A stretch of DNA of 64,000 bases from NCBI GenBank assembly GCA_963924565.1, contig OZ004607.1, positions 27,280,001 to 27,344,000 on the forward strand. The letters are read 5' to 3'. A program made the position numbers and the translations under genes. The notes below the pieces were generated by a model. It had not been told where the DNA came from, searched no databases, and saw nothing but the letters and a program-made list of their open reading frames with translations. The DNA comes from Ascidiella aspersa. Its lineage: Eukaryota. Below are positions 1 to 64,000 of the stretch, one piece after another; the stretch's first letter is position 1, and each line of letters begins with the position of its first letter.

Positions 1-3000
1 ATCTTGTCATGCAAACGCTACTTGCAACAACACTGAAGGATCATTTACCTGTGAATGTAACGTTGGTTATACCGGCGATGGACAATCGTGTTCTGGTAAG
101 GATTACACTTTTTTATTATTTAAAAAAATGTTGTTGTTGATTTGTACCAAAAGCATTTTAATTGCAAAATTTCTTAATTAGATATCAATGAATGTAGCCT
201 GAGTGGATCTTGTCATGCAAACGCTACTTGCAACAACACTGAAGGATCATTTACCTGTGAATGTAACACTGGTTATACCGGCGATGGACACTCGTGTTCT
301 GGTAAGGATAACTTATTTTTATTGATTTCAAAGCCATTTCCGTAGACTTGTGCAAAAGCATATTTTAAACAAATTTCTTAATTAGATATCAATGAATGTA
401 GCCTGAGTGGATCTTGTCATGCAAACGCTACTTGCAACAACACTGAAGGATCATTTACCTGTGAATGTAACGTTGGTTATACCGGCGATGGACAATCGTG
501 TTCTGGTAAGGATTAGACTTTTTTATTATTTAAAAAAATGTTGTTGTTGATTTGTACCAAAAGCATTTTAATTGCCAAATTTCTTAATTAGATATCAATG
601 AATGTAGCCTGAGTGGATCTTGTCATTCAAACGCTACTTGCAACAACACTGAAGGATCATTTACCTGTGAATGTAACGTTGGTTATACCGGCGATGGACA
701 ATCGTGTTCTGGTAAGGATTAGGATTTTTTATTGATTTTAAAGCTGTTGTTGGTGATTTTTACCAAAAGCATTTTAATTACCAAATTTCTTAATTAGATA
801 TCAATGAATGCATGATCAGTGGATCATGTCATGCAAACGCTACTTGCAACAACACTGAAGGATCATTTTCCTGTGAATGTAACACTGGTTATACCGGCGA
901 TGGACAATCGTGTTCTGGTAAGGATTAGACTTTTTTATTGATTTTAAAGCTGTTGTTGGTGATTTTTACCAAAAGCATTTTAATTACCAAATTTCTTAAT
1001 TAGATATCAATGAATGCATGATCAGTGGATCATGTCATGCAAACGCTACTTGCAACAACACTGAAGGATCATTTTCCTGTGAATGTAACACTGGTTATAC
1101 CGGCGATGGACAATCGTGTTCTGGTAAGGATTAGACTTTTTTATTGTTTTTGAAACTGTTGTTGTTGATTTGTACCAAAAGCATTTTAATTACCAAATTT
1201 CTTAATTAGATATCAATGAATGCATGATCAGTGGATCATGTCATGCAAACGCTACTTGCAACAACACTGAAGGATCCTTTACCTGTGAATGTAACGTTGG
1301 TTATACCGGCGATGGACAATCGTGTTCTGGTAAGGATTAGGCTTTTTTTATTGATTTTAAAACTGTTGTTGTTGATTTATATCAAAAGCATTTTAATTAC
1401 CAAATTTCTTAATTAGATATCAATGAATGCATGATCAGTGGATCATGTCATGCAAACGCTACTTGCAACAACACTGAAGGATCATTTACCTGTGAATGTA
1501 ACGTTGGTTATACCGGCGATGGACAATCGTGTTCTGGTAAGGATTAGGCTTTTTTTATTGATTTTAAAGCTGTTGTTGGTGATTTTTACCAAAAGCATTT
1601 TAATTACCAAATTTCTTAATTAGATATCAATGAATGCATGATCAGTGGATCATGTCATGCAAACGCTACTTGCAACAACACTGAAGGATCATTTACCTGT
1701 GAATGTAACGTTGGTTATACCGGCGATGGACAATCGTGTTCTGGTAAGGATTACACTTTTTTATTATTTAAAAAAATGTTGTTGTTGATTTGTACCAAAA
1801 GCATTTTAATTGCAAAATTTCTTAATTAGATATCAATGAATGTAGCCTGAGTGGATCTTGTCATGCAAACGCTACTTGCAACAACACTGAAGGATCATTT
1901 ACCTGTGAATGTAACACTGGTTATACCGGCGATGGACACTCGTGTTCTGGTAAGGATAACTTATTTTTATTGATTTCAAAGCCATTTCCGTAGACTTGTG
2001 CAAAAGCATATTTTAAACAAATTTCTTAATTAGATATCAATGAATGTAGCCTGAGTGGATCTTGTCATGCAAACGCTACTTGCAACAACACTGAAGGATC
2101 ATTTACCTGTGAATGTAACGTTGGTTATACCGGCGATGGACAATCGTGTTCTGGTAAGGATTAGACTTTTTTATTATTTAAAAAAATGTTGTTGTTGATT
2201 TGTACCAAAAGCATTTTAATTGCCAAATTTCTTAATTAGATATCAATGAATGTAGCCTGAGTGGATCTTGTCATGCAAACGCTACTTGCAACAACACTGA
2301 AGGATCATTTACCTGTGAATGTAACGTTGGTTATACCGGCGATGGACAATCGTGTTCTGGTAAGGATTAGGATTTTTTATTGATTTTAAAGCTGTTGTTG
2401 GTGATTTTTACCAAAAGCATTTTAATTACCAAATTTCTTAATTAGATATCAATGAATGCATGATCAGTGGATCATGTCATGCAAACGCTACTTGCAACAA
2501 CACTGAAGGATCATTTTCCTGTGAATGTAACACTGGTTATACCGGCGATGGACAATCGTGTTCTGGTAAGGATTAGACTTTTTTATTGATTTTAAAGCTG
2601 TTGTTGGTGATTTTTACCAAAAGCATTTTAATTACCAAATTTCTTAATTAGATATCAATGAATGCATGATCAGTGGATCATGTCATGCAAACGCTACTTG
2701 CAACAACACTGAAGGATCATTTTCCTGTGAATGTAACACTGGTTATACCGGCGATGGACAATCGTGTTCTGGTAAGGATTAGACTTTTTTATTGTTTTTG
2801 AAACTGTTGTTGTTGATTTGTACCAAAAGCATTTTAATTACCAAATTTCTTAATTAGATATCAATGAATGCATGATCAGTGGATCATGTCATGCAAACGC
2901 TACTTGCAACAACACTGAAGGATCCTTTACCTGTGAATGTAACGTTGGTTATACCGGCGATGGACAATCGTGTTCTGGTAAGGATTAGGCTTTTTTTATT

Positions 3001-6000
3001 GATTTTAAAACTGTTGTTGTTGATTTATATCAAAAGCATTTTAATTACCAAATTTCTTAATTAGATATCAATGAATGCATGATCAGTGGATCATGTCATG
3101 CAAACGCTACTTGCAACAACACTGAAGGATCATTTACCTGTGAATGTAACGTTGGTTATACCGGCGATGGACAATCGTGTTCTGGTAAGGATTAGGCTTT
3201 TTTTATTGATTTTAAAGCTGTTGTTGGTGATTTTTACCAAAAGCATTTTAATTACCAAATTTCTTAATTAGATATCAATGAATGCATGATCAGTGGATCA
3301 TGTCATGCAAACGCTACTTGCAACAACACTGAAGGATCATTTACCTGTGAATGTAACGTGGGTTATACCGGCGATGGACAATCGTGTTCTGGTAAGGATT
3401 AGGCTTTTTTTATTGATTTTAAAGCTGTTGTTGGTGATTTTTACCAAAAGCATTTCAATTACCAAATTTCTTAATTAGATATCAATGAATGCATGATCAG
3501 TGGATCATGTCATGCAAACGCTACTTGCAACAACACTGAAGGATCATTTACCTGTGAATGTAACACTGGGTATACCGGCGATGGACAATCGTGTTCTGGT
3601 AAGGATTAGACTTTTTTATTATTTTTAAAACTGTTGTTGTTGATTTGTACCAAAAGCATTTCAATTGCCAAATTTCTTAATTAGATATCAATGAATGTAG
3701 CCTGAGTGGATCTTGTCATGCAAACGCTACTTGCAACAACACTGAAGGATCATTTACCTGTGAATGTAACGTTGGTTATACCGGTGATGGACAATCGTGT
3801 TCTGGTAAGGATTTGACTTTTTTATTATTTTTAAAACTGTTGTTGTTGATTTGTACCAAAAGCATTTCAATTGCCAAATTTCTTAATTAGATATCAATGA
3901 ATGCATCCTCAGTGGATCATGTCATGCAAACGCTACTTGCAACAACACTGAAGGATCATTTACCTGTGAATGTAACACTGGTTATACCGGCGATGGACAA
4001 TCGTGTTCTGGTAAGGATTACTTATTTTTATTGATTTCAAAGCCATTGCCGTAAACTTGTGCAAAAGCGTATTTTAAACAAATTTCTTAATTAGATATCA
4101 ATGAATGCATCCTCAGTGGATCATGTCATGCAAACGCTACTTGCAACAACACTGAAGGATCATTTACGTGTGAATGTAACGTTGGTTATACCGGCGATGG
4201 ACAATCGTGTTCTGGTAAGGTTTAGGCCTTTTTATTGATTTTAAAGATGTTGTTGGTGATTTCTACCAAAAGCATTTTAATTACCAAATTTCTTAAATAG
4301 ATATCAATGAATGCATGATCAGTGGATCATGTCATGCAAACGCTACTTGCAACAACACTGAAGGATCATTTACCTGTGAATGTAACGTTGGTTATACCGG
4401 CGATGGACAATCATGTTCTGGTGAGGTTTAGGCTTTTTTATTGATTTTAAAGCTGTTGTTGGTGATTTCTACCAAAAGCATTTTAATTACCAAATTTCTT
4501 AAATAGATATCAATGAATGCATGATCAGTGGATCATGTCATGCAAACGCTACTTGCAACAACACTGAAGGATCATTTACCTGTGAATGTAACACTGGTTA
4601 TACCGGCGATGGACAATCGTGTTCTGGTAAGGATTAGACTTTTTTATTATTTTTAAAATGTAGTTGTTGATTTTTACCAAAAGCATTTTAATTACCAAAT
4701 TTTTTAATTAGATATCAATGAATGCATGATCAGTGGATCATGTCATGCAAACGCTACTTGCAACAACACTGAAGGATCATTTTCCTGTGAATGTAACACT
4801 GGTTATACCGGCGATGGACAATCGTGTTCTGGTAAGGATTATACTTTTTTATTGATTTTAAAGCTGTTGTTGTTGATTTTTACCAAAAGCATTTTAATTA
4901 CCAAATTTTTTAATTAGATATCAATGAATGCATGATCAGTGGATCATGTCATGCAAATGCTACTTGCAACAACACTGAAGGATCATTTACCTGTGAATGT
5001 AACACTGGTTATACCGGCGATGGACAATCGTGTTCTGGTAAGGATTATACTTTTTTATTGATTTTAAAGCTGTTGTTGTTGATTTGTACCAAAGGCATTT
5101 TAATTGCCAAATTTCTTAATTAGATATCAATGAATGTAGCCTGAGTGGATCTTGTCATGCAAACGCTACTTGCAACAACACTGAAGGATCATTTACCTGT
5201 GAATGTAACGTTGGTTATACCGGCGATGGACAATCGTGTTCTGGTAAGGATTAGGTTTTTTTTATTGATTTTAAAGCTGTTGTTGTTGATTTTTACCAAA
5301 AGCATTTTAATTACCAAATTTCTTAATTAGATATCAATGAATGTAGCCTGAGTGGATCTTGTCATGCAAACGCTACTTGCAACAACACTGAAGGATCATT
5401 TACCTGTGAATGTAACGTTGGTTATACCGGTGATGGACAATCGTGTTCTGGTAAGGATTTGACTTTTTTATCATTTTTAAAACTGTTGTTGTTGATTTGT
5501 ACCAAAAGCATTTCAATTGCCAAATTTCTTAATTAGATATCAATGAATGCATCCTCAGTGGATCATGTCATGCAAACGCTACTTGCAACAACACTGAAGG
5601 ATCATTTACCTGTGAATGTAACACTGGTTATACCGGCGATGGACAATCGTGTTCTGGTAAGGATTACTTATTTTTATTGATTTCAAAGCCATTGCCGTAA
5701 ACTTGTGCAAAAGCGTATTTTAAACAAATTTCTTAATTAGATATCAATGAATGCATCCTCAGTGGATCATGTCATGCAAACGCTACTTGCAACAACACTG
5801 AAGGATCATTTACGTGTGAATGTAACGTTGGTTATACCGGCGATGGACAATCGTGTTCTGGTAAGGTTTAGGCTTTTTTATTGATTTTAAAGCTGTTGTT
5901 GGTGATTTCTACCAAAAGCATTTTAATTACCAAATTTCTTAAATAGATATCAATGAATGCATGATCAGTGGATCATGTCATGCAAACGCTACTTGCAACA

Positions 6001-7713
6001 ACACTGAAGGATCATTTACCTGTGAATGTAACGTTGGTTATACCGGCGATGGACAATCATGTTCTGGTAAGGTTTAGGCTTTTTTATTGATTTTAAAGCT
6101 GTTGTTGGTGATTTCTACCAAAAGCATTTTAATTACCAAATTTCTTAAATAGATATCAATGAATGCATGATCAGTGGATCATGTCATGCAAACGCTACTT
6201 GCAACAACACTGAAGGATCATTTACCTGTGAATGTAACGTTGGTTATACCGGCAATGGACAATCGTGTTCTGGTAAGGATTAGACTTTTTTATTGTTTTT
6301 AAAACTGTTGTTGTTGATTTGTGCCAAAAGCATTTTAATTGCCAAATTTCTTAATTAGATATCAATGAATGCATGATCAGTGGATCATGTCATGCAAACG
6401 CTACTTGCAACAACACTGAAGGATCATTTACCTGTGAATGTAACGTTGGTTATACCGGCGATGGACAATCGTGTTCTGGTAAGGATTGGGCTTTTTTATT
6501 GATTTTAAAGCGGTTGTTGTTGATTTTTACCAAAAGCATTTTAATTACCAAATTTCTTAATTAGATATCAATGAATGCATGATCAGTGGATCATGTCATG
6601 CAAACGCTGCTTGCAACAACACTGAAGGATCATTTACCTGTGAATGTAACGTTGGTTATACCGGCGATGGACAATCGTGTTCTGGTAAGGTTTAGGCTTT
6701 TTTATTGATTTTAAAGCTGTTGTTGTTGATTTCTACCAAAAGCATTTTAATTACCAAATTTCTTAAATAGATATCAATGAATGCATGATCAGTGGATCAT
6801 GTCATGCAAACGCTACTTGCAACAACACTGAAGGATCATTTACCTGTGAATGTAACACTGGTTATACCGGCGATGGACAATCGTGTTCTGGTAACGATTA
6901 GACTTTTTTATTGTTTTTGAAACTGTTGTTGTTGATTTGTACCAAAAGCATTTTAATTGCCAAATTTCTTAATCAGATATCAATGAATGTAGCCTGAGTG
7001 GATCTTGTCATGCAAACGCTACTTGCAACAACACTGAAGGATCATTTACCTGTGAATGTACCGTTGGTTATACCGGCGATGGACAATCGTGTTCTGGTAA
7101 GGATTAGGCTTTTTTATTGGTTTTAAAACTGTTGTTGTTGATTTTTACCAAAAGCCTTTTAATTACCAAATTTCTTAATTAGATATCAATGAATGCATGA
7201 TCAGTGGATCATGTCATGCAAACGCTACTTGCAACAACACTGAAGGATCATTTACCTGTGAATGTAACACTGGTTATACCGGCGATGGACAATCGTGTTC
7301 TGGTAAGGATTAGACTTTTTATTGTTTTTAAAACTGTTGTTGTTGATTTGTACCAAAAGCATTTTAATTACCAAATTTCTTAAATAGATATCAATGAATG
7401 TAACCTGAGTGGATCTTGTCATGCAAACGCTACTTGCAACAACACTGAAGGATCATTTGCCTGTGAATGTAACGTTGGTTATACCGGCGATGGACAATCG
7501 TGTTCTGGTAAGGATTAGGCTTTTTTATTGGTTTTAAAACTGTTGTTGTTGATTTTTACCAAAAGCATTTTAATTACCAAATTTCTTAAATAGATATCAA
7601 TGAATGCATGATCAGTGGATCATGTCATGCAAACGCTACTTGCAACAACACTGAAGGATCATTTACCTGTGAATGTAACGCTGGTTATAGAGGCGATGGA
7701 CATTCTTGTTCTG
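1..7713 (+). repeat. Tandem array of 38 ~204-207-bp units, each a 120-bp phase-1/1 calcium-binding EGF exon plus an 84-87-bp intron
   Basis: Exons start at 182, 386, 592, 798, 1004, 1210, 1417, 1624, 1830, 2034, 2240, 2446, 2652, 2858, 3065, 3272, 3479, 3685, 3891, 4095, 4301, 4507, 4712, 4918, 5124, 5331, 5537, 5741, 5947, 6153, 6359, 6565, 6771, 6977, 7183, 7388, 7594. Consensus DINEC(MI/SL/IL)[22 protein letters not shown](V/T)[10 protein letters not shown]. Introns run GTAAG...AATTAG. The array continues beyond the left edge. Confidence 0.97.
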
Positions 7714-10700
7714 GTAACATTTTTCTTTTGAATTTCGTTTGTTTTCATTACAAATGAATTTTTTTAAATACATTTTATTTTCCACGCTTAGTTTTGTGGT
7801 TTAGTCGTTCTTTTTTTGGTTGTATTTAATATTGTTTTCAAATAGATGTTGACGAATGTAGTTTTGAACTGAGTGTATGCAATCTTTCCATATCTTTTTG
7901 TGTTAATCACATCGGAAGTTACAGCTGCCTTTGCTTATCAACTGCTTCGTCTTCAAACTGTTCAAGTTAGTTTTTCAACTTTGTTAATTACTTTTGCTTG
8001 CCTTTTTAATTTCCATGTTTCCTTATTCTATTTTGTATTTAACTTCTTTGTTTCTAGCTGTTCATGGCTGAAAAGAAGTCTGTAACTGCTAATTTTTAAA
8101 AAGTGTGTTTGCGAATTGTCAACCGTTGTTTTTGTGTAAACCTAGTTGGAACGCGTTTCGCCGTTACTCTCGCGAACCGCAGCTACACCGAGCAATTCGC
8201 CAATCTCTCCAATCCTCAGGCTTTCCAACTTGCCAGTACCTTGCAACCAGTGTTAAGTCGTGCCTTTAGAAGCGACGTGCGGATGATCGGCTTTCAAAAC
8301 GGTAGTCTCGTTGCAATGTAAGTGTTTTTGTCCGTTTTTACGGGTTGATAGCTACTCCCTAGTCTTTATCAAGACCCATAGGGCATAGATACGATTTCGT
8401 GGTGTTTTCAGGGTTGTTTAAAGCTATGTTCTAACTATTTAAGATAATTGGTTTCTCGTTTCAACCCTTGATAAAAAAAACAGGCTACTGTATCATGTTT
8501 CCGTCATGTACAAATATTAGATTCAAGGGCCAGTGATTTTTAGGAAGGCGCATGCTGTATTCCTTGGAAATTTGCAACAAAGATTGGCAGCAACTTATCA
8601 CTGTAGACATTTATGTATTGTAGCAGCAATCTGCACAAAAAGAACCCTGCACAGCAGCAGCAGCAGCTTGCTAACTCAAACATTCACTTTTTGTGCAGAT
8701 TCGTTGTGATTCATAACGGCAGCACAACATCGCAATTCCTGATTCAGTCCTTTACTACGTGGAAGTCCGAGAATCCAGCTTTGGCGACGATATTCGATGG
8801 AAAGCCGGTAGAATGTAAGTTTAGCGCAATGTCAATGTACAACGTGCTTTTATTTGTTGTTGCTCCTATTTATGAAATGAGATAACTTTAAAGTATTATG
8901 CCAACCAACGCTACATGAAAATATTTACGGTAAGGTGTTCAAGCAATCGTTTGACGCCACACTGAAAAAAAACAGGAACATAAGTCAACGAATCCATACT
9001 TAAAAGTCTTAGATTGTAAGCTCATTGATGTTACCTATACAAGCTTACTTCGTGAAACTGAAAGCAAATACTGGCTACGTCTGACCTTCGCCGGTCGTGT
9101 TGTAATTGCCACCGCTTTTCTTCTACAGTTTTCCCTAACCCCTGTGCATCCTCACCCTGTGGCAGCGGCGGAACTTGCAGCAAGTTTGGCTTAACGTTTA
9201 AGTGCTCGTGTCGGGACGGATTCTCAGGAGACCGTTGTCAGCTTGGTAAGAAACCGGGACGGATGGGCTGGCGCTTTCGAGTAATTTCACCCTAATTTCG
9301 CGTCTATAGGACACTTGTCCCAAACAAAGTCCTTTCGAGTGTGTTTTTATTGCGCCACAGTTGTACACCTTTATGTTAAAGTATTTCAATACGGTGGTGT
9401 AGGTTGGCAATATTCATGCAAAATACGAAACTGATTTAAGGTTTCGTTGGTGTCGTGACGCAGTTTATTAAGCCAAACCAAAATATACTTAAGCGTAAAA
9501 TCCTACCATCATAAATTAGGCAAAAAAGAAGAAGAAGGTGCAGGGCATCCATCTCATTAAACTTGCTAAATATTTTCTGAAATTCTTGTATTTTGTTGAT
9601 TTTAAAATTGTTATTATTTTTGTGATATCTTAACAGTTGTAAAAAACTTAATTCACTAAAAAACTCGCCTGACCTGCAAAATGTTAAAAAAAATTAAAAA
9701 CAAATAAGAAAATTGGACACCAAGAGACCTATCAGAGGCTTGCGTAAGTTGAACATGAGCTAAAGTCACCATAGCTCGTTAAATACCCGCTTGTTTTGGT
9801 CCCTCGCAGTCGACCACTGCCACTTCAAGACCTGTGCTTCTCAAGCCACTTGCACCAACCTCAATTCTACAGCCGCGTGCACTTGCCGTCCTCTGCATAA
9901 AGGCGACCCCGAAGTGTTGTGCGAACGTAAGTCGTCTCAAGTAAACTTACCGAAAGCGGTGTTTTCAATTTTGAACCGCTTATGGTCTTCGCTTTATATC
10001 CCTGGACCCGTTTTGTGTTTTGTTCGATTTCCCGACAGAATTTCAGTCAAGTTTCCATCTCTTTTTAAGGCTTAACTTTTACGCGAAGTGTTAAAAGACT
10101 GTGCGAAGATCGAGAGAATTGCTTAACAATTTCAACTGTCACATATAAGACTGCAAAAAGTTACTTAGACTTGTTATTCCGTAACAATGTTGAGTTACTA
10201 TTTACAAACAGCATCCGCTGAGCCTTCTTAGCTTTGGCTCTTCTTTAGGCATTGCCCGGGTCGATAAACTACGTAACACAATACTTGGCTTTTGTTCCGC
10301 TACAAGATTAACTAAGCTAATCTTGTGTTATTAATTATATTTTTTTAGCCTACTGCTTAAGCCAGAATGTGTCGACATACTCGTTTGCTGAAACCTGGGT
10401 AGGGCAAGTCGCCTATTCCACACAAAAGTGTCCGCAAGGTAAGAAGGCTTTTTTTATAATAGTGAAAGAAATAGTGTATAATATGACCGAAAGCAAACTA
10501 TTTGTTTCCCTCCTTAGCAAGATAAGTTATACTGAGTAAGTAGATTCTATACTTGTGCGGATACATGTCTTTCATAAGAATACAGTCTTTTAAATGGTAG
10601 CCAGTTTTTGGCTTAATTAGGTAATTTTTCGTCTAAATTGTTGCATATTATAATCCAACTGATGTTGATCAATTTCGTGACACTCATAATGACCTTAACG

Positions 10701-13700
10701 ACAATAAAACGTAATTAAATTTGTTTCGAAATGTCAAGGTCGTTCAAGGGCATCGATCGGATGTGTCGCCGGGCACACGTTCTCTCTAGCGTCCCTGACG
10801 GTGGTTGGATGCAGCAGCACGGTTACCACTTTGACCTCATCCAGTCCTGTTGAAGTAAGTTAAAGTGTCCGTAACGGGTATACTTTCTGCCATTTCTCCA
10901 AGGTCGGTACACCTTAAGATTTGTCTTTGTTTACAAAGGTATTTTTAGAAGTACATTTGCCTGATTTAAGTAATATGTTTATGATGGTCCGATACTTGCT
11001 ATTGTACTCAGATGTTAAGCAACACGATTCCAAAAGACATTACAATGGTCTAATAAATAAAATTGATCAAATTTGTTGGTCGTAATGGTAATGATTTTTT
11101 GCGGGTAATAGGCCAAATTTGCTTTTGTATTAAAAAAAGCCTATTTATCTTTGATTCTGCAATGTAATGTTTAAGTTCTCAGAAATTTACTTTTATAGCT
11201 CTTCATTGATCGCATAGCATCACTGCAACTTGGTAGCGGATACCCCCATATCACCAGTTACCTAATTGTGTTCTAACCTACAACCTCCTTCATTATTATC
11301 AAGATTAAACAAAGCCGAACTATGTACTTCTGATATTTCATTTATACTTTTTATTTTATAAAAACAATGAATTGCTATTGCAGAAAGAGAACGTGACAAG
11401 TGCAGAGGTCACCCAGTTCGCACAGCAACTGCAGCTGGTGACCTCCAGTGGTGGACTGAGCACAGCTGAAATCGACGACGTCATCGCTGCCACGAAAAAC
11501 ATCACCAGCGCGTCACAGAAGGGAAGCTTCGTCGTGAGTATTTTTGTACACTAAACTAAGTATCGGTCTACAATCAAAAATTTTACCTATGTTCCGAACT
11601 TTACGAAGAATTGAAGACTGATACACAGTAAACATGCAAAAAGAAATTAAACGAGTTATATCTTCATTATTTTATTACTTGACATAGTTTCGGACGGTAA
11701 GTTACGCCCTCCTATCGTCGACTGTTTTTCTTACGCGAAGGCTTTTTGAGTGGTTGCTAAATTAATATGCCGTCCCATGTCAGGTTAACTTTATCAAGGG
11801 TTTATCGCTAGCGAAAAAGAGATTTATCCAAAAAAGACGTTTTGTTATATCCTTCAATTTTGGCGTACATTCGTGTTTACAACCGCATTTTTGCGATGTT
11901 CGTGTTTACGACCTTGTGTATTCCATAAAAAGTTTGATTTAGCACCTTAGGTTTAGGAGTCGGTTCCAACCAACAAAGTTCGTATTTTGGCATCCTTAAA
12001 CTCGACCCACATCTCTTTTTTCGGGAACGACAAACGCTCGACCTAAAAAAGGGCAGAAAAAATCTCCAACGCTCGGCCCTGCTAGAATTCTGCGTTTTGA
12101 GACTTGTTTTTCTTTGCCTTTTGAAAAGGTGGTGCCTGAGACGTGGCAGAACCTCATGCTGGCCAGCAGCCACGCCGCTGACTCGCTGTCGCAGCAGGAT
12201 ACAAGCGAAGACCGGGAAAAGAGCAAGAAGGAGCTGCTTCAGGCTATCGAGGACCTCAGCGGAGTCGTGCAGCTTTCCGCCAACGACAGCGATGTTACGG
12301 TCGAGAGCGAGATCTTTGTCGGTTTGGTGAGTCGCCGTCACTTAAAGATAAGGTTCTCTTCTTGGTCGTTTCGAGCTAAGTCACGTTGTCAAAGTACGGC
12401 CACTACAATTGGACCTTATATGTGGCCCACATGGGTCATTAATAGAATTTGCGATATCCGTTACTTACGTTATCATAAGAACTGAATGGTACAAAATCGA
12501 AAAATTAATGAAATTAAAACTTCTACAGGTAATTCAAATTTAATAAAGGTAAGTTATGTACAGTTGCAATAAAAAGCTGCATATTTAAATTGCGACACAT
12601 TACAAATTACAAAATTTGAGAGTGATTTCAAATTTTTGCTTAAACGCTAAGTGTCTTAATACAATTGTTTATATACCATTATTAAGTAAAATCAATCAAT
12701 AAATATAGTCGTAAATCGCCTGTTGTTTTAATCACGTTTAATGGAAAATAACAACAAATCACGTTCAGAACCGCTAGCAAGGATGCCGCAATCTATTAAA
12801 CGTTTCTGTAGCTTGCCAAATTTCGAAAGGAGGATGGACAGTCGAGTTATGTGACTTACTTGCGGAAGTTTAACACAATGTTAAACAACATGCCATACAC
12901 GCGTTCTGTCACCTAAAAAACGGTTAACATGACAGCTTACCAAGAATCCTAAATGCGTGCGTGCTAGTTTCACGTGTATTTTGTTCATGAACTTTAAAAA
13001 AATGAAAAGGAAGTAGGTAAGGTTGTGACTCGATTCTTCCCCTTCGACCAAGAAGAGGTCGGGAATTCCTGAACAAAAGTCAGTAGTGGTCTGAGCCCAG
13101 TCCTCGCCAACCAGACAACCTGTCTCCACTAGGGAGCAGTTGCCGCCACGGAGGTAGGGCCCTGTAAACTGCATAAGGCAAAAGGAAAACGTTTTAACCT
13201 TTTGTTTGTGGTGGTAGTATTGGTAAGTAGTAATAAGTAGTCGTGAAGTAGTAAATGTTTAGTTATTTTAATATTTAGTTATACTGCTGAAAAAAAAACG
13301 GGTTTCCTAGGCAAAAAGTCAGGATTCTACTGAACCAGGCTAGACTCCACAAGAAGTAAACTTACCTTACAAAGCTACCAATTAACCCCCTCGCACCGAT
13401 GAAGCTCAAGAGCCAAACAGCGGAAAGTAACCTCTCGAACAATCGCGCAGGTCTCGTCTCTTTCTTCGAACGCCGGCAGAAGGCGAAGACGCTCGACCTC
13501 AGGCAGTCACTACGAGGTACAGAGGCACGACAACGGCAGCACGAGCACCGCTATCAACTTCGACCTCCCCGACAGTGTCGTGCAGAGCGCCATCAGCCAG
13601 AACTCGACCCAGCTCACCGTTCTCTTCTTCAAGACGGACACCCTCTTTCCAAGCGGCGAGAATGCAACGCAGGTGAGTGATTTTTTTTTCATTAGATTTC

Positions 13701-16700
13701 CTAAATCCAATCAAACACAAAATATTTAGGTCTTGATTTTTGAAAGTTTTATATCTGGAAAATGTAAAAAAGATTGGGTAAATAAATTTTTAAAACACCT
13801 TTCCGTTAGTTACCGCGTCGAAAAGATCATTTTCGTACGATTTATTATACTGTCATTTGTTTTGTTACATATGTATTATTTTTTTTTTTTCTGAAAGACG
13901 ATTGATATAATTTACAAATTTGATTAACTTTTTTTGTTTAATTAAACCTTTATTTGACAGCTTTTCTAATTGAGACACTTAGAATGTCAAACAACATCGT
14001 AACATACATGTAAAAGTTGTTCAGTAACGAAAAAGGGTCTCCTGCACTCCAACGGCAACGGGCCGGGCAGAGACAAACTAGTTATGTTTTCGTTTTTAAA
14101 TCTTGGACGTTTTACAGATCTTGCTTCTGAGCTTCGGAAAGCAGGTGGTGCTCACCAATCTGCAGCAGCCAATCAGAATTAACCAGAACAACCAGCCGAA
14201 TCGCTACGGCGAGCTGCCAGACCCTGATAACTCTAGATTGGTACGATATCTCACGAGCTAATCTGTGTTTATTAAGCCCCCTTTGGTATTGATAATGGGG
14301 TCTGGTTGACTGCGTAATGACAAACGGAGTAGCTTTTTAATTTTTGAAACTATTAAAGACATTTAAATGTCAAATATTACGCGATTTGGTTTAAAAAAAA
14401 TGTTCGCAGCTCGTAATTTGTACTTTTTAAAGCGGTTAAATATATTAGGATTTTCTAAAGGGTTTCCGAAACTAAAACTGAAGAGGCACTATTCAATCTG
14501 GTAGCCCATATAAAGGCATTAGTAAGATGCAACGCGCTCAGCCTATATTAAGATGCTATAATTATCCTCTTAAATGTAAAACCCTTTCTCTTCAAACCGA
14601 ATTAGTTTTTATATGTCGCTTTTCATCCCTGCTTTTAGGTGGACCGCACCTTCCTGGAGTGCAAGTACTGGGACGAAACAACCAGTGGTTGGGCGACCGA
14701 GGGCTGTTGCTTGAACCAGACCGACCCGACGAAACCCGTGTGCCAATGCTCGCATTTCACAAACTTTGCCCTCATCGTGGTACGCTGCGACGAACCTACC
14801 TACTTTACTTTATAACTTGGTGCTGTTCTTCCAATTGAGCAGTTCCGCAGAAGTCGGCTTTCTGCCCCGCAACCCTTTTTTATTAAGATTATTTATCACC
14901 TGATTTCGTGGTTTTTGTCACCAAATAATTTAACCGCAGCGAAATGATTTGTTTTTTAGTATAAAATGGAAAAAATCAATCACAGTATTTATTAGGAACG
15001 GCAAGCAAATAGCTGAACGTATTTGAATTTCATATTTTATTGAAACTCAGTACCTTTCGCGCATTTTAAATGGCTCAATGTCTATTAGAACTATTTCGTT
15101 AATTGTTTAATGATAAATCTTACCCGAAATTACTTCCTCTCTCTGTCCATAATAATCTATGGTTCAACCTATGGTTCAACTTAGTTTGGTAAGAATTGCT
15201 TAGAATTAAGCCCAATCAGTTCTTCTGAATTGATAGCTGTTTTGTAATTAAACCAACATCATACTTAATGAAATAAGCTATTGCTGCTAGGCATAATGTA
15301 TAATCGAGTGTTGCTCATCCAGCAGTATATAATAAAATGCTGGATGAGCAACATTCGGTTATCATACTAAATATCACTCAGTTTTATGTGTATGCAACCA
15401 AGAATATGGCATAGCTTTTACATACCTCCTTAATCCGCTTCTTGTGAACTTTCGAAATAGAAACCGAATTCATGTCTTTTCAGGCGAAGGACTCGATTCC
15501 CATCGACGTGGTGCTGGAAACTGTAAGTGACGTGGGATGCATCCTTTCTATCATCAGTCTTGTCATCGTGCTCATCCTACAGCTCTCGTCCAAGTGAGTT
15601 CCTTTGACCATCGATTAATTTACCCAAAGTCTAAAACTGAGGCTCATCGAAAAAGAGTTGCGCAGTTGCGCGTTTGATGAAAGAATAATAACTCTGATGT
15701 ACAGCATTTTAATAAAAAATGGTTAAGATAGTATATCCGCGAAAAATATGAATGGCTGAAGTAAATAATTAAAAATCACTTTGTCGTAATAAACGAGTTT
15801 CATGCTTACTTAGTTGCGCGAATATTGCGCGTTTGATGAAAGATAACTCTGATGCACAGCATTTCAATAAAAAAAATAGTTAAGACTGTATATCCGCAAA
15901 AGTTATCAACTGCTTAAATGAATGATTAAAAATTACTTTCTCGTATAATAAATGATTGTCATGCTTACTAAGGCCAAAGTTTACTGACCCTGAATAAAGT
16001 GTTTAAGGAAGGCCTTTACACTGAATTAAATTTGGAGTAGGCCGTAAAAATGTTCTGTAATTAAACTATAGATTTCCATCCCTCAAAATTATTGCTTAAA
16101 GTTTCAACCGCCCATTTGATATCAATCCAATGCCAGTTGTTTTAGCAAAAATGTTTATCAAACTCAAACCGGTGTTTGAATTTTCCTTCTACAAACACTT
16201 TCGTTCAAATAAAACCATACTTTCTAATAAAAAGTCGCAAAATAAAACATGTCTAAGAATTGTAGTATATGTGTAATACTTGTACCCACAACAAAATCTT
16301 GCCCTCCAACAGAACACATAATGCCGAGTTCTAAAATTTTAATAAAAGCTTTAGAAGGACAACGCTTCGAACGAAATCTTGGAAAGTTTTACACTTTTTA
16401 GACTGATTTGTGTTCTCAAGCCTTTGTCTAAGAATTGTTTCCCTAAAAACATCAAAAAACGCAAGGTAACGGAAGTAAACGTATCCCCCCTATGTTGCCA
16501 GCGAGCGTCGCCGTCTGCGCTCTACGCGCGTATTCGTGAACGTTTGCGCCAACCTGCTCGTCGCCTATCTTATCTTCGTGATCGGCGTTGGTAAAACCGA
16601 AAACGACGCAAGCTGCGTGGCCATCACCGCCATTCTCCAGTACTTCTTCCTCACCACCTGGTTCTGGATGGTCGCGTACGGCTACGACCTTTACCTTAGC

Positions 16701-19700
16701 CTCATTAAGGTAGGTGTCTCGTTTATGTATGATGTTATTGTAACAAAAATGGCATAAAAATGGGTGTTATAAAATCTGGTTTTCTTTTAGTTGTAACTTC
16801 ATTTATTTTTGAAACTGTGACACTTGGGTTGCCAAACAATTTTATTACCAAACACCGTTTTCTCTCAAAAACACGATACAAATTAAATTAAGATATTTTG
16901 AATTATCTGTTTAGTTAAAGTTAAGTCATTTTCATCCAACAGCTTGTCAAGTCCCAACGAAGTTATAAATTGCCTTTAGTGCCAGTCCGCAATATTTAAG
17001 TCCACGTGATTGAAACAAACAATAAATGTTTACGTAATACAATGGTTACTCATTAGATTAAAAGCATTTTTGACATAATCAAGAATAAAAGTTATTTTTG
17101 TCTACAATTTTTTTAAAAAACAAACAAATTTTATCAAAACTTCGTTTACCATCTCAAATTTTGTTTTACATTAAAATACGAAGGACATTGTATGTTTTTT
17201 AAATTCAAAAGTACAGGTCACAGTAAAACGTCAAAAGTCGAATCACATAAAAATATAGTAAGTAGACGAATTAACTATACATACTAGAATAACTACAATA
17301 AATGTGTAACGCGACAAGACGACACATGCTCCACCTCCACGTATAGGTTTTCCGCGACGACGGCAAGATTTTCATGCGTAAACTCTACATCATCTCGTAC
17401 GGAATCCCGCTGCTCATCGTGATCGTGACAATCGCGTCCGCACTCGGATACGACGCAAATAAACTCGTGCCCATCACCTGCGATGGAAGTAAGTTAAAGC
17501 TCGAATTAAATAGTTTTGTTTATCCGATTTGACATGTTGGCGCATTACACGTTAGAGCCGTGTTTCTTAACCTTGTTTCGCGGCTGCCCAAATATTAAGC
17601 GGAAAATCAGTAAAACTGTAGTCACTTGCATTTGAAAATCTGTTGTTTAGATTGATTCTGTTTTGCCAGAAACTTACTTTCCAATACCGCTTTTTTTAAA
17701 TGCAACTTACGGCACTCCCAATAAGTTTCTTAAAAAAGAACTATAACAGGGTCAATATATTTTAACTTGGCGATTCAGCCAAAAATTTGACACCGGAGAG
17801 AAGCCTTCACAAATTGTAGAAAGCAAAAAGTATAGGTTAACGCTTTCATTTTTCCGCTTGCAGACGACCTGCTGCGTCACTCGTCGTACCGCGCCCTGAA
17901 CATGTGCTGGCTGCATGGATACGCCCTCTACTTTGGCTTCCTACTACCGGTCGGTGTCTGTCTCCTTCTCAACTGCTTCTTCTTCGCCATGGTGCTGCGC
18001 AAGGTCGTCTGGAGGCAGACCGAGGTCAGAGTTAGCTGTAGGCCTTTTAACACCCGTGCATTCTTGTTTACAACAGCCAGTTTCGTGATTTGCGCATAAA
18101 AGTGCTTTGACGAAAGCGTGTCCCAATTAATCGATTACTATTTTTTACCCTTTAACCCAGTCCTTAGGCAACATAGGGCCGCCTAGCAATTCGTAAACCA
18201 GGGCCGGTTTGTACACGTTTAGTTGTATCCTAAACTCTCGTTTCGGAAACGTATCTAGTCATGGCCAGACCAATTCGATTTTTAGCCTGTTTAAAATACT
18301 AAAACGACTTGTGACCTTCTTTATATTCGTCTTAAATTGCACATTTTTGCACAACTCCAAACATAATAACAAGTTCGTTAGCTAATTTGTTTTATACCGT
18401 CAGAGTATGACGTCATATTGCGTGTATTTTAGATCCCATTTTTGACCCGGCCCGCCACAACATTTTAAGTTTCTCATGCTGCCCGCGGTTAAAAATAATT
18501 GCCCACCCCTGATTTAAGCTAAAAACAGACACGCCTTAAAAATATTTATTGTCTTGAAAAATTTGGTCTGGCGACTTTGGAATAAGAACAATTTTGCTGT
18601 TTCCCTTTCTAAATAAAAAAAAACTTTGTTATCGGCATAGGGTCCGTATTGCAGTTGTTCGAAAAGATGTGTTCTACAGAAACCCTACTTTACGGCCTGT
18701 TGGATACCAAGCGCTACACGAACTGTCAAATTTTATTAATACTTAGGCGAACTGTAAATATAACCAAAAAATACATAAAACAATAAAAATCGGCCAACGA
18801 AATTGGGCAGAAACGTGAATTGCTAAAGTCTAAAAATGCTGTCCAAGCTTAGCCAAAACCCGACTCCCATATTTTGCTTTCAGTTCCCTAACCACAACAA
18901 CAGGGGAAAAAAGATGTACCAACTTTTTTCAAATACTAAAACTTAATTGGGACAACTAAGCTTTCTGCAACCATTTTCGCGACAGGACCTATAGGGATCG
19001 TTTGAAAAAAAATCACTGGAAGATTAAAATGTTCCAATAAAAAACATGATAATTGTTAAAAAAATGTGTAAATGCCGACTGTAACTAAATATTATGTGCC
19101 AGCAGAAAACGTAATAAGATAATAATAAAACGTTTACGAAATATAAAAACAATACCACAAAAACAAAACGATAAAATAATGCGTGTAACAGATACACACC
19201 AACCTGCGTTACATCGTCTAACATGCTCCGTTATACAATCTAACGCAGCGGTTCCCAAACTTTTCTAAGAAATTTGCCTAGTGGACCCGTTGGAAATGTT
19301 TTGATATTTCGCGGCCCTAAAAAATTCAAGGGTCAGTTGACCCATGTTTCATGAAGTATACTAGCGCAGTCACGATTCTTTCTAATGTAACAACTTTCTA
19401 ACTAACGCGAACGATTCGCTGAATGCAGGTAGTACAGCATAACAGATGCTCTGTGTTGTCACAACACGCCATACGATCTAATAATAAAGCATAACTAAAG
19501 ACAACAATAATGACAGATATTAATGTTTAAAACATAGGTAGACTAATGTTTCAAAACATTCGCTAAAGCCTAATGTTGAAAAACTTAAAAGATGAATTCT
19601 CCTCGCGGACCCTGTGAAACGGCTGTACGGACCCCAGTTTGGAAACCGCTGAACGTCTAACGTTTTTAGCTTTTTTACCAAACTCTTTCACTTTTCAATT

Positions 19701-21115
19701 GCCGCAGATTATCTCAAACGCCTCGCAGAAGTCGGCTAAACAGAAACTTGAAATATCGGTGACCCTCTTCAGCACAATGGGCCTGTCCTGGATCTTCGGC
19801 TATCTGCTGCTCGCCTCCAACGACCCTTACTACGTGCGCGTCATGAGCTGGTTCTTTGCCATTTTTGCCGTAACTCAGGTTCGTGCAGAACGATCTTTTT
19901 ATTGAACGTTTTTATATTTTACACTCGTCGCTTAACCCCAATATGCCACAACAGTGGTTGTTAGCCGCCAGTCCGCTATACGTTTCGTCGGAAGGGCAAA
20001 GCGTTTTCTTTATTTTGAAGGTTGGCAAATTATATTTTTTGCCATCTTCAGCTGCGTAAATGCGAAAATAATTTTTACTTGCTATATTGTAGTGTGCTAG
20101 TCCTGTTTCACAGAAAAGCGCCGTGGGTAGTTCATCAAAATTCGACTTTAGAATGACACAATGAAAGATCTACATACATGTGATCTAGCCCCTCTGACGC
20201 TGTTTTTGACCAACGATTACGGCTTCCGTATCATACAGTACACCGAAAAGCCATCGCAGACTAATCGAATCAATGATGCAAGCCAGGCAGGCTAGAAAAC
20301 AACTAGCCTGCAGTGAGGTTCGAAATCACGACCTCCGGTCATACCGGGACCCTCGAAACATACTGAAACATAGGCTTAAGATGGGAACGAGTCGAGACCA
20401 GACCACACGCCAATGCTTTCACAGGATTCACAGAATGTAGCGTTGTCGTATGATTGTGCTTTTATAGACGCAGTGAATTTATTTTAAAATTTTATTTGTT
20501 TATATATTCGCCATACTGTTAGATTCGAGAATACTAAAATATCGTTAAATCATTCTGATGTAAACTTGTTGCGCGCTGTAATAATATAGATATTATTCGT
20601 CATTGCAGCTTAATTGTTTTTATCAAACTACTTGGATATAGTGCGAACTGTTACCAATGTTAGCTTAAAAAATTTAACACGATGTTTTCCCTAAGGTGAT
20701 AATTGGGTACTCTCGTTGTACTCTCATCTTTCTAATGCCCGGGTTTCGTCGCATAGTTATCGGTTAGTTTAGGTTTAAATCTTCCACAATGGCCATATCG
20801 TACATCACGCGCCAATTCGATTTCACCCATCCTACACCGTAGTATATTTTACATTGTAATCTGCCCAACCACCTCCCTTGCTTTGTGGCTAGGATAACCG
20901 AACTGTTTGATTTCACACCGCAGGGAATTCTCATCCTGGTAATGACTTCGGTGCGCCACCGTGCGGTAAGGGAAAAGATCAGCAGCAACATCCGCCGCGT
21001 CCGCTCAAACATCTTCAGTCGCTCCGACGCCTACGACATGTCTTCCTCTGATCCACAGCATGTCCAAGTCCAGGAAGCTACCAGTCCCAGTAGTCCAAGG
21101 TCCTTTATCGAATAG
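1..21115 (+). CDS. Adhesion GPCR (ADGRG-like 7TM), 5'-incomplete: >=39 EGF-CA + SEA + 2 EGF + HRM + GAIN/GPS + 7TM, >=~2400 aa
   Basis: Phase-consistent GT-AG splicing of 38 array exons (1-95 partial, then 120 bp each from 182 to 7594-7713), then 7846-7965, 8146-8317, 8699-8814, 9129-9245, 9810-9926, 10349-10438, 10739-10854, 11384-11533, 12129-12326, 13451-13672, 14118-14240, 14639-14779, 15484-15593, 16502-16709, 17347-17488, 17864-18024, 19708-19878, 20924-21115 (TAG). GPS motif [16 protein letters not shown]...[13 protein letters not shown] is followed by seven hydrophobic segments with family-B2 motifs ([36 protein letters not shown]). Confidence 0.93.
7846..7965 (+). CDS. Diverged terminal EGF-CA exon of the aGPCR
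   Basis: AG|ATGTTGACGAATGT...TGTTCAA|GTTAG, 120 bp, phase 1/1; [40 protein letters not shown]. Confidence 0.88.
8146..8814 (+). CDS. SEA-like domain exons of the aGPCR (8146-8317, 8699-8814)
   Basis: [32 protein letters not shown]...[19 protein letters not shown] matches the SEA pattern, including the FxxGS(V/L)V motif. Confidence 0.75.
9129..9926 (+). CDS. Two non-repetitive EGF exons of the aGPCR (9129-9245, 9810-9926)
   Basis: [35 protein letters not shown] and [38 protein letters not shown]; six-Cys spacing, phase 1/1. Confidence 0.9.
10349..10854 (+). CDS. Hormone-receptor-motif (HRM)-like exons of the aGPCR (10349-10438, 10739-10854)
   Basis: [38 protein letters not shown]...VVGC; four-Cys HRM-like pattern directly before GAIN. 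Confidence 0.65.
11384..14779 (+). CDS. GAIN domain exons including the GPS (14639-14779)
   Basis: Helical subdomain A ([12 protein letters not shown]...[12 protein letters not shown]), then [18 protein letters not shown] and the GPS ending H-F|T-N-F-A-L-I-V. All junctions are phase 0. Confidence 0.9.
15300..15362 (+). other. Intronic 25-bp stem hairpin (pre-miRNA-sized)
   Basis: ATAATCGAGTGTTGCTCATCCAGCA - 13-nt loop - TGCTGGATGAGCAACATTCGGTTAT; fully paired on the + strand with two G:U pairs. Confidence 0.6.
15484..21115 (+). CDS. 7TM and cytoplasmic-tail exons of the aGPCR
   Basis: Exons 15484-15593, 16502-16709, 17347-17488, 17864-18024, 19708-19878, 20924-21115 encode TM1-TM7 and a Ser/Thr-rich tail. 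Confidence 0.92.
15657..15969. repeat. Degenerate ~155-bp direct tandem duplication in an aGPCR intron
   Basis: GTTGCGC...TTGCGCGTTTGATGAAAGA...TCATGCTTACT at ~15657-15810 and ~15813-15969. Confidence 0.8.
18920..19060 (+). repeat. ~140-bp dispersed repeat, copy 1 (aGPCR intron)
   Basis: Near-identical to 22596-22735 (CAACTTTTT...AATTGGGACAACTAAGCTTTCTGCAAC...AAAAAACATGATAAT). Confidence 0.85.
19246..19651. mobile_element. hAT/Charlie-like MITE
   Basis: Terminal inverted repeats CAGCGGTTCCCAAACT / AGTTTGGAAACCGCTG, with subterminal GGACCC motifs. Confidence 0.8.
20150..20415 (-). mobile_element. Possible tRNA-derived SINE relic
   Basis: On the minus strand: A-box-like TGGCGTGTGGTC (~20412), T-arm/B-box-like GAGGTCGTGATTTCGAACCTC (~20335-20315), then AAGCCGTAATCGTTGGTC. 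Boundaries are approximate. Confidence 0.35.
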
Positions 21116-21947
21116 GGTGAAGTTGTGTTGAGGACTTTTGATTTCAATGACTGCAAATACTTTTTTCAATGACTGCAAATACGGCAGCAGTGGAAAAATG
21201 TTATGCGTCGACGCAAAACAAAACATTTTTTGCGCGCAATAAGTACCAAGAGGCCCCAAAATACTGAGAGCTTTTCGATATAAAAATATATAAAAAAAAA
21301 AAGTATCTTTAAATTTTGATCTAAAGCAATTTTTCGTAGTGTCATACCTGATTTTAATGTGACGTCATAGCTGAAAGAATCAGTGACAACCAGAAAATGC
21401 GCTGCTATTATAATATTTCAGACGCCGTCTGCCTCTTTGGTGCGCACGTCCTGTATGTAGGTCATTGTCACACTTACTGTACACGTGTACGTCACATGTA
21501 GTAAAATGGAAAAATAGGTGCCTGCAGTGTGCAATTGTCAATTTTTGAGTATAGATTTTAACAACGCTAGTTGAACCTTATTATGACGCAGCGTTGTGTG
21601 TGTAGCACCCAGCTTTAGTTCGTAACACACCACATTTTCACAGCTGTTACCCATTAACAAAGTTGGAAATATTTTCTGTGTTATTTCGAACACCTTGCAA
21701 TTGGCATTTCTTCATCCTTTCAATGCAGTAAAACCACGATTATGTTCGTTTGCACAAGTCGTACTATTAGGTCCCACGCTTTTTGCACTTGTAGATTGTG
21801 TTAGTTTTTTTCTTATCGTCACTGTTCCACTAAATATTTCAGGTTCGGTATTGCTCGTTTACGGTTAAAGTATACAGAGTTCAATCACTTGAATGCCTTT
21901 CGTTGTATGTCTTGTGCCCTTTTTGACATGCCTTAATATTTTACCGC

Positions 21948-21953
21948 AATAAA
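21948..21953 (+). terminator. Putative polyadenylation signal of the aGPCR
   Basis: AATAAA ~830 nt after the stop codon, followed by a T-rich tract. Confidence 0.45.
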
Positions 21954-22595
21954 CCAGATTTCTCAAAATGTTGTTAACCCCGGCCGGAAACATGGTTGTT
22001 TTTTTATTTTTGTAGTCGGAAAAAAACAAAATTAAACTAACTATGTCACATTTTTTGTATAGAGTTATAGACAGTAGTTGTCAAAGGGACCCACTTTGGC
22101 TTATTTTAATTTTGGGAGGAAAAACGAATTAAAAAAGAAGGCATGAAAAGCTTATCTAACTGTAATGATTAGTAGTGTAAAAAGTCTATTAGGTATAATC
22201 TAAGTCGGTTGTTTCTTCAGTTACATATTAGTTTATTATTGCTTCACAGTTACAGCCATTTAAAACATATTCACCAATGTAGGCATTTTTACATAGGTGT
22301 AAAATTATTACCTATGTCACACGTTCAAACAAACTCAACTTTCTGAAGATTAGCGCATCCAAATTTTTGTAACAAGTCTTGGCTTTTGGCGCAGATGTAT
22401 CTATTGCAGTTTTGCATATTTTTTTTATTTTGTCGACACTTTTCTGTAGGTTTGGTTTTCTGTCAGCAGGGTACATCGAAGTAATAATATAATAATAGTT
22501 AGAATACTTTCGTGTTTTTTTCTTGGGAGAATTTGAATTGTTTGGGCTGGTAAGAGAGGAATATAAAAAAAACTTTGAGAACCACTGGTATAGAT

Positions 22596-22735
22596 CAACT
22601 TTTTTTAAATACTAAAACCTAATTGGGACAACTAAGCTTTCTGCAACTATTTTCGCGAAAGGACCTATGGGAATCGTTTGAAAAAATCACTGAAAGATTA
22701 AAATGTTTCAATAAAAAACATGATAATTTGTTAAA
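22596..22735 (+). repeat. ~140-bp dispersed repeat, copy 2 (CFAP90 upstream region)
   Basis: Near-identical to 18920-19060; lies next to a MITE right end TTTGAGAACCACTG (22574-22587). Confidence 0.85.
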
Positions 22736-22893
22736 TTGCAGGAAACTACCTGTAATTCAATAGCTTTTTCTGCTGAAACCACAGTAACCAGGTTAAAACA
22801 AACGCTGTCTGGTGACGTCACTATCGCAGTCAAACTGCAGACAGAATAAAGTGAACAAAAATAAAGGCAAATTATCAGCAATAAACGCAGAAA

Positions 22894-23337
22894 ATGGAGT
22901 CGCAGGAACATTTTACGCCAGAGCAAAGGAAGCTACAGTGGTGCGAGTACGTGCGGAGGGAGAGGCGCATGAGTAACAAGACCTACGAAGCGCTGGAGAC
23001 GCCGCACGGCAGCTGGCTTGCGCCTGATAAAATGAAGCAGGAAATCACCTACTTCAACAACAACAAAAAGCACCCCAAGTACTCCGAGTACGAGCGACTG
23101 TTTCATCTGAACCACCACTACGAGAAAAAGCTGCACAGAGACGACAGGGCCAATAGAATCGGCCTCGATGTTCACAACGAAGAAAAAAACAAAGCCGTTC
23201 CAATCCTGTCCTCGTCTGAATATGGTTCCCGTCCGCCGCTGGAACAAACTACCCGGGCCCATGTTATCATCGAAAGCGTGAACAAAGGTTTTTACAGGTC
23301 CAGGGGAACGAACATTCCGAGCAGCTTGGATGGCTAA
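22894..23337 (+). CDS. CFAP90: Cilia/flagella-associated protein 90 (C5orf49 family), single coding exon, 147 aa
   Basis: YERLFHLNHHYEKKLHRDDRANRIGLDVHNEEKNKAVPILSSSEYGSR...FYR matches the recalled C5orf49 core ([24 protein letters not shown]...VLTSSVYGKR...DFYR). Good ATG context AAAATGG. Confidence 0.85.
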   Translation: MESQEHFTPEQRKLQWCEYVRRERRMSNKTYEALETPHGSWLAPDKMKQEITYFNNNKKHPKYSEYERLFHLNHHYEKKLHRDDRANRIGLDVHNEEKNKAVPILSSSEYGSRPPLEQTTRAHVIIESVNKGFYRSRGTNIPSSLDG

Positions 23338-24008
23338 AGTTTGGTTTGCTTTTTGTACTTTTGAAAATACAACATTAACATTGTTACGCTGTGTAGCCTA
23401 CTTAACTGTCATGATGAATTTTTACGAGACGTAGGCTGCATATGAAATGGAAATAGTTAAATAATATTTTGTTAACCGAGCTACACGTTTTCTAATCATT
23501 ATTTTTTTTTAAATGCGGTTCTGTGAAATGCATTTATTGAGATATAGTTGACTGTTTGACGTAACTAAAGTTATACTTGTAGAATTTAGTCCACGAGGGT
23601 TCTGTCTTAGTTTTCATAAATTAAAGTTTTCTAAAAAAAAATAACCGGTTAATTTATAGCAACTTTTATTTAGTTTTGACAATACTATCCCACTTTAAAT
23701 TACAAACAGTGAGAAATTTTTAATATCCCACTTAAAATTACAAATGTTGTGAGACCCAAGTAAAGTCAAGTAAATTTTTGGCGACAAAGTGAGTTCCAAT
23801 CATTTTTCGTATCAATAATTCCTTTAAAAAAAATAGGAAAAACACCCAAATATTCATGGTGTAAATCAGCCAAACAAATTTGTTACCTTTTTGTGTCTTG
23901 TTTTCTGTTTCTTTTGTTAGTATAATTATATCAAATAGAAAGTCAAATTTTTTTTTAAATGAAAGTACATTGGAATTAGCCTATATATTACTGTTGATTC
24001 GATGAGAC

Positions 24009-24614
24009 CAGTGTTTCCCAACCTCTCTGTGGACGTAAAAGAGTTACATGGGCATTGACGATCTTTTCGTATTATGTAAAACACGCCACAGTTACATTTC
24101 TTGGTCTACAAAACTCGTTAGCCTACAAACATTATTACAAAATGTTTTGCTTAAGCTTGTATATCTGGAAAGAGACCAAGTGCGTTGTTTCCTCGCAAGG
24201 TATTTTGTTAACTGTCAAAGCCACATATAACCTAGAGTCCTAGAGTCACACATCACAAATCGGCGACACTTGAATAAGTTAAACTGCAGCGACCACTATA
24301 CAAAAAAAACAACATGTGGCTTACGGCCCACGGTTGTCTACGCCTGTAGCCCTGACATTTAGTTAAAATTATGTATGCACATAAATTGATATGGTACAGT
24401 ATAAGTATTTATTTGCGTCTAAATTTTAACTCACCTTGTTTCGTTGAATATATAGTTAATACCCGATATAATCATAATCCAGGCTAAATTAATGGCCATG
24501 CTTTTATTAAGCATCTTAAATCCATCTCCGGATTCGTTGTAACATGAGGGGCGTTACAAGAATCTCAGTAGCATAAGGGGCGCTAGTACAAACACGGTAG
24601 GTTGGAAAACACTG
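24009..24614. mobile_element. hAT/Charlie-like MITE
   Basis: TIRs CAGTGTTTCCCAACCT / AGGTTGGAAAACACTG; degenerate 8-bp flanks GATGAGAC / AATAAAAC. Confidence 0.7.
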
Positions 24615-24645
24615 AATAAAACAATTAATTAGAAGCTACTATAAC

Positions 24646-25989
24646 TAGGCTTGCCATTTTTTAGAAACGTAAATCCGGGACGTATATTGAAAACTGAAAT
24701 AAACTTAATGTTGACCAAATATGAAATAATTTAATGCTATTAATTAACTTACCAGGGGTTGCGGTTGTTTTATATTTTGTCAGTTTTATATTTTTTTTCA
24801 GGGCTTTATTTTTAAGGGTGGTTTTTCTAAGTAATTTAAATTGTAACCGAAAGTAATATTCCGTATTGTGAATGAAATGGGTCGGGTAGATACTTTCTAC
24901 AATTAAAGTTGGATGCAGCCCTCGTGAAAGCAGCAACAATATTAGGCCCTTCATGTTGGCAAAGGCGCTGTGTCCTTAACAAATTCGTGTTGCCCTGACC
25001 AAATCATTCTCAAGCATAGGTTAAGCAAAATGTAAGATTCCAACAATGATACTATATAGGTTATATAGTATCATTGATTCCATCAAGCTGGCCTTTTAAT
25101 AACTTTTACATATTATGTTGTACTACGTCATTTGCTTGAACCGCATGTTATTGTCGATGATTTAAAACGGTAATTTACCATGTTACTAAAATGTTACGGA
25201 TAGCGTAATATCCTGGCTTGAGTGCTAAATAGTGTGTAAAGTTTAATTTTCTCTAAATAAAACATTTTAATTTCTCTAATCGCTAATTGCTATACTGTAC
25301 AAGTGTACATGGTGCCTGAAATGGGTTGCTAAGCACGTCAAACATTTTTTACGTAACGAAAACTATTGGCATATATATCAATAGGGAACACTCACTAACG
25401 TAAAACCTTAAGTTGTATAGCAGCCATTGTTCACGTTGCGTGATATTCAGCAAATACGTAATCCTGGTACCATGCTGCGTTCAACGTAAAAAAATCTCGT
25501 TCGAAACTGAAAATTGGTTACTATTAAAACCGCATTAAATGCGAAATTTTTCGAATTTGACCTAAATTTTGTGCGGTAACAGACATCAAGAAGTTTTTAA
25601 ACATAAAGTCGTAAGAAACATTAAAACATATTACTATTGAGGCAATCAGTATGTTATGACTTAAATTTGATTTGCAATGATGAAAACCCGCGACATTTAT
25701 CGCTCCAGAATTATTAACAAACGTTAAACTTGAATTTGTAAAAGCAATTGTTGGGACTTGCGTAATATTCAAGCAAATAATACCGGCACCAAACTGCGTC
25801 ATGCGTGAAAAAAAAAACTTGAAAATAAAAAGAGTTGAGAAATAATTAAATGGCTAAACTCGAGAGTTTTAGGTTTTTTATTTTTTTGTAAATCTCAAAT
25901 TGAAAAATCCGGGACAAATTGGTTAACCGGCCGGGACACCGGGACAAGGCCGTAAAACCGGGACTGTCCCGGCTAAACCGAGACGTATG
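24646..25989. mobile_element. Non-autonomous hAT-Blackjack-like element, right TIR clipped
   Basis: Left end TAGGCTTGCCAT...AAATCCGGGAC. Right end has clustered CCGGGAC repeats ending ...GGGACTGTCCCGGCTAAACCGAGACGTATG and lacks the last ~9 nt of the TIR. Resembles MER94/MER81-type termini. Confidence 0.72.
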
Positions 25990-26847
25990 TAATCGCAGTA
26001 CTTGGTCTTCCTTAAAATAGTGAAGCCTTGCTTTAGCATGGCGCGCTGCGAAAAATTGGACGACGCTGTCGTGGCCAAATAATCGCAACCGCGAGATGCC
26101 GCCAGAGATTCGCGCTTGACAATCGAAGCGTAGGACAAGCCGAGGCCTCTGTAGTTTTTAGCCACTGCCACCATGCTTACCCAAAAGATCTGTTGCGCTT
26201 TAAGATCCTTGAAGATATCTCCTGGTAAAACAAACCGGACTACTTTAAAATCGTTGCCGAATCGGCGTTAAACATATACGCCAACAAACTATATTCGTTC
26301 ATATTTCTTTTCAATTACACTATTTCCAAAACCACTAAAATGCACCATGGATGCAAAACGTGGAATAGTCAATTCTAAGAAGATAACAGAACTTTCAAAC
26401 CTAAATGTTAATTTGTTTAATACCCTGATACATTTTATGATACGTTCGCGTACGGTAAAACATTGTCAGACATTTAAACCACCAACCTTCAATTAAATCG
26501 ACAAAGGTATCCAATGCTTTTTCCTCGGCGGTCATATCGATGATGGGTGGCTCCGCAGGTGTACAACCCGACCTATTTAAAATCGAATTCATTTCCACGT
26601 ACACCAATTCGTCTGTTTCCTTGACAAAACCGCCCAGCGAAACGCCATCGGGAATTTTCGCCTGAATACGAATCCGATCGAATGCCACTGCACGTTCTTT
26701 GCCCACGCCGAATGTTTGCCTCAAAGGGTGCTGGTCGCTGTAATGGTCAGCCATGAACGGCAAAATGCGATCAGAGTCCTGCTCCGTTAGAACCCGAACG
26801 TCCAAATCTGTCAGTACTTTATTTGGGCAGTTCATGGTTTCACACAT
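25923..26847 (-). CDS. GNAT-family N-acetyltransferase (arylalkylamine/dopamine NAT-like), 2 exons, C-terminus transposon-derived; possibly a pseudogene
   Basis: Exon 1 26847-26487 (GAAG|GTTGG) and exon 2 26221-25923 (CAG|GA), phase 1. Contains acetyl-CoA motif A VAVAKNYRGLGLS, then ATTASSNFSQRAMLKQGF...KYCDY, typical of insect-type AANAT-like enzymes. Confidence 0.8.
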
Positions 26848-28600
26848 GTCAACCTTTCATTTGACAAAACGTATCGCGCTACATCTAGGCACTATGTAGA
26901 TTTATGGTAAATGTGAACATCAGCCTTTTATTAGAAAACAGCAACTACAAGTATTTTATTACATAACGCGAAACCTAATAAAGGTCGATTGATTAGCAAG
27001 CCCAGAAGCAAGCAAAAACAATAAATCTTACGCCTTCTACAATCTAAAACATATTTCAGCTTTGGAATAATATAATCTATCACGACGACCTTTAAACCGA
27101 CAACAAGTTTAATCACTGGAAGAACAAAATGCTTTGCTTGTTGGACATTTGTACAGCAAAACTGGTTGCTCTCCTTTACAAGTCAGCGCTTTTAATGTTG
27201 CCTTACATGTAACCTAGTATTGCAGGCCTATTGATTATGCCAACACCAAAGTATCAATTGTAACTCCAATGTTGCAAAGTAAATCAGTAACGGAAAGCAA
27301 ACAAGCAAAACTAATGCCCAACAGGCGTCCGGGCAATTTTAGTTTGTTCAAGGCTAAGCTTTTAAGGAGTTGTAATTTAAAAAGCCCAAAACCTTAATCC
27401 AGTATTTTCCAACGCCCCTTGTAGACGTTAAACAGTTACAAGAGGGCATTCGGAGTCTTTTCTTAGTTTGGGGACGGCAAATGAACATTAGGGGCGTTAT
27501 CGAAATTCCATCATCTTATCAATTATACTATGTAAAACATTCCATAGGCAACACATTTTGTTTACAAATCATATGTTCGGCACCTAATATTCTTATAACA
27601 ACATGTGCTGTTTCTATAGCTTTAATTTTTAAATACCAAATCAGCAATAGACCAAGGGCCTTATTTTCTCCTTAAACATATTTTATTTTAATTGTCAATA
27701 CAGTAGACATAAACAATTGACGACGACGTGGCAAGCTGTACTGCCCAGTGACCCCTATACATACAAAGATGTATGTGCTTATGGTCCTTCTGTACAGCGT
27801 ATTTAATCCTAATTGCTCACTAATCCTGTTACGTTACCGCGAAAATATCGTTTTTGTGAACGCGTAAAGTTGCTTACTGCGACTCATTGATTGGGTGGTT
27901 TATCAACGGCAGTGACGCAGCACACCGGTCACGAAACACAGTTCTATTAATACTAGATAAATCCTATTTTTCTCTTTTTTCCTCGCGAAATTTTCTTTTC
28001 TCCGCGCGAAAGTGCTTACTTCTACGTTGTAACTTTTTAACGTCATATTGTAGCAACAAGAGGGGTATGAGGCAAGAAATCTGTCGAGCCCAAGAGGCGG
28101 TACTATAAAAAGGGCTAAGAGATGCGCTTTAAACTATACCTCCACATTTCACTTTACCATAAAATCCCCGTAGAAATTAAAATAATTTGAAAGGTTGAAC
28201 TATACGTTGAAATAATGCGCGCGGTCTATGACGTGTGAATTGAGGCATCAACCATGTTGAGACTTGTTATATCAAAGCTAGTTTAAATCATTGCTTGTCG
28301 CGCCATAGAACGTTTCCAGTGCGCAGGCAAGTAGCTAAATTATTTCTAAATGCAAAACATACGATTTTTAATAATTTTTACTTTCTCCTTCGGCTTAGCT
28401 CATTCATTTTACAAGTATTAAAAGATAAAGCAACTATAAGACCTATAAACTTCCAATTTTTCCAAAATACGAGGTATTTCAAAAGAAATGCCGATCTAAA
28501 CCAAAAATTAGAGCTTGCGTCGCTCGCCAGGTGAGCAGTCAGTGATAAGAAAGATTATGAAACACTTATATAAACTGTTGCTACCGGGCATAGTAATATA

Positions 28601-28745
28601 AATAAAAAAACAGCTCCTCTGGTAATTTTAATTCTTGACCAAAGGCCCTGAAGGCCCTGACACCCTGACGAAGGCGGCTTGCATAGGTTGCCGAAACTTT
28701 GTTCAGGAATTAAAATTACCAGAGGAGCTGTTTTTTTTTTATTAT
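28601..28745. mobile_element. Inverted-repeat element enclosing a hammerhead-like motif (Penelope-like pLTR relic?)
   Basis: ~40-bp inverted repeats (AAAAAAACAGCTCCTCTGGTAATTTTAATTC(T/C)TGA) flank CTGACGA-A-GGCGGCTT-GCAT-AGGTTGCC-GAAAC at 28665-28697. Confidence 0.5.
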
Positions 28746-28997
28746 GAAACACTTGTCAAGTAACTATTTGTTGTAAATGGTTAAATGTAAAAAGTGTACA
28801 ATCAACAAACATCGATAAACAAACTAACAAAAACAAACTATAGTTTGTTTACCAATTCACTTTCCACAACTTTATATAGCTGTTTTGCTTAATCAATTTA
28901 GGATTATGGGTATTTACCTTAACTATATCATTTTTGATTTGTGTGCGACCGAGAATAGCTTAGAACAGAAGCGCACCGGATGTTGATTTTCATAAAG

Positions 28998-29003
28998 TTT
29001 ATT
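28998..29003 (-). terminator. Putative polyadenylation signal of the ETS gene
   Basis: TTTATT (AATAAA on the minus strand) ~1.2 kb after the stop codon at 30233. Confidence 0.4.
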
Positions 29004-30232
29004 TCCAATACAACGTTTTTTTACTGCGTAAATATACTGAGAGGGGTCGGACAAAAAGGGAAGTAGCATTAAAATACGCATACAAAACTGCATTTAGAAA
29101 ATACACGCATACTGCACTCAGTGATGGAAAGTACGAACGGCGTTCTGCATCGACACACAGTAAACTTTACAGAGAAAAAGTAAACGAAAGGCCTACTACA
29201 ATATAAGACCCAACTTAGAAAAAAAAAATAGTCAAGTCAGCAAGTAAGGGCGAAGTAACGAAACCGCAACTCTGCAAGGGAAGTATCACTCATGTCATGT
29301 CGCAAACTTTCAGCACGTGAAGTGTGCTCAGTTATTTCGAGCGTTTCGGACAGACAACAACAAATTTGCTTCTCTTGTTCATTTCGTGCCGTCGCTCAAA
29401 TTTGAATTTGGTCCAACAAAAATTGCTTGGTATGAAAGTTAAAAAATGGAAAACTCGCGACGGAGCAACAGACGTATGGTATAGTGCTGAGCGTCGACAA
29501 AACAAAAATAAGCACAATTTAAACACAATTGAAGATAGAATCTGCGTTGGCATATCCAGGCGCATTCGTTGCACCCTTAAGTCGTTACGTGTAATAAAAA
29601 TGAAAAAAAAGATGTTACTCAGTGTTTAACGAAGTCATGAAACAGCAGCTCATTTCTCATTGCTGTGCCAATAAGGGACAAAGGCAAAGCCGTGATATTC
29701 TCCCAAACATGCTGGTTTGCGACACGAGCTGACAAAGGTTATGTACCCCTGACTGGGAAGACGATGAGACGTGACCTTCGCGGGTGACCTTGGTATTGTA
29801 AGCGACCACGTGGGTGTAGCGTGTAATCGATTTTACTCGGTGGTTATTGCGATATGTGCGTGAAAGTATTTTTGCAGACATCGCTTTGTGTGTTTTTCGT
29901 AAACTTGGTTCAAATGTGCAACGCAATCTTTCGGTTAAATCGAAAACATTACACCTGGTCAGTGAGTGAAAGTTTGTGTGGGCGACATTGTCTAGACAGG
30001 ATACGGAAAAAACTGTGTTTTGAGTTTGCGAGAGACGGCGCTTTGTCTATGAACATTTCATAAAGTTCCCTTCGGCGAAATAGTTTTTCCGTAGCCTTAT
30101 TTCATGCATTTAGCGACAACAAAATAAACGCACAGCACAGCAAGGCACTGCGGGTGATATTACTCGCGCGAGTCAGGCCTGTCTTACAAAGTTGGCACCC
30201 GAACAAAAAACAAACGTGAAACAAGGGGTCTG

Positions 30233-33200
30233 CTAGTGCGACACCGCCAACTTGATCTGTTTTCCCAGAAGCACGTTGGCGCTGGGCAGCGCTAGAGGGC
30301 ACACCGTTGTCGTTGGTGACGCAATAATCCAAGAAGATACTGGCGACTTTGACGTCGGGCTGACGATTGGTTTTATGTCTTGCGCCGAGGTGACTTGAAG
30401 AATTTCCGAATCATTCTGCGGCAAAACGACACTCGTTTCCTCGTCGACAGTGGCGGCGAGGACGTCGGGGTTGGGAGCGGGCTCGATTTTGAGCGGGACC
30501 AGAAGTGGGGACTTGGTGATCGGAATTGTCAGGCCGGTGGATTCGCAGAGGTCTGTGATAAAAAGCAGCTGCAGTTGAAACGTTTTCCGTTGACAAAAAA
30601 AAACGTTAAAATTTATATTTTTTACGCACTAAAAATTAATCAAACAACAATTTGATTATAGTTGTCACAAGGTAAAAGTATCCAACATAGCGCATGGGGT
30701 TCGTATATTGTTTTCAAAGTTATATTTCAGCAAACGCCCACGCTTTAACAATCTAGTGTTTACGGTTCGACATTTATTCGTCTGGTTACAACATACGCAG
30801 TTAGCAGACAGTGCTGTTTTATACGTTCGCTTATAATTGGGATATTAGACAAAAGGCTTCAAAAAAGCTGTTTAAATGCCGTTTATTCGGCTTGCGAAGC
30901 CCGGTGCCGCCTTCGCAAAGTTTCCAACGCACGAAGAATAAGCGTCCCTTTCTTAATTTCGCAAGGGGCGACCGACACCGGGTCGAGAGGCTTTCTGCTG
31001 ACCGCTGCGAAACGGCGCACAAAGGCTAAAGCGGAAAGCGGCGTCGAGCAGCATCGTTTGCTCAGTGATTGTTGGCCTGCAGATGGGCTTACGGTGAACT
31101 GTTGTGCTGGTGTCGTCTGCTGACTGGTCGCCGCTGGCTCCGCTTGCAAGTTGCACCCCAGTTGTGTCGCTGGAAACGGCCGGTGCTTTCCAGCCGTGCG
31201 CGTTCGGGCCAAACTTGTACACCAGACGGCGTCCGTCCACTCGTTCCAGGATGCCGCGGTTGTAGTAGTACCTGTGCGTTTCCAAAAATGGTCGATGTAA
31301 GTTCACTGCGTCACTAAGTAGATATGCGTAGGGGTGGTGGATTCAACGGAACCCAATACTAAATGCATATGAACGAAAAATACGAACGACACTGAGGCAA
31401 CTTATTTCTACCTTACTCTTTTTGATCAAATTTCCGTGGTTTATTCATTTGGTGTTTCTAATAAGGATTTACGTTAAAAAAATGTTATCATGAAAAAGCT
31501 GTTGCTTACTTGTTCTGTATATAGCGTGTTTTTAAACCTAGTTTTATATTTATGGTATTATATTTATGGATTTAACTGTTTTGGTCCCGATCAAGGGTTT
31601 TGCGGTGTTATATTATTGATAACGTATTGTTTTTACTGCGATTGGTAAGTTATTAATAACCTTTACTCATCGCGACTACACTTAGTTAGCACGTTTACAC
31701 AATGGGCAACATCTAAACAAAGTGAAGGAATAGCACATTAAGTCATAAATCAAGCCCAAAATATACGAGTCGGGTTCCCCAAGTCGGCTGATCCATGGAG
31801 GCTCTAACTATTTTACAATAGGGTATAGCGAATGATGAACGACTTGTATCAAGAAAAAAGAAGCGCTCGGCTATGCAGAGCCAGGATAAACACTATACAC
31901 AGCGGGAATTCGAAGACTGCATAGAGACGGCGACCCCTTTGCTAATGGGCTGCAGCATTGCAACAGCCAAGGCCCGAAAACAAAAACAAAGGCGTCGAGC
32001 GGCCTCGCAACCGAAAACCATCGCTCATAAGTGATATAGACACAATGGATAGCGGGAACTGGCCCTGGATGTTGATCCAATCCCGCTTCCGCCGCTTAGC
32101 AAGCGCGATTTCTTGAGACAAGCTTCTCGTTATATGCGCAGCGTTTTCGGGTCATGGCTTGAACTGAGCAGAGAGTTTCGAGTGCCCGGGTTTCGAACGA
32201 CCGATGCCTTTCGTGCCGTGACTCTTTCGTAAGTTTCTTTTTTAGATTTACAAATCATAGCATTTGTCTTGGTGCGCATTGTATTGCATTTTAACTAAAC
32301 CCATGGGAATTTGCAACATACTGTCTTATCCATTTGTTGTAGCTAATGAATCCATACCCACGTTGTCTTTGTCCTCTATTGGAAACCTTACAAGAATAGA
32401 GAGTATTGTACAAGACTTATTTTTGCTGAATTGTCTGCCTTCTATCGCCACGCTTTTGAATTTTGTGTTATAGAATTCTACGCGGAGGCGCCAACAATTA
32501 GACAAAAGCAAAAGTCAGGACGACGCCAAAACACTAGAAGCTGATTTTGCGTTAAACAAACGCATGCGACGACGGGGTTAAACGCTATATAGTCCAGTCG
32601 TACTCGGGGACTTTAGGCCCAATTACTCACCGCATGGCGCGGCTCAGTTTCTCGTAGGTCATCTTCGGGTTTCGCTTTTTCTCGCCCCACATGGAAGCCA
32701 CCACGTCCGACTGCATGAAGCGGAAAACGCCCTGCTGCCGGTCCTCCCACTTGATGAGGGTGGGGCAGTGCTGCGGATCAAGCAGGATGTTGCGGATGAA
32801 CTCCCACAGGTGCACCGCCTTGCCTGTCGAGCGGACAAAAACAGTAGGTAAGACGGCGCGCTTTTCGACTTTATGTCTTGCTGTTTTGAGAGTTCTCTTG
32901 GAATAATTTAAGCTGTATAGAGATTGGACGGTTTGAGGAAAACACCGCTGCTGGCTTTTCAATCTGCCTGTCAGAGGCCTATATGGTCAACCTGCATAGC
33001 CCCATTCAGTACAAGATAGGCAACGGAGCTTTAAATAAAAAACGCGTATATACTGATGCCCACGCGAAAAGCACGCTTTTGTTATACTGCTATTCGCCAA
33101 CATAGTTAGGTTGCTCATTGGAAGAAAAATCATGTAACACATGGTGTGTACGGTTCATCTCCACCAATAAACCGAAGTTGTTAATGTCAAAAGAGTAGTA

Positions 33201-36200
33201 GGGGACCGTTACGTTATTAACATAACAATAGAACACCAAATTGGTGCGTATAGGAAGTGTAATATAATCGAAAACATACAGCCACTCGAAAGGTAACTTA
33301 TATGTCTAACGAAAACTTAACCGTGAAACATACAGAAGTTCCGCAGCGAGTTTGCAACTTTACGCGGCGTTAATCACACAATATAGTCACAACCTTGTGA
33401 CAGACCAACGATATCACAATAAAAGTGTGTGTCAGCGTATGCAAATAAGCGCAAGGAAAAGCGGTGATTTAGTTTGGACATTGCAATTGCGACTGTGCGT
33501 CTATATGTTTCTGCGCACAGCAGTTGCGCATGACTCATGCGCACGTCATAAATATCCTTCAGTTTAGAAAAGGTGAAGTCGGTTGAAAACGCAGTGCTGC
33601 ACAATTCAAGTATTATTTGGCAAAAAAACAGGCAACAGTGCGAAACGTCTAAATTCTAAACTAAACGCACGATATTGACGTGTGCACAAACATATTTCAA
33701 GTACAGACCATTTTAATGCGTGCGTGGTGTGATGGGTCATCGTGAGAAAAAAAATATTTCTATACGTTTAGTGAGTTGCCTGTCCTATGCCGAAACCGAA
33801 TGGTATCCAAAGTAAGATGATTCTAAATTAATTATACGAGTGATACACATGTTTTAATAATATGTCGCCAGTGATCACATTAACCACATCATTTTACATA
33901 CATTTCGAACGATCAACATACAGCGCTTTCAACTAATCGGAAAGCCGCCTAAAATAAAATATAAAACGTTATGCTAAGCTACAGTTACAATGGTGCAATC
34001 CTCCTTAAATGTCACCGCTATAAAAATAACACTTCGCAAAGATTGAGATCACTCACAACATTTATATCAACAAGAAAGGCGCTATAACACTATGCGCAAC
34101 CGGTAGCGACGTCAACGGAAGTCTTAAAAACGTCAAGAGTGGACTACAAACACGGGCGCAAACCAATTCGACCCCCCAAAAAAACCTTCCGCAAATTTGC
34201 TGTCGATATCACGTACCCGCGAAATAAAAGCGGACGTCAAAGAATGCGTAAATGACAAGTCGGAAATTTAGGCGTTATATATGACGTCAGCAATTTGGCC
34301 CCTTAAACAGGAAAAAGCGCATTAAACTTCCTATGTGTTTTTTTTCTGTCGTTGGTAATACTTATTTTTTGGGAATTGTGACTTTTGATCAAAACTCGCT
34401 TAAAAGTTAACATCTAGGTTAAAGAGGGCATACATATTTAAAAAAAAAATTACTTTTTTTTTCGTATCTTTATTATGTTATAAAACAAGTGTTTCGCTAC
34501 AATAATATTTTAAAATATAGTGACATTACCGGCAGGGTTAAAATATTAAAAATATATGAGCTACAATTAAAATAACAAACAAAAATGAGCTCCAGTTTTC
34601 AGGACCAATGAGTTTATCATATTTTCATATTCTATTATGTTTTTCTTTTTTGATATAGCGCCCTATTTTTTTCATAGGTCAGCAAAACTAACATTTCGTG
34701 TGCAAAACCCGGTGAATTCTGAATTCTCACGAGGTCTGATTTCCCAGAGTGCGCGAAGTGGGTGATGACAATCATATATGTAATTAAAATTAGGAAAATT
34801 GGCATAAATGAACCCCATGCGAAAGGGTGAGTAAACTCACCGCTTAAAAATGGTTTTAAATAAGCGTAAAAAATGCAATCTTTTTGGCAAGGACTTTAAC
34901 CCGTGAGCTTTCGTCGATAGCGTGCCAACTTTTGTAGCTTTAATTATTGACCACCAGTCACTGCACGTTTAGCAGCAGCAGCAGCAGCGCGTAGCTTATG
35001 TATTGTATTGTAAGTAATACAAGTAATGTCAATTATGTAATTTGAATTTAGCATTCCAATTTTATCGTTTTTTCGAACTGAATCTAAACCAGGAGACAGC
35101 TGACTCGATGAACCTTACGGTCTTTCGCTGTCTCCTGGGAACGTCAAATATTTCAAAACATTGTGATTTCGGCGATTCTCGTTTTTTGTTTTTGTTTTTT
35201 GACGTTCCAAATAAAATATTATCCTATCCTAGCAGACATTTTGGCCCGGTGAGGAACGGACACCAAATGTTAAAATTCGCCTAGTTTGGACGAAGATGAA
35301 AACCGCTGACACACAACAGTTGCAGGTCTCTACGCCAGTCCGGTTTCGTTCGACCTATTTTTTGGCAACATTTTGCGCGTATTTTTAGCGCGAACCCAAT
35401 TGGGTTCGGGTGTTGCAACGTACTTGGTCAGCTGATGGTTACGGGGAGCCAGAAATAAAAAAAATGCAACGAGTGTAAAAAAGATGCATAATTTTGTCCT
35501 TTCAATGACTGTCGATCGAATTTATAGAATATTTAATGTGCTTTGTCTTGTTTGTATACACTGACCTAACAAAAGTAAATATTTAGGCGGTGAAGTTGGT
35601 GGAGAGAAATCACGTATGAACTAATTAAGTCAGAGTCAGTTTCTTTTTAAATCCTATATGCTCCTCACGAACTACCTTTTGTATTTCCGCCGCCCAAGTC
35701 ATGCAATTGCTATCCGCTTACGGCAATATATGTGTAACACACCATTTTAAACCATATACCTTTTTCGGCCGTCATCTTGCGCACTTTGCAGCAGAGTTGT
35801 CCCTCGGTCATAAGGTTGCCGGTCACCACGCTCGCCTGCTTACGCTTGGCGTTGTGGCTCGACCTCGGCTTGCGTCGTCGGTAGGGGTTCGACGAGTCGT
35901 CCTGACGCAAGACCGACAGTCGCGGGGCGAACTGGCGGGAATTCGCTTCCAGTTCTGCGGCCGTCGACGCGTCGTCGCAATTAGGCGCCTTGAGCGAAAC
36001 GGCGATCTGCCAGTTGCCGACTGCGTGTCTGTACTTGGGCTTGGAGGGGATCTGCTGCTGCTGCTGCTGCTGCTGTTGCTGTTGTTCTGGCTGAGGTGGA
36101 CAGTCCACCATCAAATGCGCGTTATTTTGCAAGGGGGATTCCGCCCGCTCGCAGGTAACCGACGCAAAGTAATCGTTCTCGCTTTTAATGACCGGAAGTG

Positions 36201-39176
36201 CGACGTCATCGCTGCTCCCGATGACGTCAGCGATCGTCGCGTCCACCGCGGCTTGTTGTTTAAACTGCAAGGAAGAGAACCTGTCGCTCACCGAGTACGC
36301 TCGAACGGGTTCGGCCAGATCGAGGAGGTTGTGTGCCGGTTCTGAAACCAAAAAATGTGGTTAAAACCGCGTTATACTAAAAATGGTTATGTTTACTTAG
36401 CAATGAAGCATAGCCTGACGTGCGTGGTCCACGAAATATTGGCAAATAACATATTTTTTGGATACTGGTAATCGTTAAATGCTATAGGCAACAGAGCTTG
36501 ACAAAAAAGGGGAGCAATTACCGTAACACCTCGAAACGTTTTTGAATTAAAAATATTGCTTGAACTTAACATATTATATGTGTACTACCAAGGTAACGTA
36601 GTACCGGATGCTTTGCTAACAACATACAACAAAGCAGTCTTAGTTGATGCAGAAACCAGAAGGAGTTAAATGAAGAAATGTGCTAGCCCTAAAATAAAAG
36701 TTTGATATCAGGTGTTGTGTTGTGAGGTGAATAAGCAAATTAAAATTCCAAAACCGATTTAGCCCTCTATAAAAATCGGTGATTTTATTTTCCAAGCAAG
36801 CATTCAACACCGAGTTATTTCACAAAACATAATGGCATCACCTGCTTAAGAATTGTAGCGGTGTGCGCACACGGGTAATCACACCTAAACTTCGATTGGT
36901 GAAACGAAAATACGTGATCACTGGCACAACCAATAAAAACCTCTACGTTTTGCAACTTTCGTTACCTTGCGACAACGTCAGTTTCCGAACAACGAAAAGC
37001 AAGGGTCGCTAAATGTTTACTGTTTATAGAGCGGACTGCGTGCGTGACATCCATCTGAACGGCGAAAGCTGACAGGTTAGCACGGCCGTAAAAATTCCCT
37101 CTTTCGCGCGAGCTCCGGAAGCACCGCTGTCCCCGAGTTACGTCGATGGATGCTGTTGCTGCTTTTTGCCGGGCTTAGGCTGGCTCTCGCGCCAAGAGAG
37201 GGTCGTGATGTGATGGCTCGCTACGAAACGCAACCGAACAATAACCGGGCGCAATCGAGGCGCTGAGGCTGAGGTGTTGTTTAGGTTTTTAGGCGACAGG
37301 AAGGACCCGTGACAGGCGAAGCTCGTCCGGACCATTTTTCACGTTTAAAAACGACGACGACGACGACGACGATTTCGGGAATCCCCGTTGGAAAAGTTTT
37401 CGCTCGCCCCACGTAACAACACAATCGGCCTGCTGACGGATTAGATATGAGGAACGTGCGGGGCGGGTCCGGTTTCGTTCTATGGTCATCGCTTGCACGT
37501 AAACACGGGAATTTGCAACGTGAGGCGTGCGGCAGACACAAGGATCAACCTGCCGGCCGAAGTATGCTACAGCAGCCTGGCGTAAAAGTCGCAAAATTCT
37601 AACTAAAACAACCGGCGAAAAAAAGTTTATAAATTCCTCGTGTTTTTTTCAAAAAAACAGTAACTTATTTCTTGATTGTCATAATCGTGTCAAGTTTATT
37701 CGAAGCAAAACTTATGAAATGGTCGATTGCACAATACGCAAATGAACATAAACAGTTAAAAGTTGAATTGGCAATTAAGATGTTTCTGGTAGCTTGTAAA
37801 CTAAGTCAATTGTTTTTGATTCAATGTTTTTCCGTGCAAAAATGCTCAACACGAATAGAATCACAGCCAGTAGGCAGCTGACTAGATGACTTCAGTCTTT
37901 CGCTGCCCCTAGGACCTACAGACGCTTCTTTTCTTTTTCATTTTTTTTTTCTATGTATATACCGTTGTTTCGAAATAAATTTAAATCTCTGGTTCCACTG
38001 TCAGTATATCCACAAATATCTACCTGGACTTGGCGTATCAGCGTCGCTAGGGGGCGTGAAGACCTCCTGTAGAACACGACTGGCGTTGGTGTAAAATGCA
38101 GATGGACTTCCAGCCGCGTGGTAGAAAATCTAACAAAACAAACAAAAGGGTAACAAACTATCAAACAAAGGGGTTTTATTAAACGTCAAAAAGGCAAAGT
38201 ACTGATTGCTGTTTAAAATCTAAAGAAATGTTGGCCCGCAAAACTAACTCGTATGTTGAATTCATTTACTATCGCTAAGGTTGGCATCCAAAATGTTTTG
38301 CGCTTTGATAATTGAGTTTATTTTTCAATATTTAGTATATCATTTGTGCCACTAAACAGCCTATAGTGAAAATCTAGTATCCACATATGTGTAAATCATT
38401 TTTACCGTATGGTAAGATCTTTATAGACATAGATTGATCTATATTGGGTAGCTAAAAACAAAACAAAGCTGCTGCCGCACACCTCTTGGTCGGAATGTGG
38501 GGTGGCACTCCGGTCGCCCACCGACATCGCGTCGCTATGGCAACTGTAGCTCCGCCACTCCCTCTTCACTCCAGTGACGTCATCGAGACCAAAATGCGTT
38601 CCTGACGGGGGAGAAGACTTAACGGGGGTCGAGCCCGGACTGTGAATGCCGCTGTCCGTATCCGAGAATGTCTGAACATTGCTAAACTGTTGCTCGCAGC
38701 TTGACGTCATTGAGTCATGACGTAGGGTCATCGTTGAACTATGTGACGTCATCGAATCGTAAGGTACTTGCTGATGGGTATTGGTCGTGTGGCCTTGGTA
38801 ACAGTATTTGATTTGACTAAGGTCTGAATTAGGACTGCAATTGTTTATTTCATGGCGCCTGTCGAATGACTGGGGACGCGGAGTGATGTCACAATTACTG
38901 CTGCCCATGTCATTGACCATGTCGAAGAAAGACAGGCTGTTGTTCAGAACCTCCGTGACATCCTCATCACCCAATAACTTGCCGCCGTCGACGTTAAACA
39001 AATCTAAAACATCGAGCGGATTTTAGCGTTTAATATACATATTTATGTAAGAATCTCAAATTTCTTTATGTTAAAACGCTCTACTTACCTTCAAATATTA
39101 AGTTGGTCTCTAAATCGAAGATGGAAGATTTGCTACCAGGAAAAAATGACTGCTCCCAGTCTAATTGCTGCGTCAT
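30233..39176 (-). CDS. Ese: ESE-class ETS transcription factor (ELF3/EHF/ELF5 orthologue), short isoform
   Basis: Exons 39176-39089, 39003-38483, 38129-38024, 36341-35760, 32823-32631, 31271-31093, 30552-30233 splice in frame. ETS domain [61 protein letters not shown]|[27 protein letters not shown] is diagnostic of the ESE subfamily. The donor of the penultimate exon is uncertain; read-through stops at 30953. Confidence 0.88.
31093..32823 (-). CDS. Ese: ETS DNA-binding domain exons (32823-32631, 31271-31093)
   Basis: Phase-2 intron inside RAMR|YYY (CG|GTGAG...CAG|G); strong match to EHF/ELF3 ETS domains. Confidence 0.95.
36052..36084 (-). repeat. Coding CAG/CAA microsatellite (Q11) in the ETS gene
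   Basis: Reads (CTG)8 TTG CTG TTG on the + strand; [15 protein letters not shown]. Confidence 0.9.
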
Positions 39177-42100
39177 CTCTTCGGTGTTTGAAATATCCTG
39201 CTAAAATATAAAGTTGCTGTAATAATCTAATATGCCTTTGAACAACGTTTTTACTATAAATAAAAGATATTTTCGACAGTTTTTTCATACAAAAAACTTA
39301 CTATCGCTTACAAAATAGTTAAACAACCCACCTTTGTATCTTTGTTGGGTTGGTCCTTTGAGTCTTTACAGACGTTTTTACTCTCTAAGAAATCTAAAGA
39401 CAGAAAAAACATTGTTAAGGAAATATTTTGCTGCACAACGTAAATAGTTGACGTCACGAGACGTCACCAGGTGCCATCTTGCAAAAAATCAAAACACTGC
39501 AGGCAGAAGCAGAACCGTCGATCCTCACAGCCGTTCGCGCACGGCGCAAAGGCAAAGCCGCTTAACCGTTGTGAGCATTCGCCCACCATATCCTTTCTAC
39601 AGGTTTGCTCTGGTACCCACGCGCTCCAAAGAAGCTATGTTTAAACGACGGCATTTGTTTTTGCGAGCCGGCCGCGGGCCAGGTATGGGGTGACTAGAGG
39701 GTGGCTGCGGGGCAGGGCCGCGTTTAAAATAATGCGACCGCTTCCGTTGCTCGGCGCGCGTTATTAATAAGCAAAACATGCATGTTTTCTTGGCGAACAC
39801 AAACAATAGTATGCAAATGCGTTGCGCCGCCTGCACAAGGGGTGGAAAGACGGGGGACCAATGGCCTAGTTTATACCTCGACATTGGCATTTCTACACGA
39901 AATACAAAAATCTCAAACCTTCGCCGGTTGTTACGACGCGTTGAGCATTACTACTTCGACAACTTGTAACACAGATCTCCTAAAAGGATATTTTAAAAAT
40001 GTATGATTTAACATCTACATCATATATATATGCCAGCCGAAAAATATAACGAAAAACTTCTGTTACTAAGCACTGTCAGTGGAACAATAGAGTAGCTGTA
40101 GCATTAAAACTAAACATCGCTATTTCACATTCTGTTATCCCGTTTGACCTATTGTATTCTTAAACTTTGCTAAAGTACTATAAAAGTTCGTAAACAAATG
40201 TGGTCCATATACTGCTACACTTAAAGAAAACTTAAAATATGCAAACACACATATCATCATTAATTTAAGTTGGCTTTTTTAGTGAATAAAATTACTACAT
40301 AAAAAAAACCCTCGTTTACACAAATATTCAAGGACGCCATTGTACTACAAATATACAAAAAACGATACTTTGTTGCAACACAACTTGGTTGATGCGTATA
40401 AAAATTTAAAAATAAAATTCTAAGAAGCTTTGCGATAAAGTGAACGCTACTCTGCTGAAACTGATAATGACCGTTAAAACAAAAAAATAACACTAAACCA
40501 TAAAAACTTCCAACAGCTGCAAGTATAACGTGATTTTAAATGAACCTAATCGCTTTCATTATCGGAATAGATCCTCATAATGCTAACACTTTCGCAATCA
40601 TGACGCGTAACTACTCTCCGTGCGCCCATGTGCGACTATTTCGTTTTCTAGGACCTCGTCCGCGAAAAGCGTTGCAATTAAAACCAGCCTAGGCTCTCCC
40701 GGCTGGATCCGTGACTGAGCGTATTGTGAGCGACATTTTCGGTCGCGTCCTGACTCAATGGACGACCGGCGTCATCACATTGCTGCTGCTTATGTGAAAA
40801 AAGAAGAAGGCTCTCTTCTGTTGGAAGGCAAAACAGTGGTTTGTTTATTCGCCAGAGACAACGGGATTTTGCGACACGTTGTTATTTAGTTGATTTTAAG
40901 TGTGCATTGGATCACTTTTAAAAGACCGGTTCCGTTTTACATATTTGCTTTACAAATCAATAGTTTAAGCGGCAATCGCATCGCCCTAACGAATTATTTA
41001 CACCTAAATAAGTATATAAATATTTATCCATTTAAAAAAATAAAATAAAATAAAATCTGAAATACAACCTTATTATAAAAGCCAGTAAATATTACTTTGA
41101 CTCTATGTCTTAAACTCAAGTCAAGCAACTCCTAATATGCAAGCGACTTAACAGACCAAAAGTATGATATAAAATATTGCGTTGCCAACCGATCGTTTGT
41201 AATATTTGAAGCAGCTACTGCAGTTAAAGAAAGTCTTGACCCTATGCCATTACTGTTTTAGGAACACTTGCACCTGGACTGAATAACGTGCTTGTATAGC
41301 TATATGGACCACGGCCCCATACGGGGTCAAGCTTGTACGGATTAATCTTGCAACGATGAACAACTTTTTAAAGTGAAACTTCGTAAACATGCCTTTGTAC
41401 GCGTACAGTTAAAATGAGCACGACAAGCTAGTGGAGAAACATCCGACGCCCCTTAAAACGCATTGCAACATGTTCAAGTTTCAATTGATGTATGGTACAA
41501 GTTTCACTTGGCGGAGTCGCTTTTTGCCGCGAAAACGAAAGTAATGCAGACGGCGATATTTGTCATGTGTATCATCCCTGCAACTACGTAACACCTCTTG
41601 AATGATATATTATTATGGTATTATTGTCGCATAGCAAGGTTGTTTAATATAGTTTACTAAACCAAATCTTGAGTTAATTTGGCCGGGTCCCTCTCCCACA
41701 TAAAGTAATCAATATTACGTGTCTCAATGGTTGCTTAGTCGGAAATAAATAAGGAACGTATAGAACAAAAAATCATCTTTTCGGTAATAGAAACTGACAC
41801 GAATGATTTTAAGCCACTGTAAGTCTATGTCAACAACGAAATGTTAACTAAATTAAGTCTAATTTGCGCGAGCGAACTTATCATAAAACAAAACAATGCA
41901 CAGATACCCTCGATTTATGGTGAAATAACACATGCACAAAATGCCTGACAATGCACCGGAACCTATAGCCGATGCACGGCCGATGGGCGGCTTTATTGGT
42001 TGCACACACAAGACAAGAAAAGAACGTCCATAGACCGGGTAACTGCTCCTGTCATGTACTAATTTACGCATCCGCATAGGCTTGTAGGTACGACAAAGTT

Positions 42101-43350
42101 CTATTTAGCTTAAAAAGTGACATATCGTCCACCGACCCTATATGCAGCAGGGGGAATTTCGCAGGGACAAAGGAGGTGCTACCGCGCGCGTGTTTTTTGT
42201 TCATCATTTATGGTTCGCGACGGAGATGGCCTTACTCACAACCTAAAACGTAACGTACGCTGAAAGTTTAACTATTTTTTCGCCTAAGCTAAATTACAAT
42301 CTAAACGGCGTATCAAAAGGCAGGTGACACAGTGGCCATTGAAATAAATAAAATACCAAGCTAACGACATTTTAATGTTTAAAGGGAAAAGCTTTGGTTA
42401 ACAATTTGGAATATCACGTGAATATTCAAGAAAACGATGGCGTTCAAAAGTAAGGTAAAGGTCACAAAGAACTCAACTATAGGCCAAACGTACACCTAAC
42501 TTATTTTTATATGTTTGCGATAGATAGGTCAGATTTTTAGCTGAACAAAAATTAGTTTAAAAAAGCGATAAAATAAAATGTTTTTCAATTAATAAACATT
42601 ACTTTAGTGCTAGTTGGGCATAAATAATAAGTTACGTTTCCTATATAAACAATTGTGCTGCTACATTTTTACACAAGTTCATTCAGCAATTCAGGTTGAT
42701 AAGGGTTGTTTGGCAAAGCGAAACACATTCATCGAAACGTGTAAGGCGCCACGTCATTGCGTGACACAACACACTTGCGCCTGCATAACCCAACAAGTTG
42801 TTGCACAATGTCTTCTATTTGCCGTTGGGTGAACTGCACCGCGTTGCGTTACATACCACAACCGATTGCAAATATAGCAACACCGTGAAATCACATTAGC
42901 ATTCGTGTATGGTATAGGTGAGCTGGCTGTAACGGGCCTGATGCAGAACTTCGACCTGCACAAACTAAGAGAGCCTTTTTGTATACCGGGTAAAGGCTTG
43001 CAATAAATTGGCGATGATCCATTGCTCGTAAACACCCATAGAAATGTCCGATACTTATTTTTATTTCGATACCCGATGTTGTTAAAGAACAATACTTTAA
43101 AGCTGGTAAACTGTGTTATTGTTAGTAAACAATTTTTTTGCAAAACAATTACCTTTCGAATTGGAAAACGTTCAGTTAGATTGCAAACCTTTGCTGAAAG
43201 TTTAAATTAATTAGGTTTTGGATCAGCACCGATACCACGCTCGTATCGGGCGAGTACTAACATTTAGCACCGGTATCGGCTAAGATCCAATATTATCGGA
43301 TATCCCTAATCCAGACAATTTAATTACCCAAAAAACATCAGATTACTTAC

Positions 43351-45169
43351 CGTCGCAGACAAAGCGCTTCCAGCTTTCGTCCCGGTCAGAAAAGCTGGCG
43401 AGAACGGACGAAGAGCGCTTCGAGCCCGCTTTCAGATCGCAGCCGCCTCTGCTCGCGCATGTGAACGCGTTGGAGGAAGCGCTCAAGATTGGATCTCGAC
43501 TCTCAATGAGTTCGTCGTCGGACTCGCAAGGAAGAGTTCGTACCCGCGATACGTCAGCGGCCATCGAATCGCCGGGGATGTCGCCCGCTTCTTTCAAGTC
43601 GCAATCGCTCAGAAAGGGGTCCGAGTCGGGCGGGAGGATGGCGTCGGATGTACCGCCACCGCCGCCGCAGCAGTCCAAAGTTTCGCGGATCGTTTCCGCC
43701 GAGGCGAGGTCGCGCGACGCCAGGTCGGAAAGCGCTTGCGTGAGCGGCAGTGCGTGGCTCGACAGCGCCGTCGCGTGATCAACAGTGGACTCGGGCAGCT
43801 TAGCATCAGCATCAGCAGCAGAAGTGTTGGGAGTTATAGCGACAGTGGCAGTAGTGGAAGCAGTAACGGTGGTTGGTCTGGTCTGAGTGGAGCTTTTCCT
43901 TACTTGCGGTTTACGAACGGTCACGCTGACAGTCTTGCACGGCGGCTGGGACGGGGGCGGCGAGGGGCGCTTCTGCTGCTTCTTTTGCTGTCCTTTGGCC
44001 GGTTCGAAATTGGTGTGGTGCCACTTGAGCGGCGTCGATCCCTTGCCGCGTGACCACGGCGAACGCAACACGAGGGCGCCGTTGCGCGGCAGCTGCTTGG
44101 CCACCCGCTTTACGGCAGCTTCGGTGCGGCTGCCTCCACGCAACACCGACTTCACAGTCACGTTACATGTCTTCAGCAGCTGAGCGAACTCCTTGGGCGT
44201 GAGCGTGGTCCGGCTCGGCGGACTTTCCCCGCCGGCCTTTGGCGATAAAACGGTGACCACGCGCGGCCTCTTTTCCGCTCGCGGGCCTTTATTAGTATTG
44301 TCACTTGGTCGTTGGGCTTCTAACGCCGTGGCGCAATCCGAAGGTTGCCGCGCGTCGGCTTCAGTACCCAGGTCGGTTTTCCCGAGCACAGTGTCGTGCG
44401 GGTGACTGGCCACGCCGGTTTGAGTTAAGTCAATGGTGGGTATGGCACTGACAGGTTTGCAGTCCTCGTCGCTACTTTGCTTCTGCTGATGCTGGGCAAA
44501 AGTGCTGGCCAAGCCGTTCAGCTTGCTGGTGATGTCACCGTCCAGCGCCTTCTGCTTCAGCGAGGCGATTATTTTATCCAGCGGCTTCCTGTGATCGAAA
44601 GCGGACTCTTATTGTTCGAAGCGTGGGCTATTGTTGGTGCCTTGATGACGGGTTGTTTAGTATGTCCTATGCTGTGCCAGCGTACTTTCGTTGGGTAGCT
44701 ATATTTTAATTACAAACAATGCAAAACTTTAAACGCGTTGATTATATATTTCTTTCGAAATAAAAGCATTTATTTAACTGACCCGCACCACTAGTAACTC
44801 ATTACAATACTATTAAGGGGCTATCTAGAGAAGGGGTGAACAATGAATAAAAATAGACTAAAGTCGGGCTTTTTAGTGGAGTGTCTGAACGTTGCTTAAT
44901 TACGCAAGTTAATTTCATTTTATTTTCCGACATTACATATAGCAGAAAACTTTGCCCATTACAGAACGAAATGTAACAAGTTAAATCTACTGAAAAAAAT
45001 TATGAAACCACTTCTACCGCAGATTAGCAAACAAACTAGCAAAGAATTGTAGTAAGTTCTCAACTCACTGAACGAATTTCGATGTCTCGTCTTTTGTCAC
45101 AAAACACCGCTTGACGTTGTTTTCCCGCTGGTCGAAAGAAACGACGATCGGCTCCGAAAGGTCGAACAT
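43351..45169 (-). CDS. Two upstream coding exons (45169-45069, 44588-43351): probable long N-terminal isoform of the ETS gene, or a separate low-complexity protein
   Basis: ATG TTC GAC...GTT CA|GTGAGT (phase 2) joins CAG|G AAG CCG at 44588. The 1238-bp GC-rich open exon ends TGC GAC G|GTAAGT (phase 1), compatible with the acceptor at 39003. Confidence 0.7.
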
Positions 45170-48100
45170 CTTCCTTTTTGTGATGTAATCGTGATCCGAG
45201 CGCCCGTGAGTGATCATGTGATTGTACTGAACGGCAGTCATCGCGGAATGTAAAGTGTGCAGAAAACGCTACGTACCGCCACCAAGCGGTCAAGTTACTT
45301 TAGGTACATGTCCGTTAGGTGACGCAAATGCATTTGCATAGTCTAAAAATAAAAGGTCGGTAAAAAACAAAAAAGTCGTTACTGATGAGGTTACACTATC
45401 TTGGTAAAGGGTTTTACTCGAAAACTTGACTCAAACTTTGTCACTTAAAATCATGCGTGGCTAAATAAGTATGACGGATGAATTCATGTGCTTTGCAAAG
45501 AAATATACTTTCTACGTAAAAAAATTTCTACAACAGGCAGTAAAATGACAATGAAATTTCGACTTGTCTAGTTCTACATCTTATTAACAACAAAACTTTA
45601 TCAGCTGTAAGAGTTACATACCTAAAAGTCTTTCAAATAAGTAACAATGCGAAACCTAATATTGTGCAATATCAGACAAACCAAATTGTATACAATATGT
45701 AGGTTTTAACAAACAAATAGTTAACTTTACGGTAGTCACAGTATTAACAACGGTTGCGATTAAAAAAGTGGCATTTTGAATGTATTGTTGTTAATGTCTG
45801 GTATTTAACTGCAAAACAAAATTCGGTGCGTAAAAGAACACTAGTCAGTTGCACCCAGGATTCCCTAAAGCTCTAAAGTCTATGAGCCGGTACGCCCGAA
45901 TTAGTCTAAAATTACAGTCTGCGTTTGATCGTTCTCGATTTTGCCTTCTATTCTGACCTATCGTTCGGCTATGTTGGTCGTCGGTCTTGGCTCCCATGCT
46001 AACTGACTGAGCACACCCAATATCTGGCAAATATTGACTGGTCGAAGGTCTCAAATACCTCGTTTTGTCGCATGTGTGTGGAATGGTGGGTGTGACCAAA
46101 TAAGCTCATTGGTTTATGTTGCTACTGTCTCGTATAAAATCAAATCCTTTAAACTGTACACATATGTGCACAGTCGGAATGAATAGATAAGAAAAGCTGA
46201 TCACAACAGTATCTGAAAATCGTTTTGAATGCTGTCCATTTTGCAGACCTGCCAATTAATCGCTTCGTTTACTTCTTAATATGACAAGGAGTTGTGTAAA
46301 CTATGACAAATTTCGACTTACGCCGATAAGTGGACTTATGTGCGCTTTGTTGCCATTCGATCGTAATATCCCGGTGGAATAAACGCCAAGTGCTTCTCCT
46401 TTATATGTCTGGCTACGAATCACGAATCATATGTATTAACGGTGGTACCACAACTTAAAAAGTTTTTTTACAAATGGACTTTATGAGGGAGAAACGTTCG
46501 AAACGATCGAATGAGTCACCCAAGCGACTTCACGTTGATTTCCATGTGCCTTCAAGCAATACAGAGCGTAATACCGGCTGGTAACGCTCCTTCAAGCAGC
46601 CTAACGATCAATTTAAAATACAACCATCGTTCCCCAATTACACCAGATTTCTACTAAATAAAGAAACTCGCGATTGCATGATTGAGTTATAGCATAAGGC
46701 GGGGGAAACCTGAAAATGCCTGCTGTGGACTGGAGTCTGATGGCATTTGAATGATTTAAACTAACACGTGGCGAAAAAAAGTTTCTACAGTTATACTATT
46801 AGGTCGAGTACAATACAGTTATAGTACACTTAACAAGCTGAGGTATGCTTGGTACTACGTTCCATGCTTACAAGCGTGTAACCGTTCCAAACCGTTGCAT
46901 TTACCCCAAAAATGTAGGAACAAATGTTTTGTGCGTAAATAACTGATATAACTGACATTTTGCTATTACCAAATGTGGAAAACCGAAATGAATTAAATTA
47001 CAAGTTGCTAATTAATAATCCTGTATGACGTGTATGAGTTTTGTTGCTACGCAATTACAGCGTCATGAATAGAAACACTGTCGCAAATTCGAAATCAATC
47101 GTAAATCTTGGAAACATTTTTATGTTACTGGGCATACGAAATGCAAATGATTAATAATAATTGATACATCAAGCAGAATGTCACGAGTTTCACTTTGACT
47201 TTTTTCCTTGAATCATTCAACGGCAAAATAAACTTTCGTTTTATTCCAATTTAGTAGCCTTACATGTGTGGTTTGTATTTCTGAGTCCTTGGATTGTTGT
47301 GAATTTATAATTTGCGTTAGTTGATGTTTGTTTTAACGGTTCCAAACTGTGAAACAAAGACTTTCGTTTTGCGGAACCGCTAGATTATTTATAAAACCAT
47401 AACTAGCTTGAAAGTAGTGTTGCGAAAAAGACGAAAGTAGTATTGCGAAAAAGACAGCCATATATGGCGAAATTCATAAACAATATAGCAAGGCCTATGG
47501 TATTTCCACTTAACTACCTCCTGTTTGTGTACCACAGTTGACCATGAACAAAGTAGTTGCAAAAAATAAAGGAAACTTACCACATGTATTTTGATCATAA
47601 TCTACGTGAATATTTAACCACCAATTTTAAAAATATATATATTTATGTACCTTGAACGTTAACGAAATTGTTGGGACTTTTAATTTATTCACACAAGAAA
47701 TACAAACTTTAGGTAGGTATTCGACTGTTACAGCATAACAAAGTACAAAATATAATGAAGACATTTTACCGGAACTGTACGTTTATGTAGTGAACGGCAT
47801 TGTTTTTTCATATACGACAGAACAGGGTAAACTATAGAAAGCAACGTATCTCTCTTTACAAGGCTTACTTGCTTGTTCGTTCTTACAATTTAAATGTCTT
47901 TTAAAAATAAAGAGTTATTCGAAACGTTCAAAATGCTACCTACTTCTGTATGGGCTTAGATATTGTTATTCCGTCTTACGGCAACATTCAACCATTATGC
48001 TCCTAAATGTCTTTTGTTTAAAAACTTTCGACTTATATTTGGCGCTGTGTGAACTTTGCAGAATCTAACGCCACAGGTTCAAATATCAGTTTGTTTCATA

Positions 48101-51100
48101 GATTAGTCAACCACGTTTGCAATGATACACTTGTTGTTCCATTTAGAAGCAGAATAGCGTACAACACAAAAACCGGCAAACGGGGGAAAGCACCGAATGG
48201 CCGGTGACGTAGTGCGGGGCGTGTTTCTCATTTCAAAAACATCCCTTTCCGACTCGTTTCCCGTTTTTTGCGCGCGCCACTCCAAAAGGACGTGACGAGG
48301 TTTTGACTCGACCAAAAAACTTGCCGGAATCGCGTAAATGGCTTATCGAGGAAAGAAGCTCCGGTCACAATTTACGGTGAACGTAACACAACCTTACCGA
48401 TTTGGTTCTTGATGTTTTTTTTCATTTGCACTCGCCATGTTTACGGAATATCGTTTTCCAGTCGACTTTAAAATACAAGTAAATATACTTTTATTTCTAG
48501 TTGTTACGAATAGCATCATAGTATGAGAAACGTTGTTCGACCAAGGAAATTAACATTTAATGACATCACACGAAGTATCAAAACTAGAGGTTAGCCTAAA
48601 ATCTGACGAACCAAATGGTTTAAACACAGGTTTACTGCAGAAACTGACGTAGAACAATGTATAAGTTAAAACAGTAGCTCATAAAAATATGCGTCAAATT
48701 TAAATTAAAAAAACTCAGATAAAACGTTTAATACGGTACAGGCGCAAAATAGTTTGTTTGTTTGTTTGTTAAAATGGTTATTTTGTTTGCCTAACAGCAT
48801 ATATAATAGTAACTTTGCTCACAAACTTTCACCTTAGTCTTTGTCCAAGCTAAATAGCACATATAAAAACAAGATTACTACTAATAAAACCAATCTCACA
48901 CCTATATTGCAAACGTTATATGACGGAATATTTTGTAAAACGGATTTTGTTTAGTTCCATATTCAGTATTCTGATCGATTCTTCCCAAACGTGATTATGG
49001 GGTCGTTCTCCACGCAAATGCCAGGCCATTTTCGCTCGATAGGTGAGTTTAAGAAGTATTGATTGCATTATCTACTCGTACAACCTCGGATAAGTTGAAA
49101 TCCACCTGTAAGCATAACGGCTACAGGTTTGCGTTTACAGTTGAGTGATACGTTCTGAGGCACGCCCAAAAAGCAAACCCTAACCTTCGACAAAGTCAAA
49201 TTACACCACAGGATTTCATAATTTGAACAAATAACGCTTATTTTAAGTCAACACGGAAATCAGTTGTTATCTTGAAAAACGAGCTTGCTACCTTAGTGTG
49301 GCTAAAACATAAATATGCAACATTTTACAGTGAAAAACCTAGCCTTGGATGAACGTTTTTTCTCACACACATTCCGCCTTCATGGCGTTACAGTTGGTGC
49401 ACATTCCAGCAATATTCACAAACGGAAGGCTTGTGCTTGTGCGAATATTTACCCACAGAGGCAAATTGCTACATCCTGGGTAACTTATGTTGAACCATAA
49501 AAAGGGTGCCAAAATGTGGAGTGAGCATAGCCAAAACTAATATTGCAGGTAGTCAATTTCGTTTAAGTAATATGGATATTGTTGAAACATACACTATTAC
49601 TTATCCACAGTCAAGTGAATGTTTTCAACAAACAATGATCGGTATATAAACCCGCATTAGTACTATCACAAACCCTGAAATCCAAGTGTTTATTTCTAAT
49701 TAAATCGCTTTTTATTTGATAACTTTACTCGACCTTATTAACGTCCATCGTAGGTGTTTAGTGGCTACTGATCAACGGAAGTAAAGCAATCGTCTATGCA
49801 GAGTGAAAATTAGCATAGAAGATATATGAAAATTAGCCGTAGAAGTTACTGTATATAGTAAACTGAAAATAAAGATGGTAGATTATAAAGAGCATATACA
49901 GCATGACACTACGCCGATCCTACGACATTCTTTTAACACAGGGAGGCAAATAGTTTACCGCGAATAAACGGTTGGCAGAAATATTGTAAATAACCTCATG
50001 GCCAGCATATAACCGAATTGACTTCATCCTTCGGGTAAAGAAAAACGAAATCAAACAAAAGTTTCACCAACATGAAAACCTAATGTCGCCTCCTGACGAC
50101 CTACGCTTCCCCACAGTAGCCGATTTGTTGCTGCCGTGTGCTGCGTAACGAAGCTGATTCACAGCAAAGCGTGATGTGACGGTGACGCGCCGGAACACTA
50201 GAGGAACAACGTTAGATAAGCTTCTTCGCCACTAGAAATGGACAGTCTTTTTTAACGCCGAACCGTTACGAAAAAAGCCAGTCAAGAATCCGAATCGCGT
50301 TATCCGCCGTGGATTTGGTCTTGCAAACGGGTTCGGGCATTTTCTATGCACAAACTCGACGTAGAGCAAGCTCAGTCCACGTCGCTATACATCAACGGGC
50401 AGCAAGTCGGGGAACGGAAGCAGCACCAGCGTTATAGCGAGCCTACGCTGTCGGGCGCATTTCTATGCCATCGTGCTTTCTATATACAGTACTGACACCG
50501 CTTAACTTTGCTCTGTACAGCATCCGCGGTTTGGATTTGAAGTCACGCCGTTGTGGGACCTCGAAAGGAAATCCACACTCGGCGCCCGATACGGCTATTA
50601 AAGCGCCGGCACCGCCAGATCTCCCTGCTTCCTATTATTCTGTAAATACATCGCTTCCTATCGCACACGCACACAATACTACACACTCTATGTCCACCCA
50701 TACATACACGTTTCGCATTCATTGGAGACCTTAAGAAACCGGCCGCAATGGGTTAAGGCCGCTACCGGTGTGTGAGCGTTGAAGTATGACAGCCGCGTAA
50801 GTTTGCACTCTTTGAGCTCCGTTCAGTTTACAGCGCATGCAGCACGCCTCATGCGCGACCGGTGGCTTGCGCTGTAGATAGCAGAAGGATTAAGTATTTT
50901 GCTTGGTGCACTATAAACCTACCACCGTTTCTCACCGCATAGAATGGAGCTTGTTGACTTCTTTGTGAACCAATTTATTCGAATTTCGACATTCCATCCT
51001 CATGATGCGCGACTATACGAACAATGATAAGTTGATAACAATTCTTCTAACCAATAGTCATACAGTAAACAGAGTTTAAAAACTTCCAATTTTAGAAGAT

Positions 51101-54100
51101 ACATCGATTGTAAGACAGTAAGATCCTTAACCGATGCTCAACGAACAGAAAAGAAATATTTTACGCAACAGATGGAAGCAAATGTCGGTAATGACTTGAC
51201 GGTTAAAAGCATTCTGGCGGCCAACTGCGTCTGCTGTTACTCTTTTACGAGGCAACTTGGCAACAAAATTCGAGCGGAATTCATAAGCCTGGAAGAACAA
51301 TAGAACTGCAGAAACACACAGTGCCAATAAACACGAGTTAAATCTATGCCACTTAGACATCCACATAATTATACGCTGACGTGCGTTTAAGATCCTATAC
51401 CGCGTTTTCTCTGTTCTTGCTCCTTAAACATTGTCGACTGACATGTTATTACGCGAAAAAAGTTGTTCCACGTACATTTTAAAACTCTGCACAGTGATAA
51501 TAAAGAGGTAATAAACGCGTAACGCACAGCAGCAGAGAGCTCACGCACCAACACTCAGTATATAGTGTGCCGGCGTGCCTTGCATGCGCCCGCTTTGCCG
51601 GCCTACGCAAATGAACCAGGAAAACCTATTTAAATAGATGATCTGTTTCGGCTATTATTCTTTCCACAGGACACTAAGTTCAGCGGGCGCAAAGCTAAAA
51701 CACAAAAGGCGAGCAAATAAAGATCGTCGGTCACAAGCTCGAACTAAAAACTATACATGACCGTCAATGACGTGCGACGCTGACCCGACCCTCTAAAAAC
51801 ACAAATGACTATCGCATAACGGTTTAGGCTACGCAGAACCTGCATTCGCGGATAACTTACGGCCGACACAAGTGATTGAGGGACATTTGTCGGCACGACA
51901 ATTATAACGTGACTCCTGAGTCACTTCAAATCGGAAACTGATTCATTTTCACCTGCCCCCTCGTGCGCACTGCGAAAAACATGCCGACACGTAAAAGCCC
52001 TGTTCAGCACAAAATCGGGAACGGCGGGACTAAATGAACCGGTATACCCAACAAATAAATTCGTTTTTTTCAATGCCTTGCATTTTTTGGAAAACCGGGC
52101 CATCGTTTTATTCTTTCCTTCTCGGATAACCACGCTAGCATTTGGCTGCAACAAGGAAGCTAAAAATCCGACGCGTTGGCTTGCTGACTGATAATGCAGT
52201 TAATACAGGCGTAAATACCACCATACTCCGGAACCGCCATAATGACGGAAAGTTGCTACAAGTAAGCCATCACTCCTAAGAAGGCGACCATTCTTGGTCG
52301 CTACAAATATTCATCTTCGAAACCTGGCGCGATAAGAGGCACAGTTTACTTGCGTACATTGGGCTAACATCTTACGTCATTTGCCTTTAAGCCTTGCACG
52401 TTTTGCCAGCGTTGCCAAAGATTAAGTCAGTCGAGTTGGCGACCAGTAGTACCACTGCTGATCGACTTATGGTAGAGGAAAGGTAATACCACTACTGTTT
52501 TTCAGTATATCTTATGTGCTTGTGTTATGAAGTCTAACTGTGTGGCACTGGTTCACAGAACTCACTGGAAGTCGGATATGCCTTGTTTATGTGTCACCAC
52601 CCGACACCCGTGTGCTGAAAAACCTACTATACGGGCTTGTAAAGTTTCTCACAGTTGCAGCTCTTACCGATGGTCGACTTCACAGAAATAGCTTTCTCGA
52701 GACCGTGATATGACTGTATTGAGATCCGGAATTGCAATTTCGATCAACTTGGCCTAAAGTTCTGACCAATAACACGGCTATAAGGGTCTGCTGCGACACA
52801 AACGCCAGGCGGTTTCTCACTAAATCATAACATCAAATATAGGGTAAGAGCAATTTGTGTTTAAAAGCGCATTTAACTCTACGAACGCTAACGTTGGTGA
52901 ATATTTTTGGCTTCCAAACCCCTATGCCAAAATTCTGAGAAACCCAGAAAATCACCACGCGTTTCAGATGCAAATAGCGATTGTTCTGGATTATAAGAAT
53001 TTTATCAGTAAAATATTTCCTGTGACACTGGATAAAGGTGTACAACAATAAATAATATTGCCATTAACGTATTTCATATGTCAATATCAGTACATTTGGT
53101 ACACTGTCTGCTACAGAATAGAACGGTTTCTGCACCCTTTTTGTGACAAATAGGATCTTCAAATTCTAACAAATATAAGGTTAAATATACAAGTACATTA
53201 TTTACCTCATGCCTACATCTAGCTCAGCACAACTTTTTTTAGCATACGAACGGAGTTATAAAAAGTTGGCGGCAAACCAAGAAAAAATATACAAAAAACG
53301 ACAATAGGCAAATGGACAATTTTTAAAGGCAGCAAGAGCGAAGCACAGCAAATAGACAATGTTTAAAGGCAGCGAAGCACAGTTTTATGAAGCTTAAAGT
53401 AAACCTTTCCATATCTTTTTAAAGTTTGCATCTTATATGGTCTTCCTAAAACGTTTCAAGCCACTTAAATCGTGGAAATCGCCTCGGTTCCAACTTGCGA
53501 AGGCGGGGGACATCGAGAAATTTCACTTGCATTCGGAAAATAATATTAGGGGCGATTAAACCTAACATAGTTTTTTTCAAATTCTTTATTCGCAAGAAAG
53601 TCATAAAGTTACACGGTTGATTGCATATGGTCAAAATGCGTAACTTGGTGTAGCTTACGTTTTTCGTTTGTATTCTGTTACTCGTTTTTAAACTATTATA
53701 CATTACCTTTGTGAAATGTTGCGGAGCACTGAGCTAGATTCGCTACGTGGACATCTCAGTTTATATATATATATTGCATATAACTGTAGACATTTTCTGG
53801 TGACTTTTTTAATTATTTAGTTAACCCAAACAAAAGGCTATCGATCTGGCAACAAAAGCAAATAGGTTTTACTGCAGCCTATGCCTGAACCAAACGACCA
53901 ATTGCCTTTAAAGTTGGTTAATGAAGAAAACGTGCTGTACTGTTTACAGCTCGCGTATCCGCTTCCGCCAGCGCTGCTTCTAAGCATCGACAGCTTGCCC
54001 CGAACGACATTACGTCATAGGGCCGACGCGCTGAACCGGTGCAAGTGGAGCTGTTATTGTTTTTCGAGTCAAACCTCTTGTTCGTAGTGCTGGTATATGG

Positions 54101-56540
54101 TGTGTCGGGTTTAACTGTCTTTCTTGTTGGCCATATTATATCGCACAGCACATCAAGTGACCAAGCGGTCAAATTTGTTGTCTGATAGACCCAATATAAG
54201 AGTATGCGCCAAGTTGTGTAGTTTTGTTATGACTTTATGTAACGTTTTTATGAGGACAACTAAATGGCGATTGAAAGCTATTCTGTATAGCAATACAGTT
54301 GAAAACAACTTTTTGTTCTACTAATATCGCGAGAATTTGGCGCGGTTGAACACATGTCACAACTCACAAGGTATACAAGGCCAACAAACCATCGCTAATT
54401 AGTAGTTGTATACTTCACTCTAAACACGGTTAAGATACAATTGTAAACGAGAAGGCATGCGTATGTATAATAATATAATCTGCTGGCACTGAAGTTAAAC
54501 ACCACACGAAGGAATAAAACACGTCACTTGCAATCCAAAACTCTATTCGCTGGTAAAACTGCGTCTTGCTTTATTGGTCATCTTCGCTATACAGCTTTGA
54601 CAAGGAAACAATAATTAACCGCATTTGCATGTCAGCTCGAGGTGATAAAGGCCCTAGACATGACTGCCGCGTTCACTGTTGTCTGGTAAAAAAAACGCAA
54701 ACGAAATGTGATCTGGTTGTGCTGTTGTATTTTCTTCTACGTATGCACTAAGAAGCAACGTACTGGGTTTCTGTATAAAGTTTTTCAACATGACAAATAT
54801 ACGGACTAAGTGTCTATAATTTGTGTGCCGTGTCCTAACGCTAAACTTCCGTTATTCAAATATGTTTAAGTCGACCGACTCGAATTGACACAAAGGGACA
54901 AAAAGTCGATCCATATAATCTGCTTTAGTATACCAATTATTGTCATTATTATCAGGGTTGGACTTATCTACGTATAAAACCTAAGTCAAACTAAGCCATG
55001 CTCCCTAAATATATTTGTGAAATGTTCATGTCTTTCTAAACGACACATTAGTTAAGTACTGCCAGGATATCAGTAGACCCTGAGCAAATCGCCTGTAACA
55101 GGTAGTAGTTAAATATGGCCCCGCTTGAATGTATAACTTAATCCGAAAGATAACAATGTTGATGAGTTAAACAAGCTTGGCGATTTGCACGATTCAAATG
55201 GTTATTTTGTTTATAAATGCAAATATAATCCTAGTCAAAACAAATCTAAGCGGGATTAGAATTTTGAATAGACTTGCGAACAACACCTTTAGTCACATCG
55301 AGCATTTGACAGCAGAGATTGCAATCTAGAACAGTCAAGCCTGCTGTACGACGCCGGGTGCACTACACAACATCAATTATTTAACTTTCTCACCTGACGG
55401 CTAATCTTTCTGACTAAAACAAAACCTGATTTCTAGTCGCTAAAAGGCTTTACTATGTCGCTACCAGCACTAGGCAGCAGACATCTCCAAAATACGCATA
55501 TCCAATTGACTACTTGAGTATGACGTAATCGCCGACTCGGGACTTACACGGGCAATTTCTCCGGTTGCCCGTCTGGTTGATTTTGAGTCACGCCTTGAAC
55601 TAAACATGCTTTACGCCTGTGTTATGCCACAAGTAAACCGTGTAGGTTCGTAGGTGGTAGGCAGAAATAAATCAACAAAGGCGTGGCTAACTGTAAGACT
55701 TTACGATCATACACCACAAGAATCATATATCTGCATCGTTGGAATTCCACTTTAAACGCTAACTCTGTTGAACCTAGTTCAACCGTTTGTAAAACAGCAA
55801 TCGGCAAGCAAATATTGGTGTTAGTTAGACGATGGTGTGCACTGCTGGACAACATAAGCACACGACACACGTTAAACTTCCACCCGAACTAATCACTGAT
55901 AGGCTTGCTCCTCACAAGCGAATTACATCAAGATTATGAGCAACCGGCCAAACCATCAATTACGCTATCGGCGCGCCCGGCGTGACCGGAGGTTATATTA
56001 ACGTGGCGAAGCGTTGCAAGACTACGACGAAAGCAAGAGATTATGCGCGATCAAATCTTCTTGCCAGAACCAATAAACAATAACCAATGGCGCATACAAA
56101 TATTGGCTTTTCAAGATCATCAAGTGAAGTATGCCAAGACTTCGCCCACTTATGCAAACAACTTGTTTAAGTACTGTCGTATCTTGGAAGAGTGTAGGCT
56201 TACGACGCACAAACAATCTACATCGCTCTGCTGTCTAGTCTGTTTTAAAATACAGATGTAGCAAACTGTAAACACGTATCACATTAATATAATAAGGCTG
56301 TCTAATTACATACAGTAAGCTACATTGTTGTTGAAGGTTATGCCTAGAAATAAGAAACTGTTACTCATTGCTTCCGGATGGTGCGCTGCAAGCAATCAAC
56401 CCGGTCTGGGAATAACGTTTACAATACTACTTGCAAGTACCCACAACACCTAAAACCTTGATTACTTCAAAATGACTTTCACTCGTCTACTAGTATAGCG
56501 AAACATGCCCAGATAAACTGCACTGCTTAGCACTAAGTCG

Positions 56541-56753
56541 ATGGCGAATCAAATTCCTTGCTGCCAGCAACAACAGAGCAGAGCTGCGATAGACTGTGAC
56601 ACCAAGCACGAGCAGGCGTTCGAAAAACTGCGATGTAGTATGAAAAAGCTTGAAGCATGCGCACCTTTCCACAACAATGCCAAAAATGGACAGAGTCGCG
56701 TCGAACTTAACGACGTTAGTGCGAAGGTCTTGCTGCGCCCGAGTGAATGCTGA
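56541..56753 (+). CDS. Candidate 70-aa small ORF of unknown function
   Basis: ATG in good context (CGATGG), acceptor-like CTTTCACTCGTCTACTAG just upstream, AATAAA near 57008. No recognisable homology. Confidence 0.25.
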   Translation: MANQIPCCQQQQSRAAIDCDTKHEQAFEKLRCSMKKLEACAPFHNNAKNGQSRVELNDVSAKVLLRPSEC

Positions 56754-59406
56754 GCCTGTTGTTTGCACCGATTTGCTGTATAAGCTTTGCATGTGAATGG
56801 TTCAAAACTAGCAGATATGTATAAATGTAATAATATTGTAACTGAAAAACTTTGTGGGTATACCAAGCGATGCTTTATTAAGTAGTTGCAAGGTGGTCTC
56901 GATTCAATACGAGACCTACGTCTGTTACAGAAACACCTATAATGCGATTAATCAGTCTTCGGCTGGACATATTTCGCATTGTTACTTATCTCTACGGCAA
57001 CCGACCAGAATAAAAAAAATAAAAAACACGTTTATTGTACCATTTTTATTACAGTTAAATTTAACAGATATATAAGCAAACCTTAAAAACTATACCTAGG
57101 CTATTCCTTTAAATATAATTACATCAGTTACTTGTAGTTGTACGCTGCTTAAAATAACCTTTCACAAACGTGTCAAAATATAGAAACTGTCAAACTATGG
57201 CGAGGCAGCGTTTTAGCATAGCTGACTACCATCATAGCACGGTTTAAATTTAAATAGCACTGAGCCGGTGATATATCAGCGGTTTACACAAGCAAGCCTA
57301 CTGAGTGACAACTGTGACATAGCCTTTACTGGAAGTGCCGGTTTGTGCAAATGGCCGGCATCGCTTTTACGGCTTGCAAACTGCAAGCGATTTACGCGAC
57401 GAGAAAGGAGCCCAAGTTAAAAAAACTAAAAGAAGGGGAAGATATGCCCTACCTACCTTACCACTCATTTTATCAAGGAGAGTACCGCTCTAATAACCTG
57501 TGTTTGACATCAATGACTGAACAACAAAAGTTACAAAACAAAGCTGCATAAAGCCAACGAATACACGTTAACCATACGTTTGTTTACAGAACAAACAGAG
57601 AATTTGTATGTCATGGTACTGCTCAGAACCAGTTTCCTTTCGCAGAGGAAACTAGTCAGTGTGTGACGTCATCTTGTTGGAAGAACGTTGCGTTTTGAGG
57701 TGTTCTTCGTTAGGCTACTGGTATGGTTCTTGGGGTATTTTAAATCAGTTCAAAATTATTATTTTCAACTAAAAATCTCATAACCAAAGCAATATTTAAT
57801 GATGTTCCAAAACCAAAACGTAAGGATTATTCGTTTTTTTCTGAAATAAGCAAATTTTAACTTGTGTTGTCCAAAACACAAAAGTTTCGTATTGATTACA
57901 GGACGGCTATCTAAAGAGATACTTTAATTTGAACTAACATAGCTGCGCAGCTTGCTTCGAAGTTCACTACCAGAACGAATGTATTCGCCGGAACTTTAAG
58001 TATCACTACATATGTTGGTTGTTGGCCTTTTTATCCATCCTTTAAAAATAAAACTGTTTTCCGAAATTTCAAATTAAAAGTGTAAACCTTGCGTAGACTC
58101 GATGCATGCGTATCAACTTTGCCTTTTTGCAGTTGTCGCATTGTGAACTGCCATCTATCGTGCATAAGTAGCCGTGGTAATGGTGCCTCAACAAACTAAA
58201 CGTGCAATGGTAAGCGGCCCTGTCAAAATCTCGCATTGGTTTGTGTAATGTTGGCCACACTCAGGTCAAACAAACATGAATCCGCAGTCACGCGTAAGTT
58301 TACAATCATTTTCGCTTTCTCTGGTTTGAAATGTCGCTGAGGCTGCCAAGCCCTACTCAATACTGAAATAAGCTAACAAGTGTTTCGTTTTAGAATGCAA
58401 TAAGCGAGCGCCGTTATTAGCAGTTTTTTGTACCAATGCTCGCTATTTTTGTAACGTGTTGGCTTTTGGTACATTGTAAAATTCGCAACATTGTGTTTTG
58501 CTCAAAGGTAACACAACCGTTTGCACTATGCAACTGGGTCGTGCAGTCATGCTCTACATAGTTTCCTATATACGCTGTTGTTGCTTCCTGTTCTAAAGGT
58601 ACACGCTTGTCGTGACCGTTATAACACTGCTAAGAGTTTGATCAAATACACAACTTGCGTGTAACCGGTCAATTAATGCTCATCCCCTTTTGTGTTTGTC
58701 CATTTTAAGTTACCCATATAACGCCCGTTTCACTCTTTATTATTTAATCCGAGAAATTACTGATAAGTATAGCTCAGGGATTGGCAACAGAAGGCCCACC
58801 ACTTCTTTGGCGAACTGACATGAGGTCGTTTTCCATATTTTTGTCTATTTTATTTACATATGTAGTATGTTTGCGTTTTGCGGGAATCTTTTTAGCCAAA
58901 AGGCGCCGGAAACTAAAAAAAAGAAAGTTTTGTCAACTTAGTATATCTGAATGTATTTTGTTGTGTTGCGCACTAGTTCTTGCTTATTTTCAATGTCAAC
59001 ATATAATAGAGAGTTTAACGGTCCTATTCAAATTACCCCGCGTTTCCATAATGTGTTATATTGTGATCATGAGCGACGCTGTGGTGACCCGATTTTAAAC
59101 CAAACAAACGCATGTTTTTGTTTAGCAGTATGATAATTATAGCCCATTTTCAAATGCAAAAAATCATACGCTCGTCTTTAATTAACAGTTGTTATCACAA
59201 AATGCTTAAAACTCCAGGTTTTAACAAAAGTATCGGTTAAAACTTATTACGGCCCGCCGAGAACCTTCTGAGTTTGGGTCAGGCGCGCGACTAGGAAACT
59301 GTTACCGACACCTGGTATAGCTTATCCAAGATTGTGGCCAGGAACAAAAATTTAAACTAATAAAAGCCAGAGATTTAGCACACAAACAAATAGAATAAAA
59401 GATAAC

Positions 59407-59412
59407 TTTATT
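59407..59412 (-). terminator. Putative polyadenylation signal of DRG1
   Basis: TTTATT ~190 nt after the stop codon. Confidence 0.45.
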
Positions 59413-59602
59413 ATATTGCGTACGGGAAGGAACTGGGTATCTTGGGCAAAAAAATCCGGAAAAACAAGACAGTCCATCCCAGAAGGTAAGCCAGAGACTA
59501 AACCCTAAAACAACAAGGAAATCAATTAAGATAGTTTAGTTGCTGAGCAGCACATTTCTTTAATTTTTTTACAACTTTAGAAAATACTGATTGACGAAAT
59601 TA

Positions 59603-62019
59603 TTACCTTTTGATAATTTGAACAACATCTTCATCCATGAGAATATGCTCTTTGCCGACACTTTGCGGATTGTGCTTGACAGAAGAACCCCACACAAGAG
59701 CGCTAAAGCAATAAAATGCTAAGCGTCAAATAATCACTATAAATTTGAACTAGGACGACGAATATTACACAGAAGTTCTGTTTCTGTTTCAGTCGGGCTA
59801 ATTTATGAGCTCAAGTTTTAACTATTGTAAAGACTTTGCAAAAAACTAGGTTTTGCTAAAAATTTGAAGCCTTTACGACCTGCAATTAAAACTTACTGTT
59901 TAAATTCTTTTAATAACGTTCGATGGATTTTATTACAGAAATCTTCGACAGCAGGACTTCGCGATGAGAGTACAACTGGGGCCTCGTAGTCTGGAAGCTG
60001 ACCTTTTGGTTTCGTGTATCTGAATTAGAGTCATTTTTACACACATGAAGTATGTTAACAATGCTGTACAAATCTGTAAATTCATAGGCGCCGAGCTTTT
60101 AAAATTCCAGGGCGTTTTCCCCAACCAGTGCAAATATGATTATTAATCACATAATAATGTGACAGCTCTTTGATATTGCGCTGTTACACAATATGAGTAA
60201 AACAAACCATTTAGCGTAGAGTGATTTTTTTACAGCCCCTTTAATTTTCCACACTAATTTAGTGCGTATCTCGAAAATCCTAAACGTTTTAAAACCTTGT
60301 CAGGATGCCAGAGCTAAAAATGCTCCGCACACCCACGTTGGCGCTCATGTCTGTTACATAAGATTTTTTTTATAAAATCATAAAAAATATTAATAGGGGG
60401 GATTTTAACAGTTATTACATTCTGATCAGCTTTAAGTAGTCCCACATCATTTCCAATAAGTCGTCAAAATTCCATTTATGGTGGGCCGAAATAGGGACAC
60501 AGTGGGGCACTTTGTAAATGATGTCAAGTTCTTCAATAGAAATCTGAAACAAATATAATAGCTAAGCTCATCTGGAGCAATATCTTCCTTAAAGTTTAAC
60601 ACATCATATAATAGATATACAATATTCCTACTCAACAAAACAATTGAAAAACTGTTTTTCTACAATTGATAATAAGGAATTATCAAATTCTATTGAACAG
60701 TTTTACCTGGTCAATTTTATTTAAAATGTAAATGCAAGGAACATAAACTCGGTTTCCCTCCACCACATCAATAAGGTCATCCGAAGTGCAATCTTCCTTT
60801 AGAATTATATCAGCATTGTGTATTCTGTATTCAGCAAGGATTTTTTTGGCGATATCCGCGTCCAGTTCACTTTGTGCAACCTTGGGGGACATAATAATAT
60901 TTTAACAATAATAACAAATTATGTTAAATTACTTGTTTTTGTCAAAATATGTTACAAAACTCAGTGGGGGTATTCAAGTTGGATTTGGTGCAAGTGGGGA
61001 GAAGGAATTTTTAGCTTTTAGTTAACACCTGTTATTTTATGACCAAACCAATAAAAAAAATAAAAAAAAATTCATTTTGACAAAAAACAATTAAATATCA
61101 TGAAGTTTGAGACATGCACTATTTATCAATAATAATTACACAATAGCAGAAATTGCAGTAAGATCAGTTAATACAGTGCTTCTTAAACCATTTATTTTGC
61201 GACGCCCAAAATTTGTTGATCTTGTGACGTGCCCGGTAACATATTAGATGTTCCATGTAGGCAGAGCAAACTTTCAATTTCATTCACAAATGTAATATAT
61301 AATCCGTATTTTTGTCAATTATAAGCCTATTAGGCATTATTTTGTTACTGGTATATACCTCGCTGCAGATAACACATTGGTGACTAGGGTTTCCAAGCAA
61401 TTGTCATGATAAATGTTTAAAATGAATTTTGATAAAAAATGTTATTCAGTAATGTTAGATAATTTTATTGCTACAGTTAAAAAACACTGTGCGATGCCCT
61501 TGGAAGATTTAAATGGCCCACAGTTTGAGAACCTCCAAATCAAAATATAAACATTTCAGGTTTTTAAGTTTATCTGTGAAAAAGTAAACCAAACATGCTA
61601 CGGCTGTTCTTACCATAGCTTGGAAGTTGATTCCTCCCTTTTCTTTCATTTTATAATGAATATTAGGAGGGGTTTTATTGAGCCTTATTCCAAAACCTTC
61701 CAGTTCTTTTTCAATCAGCTTTTTATCACCAAGTGGCTTCAACACATCAAGTACAATAAATATGAGACTGCACGTTCTTGCCACTAAAAAATAAGAAAAT
61801 ATGCCACAATGGCGTAATATCAATTTGAAGCCACTGTTTGCTAAAAACACAAAGTAATACTGAATTTTTCTGTGAAAATATTTGGATATAGGCCTACCTA
61901 TGCAATTAAGGTAAGTAACACAACAAAATACAAACCTGCTATTACTTGTTTTCCTCGACCTTTGCCATCTTTTGCCCCTTCAATAATACCAGGTAAATCA
62001 AGCAGCTGAATTTTTGCAC
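59603..62019 (-). CDS. DRG1: Developmentally regulated GTP-binding protein 1, 3' exons (5' exons probably beyond the window)
   Basis: Exons 62019-61936, 61783-61614, 60880-60707, 60543-60419, 60019-59897, 59702-59603 encode [45 protein letters not shown]...[37 protein letters not shown]...[12 protein letters not shown]...[13 protein letters not shown]...[10 protein letters not shown], the DRG1 (not DRG2) signature. Confidence 0.96.
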
Positions 62020-62220
62020 CTAAAACAAAAAAAATTTTTAAATTATATAAAAAAATGTTTTTTTTTTAGTAATTTACAAGAAGAAAATTTAACAGAAAAG
62101 TTTTCTGTTTATTTGTAATAAAAAACAAACAGAAAACTACCGTCATTATAGTTCTGAAGTGATTAAAACTGAGGTAGGCAAGTGCTTATCAGCAATTTAC
62201 CCTTTAGGTTTTGTGTATTA

Positions 62221-63430
62221 AGTAGGGCGATTATTTTTTGACTGGTCAAAAAAGGTCAAAATTTACACTTTAGGTCAAAATTTGTCAAATTTTTTTAAGT
62301 CAAACTCAATTAAAAATGCACTTATTTCGTTTAAAAATTTAACAAAGTATAGTTACCTTTTTTAAATTGTCGTTAGATTAATTATATTCAAGGAAATTTT
62401 AACCGTATCATTAGAGCAATATTACTTCATTAGAGCAATATTACAGTCTACGTGAGCCGGCAAAATTAACCACCCAGGTCTGGTTTATCGCATAAGGTTT
62501 AGCTTAAACTTCTCTTTACTTTTTATAGTTGTGTATTCCTGATTTGGCCAAATTTCTTAATTGGATAATATACTAGGTCCAAATTGTTAATTTTCTGCAA
62601 TTATTTCTACCTTGTATTTCAACCGTTTACACAACATTTTTCTAAAACAACCAGCGTCTTGTCTTTCTTTTGCATTTTTATGGCTGTTTGTCTTTATGAA
62701 GTGACAAAAATGTCAATTAAGCATTTTCATGAGTTTTGCATAAACTTGAAAAAATAACTGATTTGTGTTCGACAAACATCACAATTGTGTGGTTGGCAAC
62801 GCCAAGACAGTACTCTATACCAGTGGTTCTCAACCGCCGGTCCGCGTCAACTTTCCTGCCGGTTCCCCAAATAAATTACAATCTTAACTCTCAACTACAA
62901 AATGCAAGATGCTGAATGCTTGTCCACCAAATTTAGAACTTCGCCAGCTTCGTAATTTGCAACATTGTGACATAACATAGAGTTAATTGTCTACTTTGGA
63001 CTTTATCGTACGACACAGTGCAAGTGTTGTGCCCAACTGTTTAAAATTAGGCTACTGATCGTTTAAGTCGTAAATTTTAGGACCAGTTGTATATGAAAAA
63101 CTTTATTAGAACCACGTATAACACGTATGATATAAAAAAAACAGCAGCAAATTGCTCAATGAATTAAGTTTCCACTCTTTGCTTTTAAGTTGCATACTTT
63201 TGTCACATTTGCATTTTGGGTTGATTTTCATTTTTGAAGGTCCACCGGTCCGCAAAATTTATTTTGAAATTTTACCGGTCCGTAAGATAAAAAAGGTTGA
63301 GAACCACTGCTCTATAGAACAATATGAGTTTTAAATCAATGTATTTCCAATAGGTCAAAATTTTATCACAAAAACAAATTCCAAGGTCAAAATTTCTAAT
63401 TTTTTTGGTCAAAAAATATTCGCCCCAGTA
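62221..63430. mobile_element. Outer TIR element in a DRG1 intron, hosting a nested MITE
   Basis: Imperfect TIRs TAGGGCGATTATTTTTTGAC / GTCAAAAAATATTCGCCCCA; repeated GGTCAAA(A) subterminal motifs at both ends. Confidence 0.6.
62821..63309. mobile_element. hAT/Charlie-like MITE with target-site duplication
   Basis: Perfect 15-bp TIRs CAGTGGTTCTCAACC / GGTTGAGAACCACTG; 8-bp TSD CTCTATAC / CTCTATAG. Confidence 0.9.
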
Positions 63431-63569
63431 ATAAGGAATTAACTACAGCACAATATATGAGGTTAGTGAGCTATAACTACTTCAATAAAGTCACATGTAT
63501 AAAAACAAAAATGTTTATATCTATAATGTTACATTAATTGAATTAAGAAATTTGTATATAGAACTATAT

Positions 63570-63645
63570 CAGGGGTCGGCAACCTTTTAAGCAGTGTGCC
63601 AGTTCATGAATAAAGGCAAAATATCAACAACTCGCGCGCCAACAT
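63570..63645 (+). mobile_element. Left end of another Charlie-like MITE
   Basis: CAGGGGTCGGCAACCTTTT...GTGTGCCAG...CGCGCGCCA; no partner TIR found in the window. Confidence 0.5.
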
Positions 63646-64000
63646 TTGCTTTGGTTTTGCACCGGCAACCAGGACTGCGGAGTGGGTTAAAAACAACCAG
63701 AGTCCCAGTCCAGCCAAATGTGATTTCTATGAGTCCCTAATATGGGGCTGACTCTACAGCCTGTATTTCACTCATTTCTGTAACTAAAATAAGATGGATA
63801 TTCAGCGATTCACTGATAAGGCTCATGGAAAATATGCCACTATATACCATTCCACCATAACAATTAACAGTTTGCTGCCTTATCAGTTTCGAAATTTACA
63901 TGCGCACACGTCGGACTTAGGTAGTTTAACCTAGCCTATACGAGTCTAAAGTTTTCTACAGCCCTGCTGTGATCTGCTAATTTATGAATGATTTGACATC

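Follow-up and report, generated by a model that had tools for sequence, protein, structure and literature searches.

The 206-bp exon–intron array that opens the window (the whole stretch of 64,000 nucleotides of Ascidiella aspersa DNA analyzed here) is predicted to encode the ectodomain stalk of an ascidian adhesion GPCR, a reading to which we assign a probability of roughly 0.75. In the predicted gene model, the array is joined in frame to 17 downstream exons, with canonical splice sites at every junction, and the product runs to at least 2329 aa uninterrupted by a stop. That the array is coding, as originally claimed, is borne out by this predicted junction, in frame, with exons for a complete receptor tail. 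The predicted order is (cbEGF)x38 or more - cbEGF - SEA-like - EGF - HormR-like - GAIN/GPS - 7TM, encoded as follows.

1..7713, + strand: EGF array of 37 full exons and 1 partial exon (1-95), phase-1/phase-1, with GT-AG introns; one 40-aa calcium-binding EGF per 120-bp exon (Pfam EGF_3 E=2e-13; EGF_CA E=1.5e-9, above cut-off)
7594..7713, + strand: last array exon, homogenized to exon site 87, with 5 differences from the consensus at sites 88-113
7714..7845, + strand: unique 132-bp intron with no detectable homology to the array introns
7846..7965, + strand: cbEGF exon outside the array (its Cys spacing differs), in an EGF+SEA module common to Clavelina
8146..8814, + strand: SEA-like domain (exons 8146-8317 and 8699-8814) with a GFxxGSLV motif
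9129..9245, + strand: single non-calcium EGF exon
10349..10854, + strand: GPR128_N/HormR-like region (exons 10349-10438 and 10739-10854; GPR128_N E=4.7e-5, below cut-off)
11384..14779, + strand: GAIN region, 5 exons, ending in a GPS motif (E=1.9e-13), predicted cleavage before 14759
15484..21115, + strand: 7TM and C-tail, 6 exons, stop at 21113-21115 (7tm_2 E=5.9e-10 on one exon)

The host gene

All 26 of the 26 PDB matches are adhesion GPCRs, and the gene model combines a secretin/adhesion-type 7TM region, a GPS just before TM1 and a long modular ectodomain predicted to be in frame. The GPS cleavage site reads H-F/T-N-F; the canonical site is HL/T(S) (PMC8878244). The SEA-like region falls below the Pfam cut-off for SEA (E=0.07) and its third Atlas hit is SEA at 34%, while the Clavelina region aligned to the same exons scores above cut-off. 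Left unspliced, the array has a longest stop-free frame of 69 aa, and every intron of 3n length (10/10) carries an in-frame stop. An unspliced reading (longest ORF 69 aa) and an antisense one (66 aa) were both rejected.

Six cysteines and the pattern D-x-N-E..C3-x-N-x4-F-x-C4, the cbEGF consensus, recur in 37/37 full units. With the glycosylation/cbEGF motif consensus taken from PMC8950332, a POGLUT2/3 motif is found in 37/37 units and a POFUT1 motif in 36/37.

The original prediction named no host gene, and the host gene is the main biological content of the locus. A search for the protein of the array gene did not find it (a word-index search with the 7TM exon gave 0/54 candidates), and exact look-up of the neighboring CFAP90 in the protein collection gave 0/2. 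The literature searched (main texts, with subscription papers thinly covered) yielded no account of this receptor or of a tunicate aGPCR with an array of this kind.

Array layout and boundary

Tandem repeat analysis confirms the exon–intron array (TRF 1-7717, period 206, 37.5 copies, 93% matches). Its regularity is as first described: all 37 full exons are 120 bp, the Cys positions are invariant in 37/37, and the 37 introns measure 84-87 bp (25 of 86, 6 of 87, 4 of 84 and 2 of 85 bp). The count of 38 units is a lower bound, the window edge falling inside the array and the 5' end of the gene beyond the window. Mean identity between units is 96% for exons and 88% for introns; 30 of the 37 intron+exon units are distinct, they encode 13 distinct peptides with a mean identity of 94%, and exact runs common to non-twin units reach at most 216 bp. 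Further arrays or paralogues were not seen in the 64-kb window, and an Rfam search gave 0 matches.

Both the last array exon and exon 7846 had been taken for a diverged array edge. This is right for the former: exon 37 is the most divergent, lying 5 differences from the closest exon where the other 36 lie 0-2 from theirs, and the array boundary falls inside it. It does not apply to exon 7846, which differs in Cys spacing, has 20% ungapped amino acid identity to the array consensus and follows an intron in which we detect no homology to the array introns (92/300 shuffles score equally high). Exon 7846 is part of the EGF-SEA module common to Clavelina, outside the array.

Two local duplications

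Two blocks of near-identical units lie within the array.

1..3401, + strand: block A, 8 units duplicated in tandem, with 1-1753 recurring as 1649-3401
3668..6238, + strand: block B, about 4.5 units at 3668-4592 that come back at 5314-6238, the intervening units not being twins

The reported recurrences at lags of 1648 and 1646 bp are both present. The copies of block A differ at 3 positions (4, 627 and 1712), leaving 1 mismatch in the 1707 bp between 5 and 1711, a divergence of 0.06% (95% CI 0.001-0.33%); the exchange point would lie within 5-64 (or 5-105). A single-site difference between these copies had been placed at ~624 versus ~2272; it exists, at 627 versus 2275. The copies of block B have 4 mismatches in 925 bp.

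Block A could itself be an assembly artefact in an otherwise real array. Its sole internal mismatch in 1707 bp, non-synonymous and a singleton, may be a consensus error, the window opens inside the array, and SmPoMuc arrays of a similar kind have defeated assembly (PMC2576457). We nevertheless consider an artefact rather unlikely, as block B records a comparable event with 4-7 mismatches, 30/37 intron+exon units are distinct, and a false join would presumably need a long identical overlap, longer than the runs seen between non-twin units.

A run of 7 consecutive near-identical lag-8 unit pairs, as found, was reached by 0/2000 permutations. The 8-unit higher-order repeat proposed for the array as a whole does not hold up, however, since only 11/28 lag-8 pairs are near-identical. 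The remaining 17/28 are non-twin and at background (those without an 84-class intron, n=14, differ at 11.8 sites on average, against a background of 12.0), and units 2-8 are not significantly in register with units 20-26, that is, block A with block B (p=0.22); an array-wide repeat was rejected on these grounds. The 8-unit period is the trace of two local duplications, with no maintained higher-order repeat. One may still ask whether a maintained repeat in the sense of alpha-satellites or spidroin ensembles is now decaying, its misalignment register possibly set by the divergent 84-bp intron. Both recent events have a lag of 8 units and contain an 84-class intron, and the two types of that intron are only 4 bases apart; yet the lag-8 pairs at background, the absence of register between the blocks and the spacing of the 84-class introns (8, 10 and 8 units, one of them thus 10) make this quite unlikely.

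Introns, exons and exchange among units

Introns had been described as homogenized almost as strongly as exons. They are in fact 2-3 times more diverse, with an exon pi of 0.043 against an intron pi of 0.122 (MAFFT) or 0.104 (pairwise), and a bootstrap CI of 0.039-0.118 for the difference. Without the 84-bp class, intron pi is 0.079 (the CI of the difference touches 0), near the exon pS of 0.072. This class occupies the four positions originally given, in two types.

302..385 (twin 1950-2033), + strand: 84-bp intron type A, a homologue of the remaining introns at about 21% divergence (30% in the core)
4011..4094 (twin 5657-5740), + strand: 84-bp intron type B, 4 differences from type A

The core of the class is 30% diverged, compared with 8.7% among the other introns. 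That the core is a foreign insertion was rejected, its observed score being reached by 0/2000 shuffles, and derivation of the class from the terminal intron found no support in sequence comparison. The exon halves adjoining these introns have pS values of 2.3% and 12.0%, against 4.5% and 10.0%, in a comparison of 11-13 synonymous sites and two independent flank pairs in which synonymous-site constraint could mimic conversion.

Exchange among units is evident (PHI p=0.0002 in 3/3 unit sets, Rm 4-5), and the fraction of incompatible sites is 0.28, against a mean of 0.125 and a maximum of 0.284 in clonal simulations (n=200; one simulation reached the observed value). Unequal crossing-over, the mechanism first invoked, stands as far as exchange is concerned, but crossing-over of whole units alone leaves the diverged 84-bp core unexplained. 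Because this core is diverged and the adjacent exon halves are not, conversion or crossover below the scale of the unit is needed, and it appears to favor exons. The relic 84-bp introns between homogenized exons offer a compact test for crossing-over versus short-tract conversion. A recombination hot spot in the exon core was suggested by low linkage at exon sites 30-86 and by the block A exchange point. Mosaic painting (45-59 switches) gave 0.14-0.23 switches per bp in the exon core and 0.31-0.42 in introns, switch detection being biased toward the polymorphic introns, and matched-distance association was 0.10 versus 0.17, leaving the hot spot unsupported.

Selection on reading frame had been proposed, and purifying selection on the exons is detected: minimal changes number 12 synonymous and 15 non-synonymous (omega ~0.33, p=0.005), these 27 changes being non-independent and some singletons possibly errors. 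Little can be read from the lack of indels in exons, because those of the introns lie mostly in homopolymer runs. An omega of only ~0.33-0.5, the lack of such an array in the Clavelina relative, and symmetric exons with near-identical splice sites that should be freely skippable would also suit a near-neutral intragenic satellite, with exons mostly skipped or dispensable and uniformity arising from recombination alone. We judge this very unlikely given the deficit of non-synonymous changes, the calcium-binding consensus intact in every full unit, and the finding that 0/37 units have a stop, a frameshift, a lost Cys or a lost splice site.

Related receptors and arrays

In the 7TM tree, which lacked ADGRE rows, the array gene falls within a 15-row clade (100/100) with Clavelina; its closest relatives, joined at 100/98, are P0024 (Clavelina) and P0172. 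Clavelina LOC143445512 shows 42-43% identity along the C-terminal 665-719 aa and has the EGF+SEA module; the Clavelina relative lacks a long homogenized cbEGF array. P0172, known here as a protein only, appears to have its own homogenized array at a similar position, built from a different EGF unit: its 8 cbEGF repeats are 93% identical to one another and 37% to the array unit (94% within the array), P0172 being distant enough that its unit may have arisen separately.

Concerted evolution of EMR2 was reportedly described by Kwakkenbos in 2006. The ADGRE/EGF-TM7 receptors (CD97, EMR2) resemble the array gene as adhesion GPCRs with tandem cbEGF domains, but ADGRE5 has 3-5 of these against 38 or more (PMC13197933, PMC8878244). 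An ADGRE-type ectodomain has only EGF domains upstream of the GAIN domain; here the SEA-like, EGF and GPR128_N/HormR-like regions intervene. PDB scores for P0024 place ADGRG2/L3/G6 (best) above E5, and an ADGRE orthologue is reported absent from Ciona (PMC2396169). The same paper describes lineage-specific ascidian aGPCRs in Ciona, the 'Unclassified Adhesion' receptors, two models of which have EGF repeats; the likeness is one of description.

Homogenization of exon–intron arrays is known from SmPoMuc, spidroins and tenascin-X, and the ascidian receptor array is a new and extreme member of this group. Mammalian tenascin-X repeats are said to have been treated by Hughes in 1999. Tenascin-X differs in being an extracellular matrix protein in which the class under ongoing concerted evolution is Fn-III and EGF homogenization is old (PMC2267704). 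In Schistosoma mansoni SmPoMuc, exon and flanking intron likewise form a tandem unit under concerted evolution by unequal crossing-over and conversion, and repeat number varies between individuals and assembly is hard; the unit is ~1 kb with a 27-bp exon in up to 20 copies, the product is mucin-like, the genes form a multigene family, and introns are more uniform than exons, the reverse of the ascidian array (PMC2576457). Argiope MaSp2 and flagelliform spidroins also have iterated exon–intron units with homogenized introns, more than one intron type and multi-unit ensembles, but their introns average 97.6% identity (88% here), and true alternating ensembles in a structural silk stand against two local duplications in a receptor (PMC9779670). 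Another system of fixed-length, same-phase exon arrays, with 1-51 exons per gene, resembles ours in its expansion by ectopic recombination; it differs in comprising thousands of genes, in being phase 2 and retrotransposon-associated, and in intergenic shuffling. Exon–intron satellites have been documented mostly in structural or mucin-like proteins, and here one forms the predicted stalk of a signaling receptor.

Proposed mechanism and function

We propose that the array grew by tandem amplification of a phase-symmetric 206-bp exon+intron unit. The reading frame survives any whole number of units, so their gain or loss by misaligned recombination would cost little. Occasional multi-unit unequal exchanges would have produced blocks A and B, while frequent short conversion or crossover tracts, as PHI and Rm show, make each unit a mosaic. 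Together with purifying selection, these short tracts could leave exons more uniform than intron cores, and the old 84-bp intron lineage may persist in this way between homogenized exons.

An EGF domain spans ~2.5-3 nm. By analogy, the array is most likely a long calcium-stiffened, glycosylated, multivalent tether of ~100 nm or more. From what is known of the family, such a tether may transmit force, or the binding of a ligand, to the GAIN/Stachel switch; its reach and avidity would be adjusted through repeat number and through exon skipping. The length of an aGPCR ectodomain has been linked to mechanosensitivity; that of dCirl is modulated by NTF length (PMC8878244), and ADGRE5-CD55 affinity changes with EGF number (PMC13197933).

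Alternatively, the array could serve in recognition (of self/non-self, gametes or microbes) and not as a spacer, with recombination as the source of its diversity. Two-state amino acid variants (S-L/M-I/I-L at 6-7; T/V at 30) recombine freely (E14-E87 r2 ~0.1), the ectodomain is volatile across the receptor clade, and polymorphic EGF proteins such as HrVC70 are candidates in ascidian fertilization. This reading seems improbable to us, as 13 distinct peptides at 94% mean identity speak for homogenization, not diversification, and omega is below 1.

Returning to the tether, copy-number polymorphism of the array, of which one haplotype is represented here, is plausible because the copies of block A have diverged (0.06%) far less than alleles do in Ciona (1.1-1.2%; PMC6836712). 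If present, it would supply natural length variants of an adhesion GPCR. More broadly, and only tentatively, tunicate aGPCRs may form a clade with a volatile stalk rebuilt repeatedly and independently from different EGF exons (the array gene, P0172, P0045). In A. aspersa, alleles differing in stalk length would then make up a coding VNTR by which mechanosensory reach, or avidity for a ligand, is tuned, with exon-biased conversion keeping relic introns. This broader picture, possible though doubtful, would if true provide a natural allelic series for ectodomain length versus adhesion-GPCR signaling. For annotation, arrays of this kind call for caution, as they are readily masked as satellites or mis-assembled.

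Exon and intron architecture of the array

The first 7717 bases of the window carry a tandem repeat with a 206-bp period (37.5 copies, 93% matches), which parses into 37 exons of exactly 120 bp each and a partial exon at 1-95, with 37 introns of 84-87 bp between them that all have a GT donor and an AG acceptor. Every full exon starts and ends in phase 1 and codes for a single calcium-binding EGF (cbEGF) domain of 40 aa (Pfam EGF_3 E=2e-13, EGF_CA E=1.5e-9; PDB matches to Notch, uromodulin, ADGRE5 and fibrillin). The six cysteines and the calcium-binding consensus are intact in 37/37 full exons, in agreement with the unit lengths and constant cysteine spacing of the original prediction. By the motif definitions of PMC8950332, all 37 exons have a POGLUT2/3 motif and 36/37 a POFUT1 motif. 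The array is readable only when spliced, since the longest stop-free frames across it are otherwise 69 and 66 aa, and all 10 introns whose length is 3n carry a stop codon in frame. As the window begins inside the array, the count of 38 units is a minimum.

The array is real and coding, and an extreme new example of a known phenomenon. Exon and intron arrays under concerted evolution have been described for SmPoMuc, where repeat number varies between individuals (PMC2576457), for the MaSp2 and Flag spidroins of Argiope (PMC9779670), for tenascin-X (as summarised in PMC2267704) and for Tetrahymena LRR genes (PMC6564038). Neither this receptor nor a comparable array in any tunicate adhesion GPCR was described in the literature we searched; unclassified adhesion GPCRs carrying EGF were already known from Ciona (PMC2396169).

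Host gene and its relatives

Downstream of the array, we identified 17 exons by inspecting the sequence and then verified them; they join with continuous reading phase, beginning at 7846 and ending in a stop codon at 21115. The resulting receptor model (2329 aa, no internal stops) has the domain order array, different cbEGF, SEA-like, EGF, GPR128_N/HormR-like, GAIN, GPS, 7tm_2, with a GPS motif at E=1.9e-13 and a predicted cleavage site that reads H-F/T-N-F. By its predicted domains, the host gene is an adhesion GPCR. The SEA-like assignment is indirect: Pfam SEA reaches E=0.07 on one exon, an Atlas lead has 34% SEA members, and the Clavelina relative has SEA above cut-off in the aligned region. 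The receptor may work similarly to EGF-TM7 receptors, but it failed the ADGRE architecture test. A polybasic RRRRR stretch at 13478-13492 (+), in the GAIN region, is a possible furin-type site. Receptor introns contain a 31-nt hairpin (15300-15362) and one copy of a dispersed repeat of about 140 bp (18920-19061 and 22596-22735, 91-93% identity).

One 7TM exon, used as the query of a full HMMER search, returned 805 matches. In a 28-row tree of the GPS and 7TM region, built without an ADGRE row, the receptor groups with the Clavelina relative P0024 and another adhesion GPCR, P0172, at 100/98, within a 15-row clade at 100/100 that we take to be tunicate. The array is absent from the Clavelina relative. 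In P0172, a different unit of 38 aa forms 8 cbEGF repeats (93% mutual identity, 37% to the unit of this array) shortly upstream of the HormR-like/GAIN region, and the related P0045 has a looser EGF pattern of two types. These patterns, seen as protein repeats, suggest that the ectodomain in this clade is repeatedly rebuilt through repeat expansion. The Clavelina relative is another repeat-built ectodomain upon the same receptor core, and shows two EGF+SEA modules amid long Cys-rich internal repeats (P0171 787-907 and 1281-1400; P0024). An oyster adhesion GPCR (P0200, Magallana, 252-1031) has a tandem run of about 21 EGF domains, one every 37-38 aa.

The 3' edge

The last array exon (7594-7713) matches the consensus up to site 87 and then differs at five sites, a true edge effect, as predicted; the intron that follows is unrelated to array introns. 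The same explanation had been proposed for the next exon (7846-7965), and here it fails. Its cysteine spacing is unlike that of the array, it scores 59 to Clavelina EGF versus 49 to the array consensus, and together with the SEA-like exons it aligns with the Clavelina EGF+SEA modules (31%, E=4e-17), which speaks for a conserved neighbour and not a decayed array unit.

Duplications, exchange and selection

Two local duplications lie at a lag of 8 units. In block A, 1-1753 equals 1649-3401 with 3 mismatches, just one of them internal; in block B, 3668-4592 equals 5314-6238 with 4 mismatches in 925 bp. Their near-identity far exceeds chance (0/2000 permutations). An array-wide 8-unit higher-order repeat, which had been predicted, is rejected: only 11/28 lag-8 pairs are near-identical twins, the 14 non-twin pairs without an 84-bp intron differ at a mean of 11.8 sites against a background of 12.0, blocks A and B are out of register (p=0.22), and the four 84-bp introns (302, 1950, 4011, 5657) are spaced 8, 10 and 8 units apart. 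The lag shared by both events leaves room for an older, decayed period.

In the single haplotype covered, the copies of block A diverge by 0.06% (95% CI 0.001-0.33%). Because this is well under the heterozygosity of Ciona, 1.1-1.2% (PMC6836712), the duplication, if real, is probably too young for fixation. Conversion could also have kept the copies alike, and an assembly error would give equal near-identity.

The units are mosaics. Compatibility is higher between neighbouring than between distant sites (PHI-type p=0.0002, in 3/3 unit sets; the non-redundant set had block twins removed, 11 of 36 units), with an Rm of 4-5. The observed incompatibility is 0.28, whereas 200 clonal simulations averaged 0.125 and reached at most 0.284. 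A concentration of exchanges in the invariant exon core found no support in mosaic painting. Minimal changes in exons comprise 12 synonymous and 15 non-synonymous (expected non-synonymous share 79%), giving an omega of about 0.33 (p=0.005), with a pairwise pN/pS of 0.50. Both exchange and selection had been anticipated, and the selection is purifying and moderate.

Introns were predicted to be homogenised almost as strongly as exons. They are clearly co-homogenised (88% identity), though less than exons: their diversity comes to 0.122 in the multiple alignment, or 0.104 in optimal pairwise alignments, versus 0.043 for exons. Without the 84-bp class, intron diversity is 0.079, close to exon synonymous diversity (0.072), and the intron-exon difference is borderline (CI -0.0001 to 0.076). 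The 84-bp introns are homologous to the others (0/2000 shuffles) and 21% diverged from them, 30% in the core. Synonymous divergence is not raised in the exon halves adjoining them (2.3% and 12.0% vs 4.5% and 10.0%; few sites, two independent pairs), so homogenisation appears to work at a sub-unit scale that spares the diverged intron core.

We suggest a model in which misaligned recombination would add or remove units frame-neutrally, with short conversion tracts acting alongside. The array would form a long, calcium-stiffened, glycosylated tether, which we take to be about 100 nm or more from the length per domain, coupled to the GPS/Stachel switch. Support for such a tether comes by analogy from dCirl, where NTF length affects mechanosensitivity (PMC8878244), and from ADGRE5-CD55 binding, which depends on EGF number (PMC13197933). 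The array would gain in importance should its stalk length turn out to be both polymorphic and functional.

Other features of the window

Features outside the receptor gene (window positions)
22894-23337, +, CFAP90 (C5orf49), single ORF, Pfam E=2.8e-27
25923-26856, -, probable GNAT acetyltransferase gene made up of two ORFs, one of them matching Acetyltransf_1 at E=7e-5
28596-28745, inverted repeat with 52 nt between its 49-nt arms
about 30200-39400, -, ETS transcription factor gene of several exons, Ets match at 32627-32986 (E=1.3e-22), second piece 30953-31342
43343-44608, -, 421-aa stop-free frame of low complexity, no Pfam match
about 59600-62020, -, exons resembling what we take to be a DRG-type GTPase, no Pfam match on the single ORF scanned
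62810-63320, MITE-like inverted repeat, 26-nt arms 459 nt apart

CFAP90 shares 76% identity with its counterpart in Ciona intestinalis, 67% with that in Styela and 64% with that in Clavelina, which places the host among the ascidians, closer to Ciona. Within the ETS gene, a CTG tract at 36052-36081 encodes poly-Gln.

Follow-up and report, generated by a model that had tools for sequence, protein, structure and literature searches.

The window analysed here (64,000 nucleotides of DNA) begins with a long run of near-identical exons for calcium-binding EGF (cbEGF) modules and continues with the exons of an adhesion GPCR. Do these belong to one gene, or do two genes lie side by side? We consider it probable that one tunicate gene encodes a giant adhesion GPCR, with array and receptor together. 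Our model of this gene covers ~82 kb of the + strand (G000:C1:27218693-27301115), and a frame check showed its 314 GT..AG exons to be open without interruption from ATG to stop, for a total of 12,705 aa. The model opens with a signal-peptide exon and two EGF-like exons, continues with 293 near-identical cbEGF exons and a divergent cbEGF, and then reads a SEA-like region, two EGFs, a GPR128_N-like domain, GAIN/GPS and the seven-helix domain. In all, ~297 cbEGF modules precede the adhesion-GPCR core. The first two exons are predicted, and 7.5 kb separate them from the third. An initial annotation had proposed an intact spliced ORF of at least ~2400 aa; the single open frame was found as described, but its size proved to be that given above.

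The window takes in only the last 7.7 kb of the array, where Tandem Repeats Finder reports a period of 206-bp with 37.5 copies and 93% matches (1-7717). The window holds 37 complete exons (182-7713) plus part of another (1-95), while the array starts 52.4 kb upstream (G000:C1:27227594). The homogenised array, initially put at 39 or more modules, is real; it comprises 293 units over 60,120 bp (window -52406 to 7713), most of them outside the window. Each unit consists of a 120-nt exon (AG acceptor, GT donor, phase 1 at both ends) and an 82-87-nt intron, and each exon encodes one 40-aa cbEGF module (Pfam, run exon by exon: EGF_3 4.6e-14, EGF_CA 3.2e-10). All 293 exons have six Cys, no stop, exactly 120 nt and AG..GT sites. 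The modules are joined by a one-residue C6-x-D-I-N-E-C1 linker of fibrillin type and carry two N-glycosylation sequons per unit.

Intron length changes in 165 of 292 units, exon length in 0 of 293. Nucleotide diversity across units is 0.115 in the introns versus 0.042 in the exons (0.038, 0.028 and 0.060 by codon position), and this constancy of the exons against the changing introns is far beyond chance. On the + strand, 70 RNA reads join an array exon end to an exon start (7712 to 7593). Selection keeps the array open, and its exons are transcribed and spliced to one another. Units of 206 bp at 90-96% identity are hard to assemble, and the array length might have been produced by the assembly itself, for example as an over-expanded repeat. 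However, this seems very improbable. Array 31-mers reach ~203x single-copy depth in DNA run X1, in agreement with a mean of 216 occurrences in the assembly, although X1 may be the sample behind the assembly and the comparison tests the assembly, not a second individual. The units also differ by region in their variants and repeat locally in blocks (lag 8 in the part inside the window, lag 14 over the first 100 units), and neither gaps nor N occur in 162 kb. The array probably grows and is homogenised by unequal exchange of multi-unit blocks.

Table 1. Features of the gene model within the window, with the evidence for each.
Feature	Position	Strand	Evidence
Array, last 38 units (one partial, 1-95) of 293	1..7713	+	TRF, exon tables, Pfam, RNA junction reads, k-mer depth
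Divergent cbEGF exon, starts D-V-D-E-C, six Cys, phase 1/1, donor GTTAGT	7846..7965	+	Pfam EGF_CA 2.5e-7 (7848-7964), splice sites
SEA-like region, exon 1; ends with motif G-S-L-V-A; enters in phase 1	8146..8317	+	Pfam SEA E 0.07, profile positions 7-43 of 106; RNA junction 8317->8699, 4 reads
SEA-like region, exon 2	8699..8814	+	RNA junction 8317->8699, GT..AG ends; no Pfam match alone
EGF exon without Ca-binding consensus	9129..9245	+	Pfam EGF 4.7e-6 (9131-9244), splice sites
EGF exon	9810..9926	+	Pfam EGF_3 2.6e-5 (9812-9925); RNA junction 9926->10349, 5 reads
GPR128_N-like domain, exon 1	10349..10438	+	Pfam GPR128_N E 4.7e-5; RNA junctions both sides
GPR128_N-like domain, exon 2	10739..10854	+	RNA junction 10434->10735, equally 10438->10739 (cut 4 bases on), 4 reads
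GAIN subdomain A exon, predicted, helical	11384..11533	+	Open frame, AG/GTGAGT sites, phase fit; no Pfam match, no RNA reads
GAIN exon, predicted; alternative acceptor 12102	12129..12326	+	Open frame/splice fit; no Pfam match, no RNA reads
GAIN subdomain B exon, predicted; acceptor 13421 or 13451	13421..13672	+	Splice sites, frame check
GAIN subdomain B exon, predicted	14118..14240	+	Splice sites, frame check
GPS motif, putative cleavage H-F/T, tethered-agonist start TNFALIV	14639..14779	+	Pfam GPS 1.9e-13; collinear with tunicate receptors
TM1 exon	15484..15593	+	tblastn with P0005, 51% identity; hydrophobic stretch
TM2-TM3 exon	16502..16709	+	Pfam 7tm_2 5.9e-10 (16503-16709); PDB best match ADGRL3 2.7e-11
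TM4 exon	17347..17488	+	tblastn with P0005, E 3.6e-6; weak 7tm_2 match
TM5 exon	17864..18030	+	Pfam 7tm_2 2.5e-4 (17866-18030); 61% identity to P0005
TM6 and first half of TM7	19708..19878	+	53% identity to P0005, E 3e-14
Rest of TM7, cytoplasmic tail, stop codon of the model (21113-21115)	20924..21115	+	Splice sites, frame check, P0005 alignment

On the receptor side, seven hydrophobic segments are collinear with tunicate receptors, and the GPS exon has PDB matches to the GPS of ADGRD1, L3, G3 and G6. Its C-x-C-S-H-F/T motif and the Stachel-like TNFALIV directly before TM1 argue, at the level of sequence, for the adhesion GPCR with a tethered agonist that had been proposed. Other labels of the initial annotation fared less well. 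A weak match to the first of two exons suggests its SEA domain, and we speak of a SEA-like region; this exon is unique in the genome and collinear with residues 756-820 of the Clavelina protein P0005. The HRM label was dropped, since the Pfam scan of that exon returned no HRM match but solely GPR128_N, below its gathering score (23.9 bits vs the cut-off of 27.2); GPR128_N is also found in Clavelina P0005. Exon-by-exon scans gave no Pfam match for the GAIN body. The 7TM had been called ADGRG-like, which agrees with the nearest tunicate proteins (best PDB matches ADGRG2/G6, only narrowly ahead of ADGRL3), but the TM2-TM3 exon, matched by 805 library proteins at E<=0.001, best fits ADGRL3/L2 (2.7e-11, vs 1.8e-5 for ADGRG2). 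By sequence, the class appears ambiguous, a tie between ADGRG2/G6 and ADGRL3 and not clearly ADGRG.

The genome contains a paralogue on another chromosome (contig C5). It has ~87 cbEGFs in one 3427-aa exon, then EGFs, a SEA-like exon ending G-S-V-I-A, further EGFs, a GPR128-type GAIN (Pfam GPR128_GAIN_subdomA, below gathering score), GPS and 7tm_2. Its TM2-3 is the genome's most similar to that of this gene (53%). The nearest 7TM relatives, with 46-58% identity in TM2-3, are Styela clava XP_039253275.2 ('ADGRE1-like'), Ciona UPI000180B17E and Clavelina lepadiformis CAK8694486.1. Like our gene, such tunicate receptors carry EGF_CA/EGF_3 modules N-terminal of GPS and 7tm_2, and Ciona P0152 and Styela P0026 each have EGF modules and 7TM in one annotated protein. 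Closest in layout is Clavelina P0005, a single annotated protein in which EGF_CA adjoins the stretch collinear with the SEA-like exon (not called SEA by Pfam), followed by GPR128_N, GPS and 7tm_2, collinear with this gene. However, the tunicate receptors have 1 to ~12 EGF modules in 1000-2400 aa, compared with ~297 modules in 12,705 aa here, and a homogenised exon-plus-intron array occurs in none of the three relatives (Styela, Ciona, Clavelina). These receptors belong with the 'unclassified Ciona Adhesion' receptors described by Kamesh et al. 2008 (PMC2396169).

The receptor-side exons are transcribed from the same strand as the array, and the RNA junctions 8317 to 8699, 9926 to 10349 and 10438 to 10739 fit the model. 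We infer a single transcript across array and receptor from the splice phase, the lack of a start and signal peptide in the receptor part, the tiny introns, the paralogue of the same layout and the tunicate relatives. It is conceivable that there are instead two transcription units, one for a giant secreted cbEGF protein, similar to fibrillin or Dumpy, which would stop with the array or shortly past it, and one for an adhesion GPCR of ordinary size that starts near the SEA-like exon. Among the junctions listed (at least 3 reads, ~6% of the RNA run), none joins 7713 to 7846 or 7965 to 8146, and RNA depth on the intervening exon 7846-7965 is almost nil. The last array exon also has a weaker donor (GTAACA); reading through it would give ~14 codons before a stop, while past the usual GTAAGGATTAG array donor a stop comes in 4 codons (S-G-K-D). 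However, two separate units seem unlikely, because the introns between last array exon, divergent cbEGF and SEA-like exon measure only 132 and 180 nt, every one of these junctions keeps phase 1, and AATAAA is absent between 7714 and 7845. Just before the SEA-like exon, an in-frame stop (8097-8099) and the lack of an in-frame ATG ahead of the coding start leave the receptor part without a start codon or signal peptide of its own. The same domain order in the paralogue, and EGF modules plus 7TM within one protein in the relatives, argue in the same direction.

If there is one gene, the array could still serve mainly as a reservoir of interchangeable phase-1 cassettes, of which mRNAs keep some, giving receptors variable in length and composition and not a 12,705-aa protein. 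Any subset of the symmetric phase-1/1 units would splice in frame, the units differ mostly at a handful of dimorphic positions (M-I/S-L at 6-7, E/K at 21, T/S at 25, V/T at 30), and reads from unit end to unit start look alike whether the units are adjacent or others have been skipped. We nevertheless regard this as quite unlikely. By a rough estimate, RNA depth is ~1x per array unit and ~1.3-2x on the downstream exons, which is in line with most units being included; the 86-nt introns and their strong GTAAGG donors are what one typically sees at constitutive exons; and the ~87 cbEGFs in a single exon of the paralogue indicate that arrays of great length are tolerated at the protein level.

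The initial annotation did not recognise this domain combination, but it is already present in public annotations of jellyfish, sponge and tunicate proteins (5 to ~33 scored EGFs), and the gene takes a known kind to an extreme. Rhopilema esculentum 'fibrillin-1-like isoform X5' (2558 aa) has 2 CUB, at least 31 EGF_CA, SEA and 7tm_2, and EukProt gene7256 (3047 aa) has 33 EGF_CA, SEA, GAIN and 7tm_2; both share with our gene a long cbEGF run (31-33 scored), SEA, EGF, GAIN and 7tm_2 in the same order. In Sycon ciliatum 'fibrillin-2-like' (4247 aa), EGFs and 7tm_2 are all that Pfam recognises. These non-bilaterian proteins, all automatic annotations, differ by CUB domains in front and far fewer EGFs, and their 7TMs are not close to that of our gene (tblastn none or weak). 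An ancient origin or convergence may account for the resemblance.

ADGRG6 (GPR126) has SEA, a hormone-receptor-type domain, GAIN and 7TM in that order, and for ADGRG7 (GPR128) the Pfam domains GPR128_N and GPR128_GAIN_subdomA match this gene and its paralogue, respectively, both below gathering scores. However, our gene has no CUB or PTX, and its TM2-3 exon is closer to ADGRL3 than to any ADGRG. Judged by sequence, the likeness to ADGRG6 and ADGRG7 would be one of domains, short of orthology. The fibrillins and Dumpy likewise have long tandem EGF or cbEGF runs that form extended load-bearing filaments, and the fibrillin linker (C6-x-D-x-N-E-C1) and Asx-hydroxylation consensus recur here. Drosophila Dumpy has 308 EGF modules in a membrane-anchored fibre of ~0.8 um. 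These proteins end in matrix or ZP/TM anchors, though, and not in a GAIN-7TM signalling module.

The linker makes the fibrillin-like rod suggested at the outset reasonable, but an ectodomain of ~100 nm was roughly an eight-fold underestimate. The 293 tandem cbEGFs, with two sequons per unit, would build up a filament of roughly 0.8 um, stiffened by Ca and heavily glycosylated. Putative cleavage at H-F/T would make this filament the extracellular fragment, which the GAIN domain would keep attached to the 7TM. Tension on the filament would then uncover the tethered agonist TNFALIV and trigger G-protein signalling. In series with this joint, the SEA-like module and its G-S-L-V-A motif may provide a second point that yields to force. 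The largest known GPCR, ADGRV1 (VLGR1, 6,306 aa), is also an adhesion GPCR, and its huge, repetitive ectodomain binds Ca and forms a fibrous link; however, it is a vertebrate gene with heterogeneous repeats, and its 35 domains are of the Calx-beta type, not cbEGF. If translated as a single protein, our model would reach about twice the size of ADGRV1.

The window (C1:27280001-27344000) holds only the downstream end of a much longer array. Tandem Repeats Finder reported it as a single array at 1-7717 (period 206, 37.5 copies, 93% matches). Its unit consists of an acceptor of the TTAATTAG type, a 120-nt exon, the sequence GTAAGG and an intron of 82-87 nt. The exon is in phase 1 at both ends and encodes 40 aa with a D-I-N-E-C start, six Cys and a C-S end; searched singly, it matches EGF_3 (4.6e-14) and EGF_CA (3.2e-10) in Pfam. 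When we traced the array in 140 kb of sequence upstream of the window, it proved to start at position -52406 (C1:27227594; negative positions lie upstream of the window) and to comprise 293 units over 60,120 bp. The initial annotation had counted at least 39 EGF modules, and the true extent is about eight times what the window shows.

Every one of the 293 exons is exactly 120 nt long, encodes six Cys, is bounded by AG..GT and is free of stop codons. The D-I-N-E-C start is found in 292 of them and D-I-I-E-C in the remaining one. The stretch with the hydroxylation consensus has one 10-residue form in most units; in some, single positions carry K, S, I or A instead. The joint to the next unit reads C6-S-D, so that the six Cys, D-x-[DN]-E-C, C-x-[DN]-x(4)-[FY]-x-C and one-residue linker of fibrillin-type tandems are all present. 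Variation is distributed unevenly within the unit. Intron length differs in 165 of 292 units and intron nucleotide diversity is 0.115, compared with 0.042 in the exons (0.038, 0.028 and 0.060 by codon position), where differences are concentrated at a few dimorphic residues. Homogenisation therefore acts on exon and intron together, with additional purifying selection on the exons. No higher-order repeat was found across the whole array. Regional block repeats are present, at lag 8 in the part within the window and at lag 14 in the first 100 units, and point to growth by multi-unit unequal exchange.

Could the length of the array be an assembly artefact? Read depth in the DNA run X1 rules this out. 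In this run, short contigs composed of array words reach 8,526 and 12,278, against 60.6 in the flanking single-copy contig; the second is thus at 203 times single copy, and the same 31-mers average 216 occurrences in the assembled array. X1 may be the assembly's own source sample, so these depths test the assembly and not a second individual. In another DNA run, X2, which departs from the window at many single bases, array words at 7560-7759 have a summed depth, normalised to single copy, about 2.6-fold higher than in X1. Copy number may differ between individuals, although the depths are sums over several contigs.

Three phase-1 exons fit upstream of the array, and 18 more exons could be placed downstream of it from open segments and splice sites (see the table). 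In this model, exons 1 and 2 and the GAIN-A exons are predictions, as are the acceptors at 12129 and 13421. Database searches used the individual exons; the joined chain entered a local check of frame and stops, in which the 314 exons gave 38,118 nt, 12,705 aa and a single terminal stop, all introns being GT..AG. The locus therefore has the capacity to code for far more than the previous estimate of at least ~2400 aa, and the frame contains 1,803 Cys and 607 N-x-S/T sequons. One intron of the receptor gene carries a high-copy repeat (12960-13360; k-mer depth ~900-5000 versus 60-90 for single-copy sequence), at which the contigs of both DNA runs break. Directly downstream of the gene lies a single-exon homologue of cilia and flagella associated protein 90 (22894-23337, + strand; Pfam CFAP90 2.8e-27), and at 30956-32962 on the - strand there is an Ets-domain transcription factor gene with the Ets domain spread over two exons (Pfam 1.1e-22 and 2.2e-4).

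Exons and domains of the receptor gene outside the array (window positions)
Feature	Position	Strand	Evidence
Predicted ATG exon, signal-peptide-like start	-61307	+	phase 1
Predicted EGF-like exon	-60820..-60731	+	phase 1
EGF exon	-53219..-53106	+	phase 1
EGF_CA	7848-7964	+	Pfam 2.5e-7
SEA-like	8148-8315	+	Pfam SEA, E 0.07 only
EGF	9131-9244	+	Pfam EGF 4.7e-6
EGF_3	9812-9925	+	Pfam 2.6e-5
GPR128_N-like	10351-10437	+	Pfam 4.7e-5, 23.9 bits against a cut-off of 27.2
GPS	14639-14779	+	Pfam 1.9e-13
7tm_2, TM2-3 exon	16503-16709	+	Pfam 5.9e-10
7tm_2, TM5 exon	17866-18030	+	Pfam 2.5e-4

The downstream exons carry the hallmarks of an adhesion GPCR (class B2). The GPS reads C-x-C-S-H-F/T-N-F-A-L-I-V, TM1 is encoded by the very next exon, and seven hydrophobic segments follow, with a secretin-type 7TM recognised by Pfam. 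The putative cleavage site has His at -2 and Thr at +1, with Phe instead of the usual Leu at position -1. From TM1 to TM7, the exons align in the same order with tunicate receptors, at identities of 38-61%. The TM2-3 exon matched only adhesion GPCRs in the PDB, and the TM6-7 exon gave no match there at E<=1. None of the four predicted GAIN exons was matched by Pfam GAIN; the distance from the GPR128_N-like domain to TM1, about 290 aa, is the right size for a GAIN domain. An HRM domain had also been proposed for this region. The HRM profile PF02793 does not match 10351-10437 or 10741-10854 at E<=1, and GPR128_N is the sole match.

For the SEA-like module, the SEA profile (PF01390) reaches 13.7 bits against a cut-off of 26.4, over profile positions 7-43 and in the first of its two exons only, the exons having been searched separately. 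This exon ends in G-S-L-V-A, which resembles the self-cleavage site of SEA domains (G/S-V-V-V type), and the corresponding exon of a paralogue on contig C5 ends in G-S-V-I-A. The SEA-like exon of our gene had no match in the PDB, and BLASTP found nothing against either the SEA protein of Rhopilema or the paralogue's SEA-like exon.

The array is transcribed and spliced. None of the indexed runs recorded as RNA contains the stretch, and we aligned one raw-read RNA run with the same species label to 7560-13559, using about 6% of the run (133 reads). All reads come from the + strand. In 70 reads, 7712 is joined to 7593, that is, the end of an array exon is spliced exactly to the start of an array exon. 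Over 7690-7691 all 88 reads have the letters of the common unit and none those of the last unit, for which 0.3 reads would be expected with 293 units. In a simulation, 34% of fully spliced array reads passed the 95% filter against the one unit, which corresponds to an array depth of about 1x per unit, versus 1.3-2x on the downstream exons. As a rough estimate, these depths are compatible with the inclusion of most array units. The model junctions 8317 to 8699, 9926 to 10349 and 10438 to 10739 were confirmed.

It might be argued that the array and the receptor are two genes, since the junctions 7713 to 7846 and 7965 to 8146 are absent among those listed for this ~6% of the run. At such a sampling depth, the absence of an array-receptor junction is no evidence against one. 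Coverage is uneven: the exons from the SEA-like to the GPR128_N-like domain are covered, the exon at 7846-7965 has only ~12 aligned bases, two predicted GAIN-A exons (11384-11533 and 12129-12326) have none, and intron 9927-10348 is at a depth of ~1x. The pattern may come from noise in the sampling, from skipped or miscalled exons, or from a form of the transcript that ends near 10854. The best reading is that array and receptor form one gene, judging from phase, intron size, the lack of a separate start, the paralogue and the relatives. The introns on the two sides of the divergent cbEGF exon, towards the last array exon and towards the SEA-like exon, measure 132 and 180 nt, and each of these junctions is in phase 1. 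A stop at 8097-8099 closes the reading frame ahead of the SEA-like exon, and no ATG precedes the coding start; the receptor part therefore lacks both a start and a signal peptide of its own. As a stand-alone orthologue of the array we considered a Styela 'fibrillin-1-like' protein; it was rejected, having non-EGF ends and only generic cbEGF similarity.

The paralogue harbors the same layout at a second locus (C5:27658717-27668997 and on to C5:27685000). Its TM2-3 exon (C5:27680675-27680872) is the closest genomic copy of ours, at 53%. About 12 kb upstream on the same strand, one uninterrupted open exon of 3,427 aa encodes ~87 cbEGFs in intronless 117-nt units. Next come EGF exons, a SEA-like exon, EGFs, a GPR128-type GAIN (Pfam GPR128_GAIN_subdomA 2.7e-4), a GPS (1.1e-14) and 7tm_2, and this order shows that the arrangement recurs. 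Just upstream of the C5 array, C5:27640000-27652000 is occupied by at least seven copies of a ~2060-bp tandem unit, each with an EGF exon and a second open segment of 64 aa.

The nearest public proteins are from tunicates (Ciona, Clavelina lepadiformis and Styela clava). Collinearity with the gene extends from the SEA-like exon to TM7 in Clavelina CAK8694486.1, which has an EGF_CA just ahead of the collinear stretch; Ciona UPI000180B17E has five EGF_CA, a GPS and 7tm_2, and Styela XP_039253275.2 has 12 EGF_3 and 7tm_2. Among the best 150 matches of the TM2-3 exon in a representative protein library, identity does not exceed 58% and length does not exceed 3204 aa; the gene itself is thus not in that library. 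Within the genome, this exon matches at least 49 loci. They include two adhesion-GPCR tandem clusters, one with six copies 45-50% identical to it (C1:35329529-35444525) and one with six equally scoring copies at 36% (C5:2128011-2205424). For Ciona, 24 adhesion receptors that lack clear orthologues in vertebrates have been reported (PMC2396169).

The signals for a vertebrate subfamily are split. In the PDB, the TM2-3 exon is closest to ADGRL3 and ADGRL2 (ADGRL3 2.7e-11), followed by ADGRL4 (8.4e-9) and ADGRE1 (1.9e-8), with ADGRG2 at 1.8e-5. Two tunicate proteins used as proxies for the whole 7TM place ADGRG2 and ADGRG6 only narrowly ahead of ADGRL3: one (P0001) scores 114 bits with ADGRG2 and 99.5 with ADGRL3, the other (the Clavelina protein) 116 with ADGRG2, 109 with ADGRL3 and 105 with ADGRG6. 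The matches to GPR128_N and the GPR128 GAIN lean to ADGRG7, and the names given by NCBI to the relatives are E1-like, E5-like, G2-like and G7-like. Given this split, we place the receptor in no vertebrate subfamily.

The combination of domains, unrecognised in the initial annotation, has public precedents: annotated proteins with long cbEGF runs and 7tm_2 already exist. With the paralogue's array exon as query, a word-index search covering proteins up to ~5250 aa retrieved, by Pfam, a Rhopilema 'fibrillin-1-like' protein of 2558 aa (two CUB, at least 31 EGF_CA, SEA, EGF, 7tm_2), a EukProt protein (33 EGF_CA, SEA, GAIN, 7tm_2) and a Sycon protein of 4247 aa (EGFs and 7tm_2). The 7TM regions of these proteins are not close to that of our gene. 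What is new is the scale (~297 EGF-like modules and 12,705 aa), the homogenised exon-plus-intron array and the paralogue pair, one with introns and one without. A literature search found no paper on such a receptor. ADGRV1 measures 6,306 aa; if translated as one chain, the Ascidiella receptor would be about twice that size. The locus is a clean case of exon amplification under way, with 293 symmetric phase-1 exons and their introns homogenised in blocks, selection visible on the array exons only, and a paralogue with the same array without introns. Annotation pipelines likely split or shorten such arrays. No more than about a dozen EGFs are found in the nearest public tunicate proteins, so both the number of EGFs and the size of receptors may be underestimated in this tunicate clade.

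What is established about fibrillin-type cbEGF pairs and about adhesion GPCRs suggests how such a receptor might work. The cbEGF modules would form a Ca-stiffened, glycosylated rod of ~0.8 um (at ~2.7-3 nm per module) attached to the 7TM via the GAIN domain; force on it would release or expose the TNFALIV agonist, and the SEA-like module could be a second labile joint. A bolder and rather unlikely proposal is that the whole array is translated, and that a single Ca-stiffened filament of nearly a micrometre with some 600 N-glycan sites constitutes the receptor's extracellular fragment. Such a filament would anchor tunicate cells to remote matrix, for instance the tunic, or connect the processes of sensory cells, and report strain via two serial force-labile joints (SEA-like and GAIN), its length being set, and individually variable, by unequal exchange of exon-plus-intron cassettes. 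If this were true, the receptor would greatly exceed every other GPCR in size and would be a natural mechanosensor of tunable length. As a single chain, it would join a filament of Dumpy or fibrillin scale directly to a GAIN-7TM signalling unit, and would provide an extreme natural test case for force sensing by adhesion GPCRs through their ectodomains.
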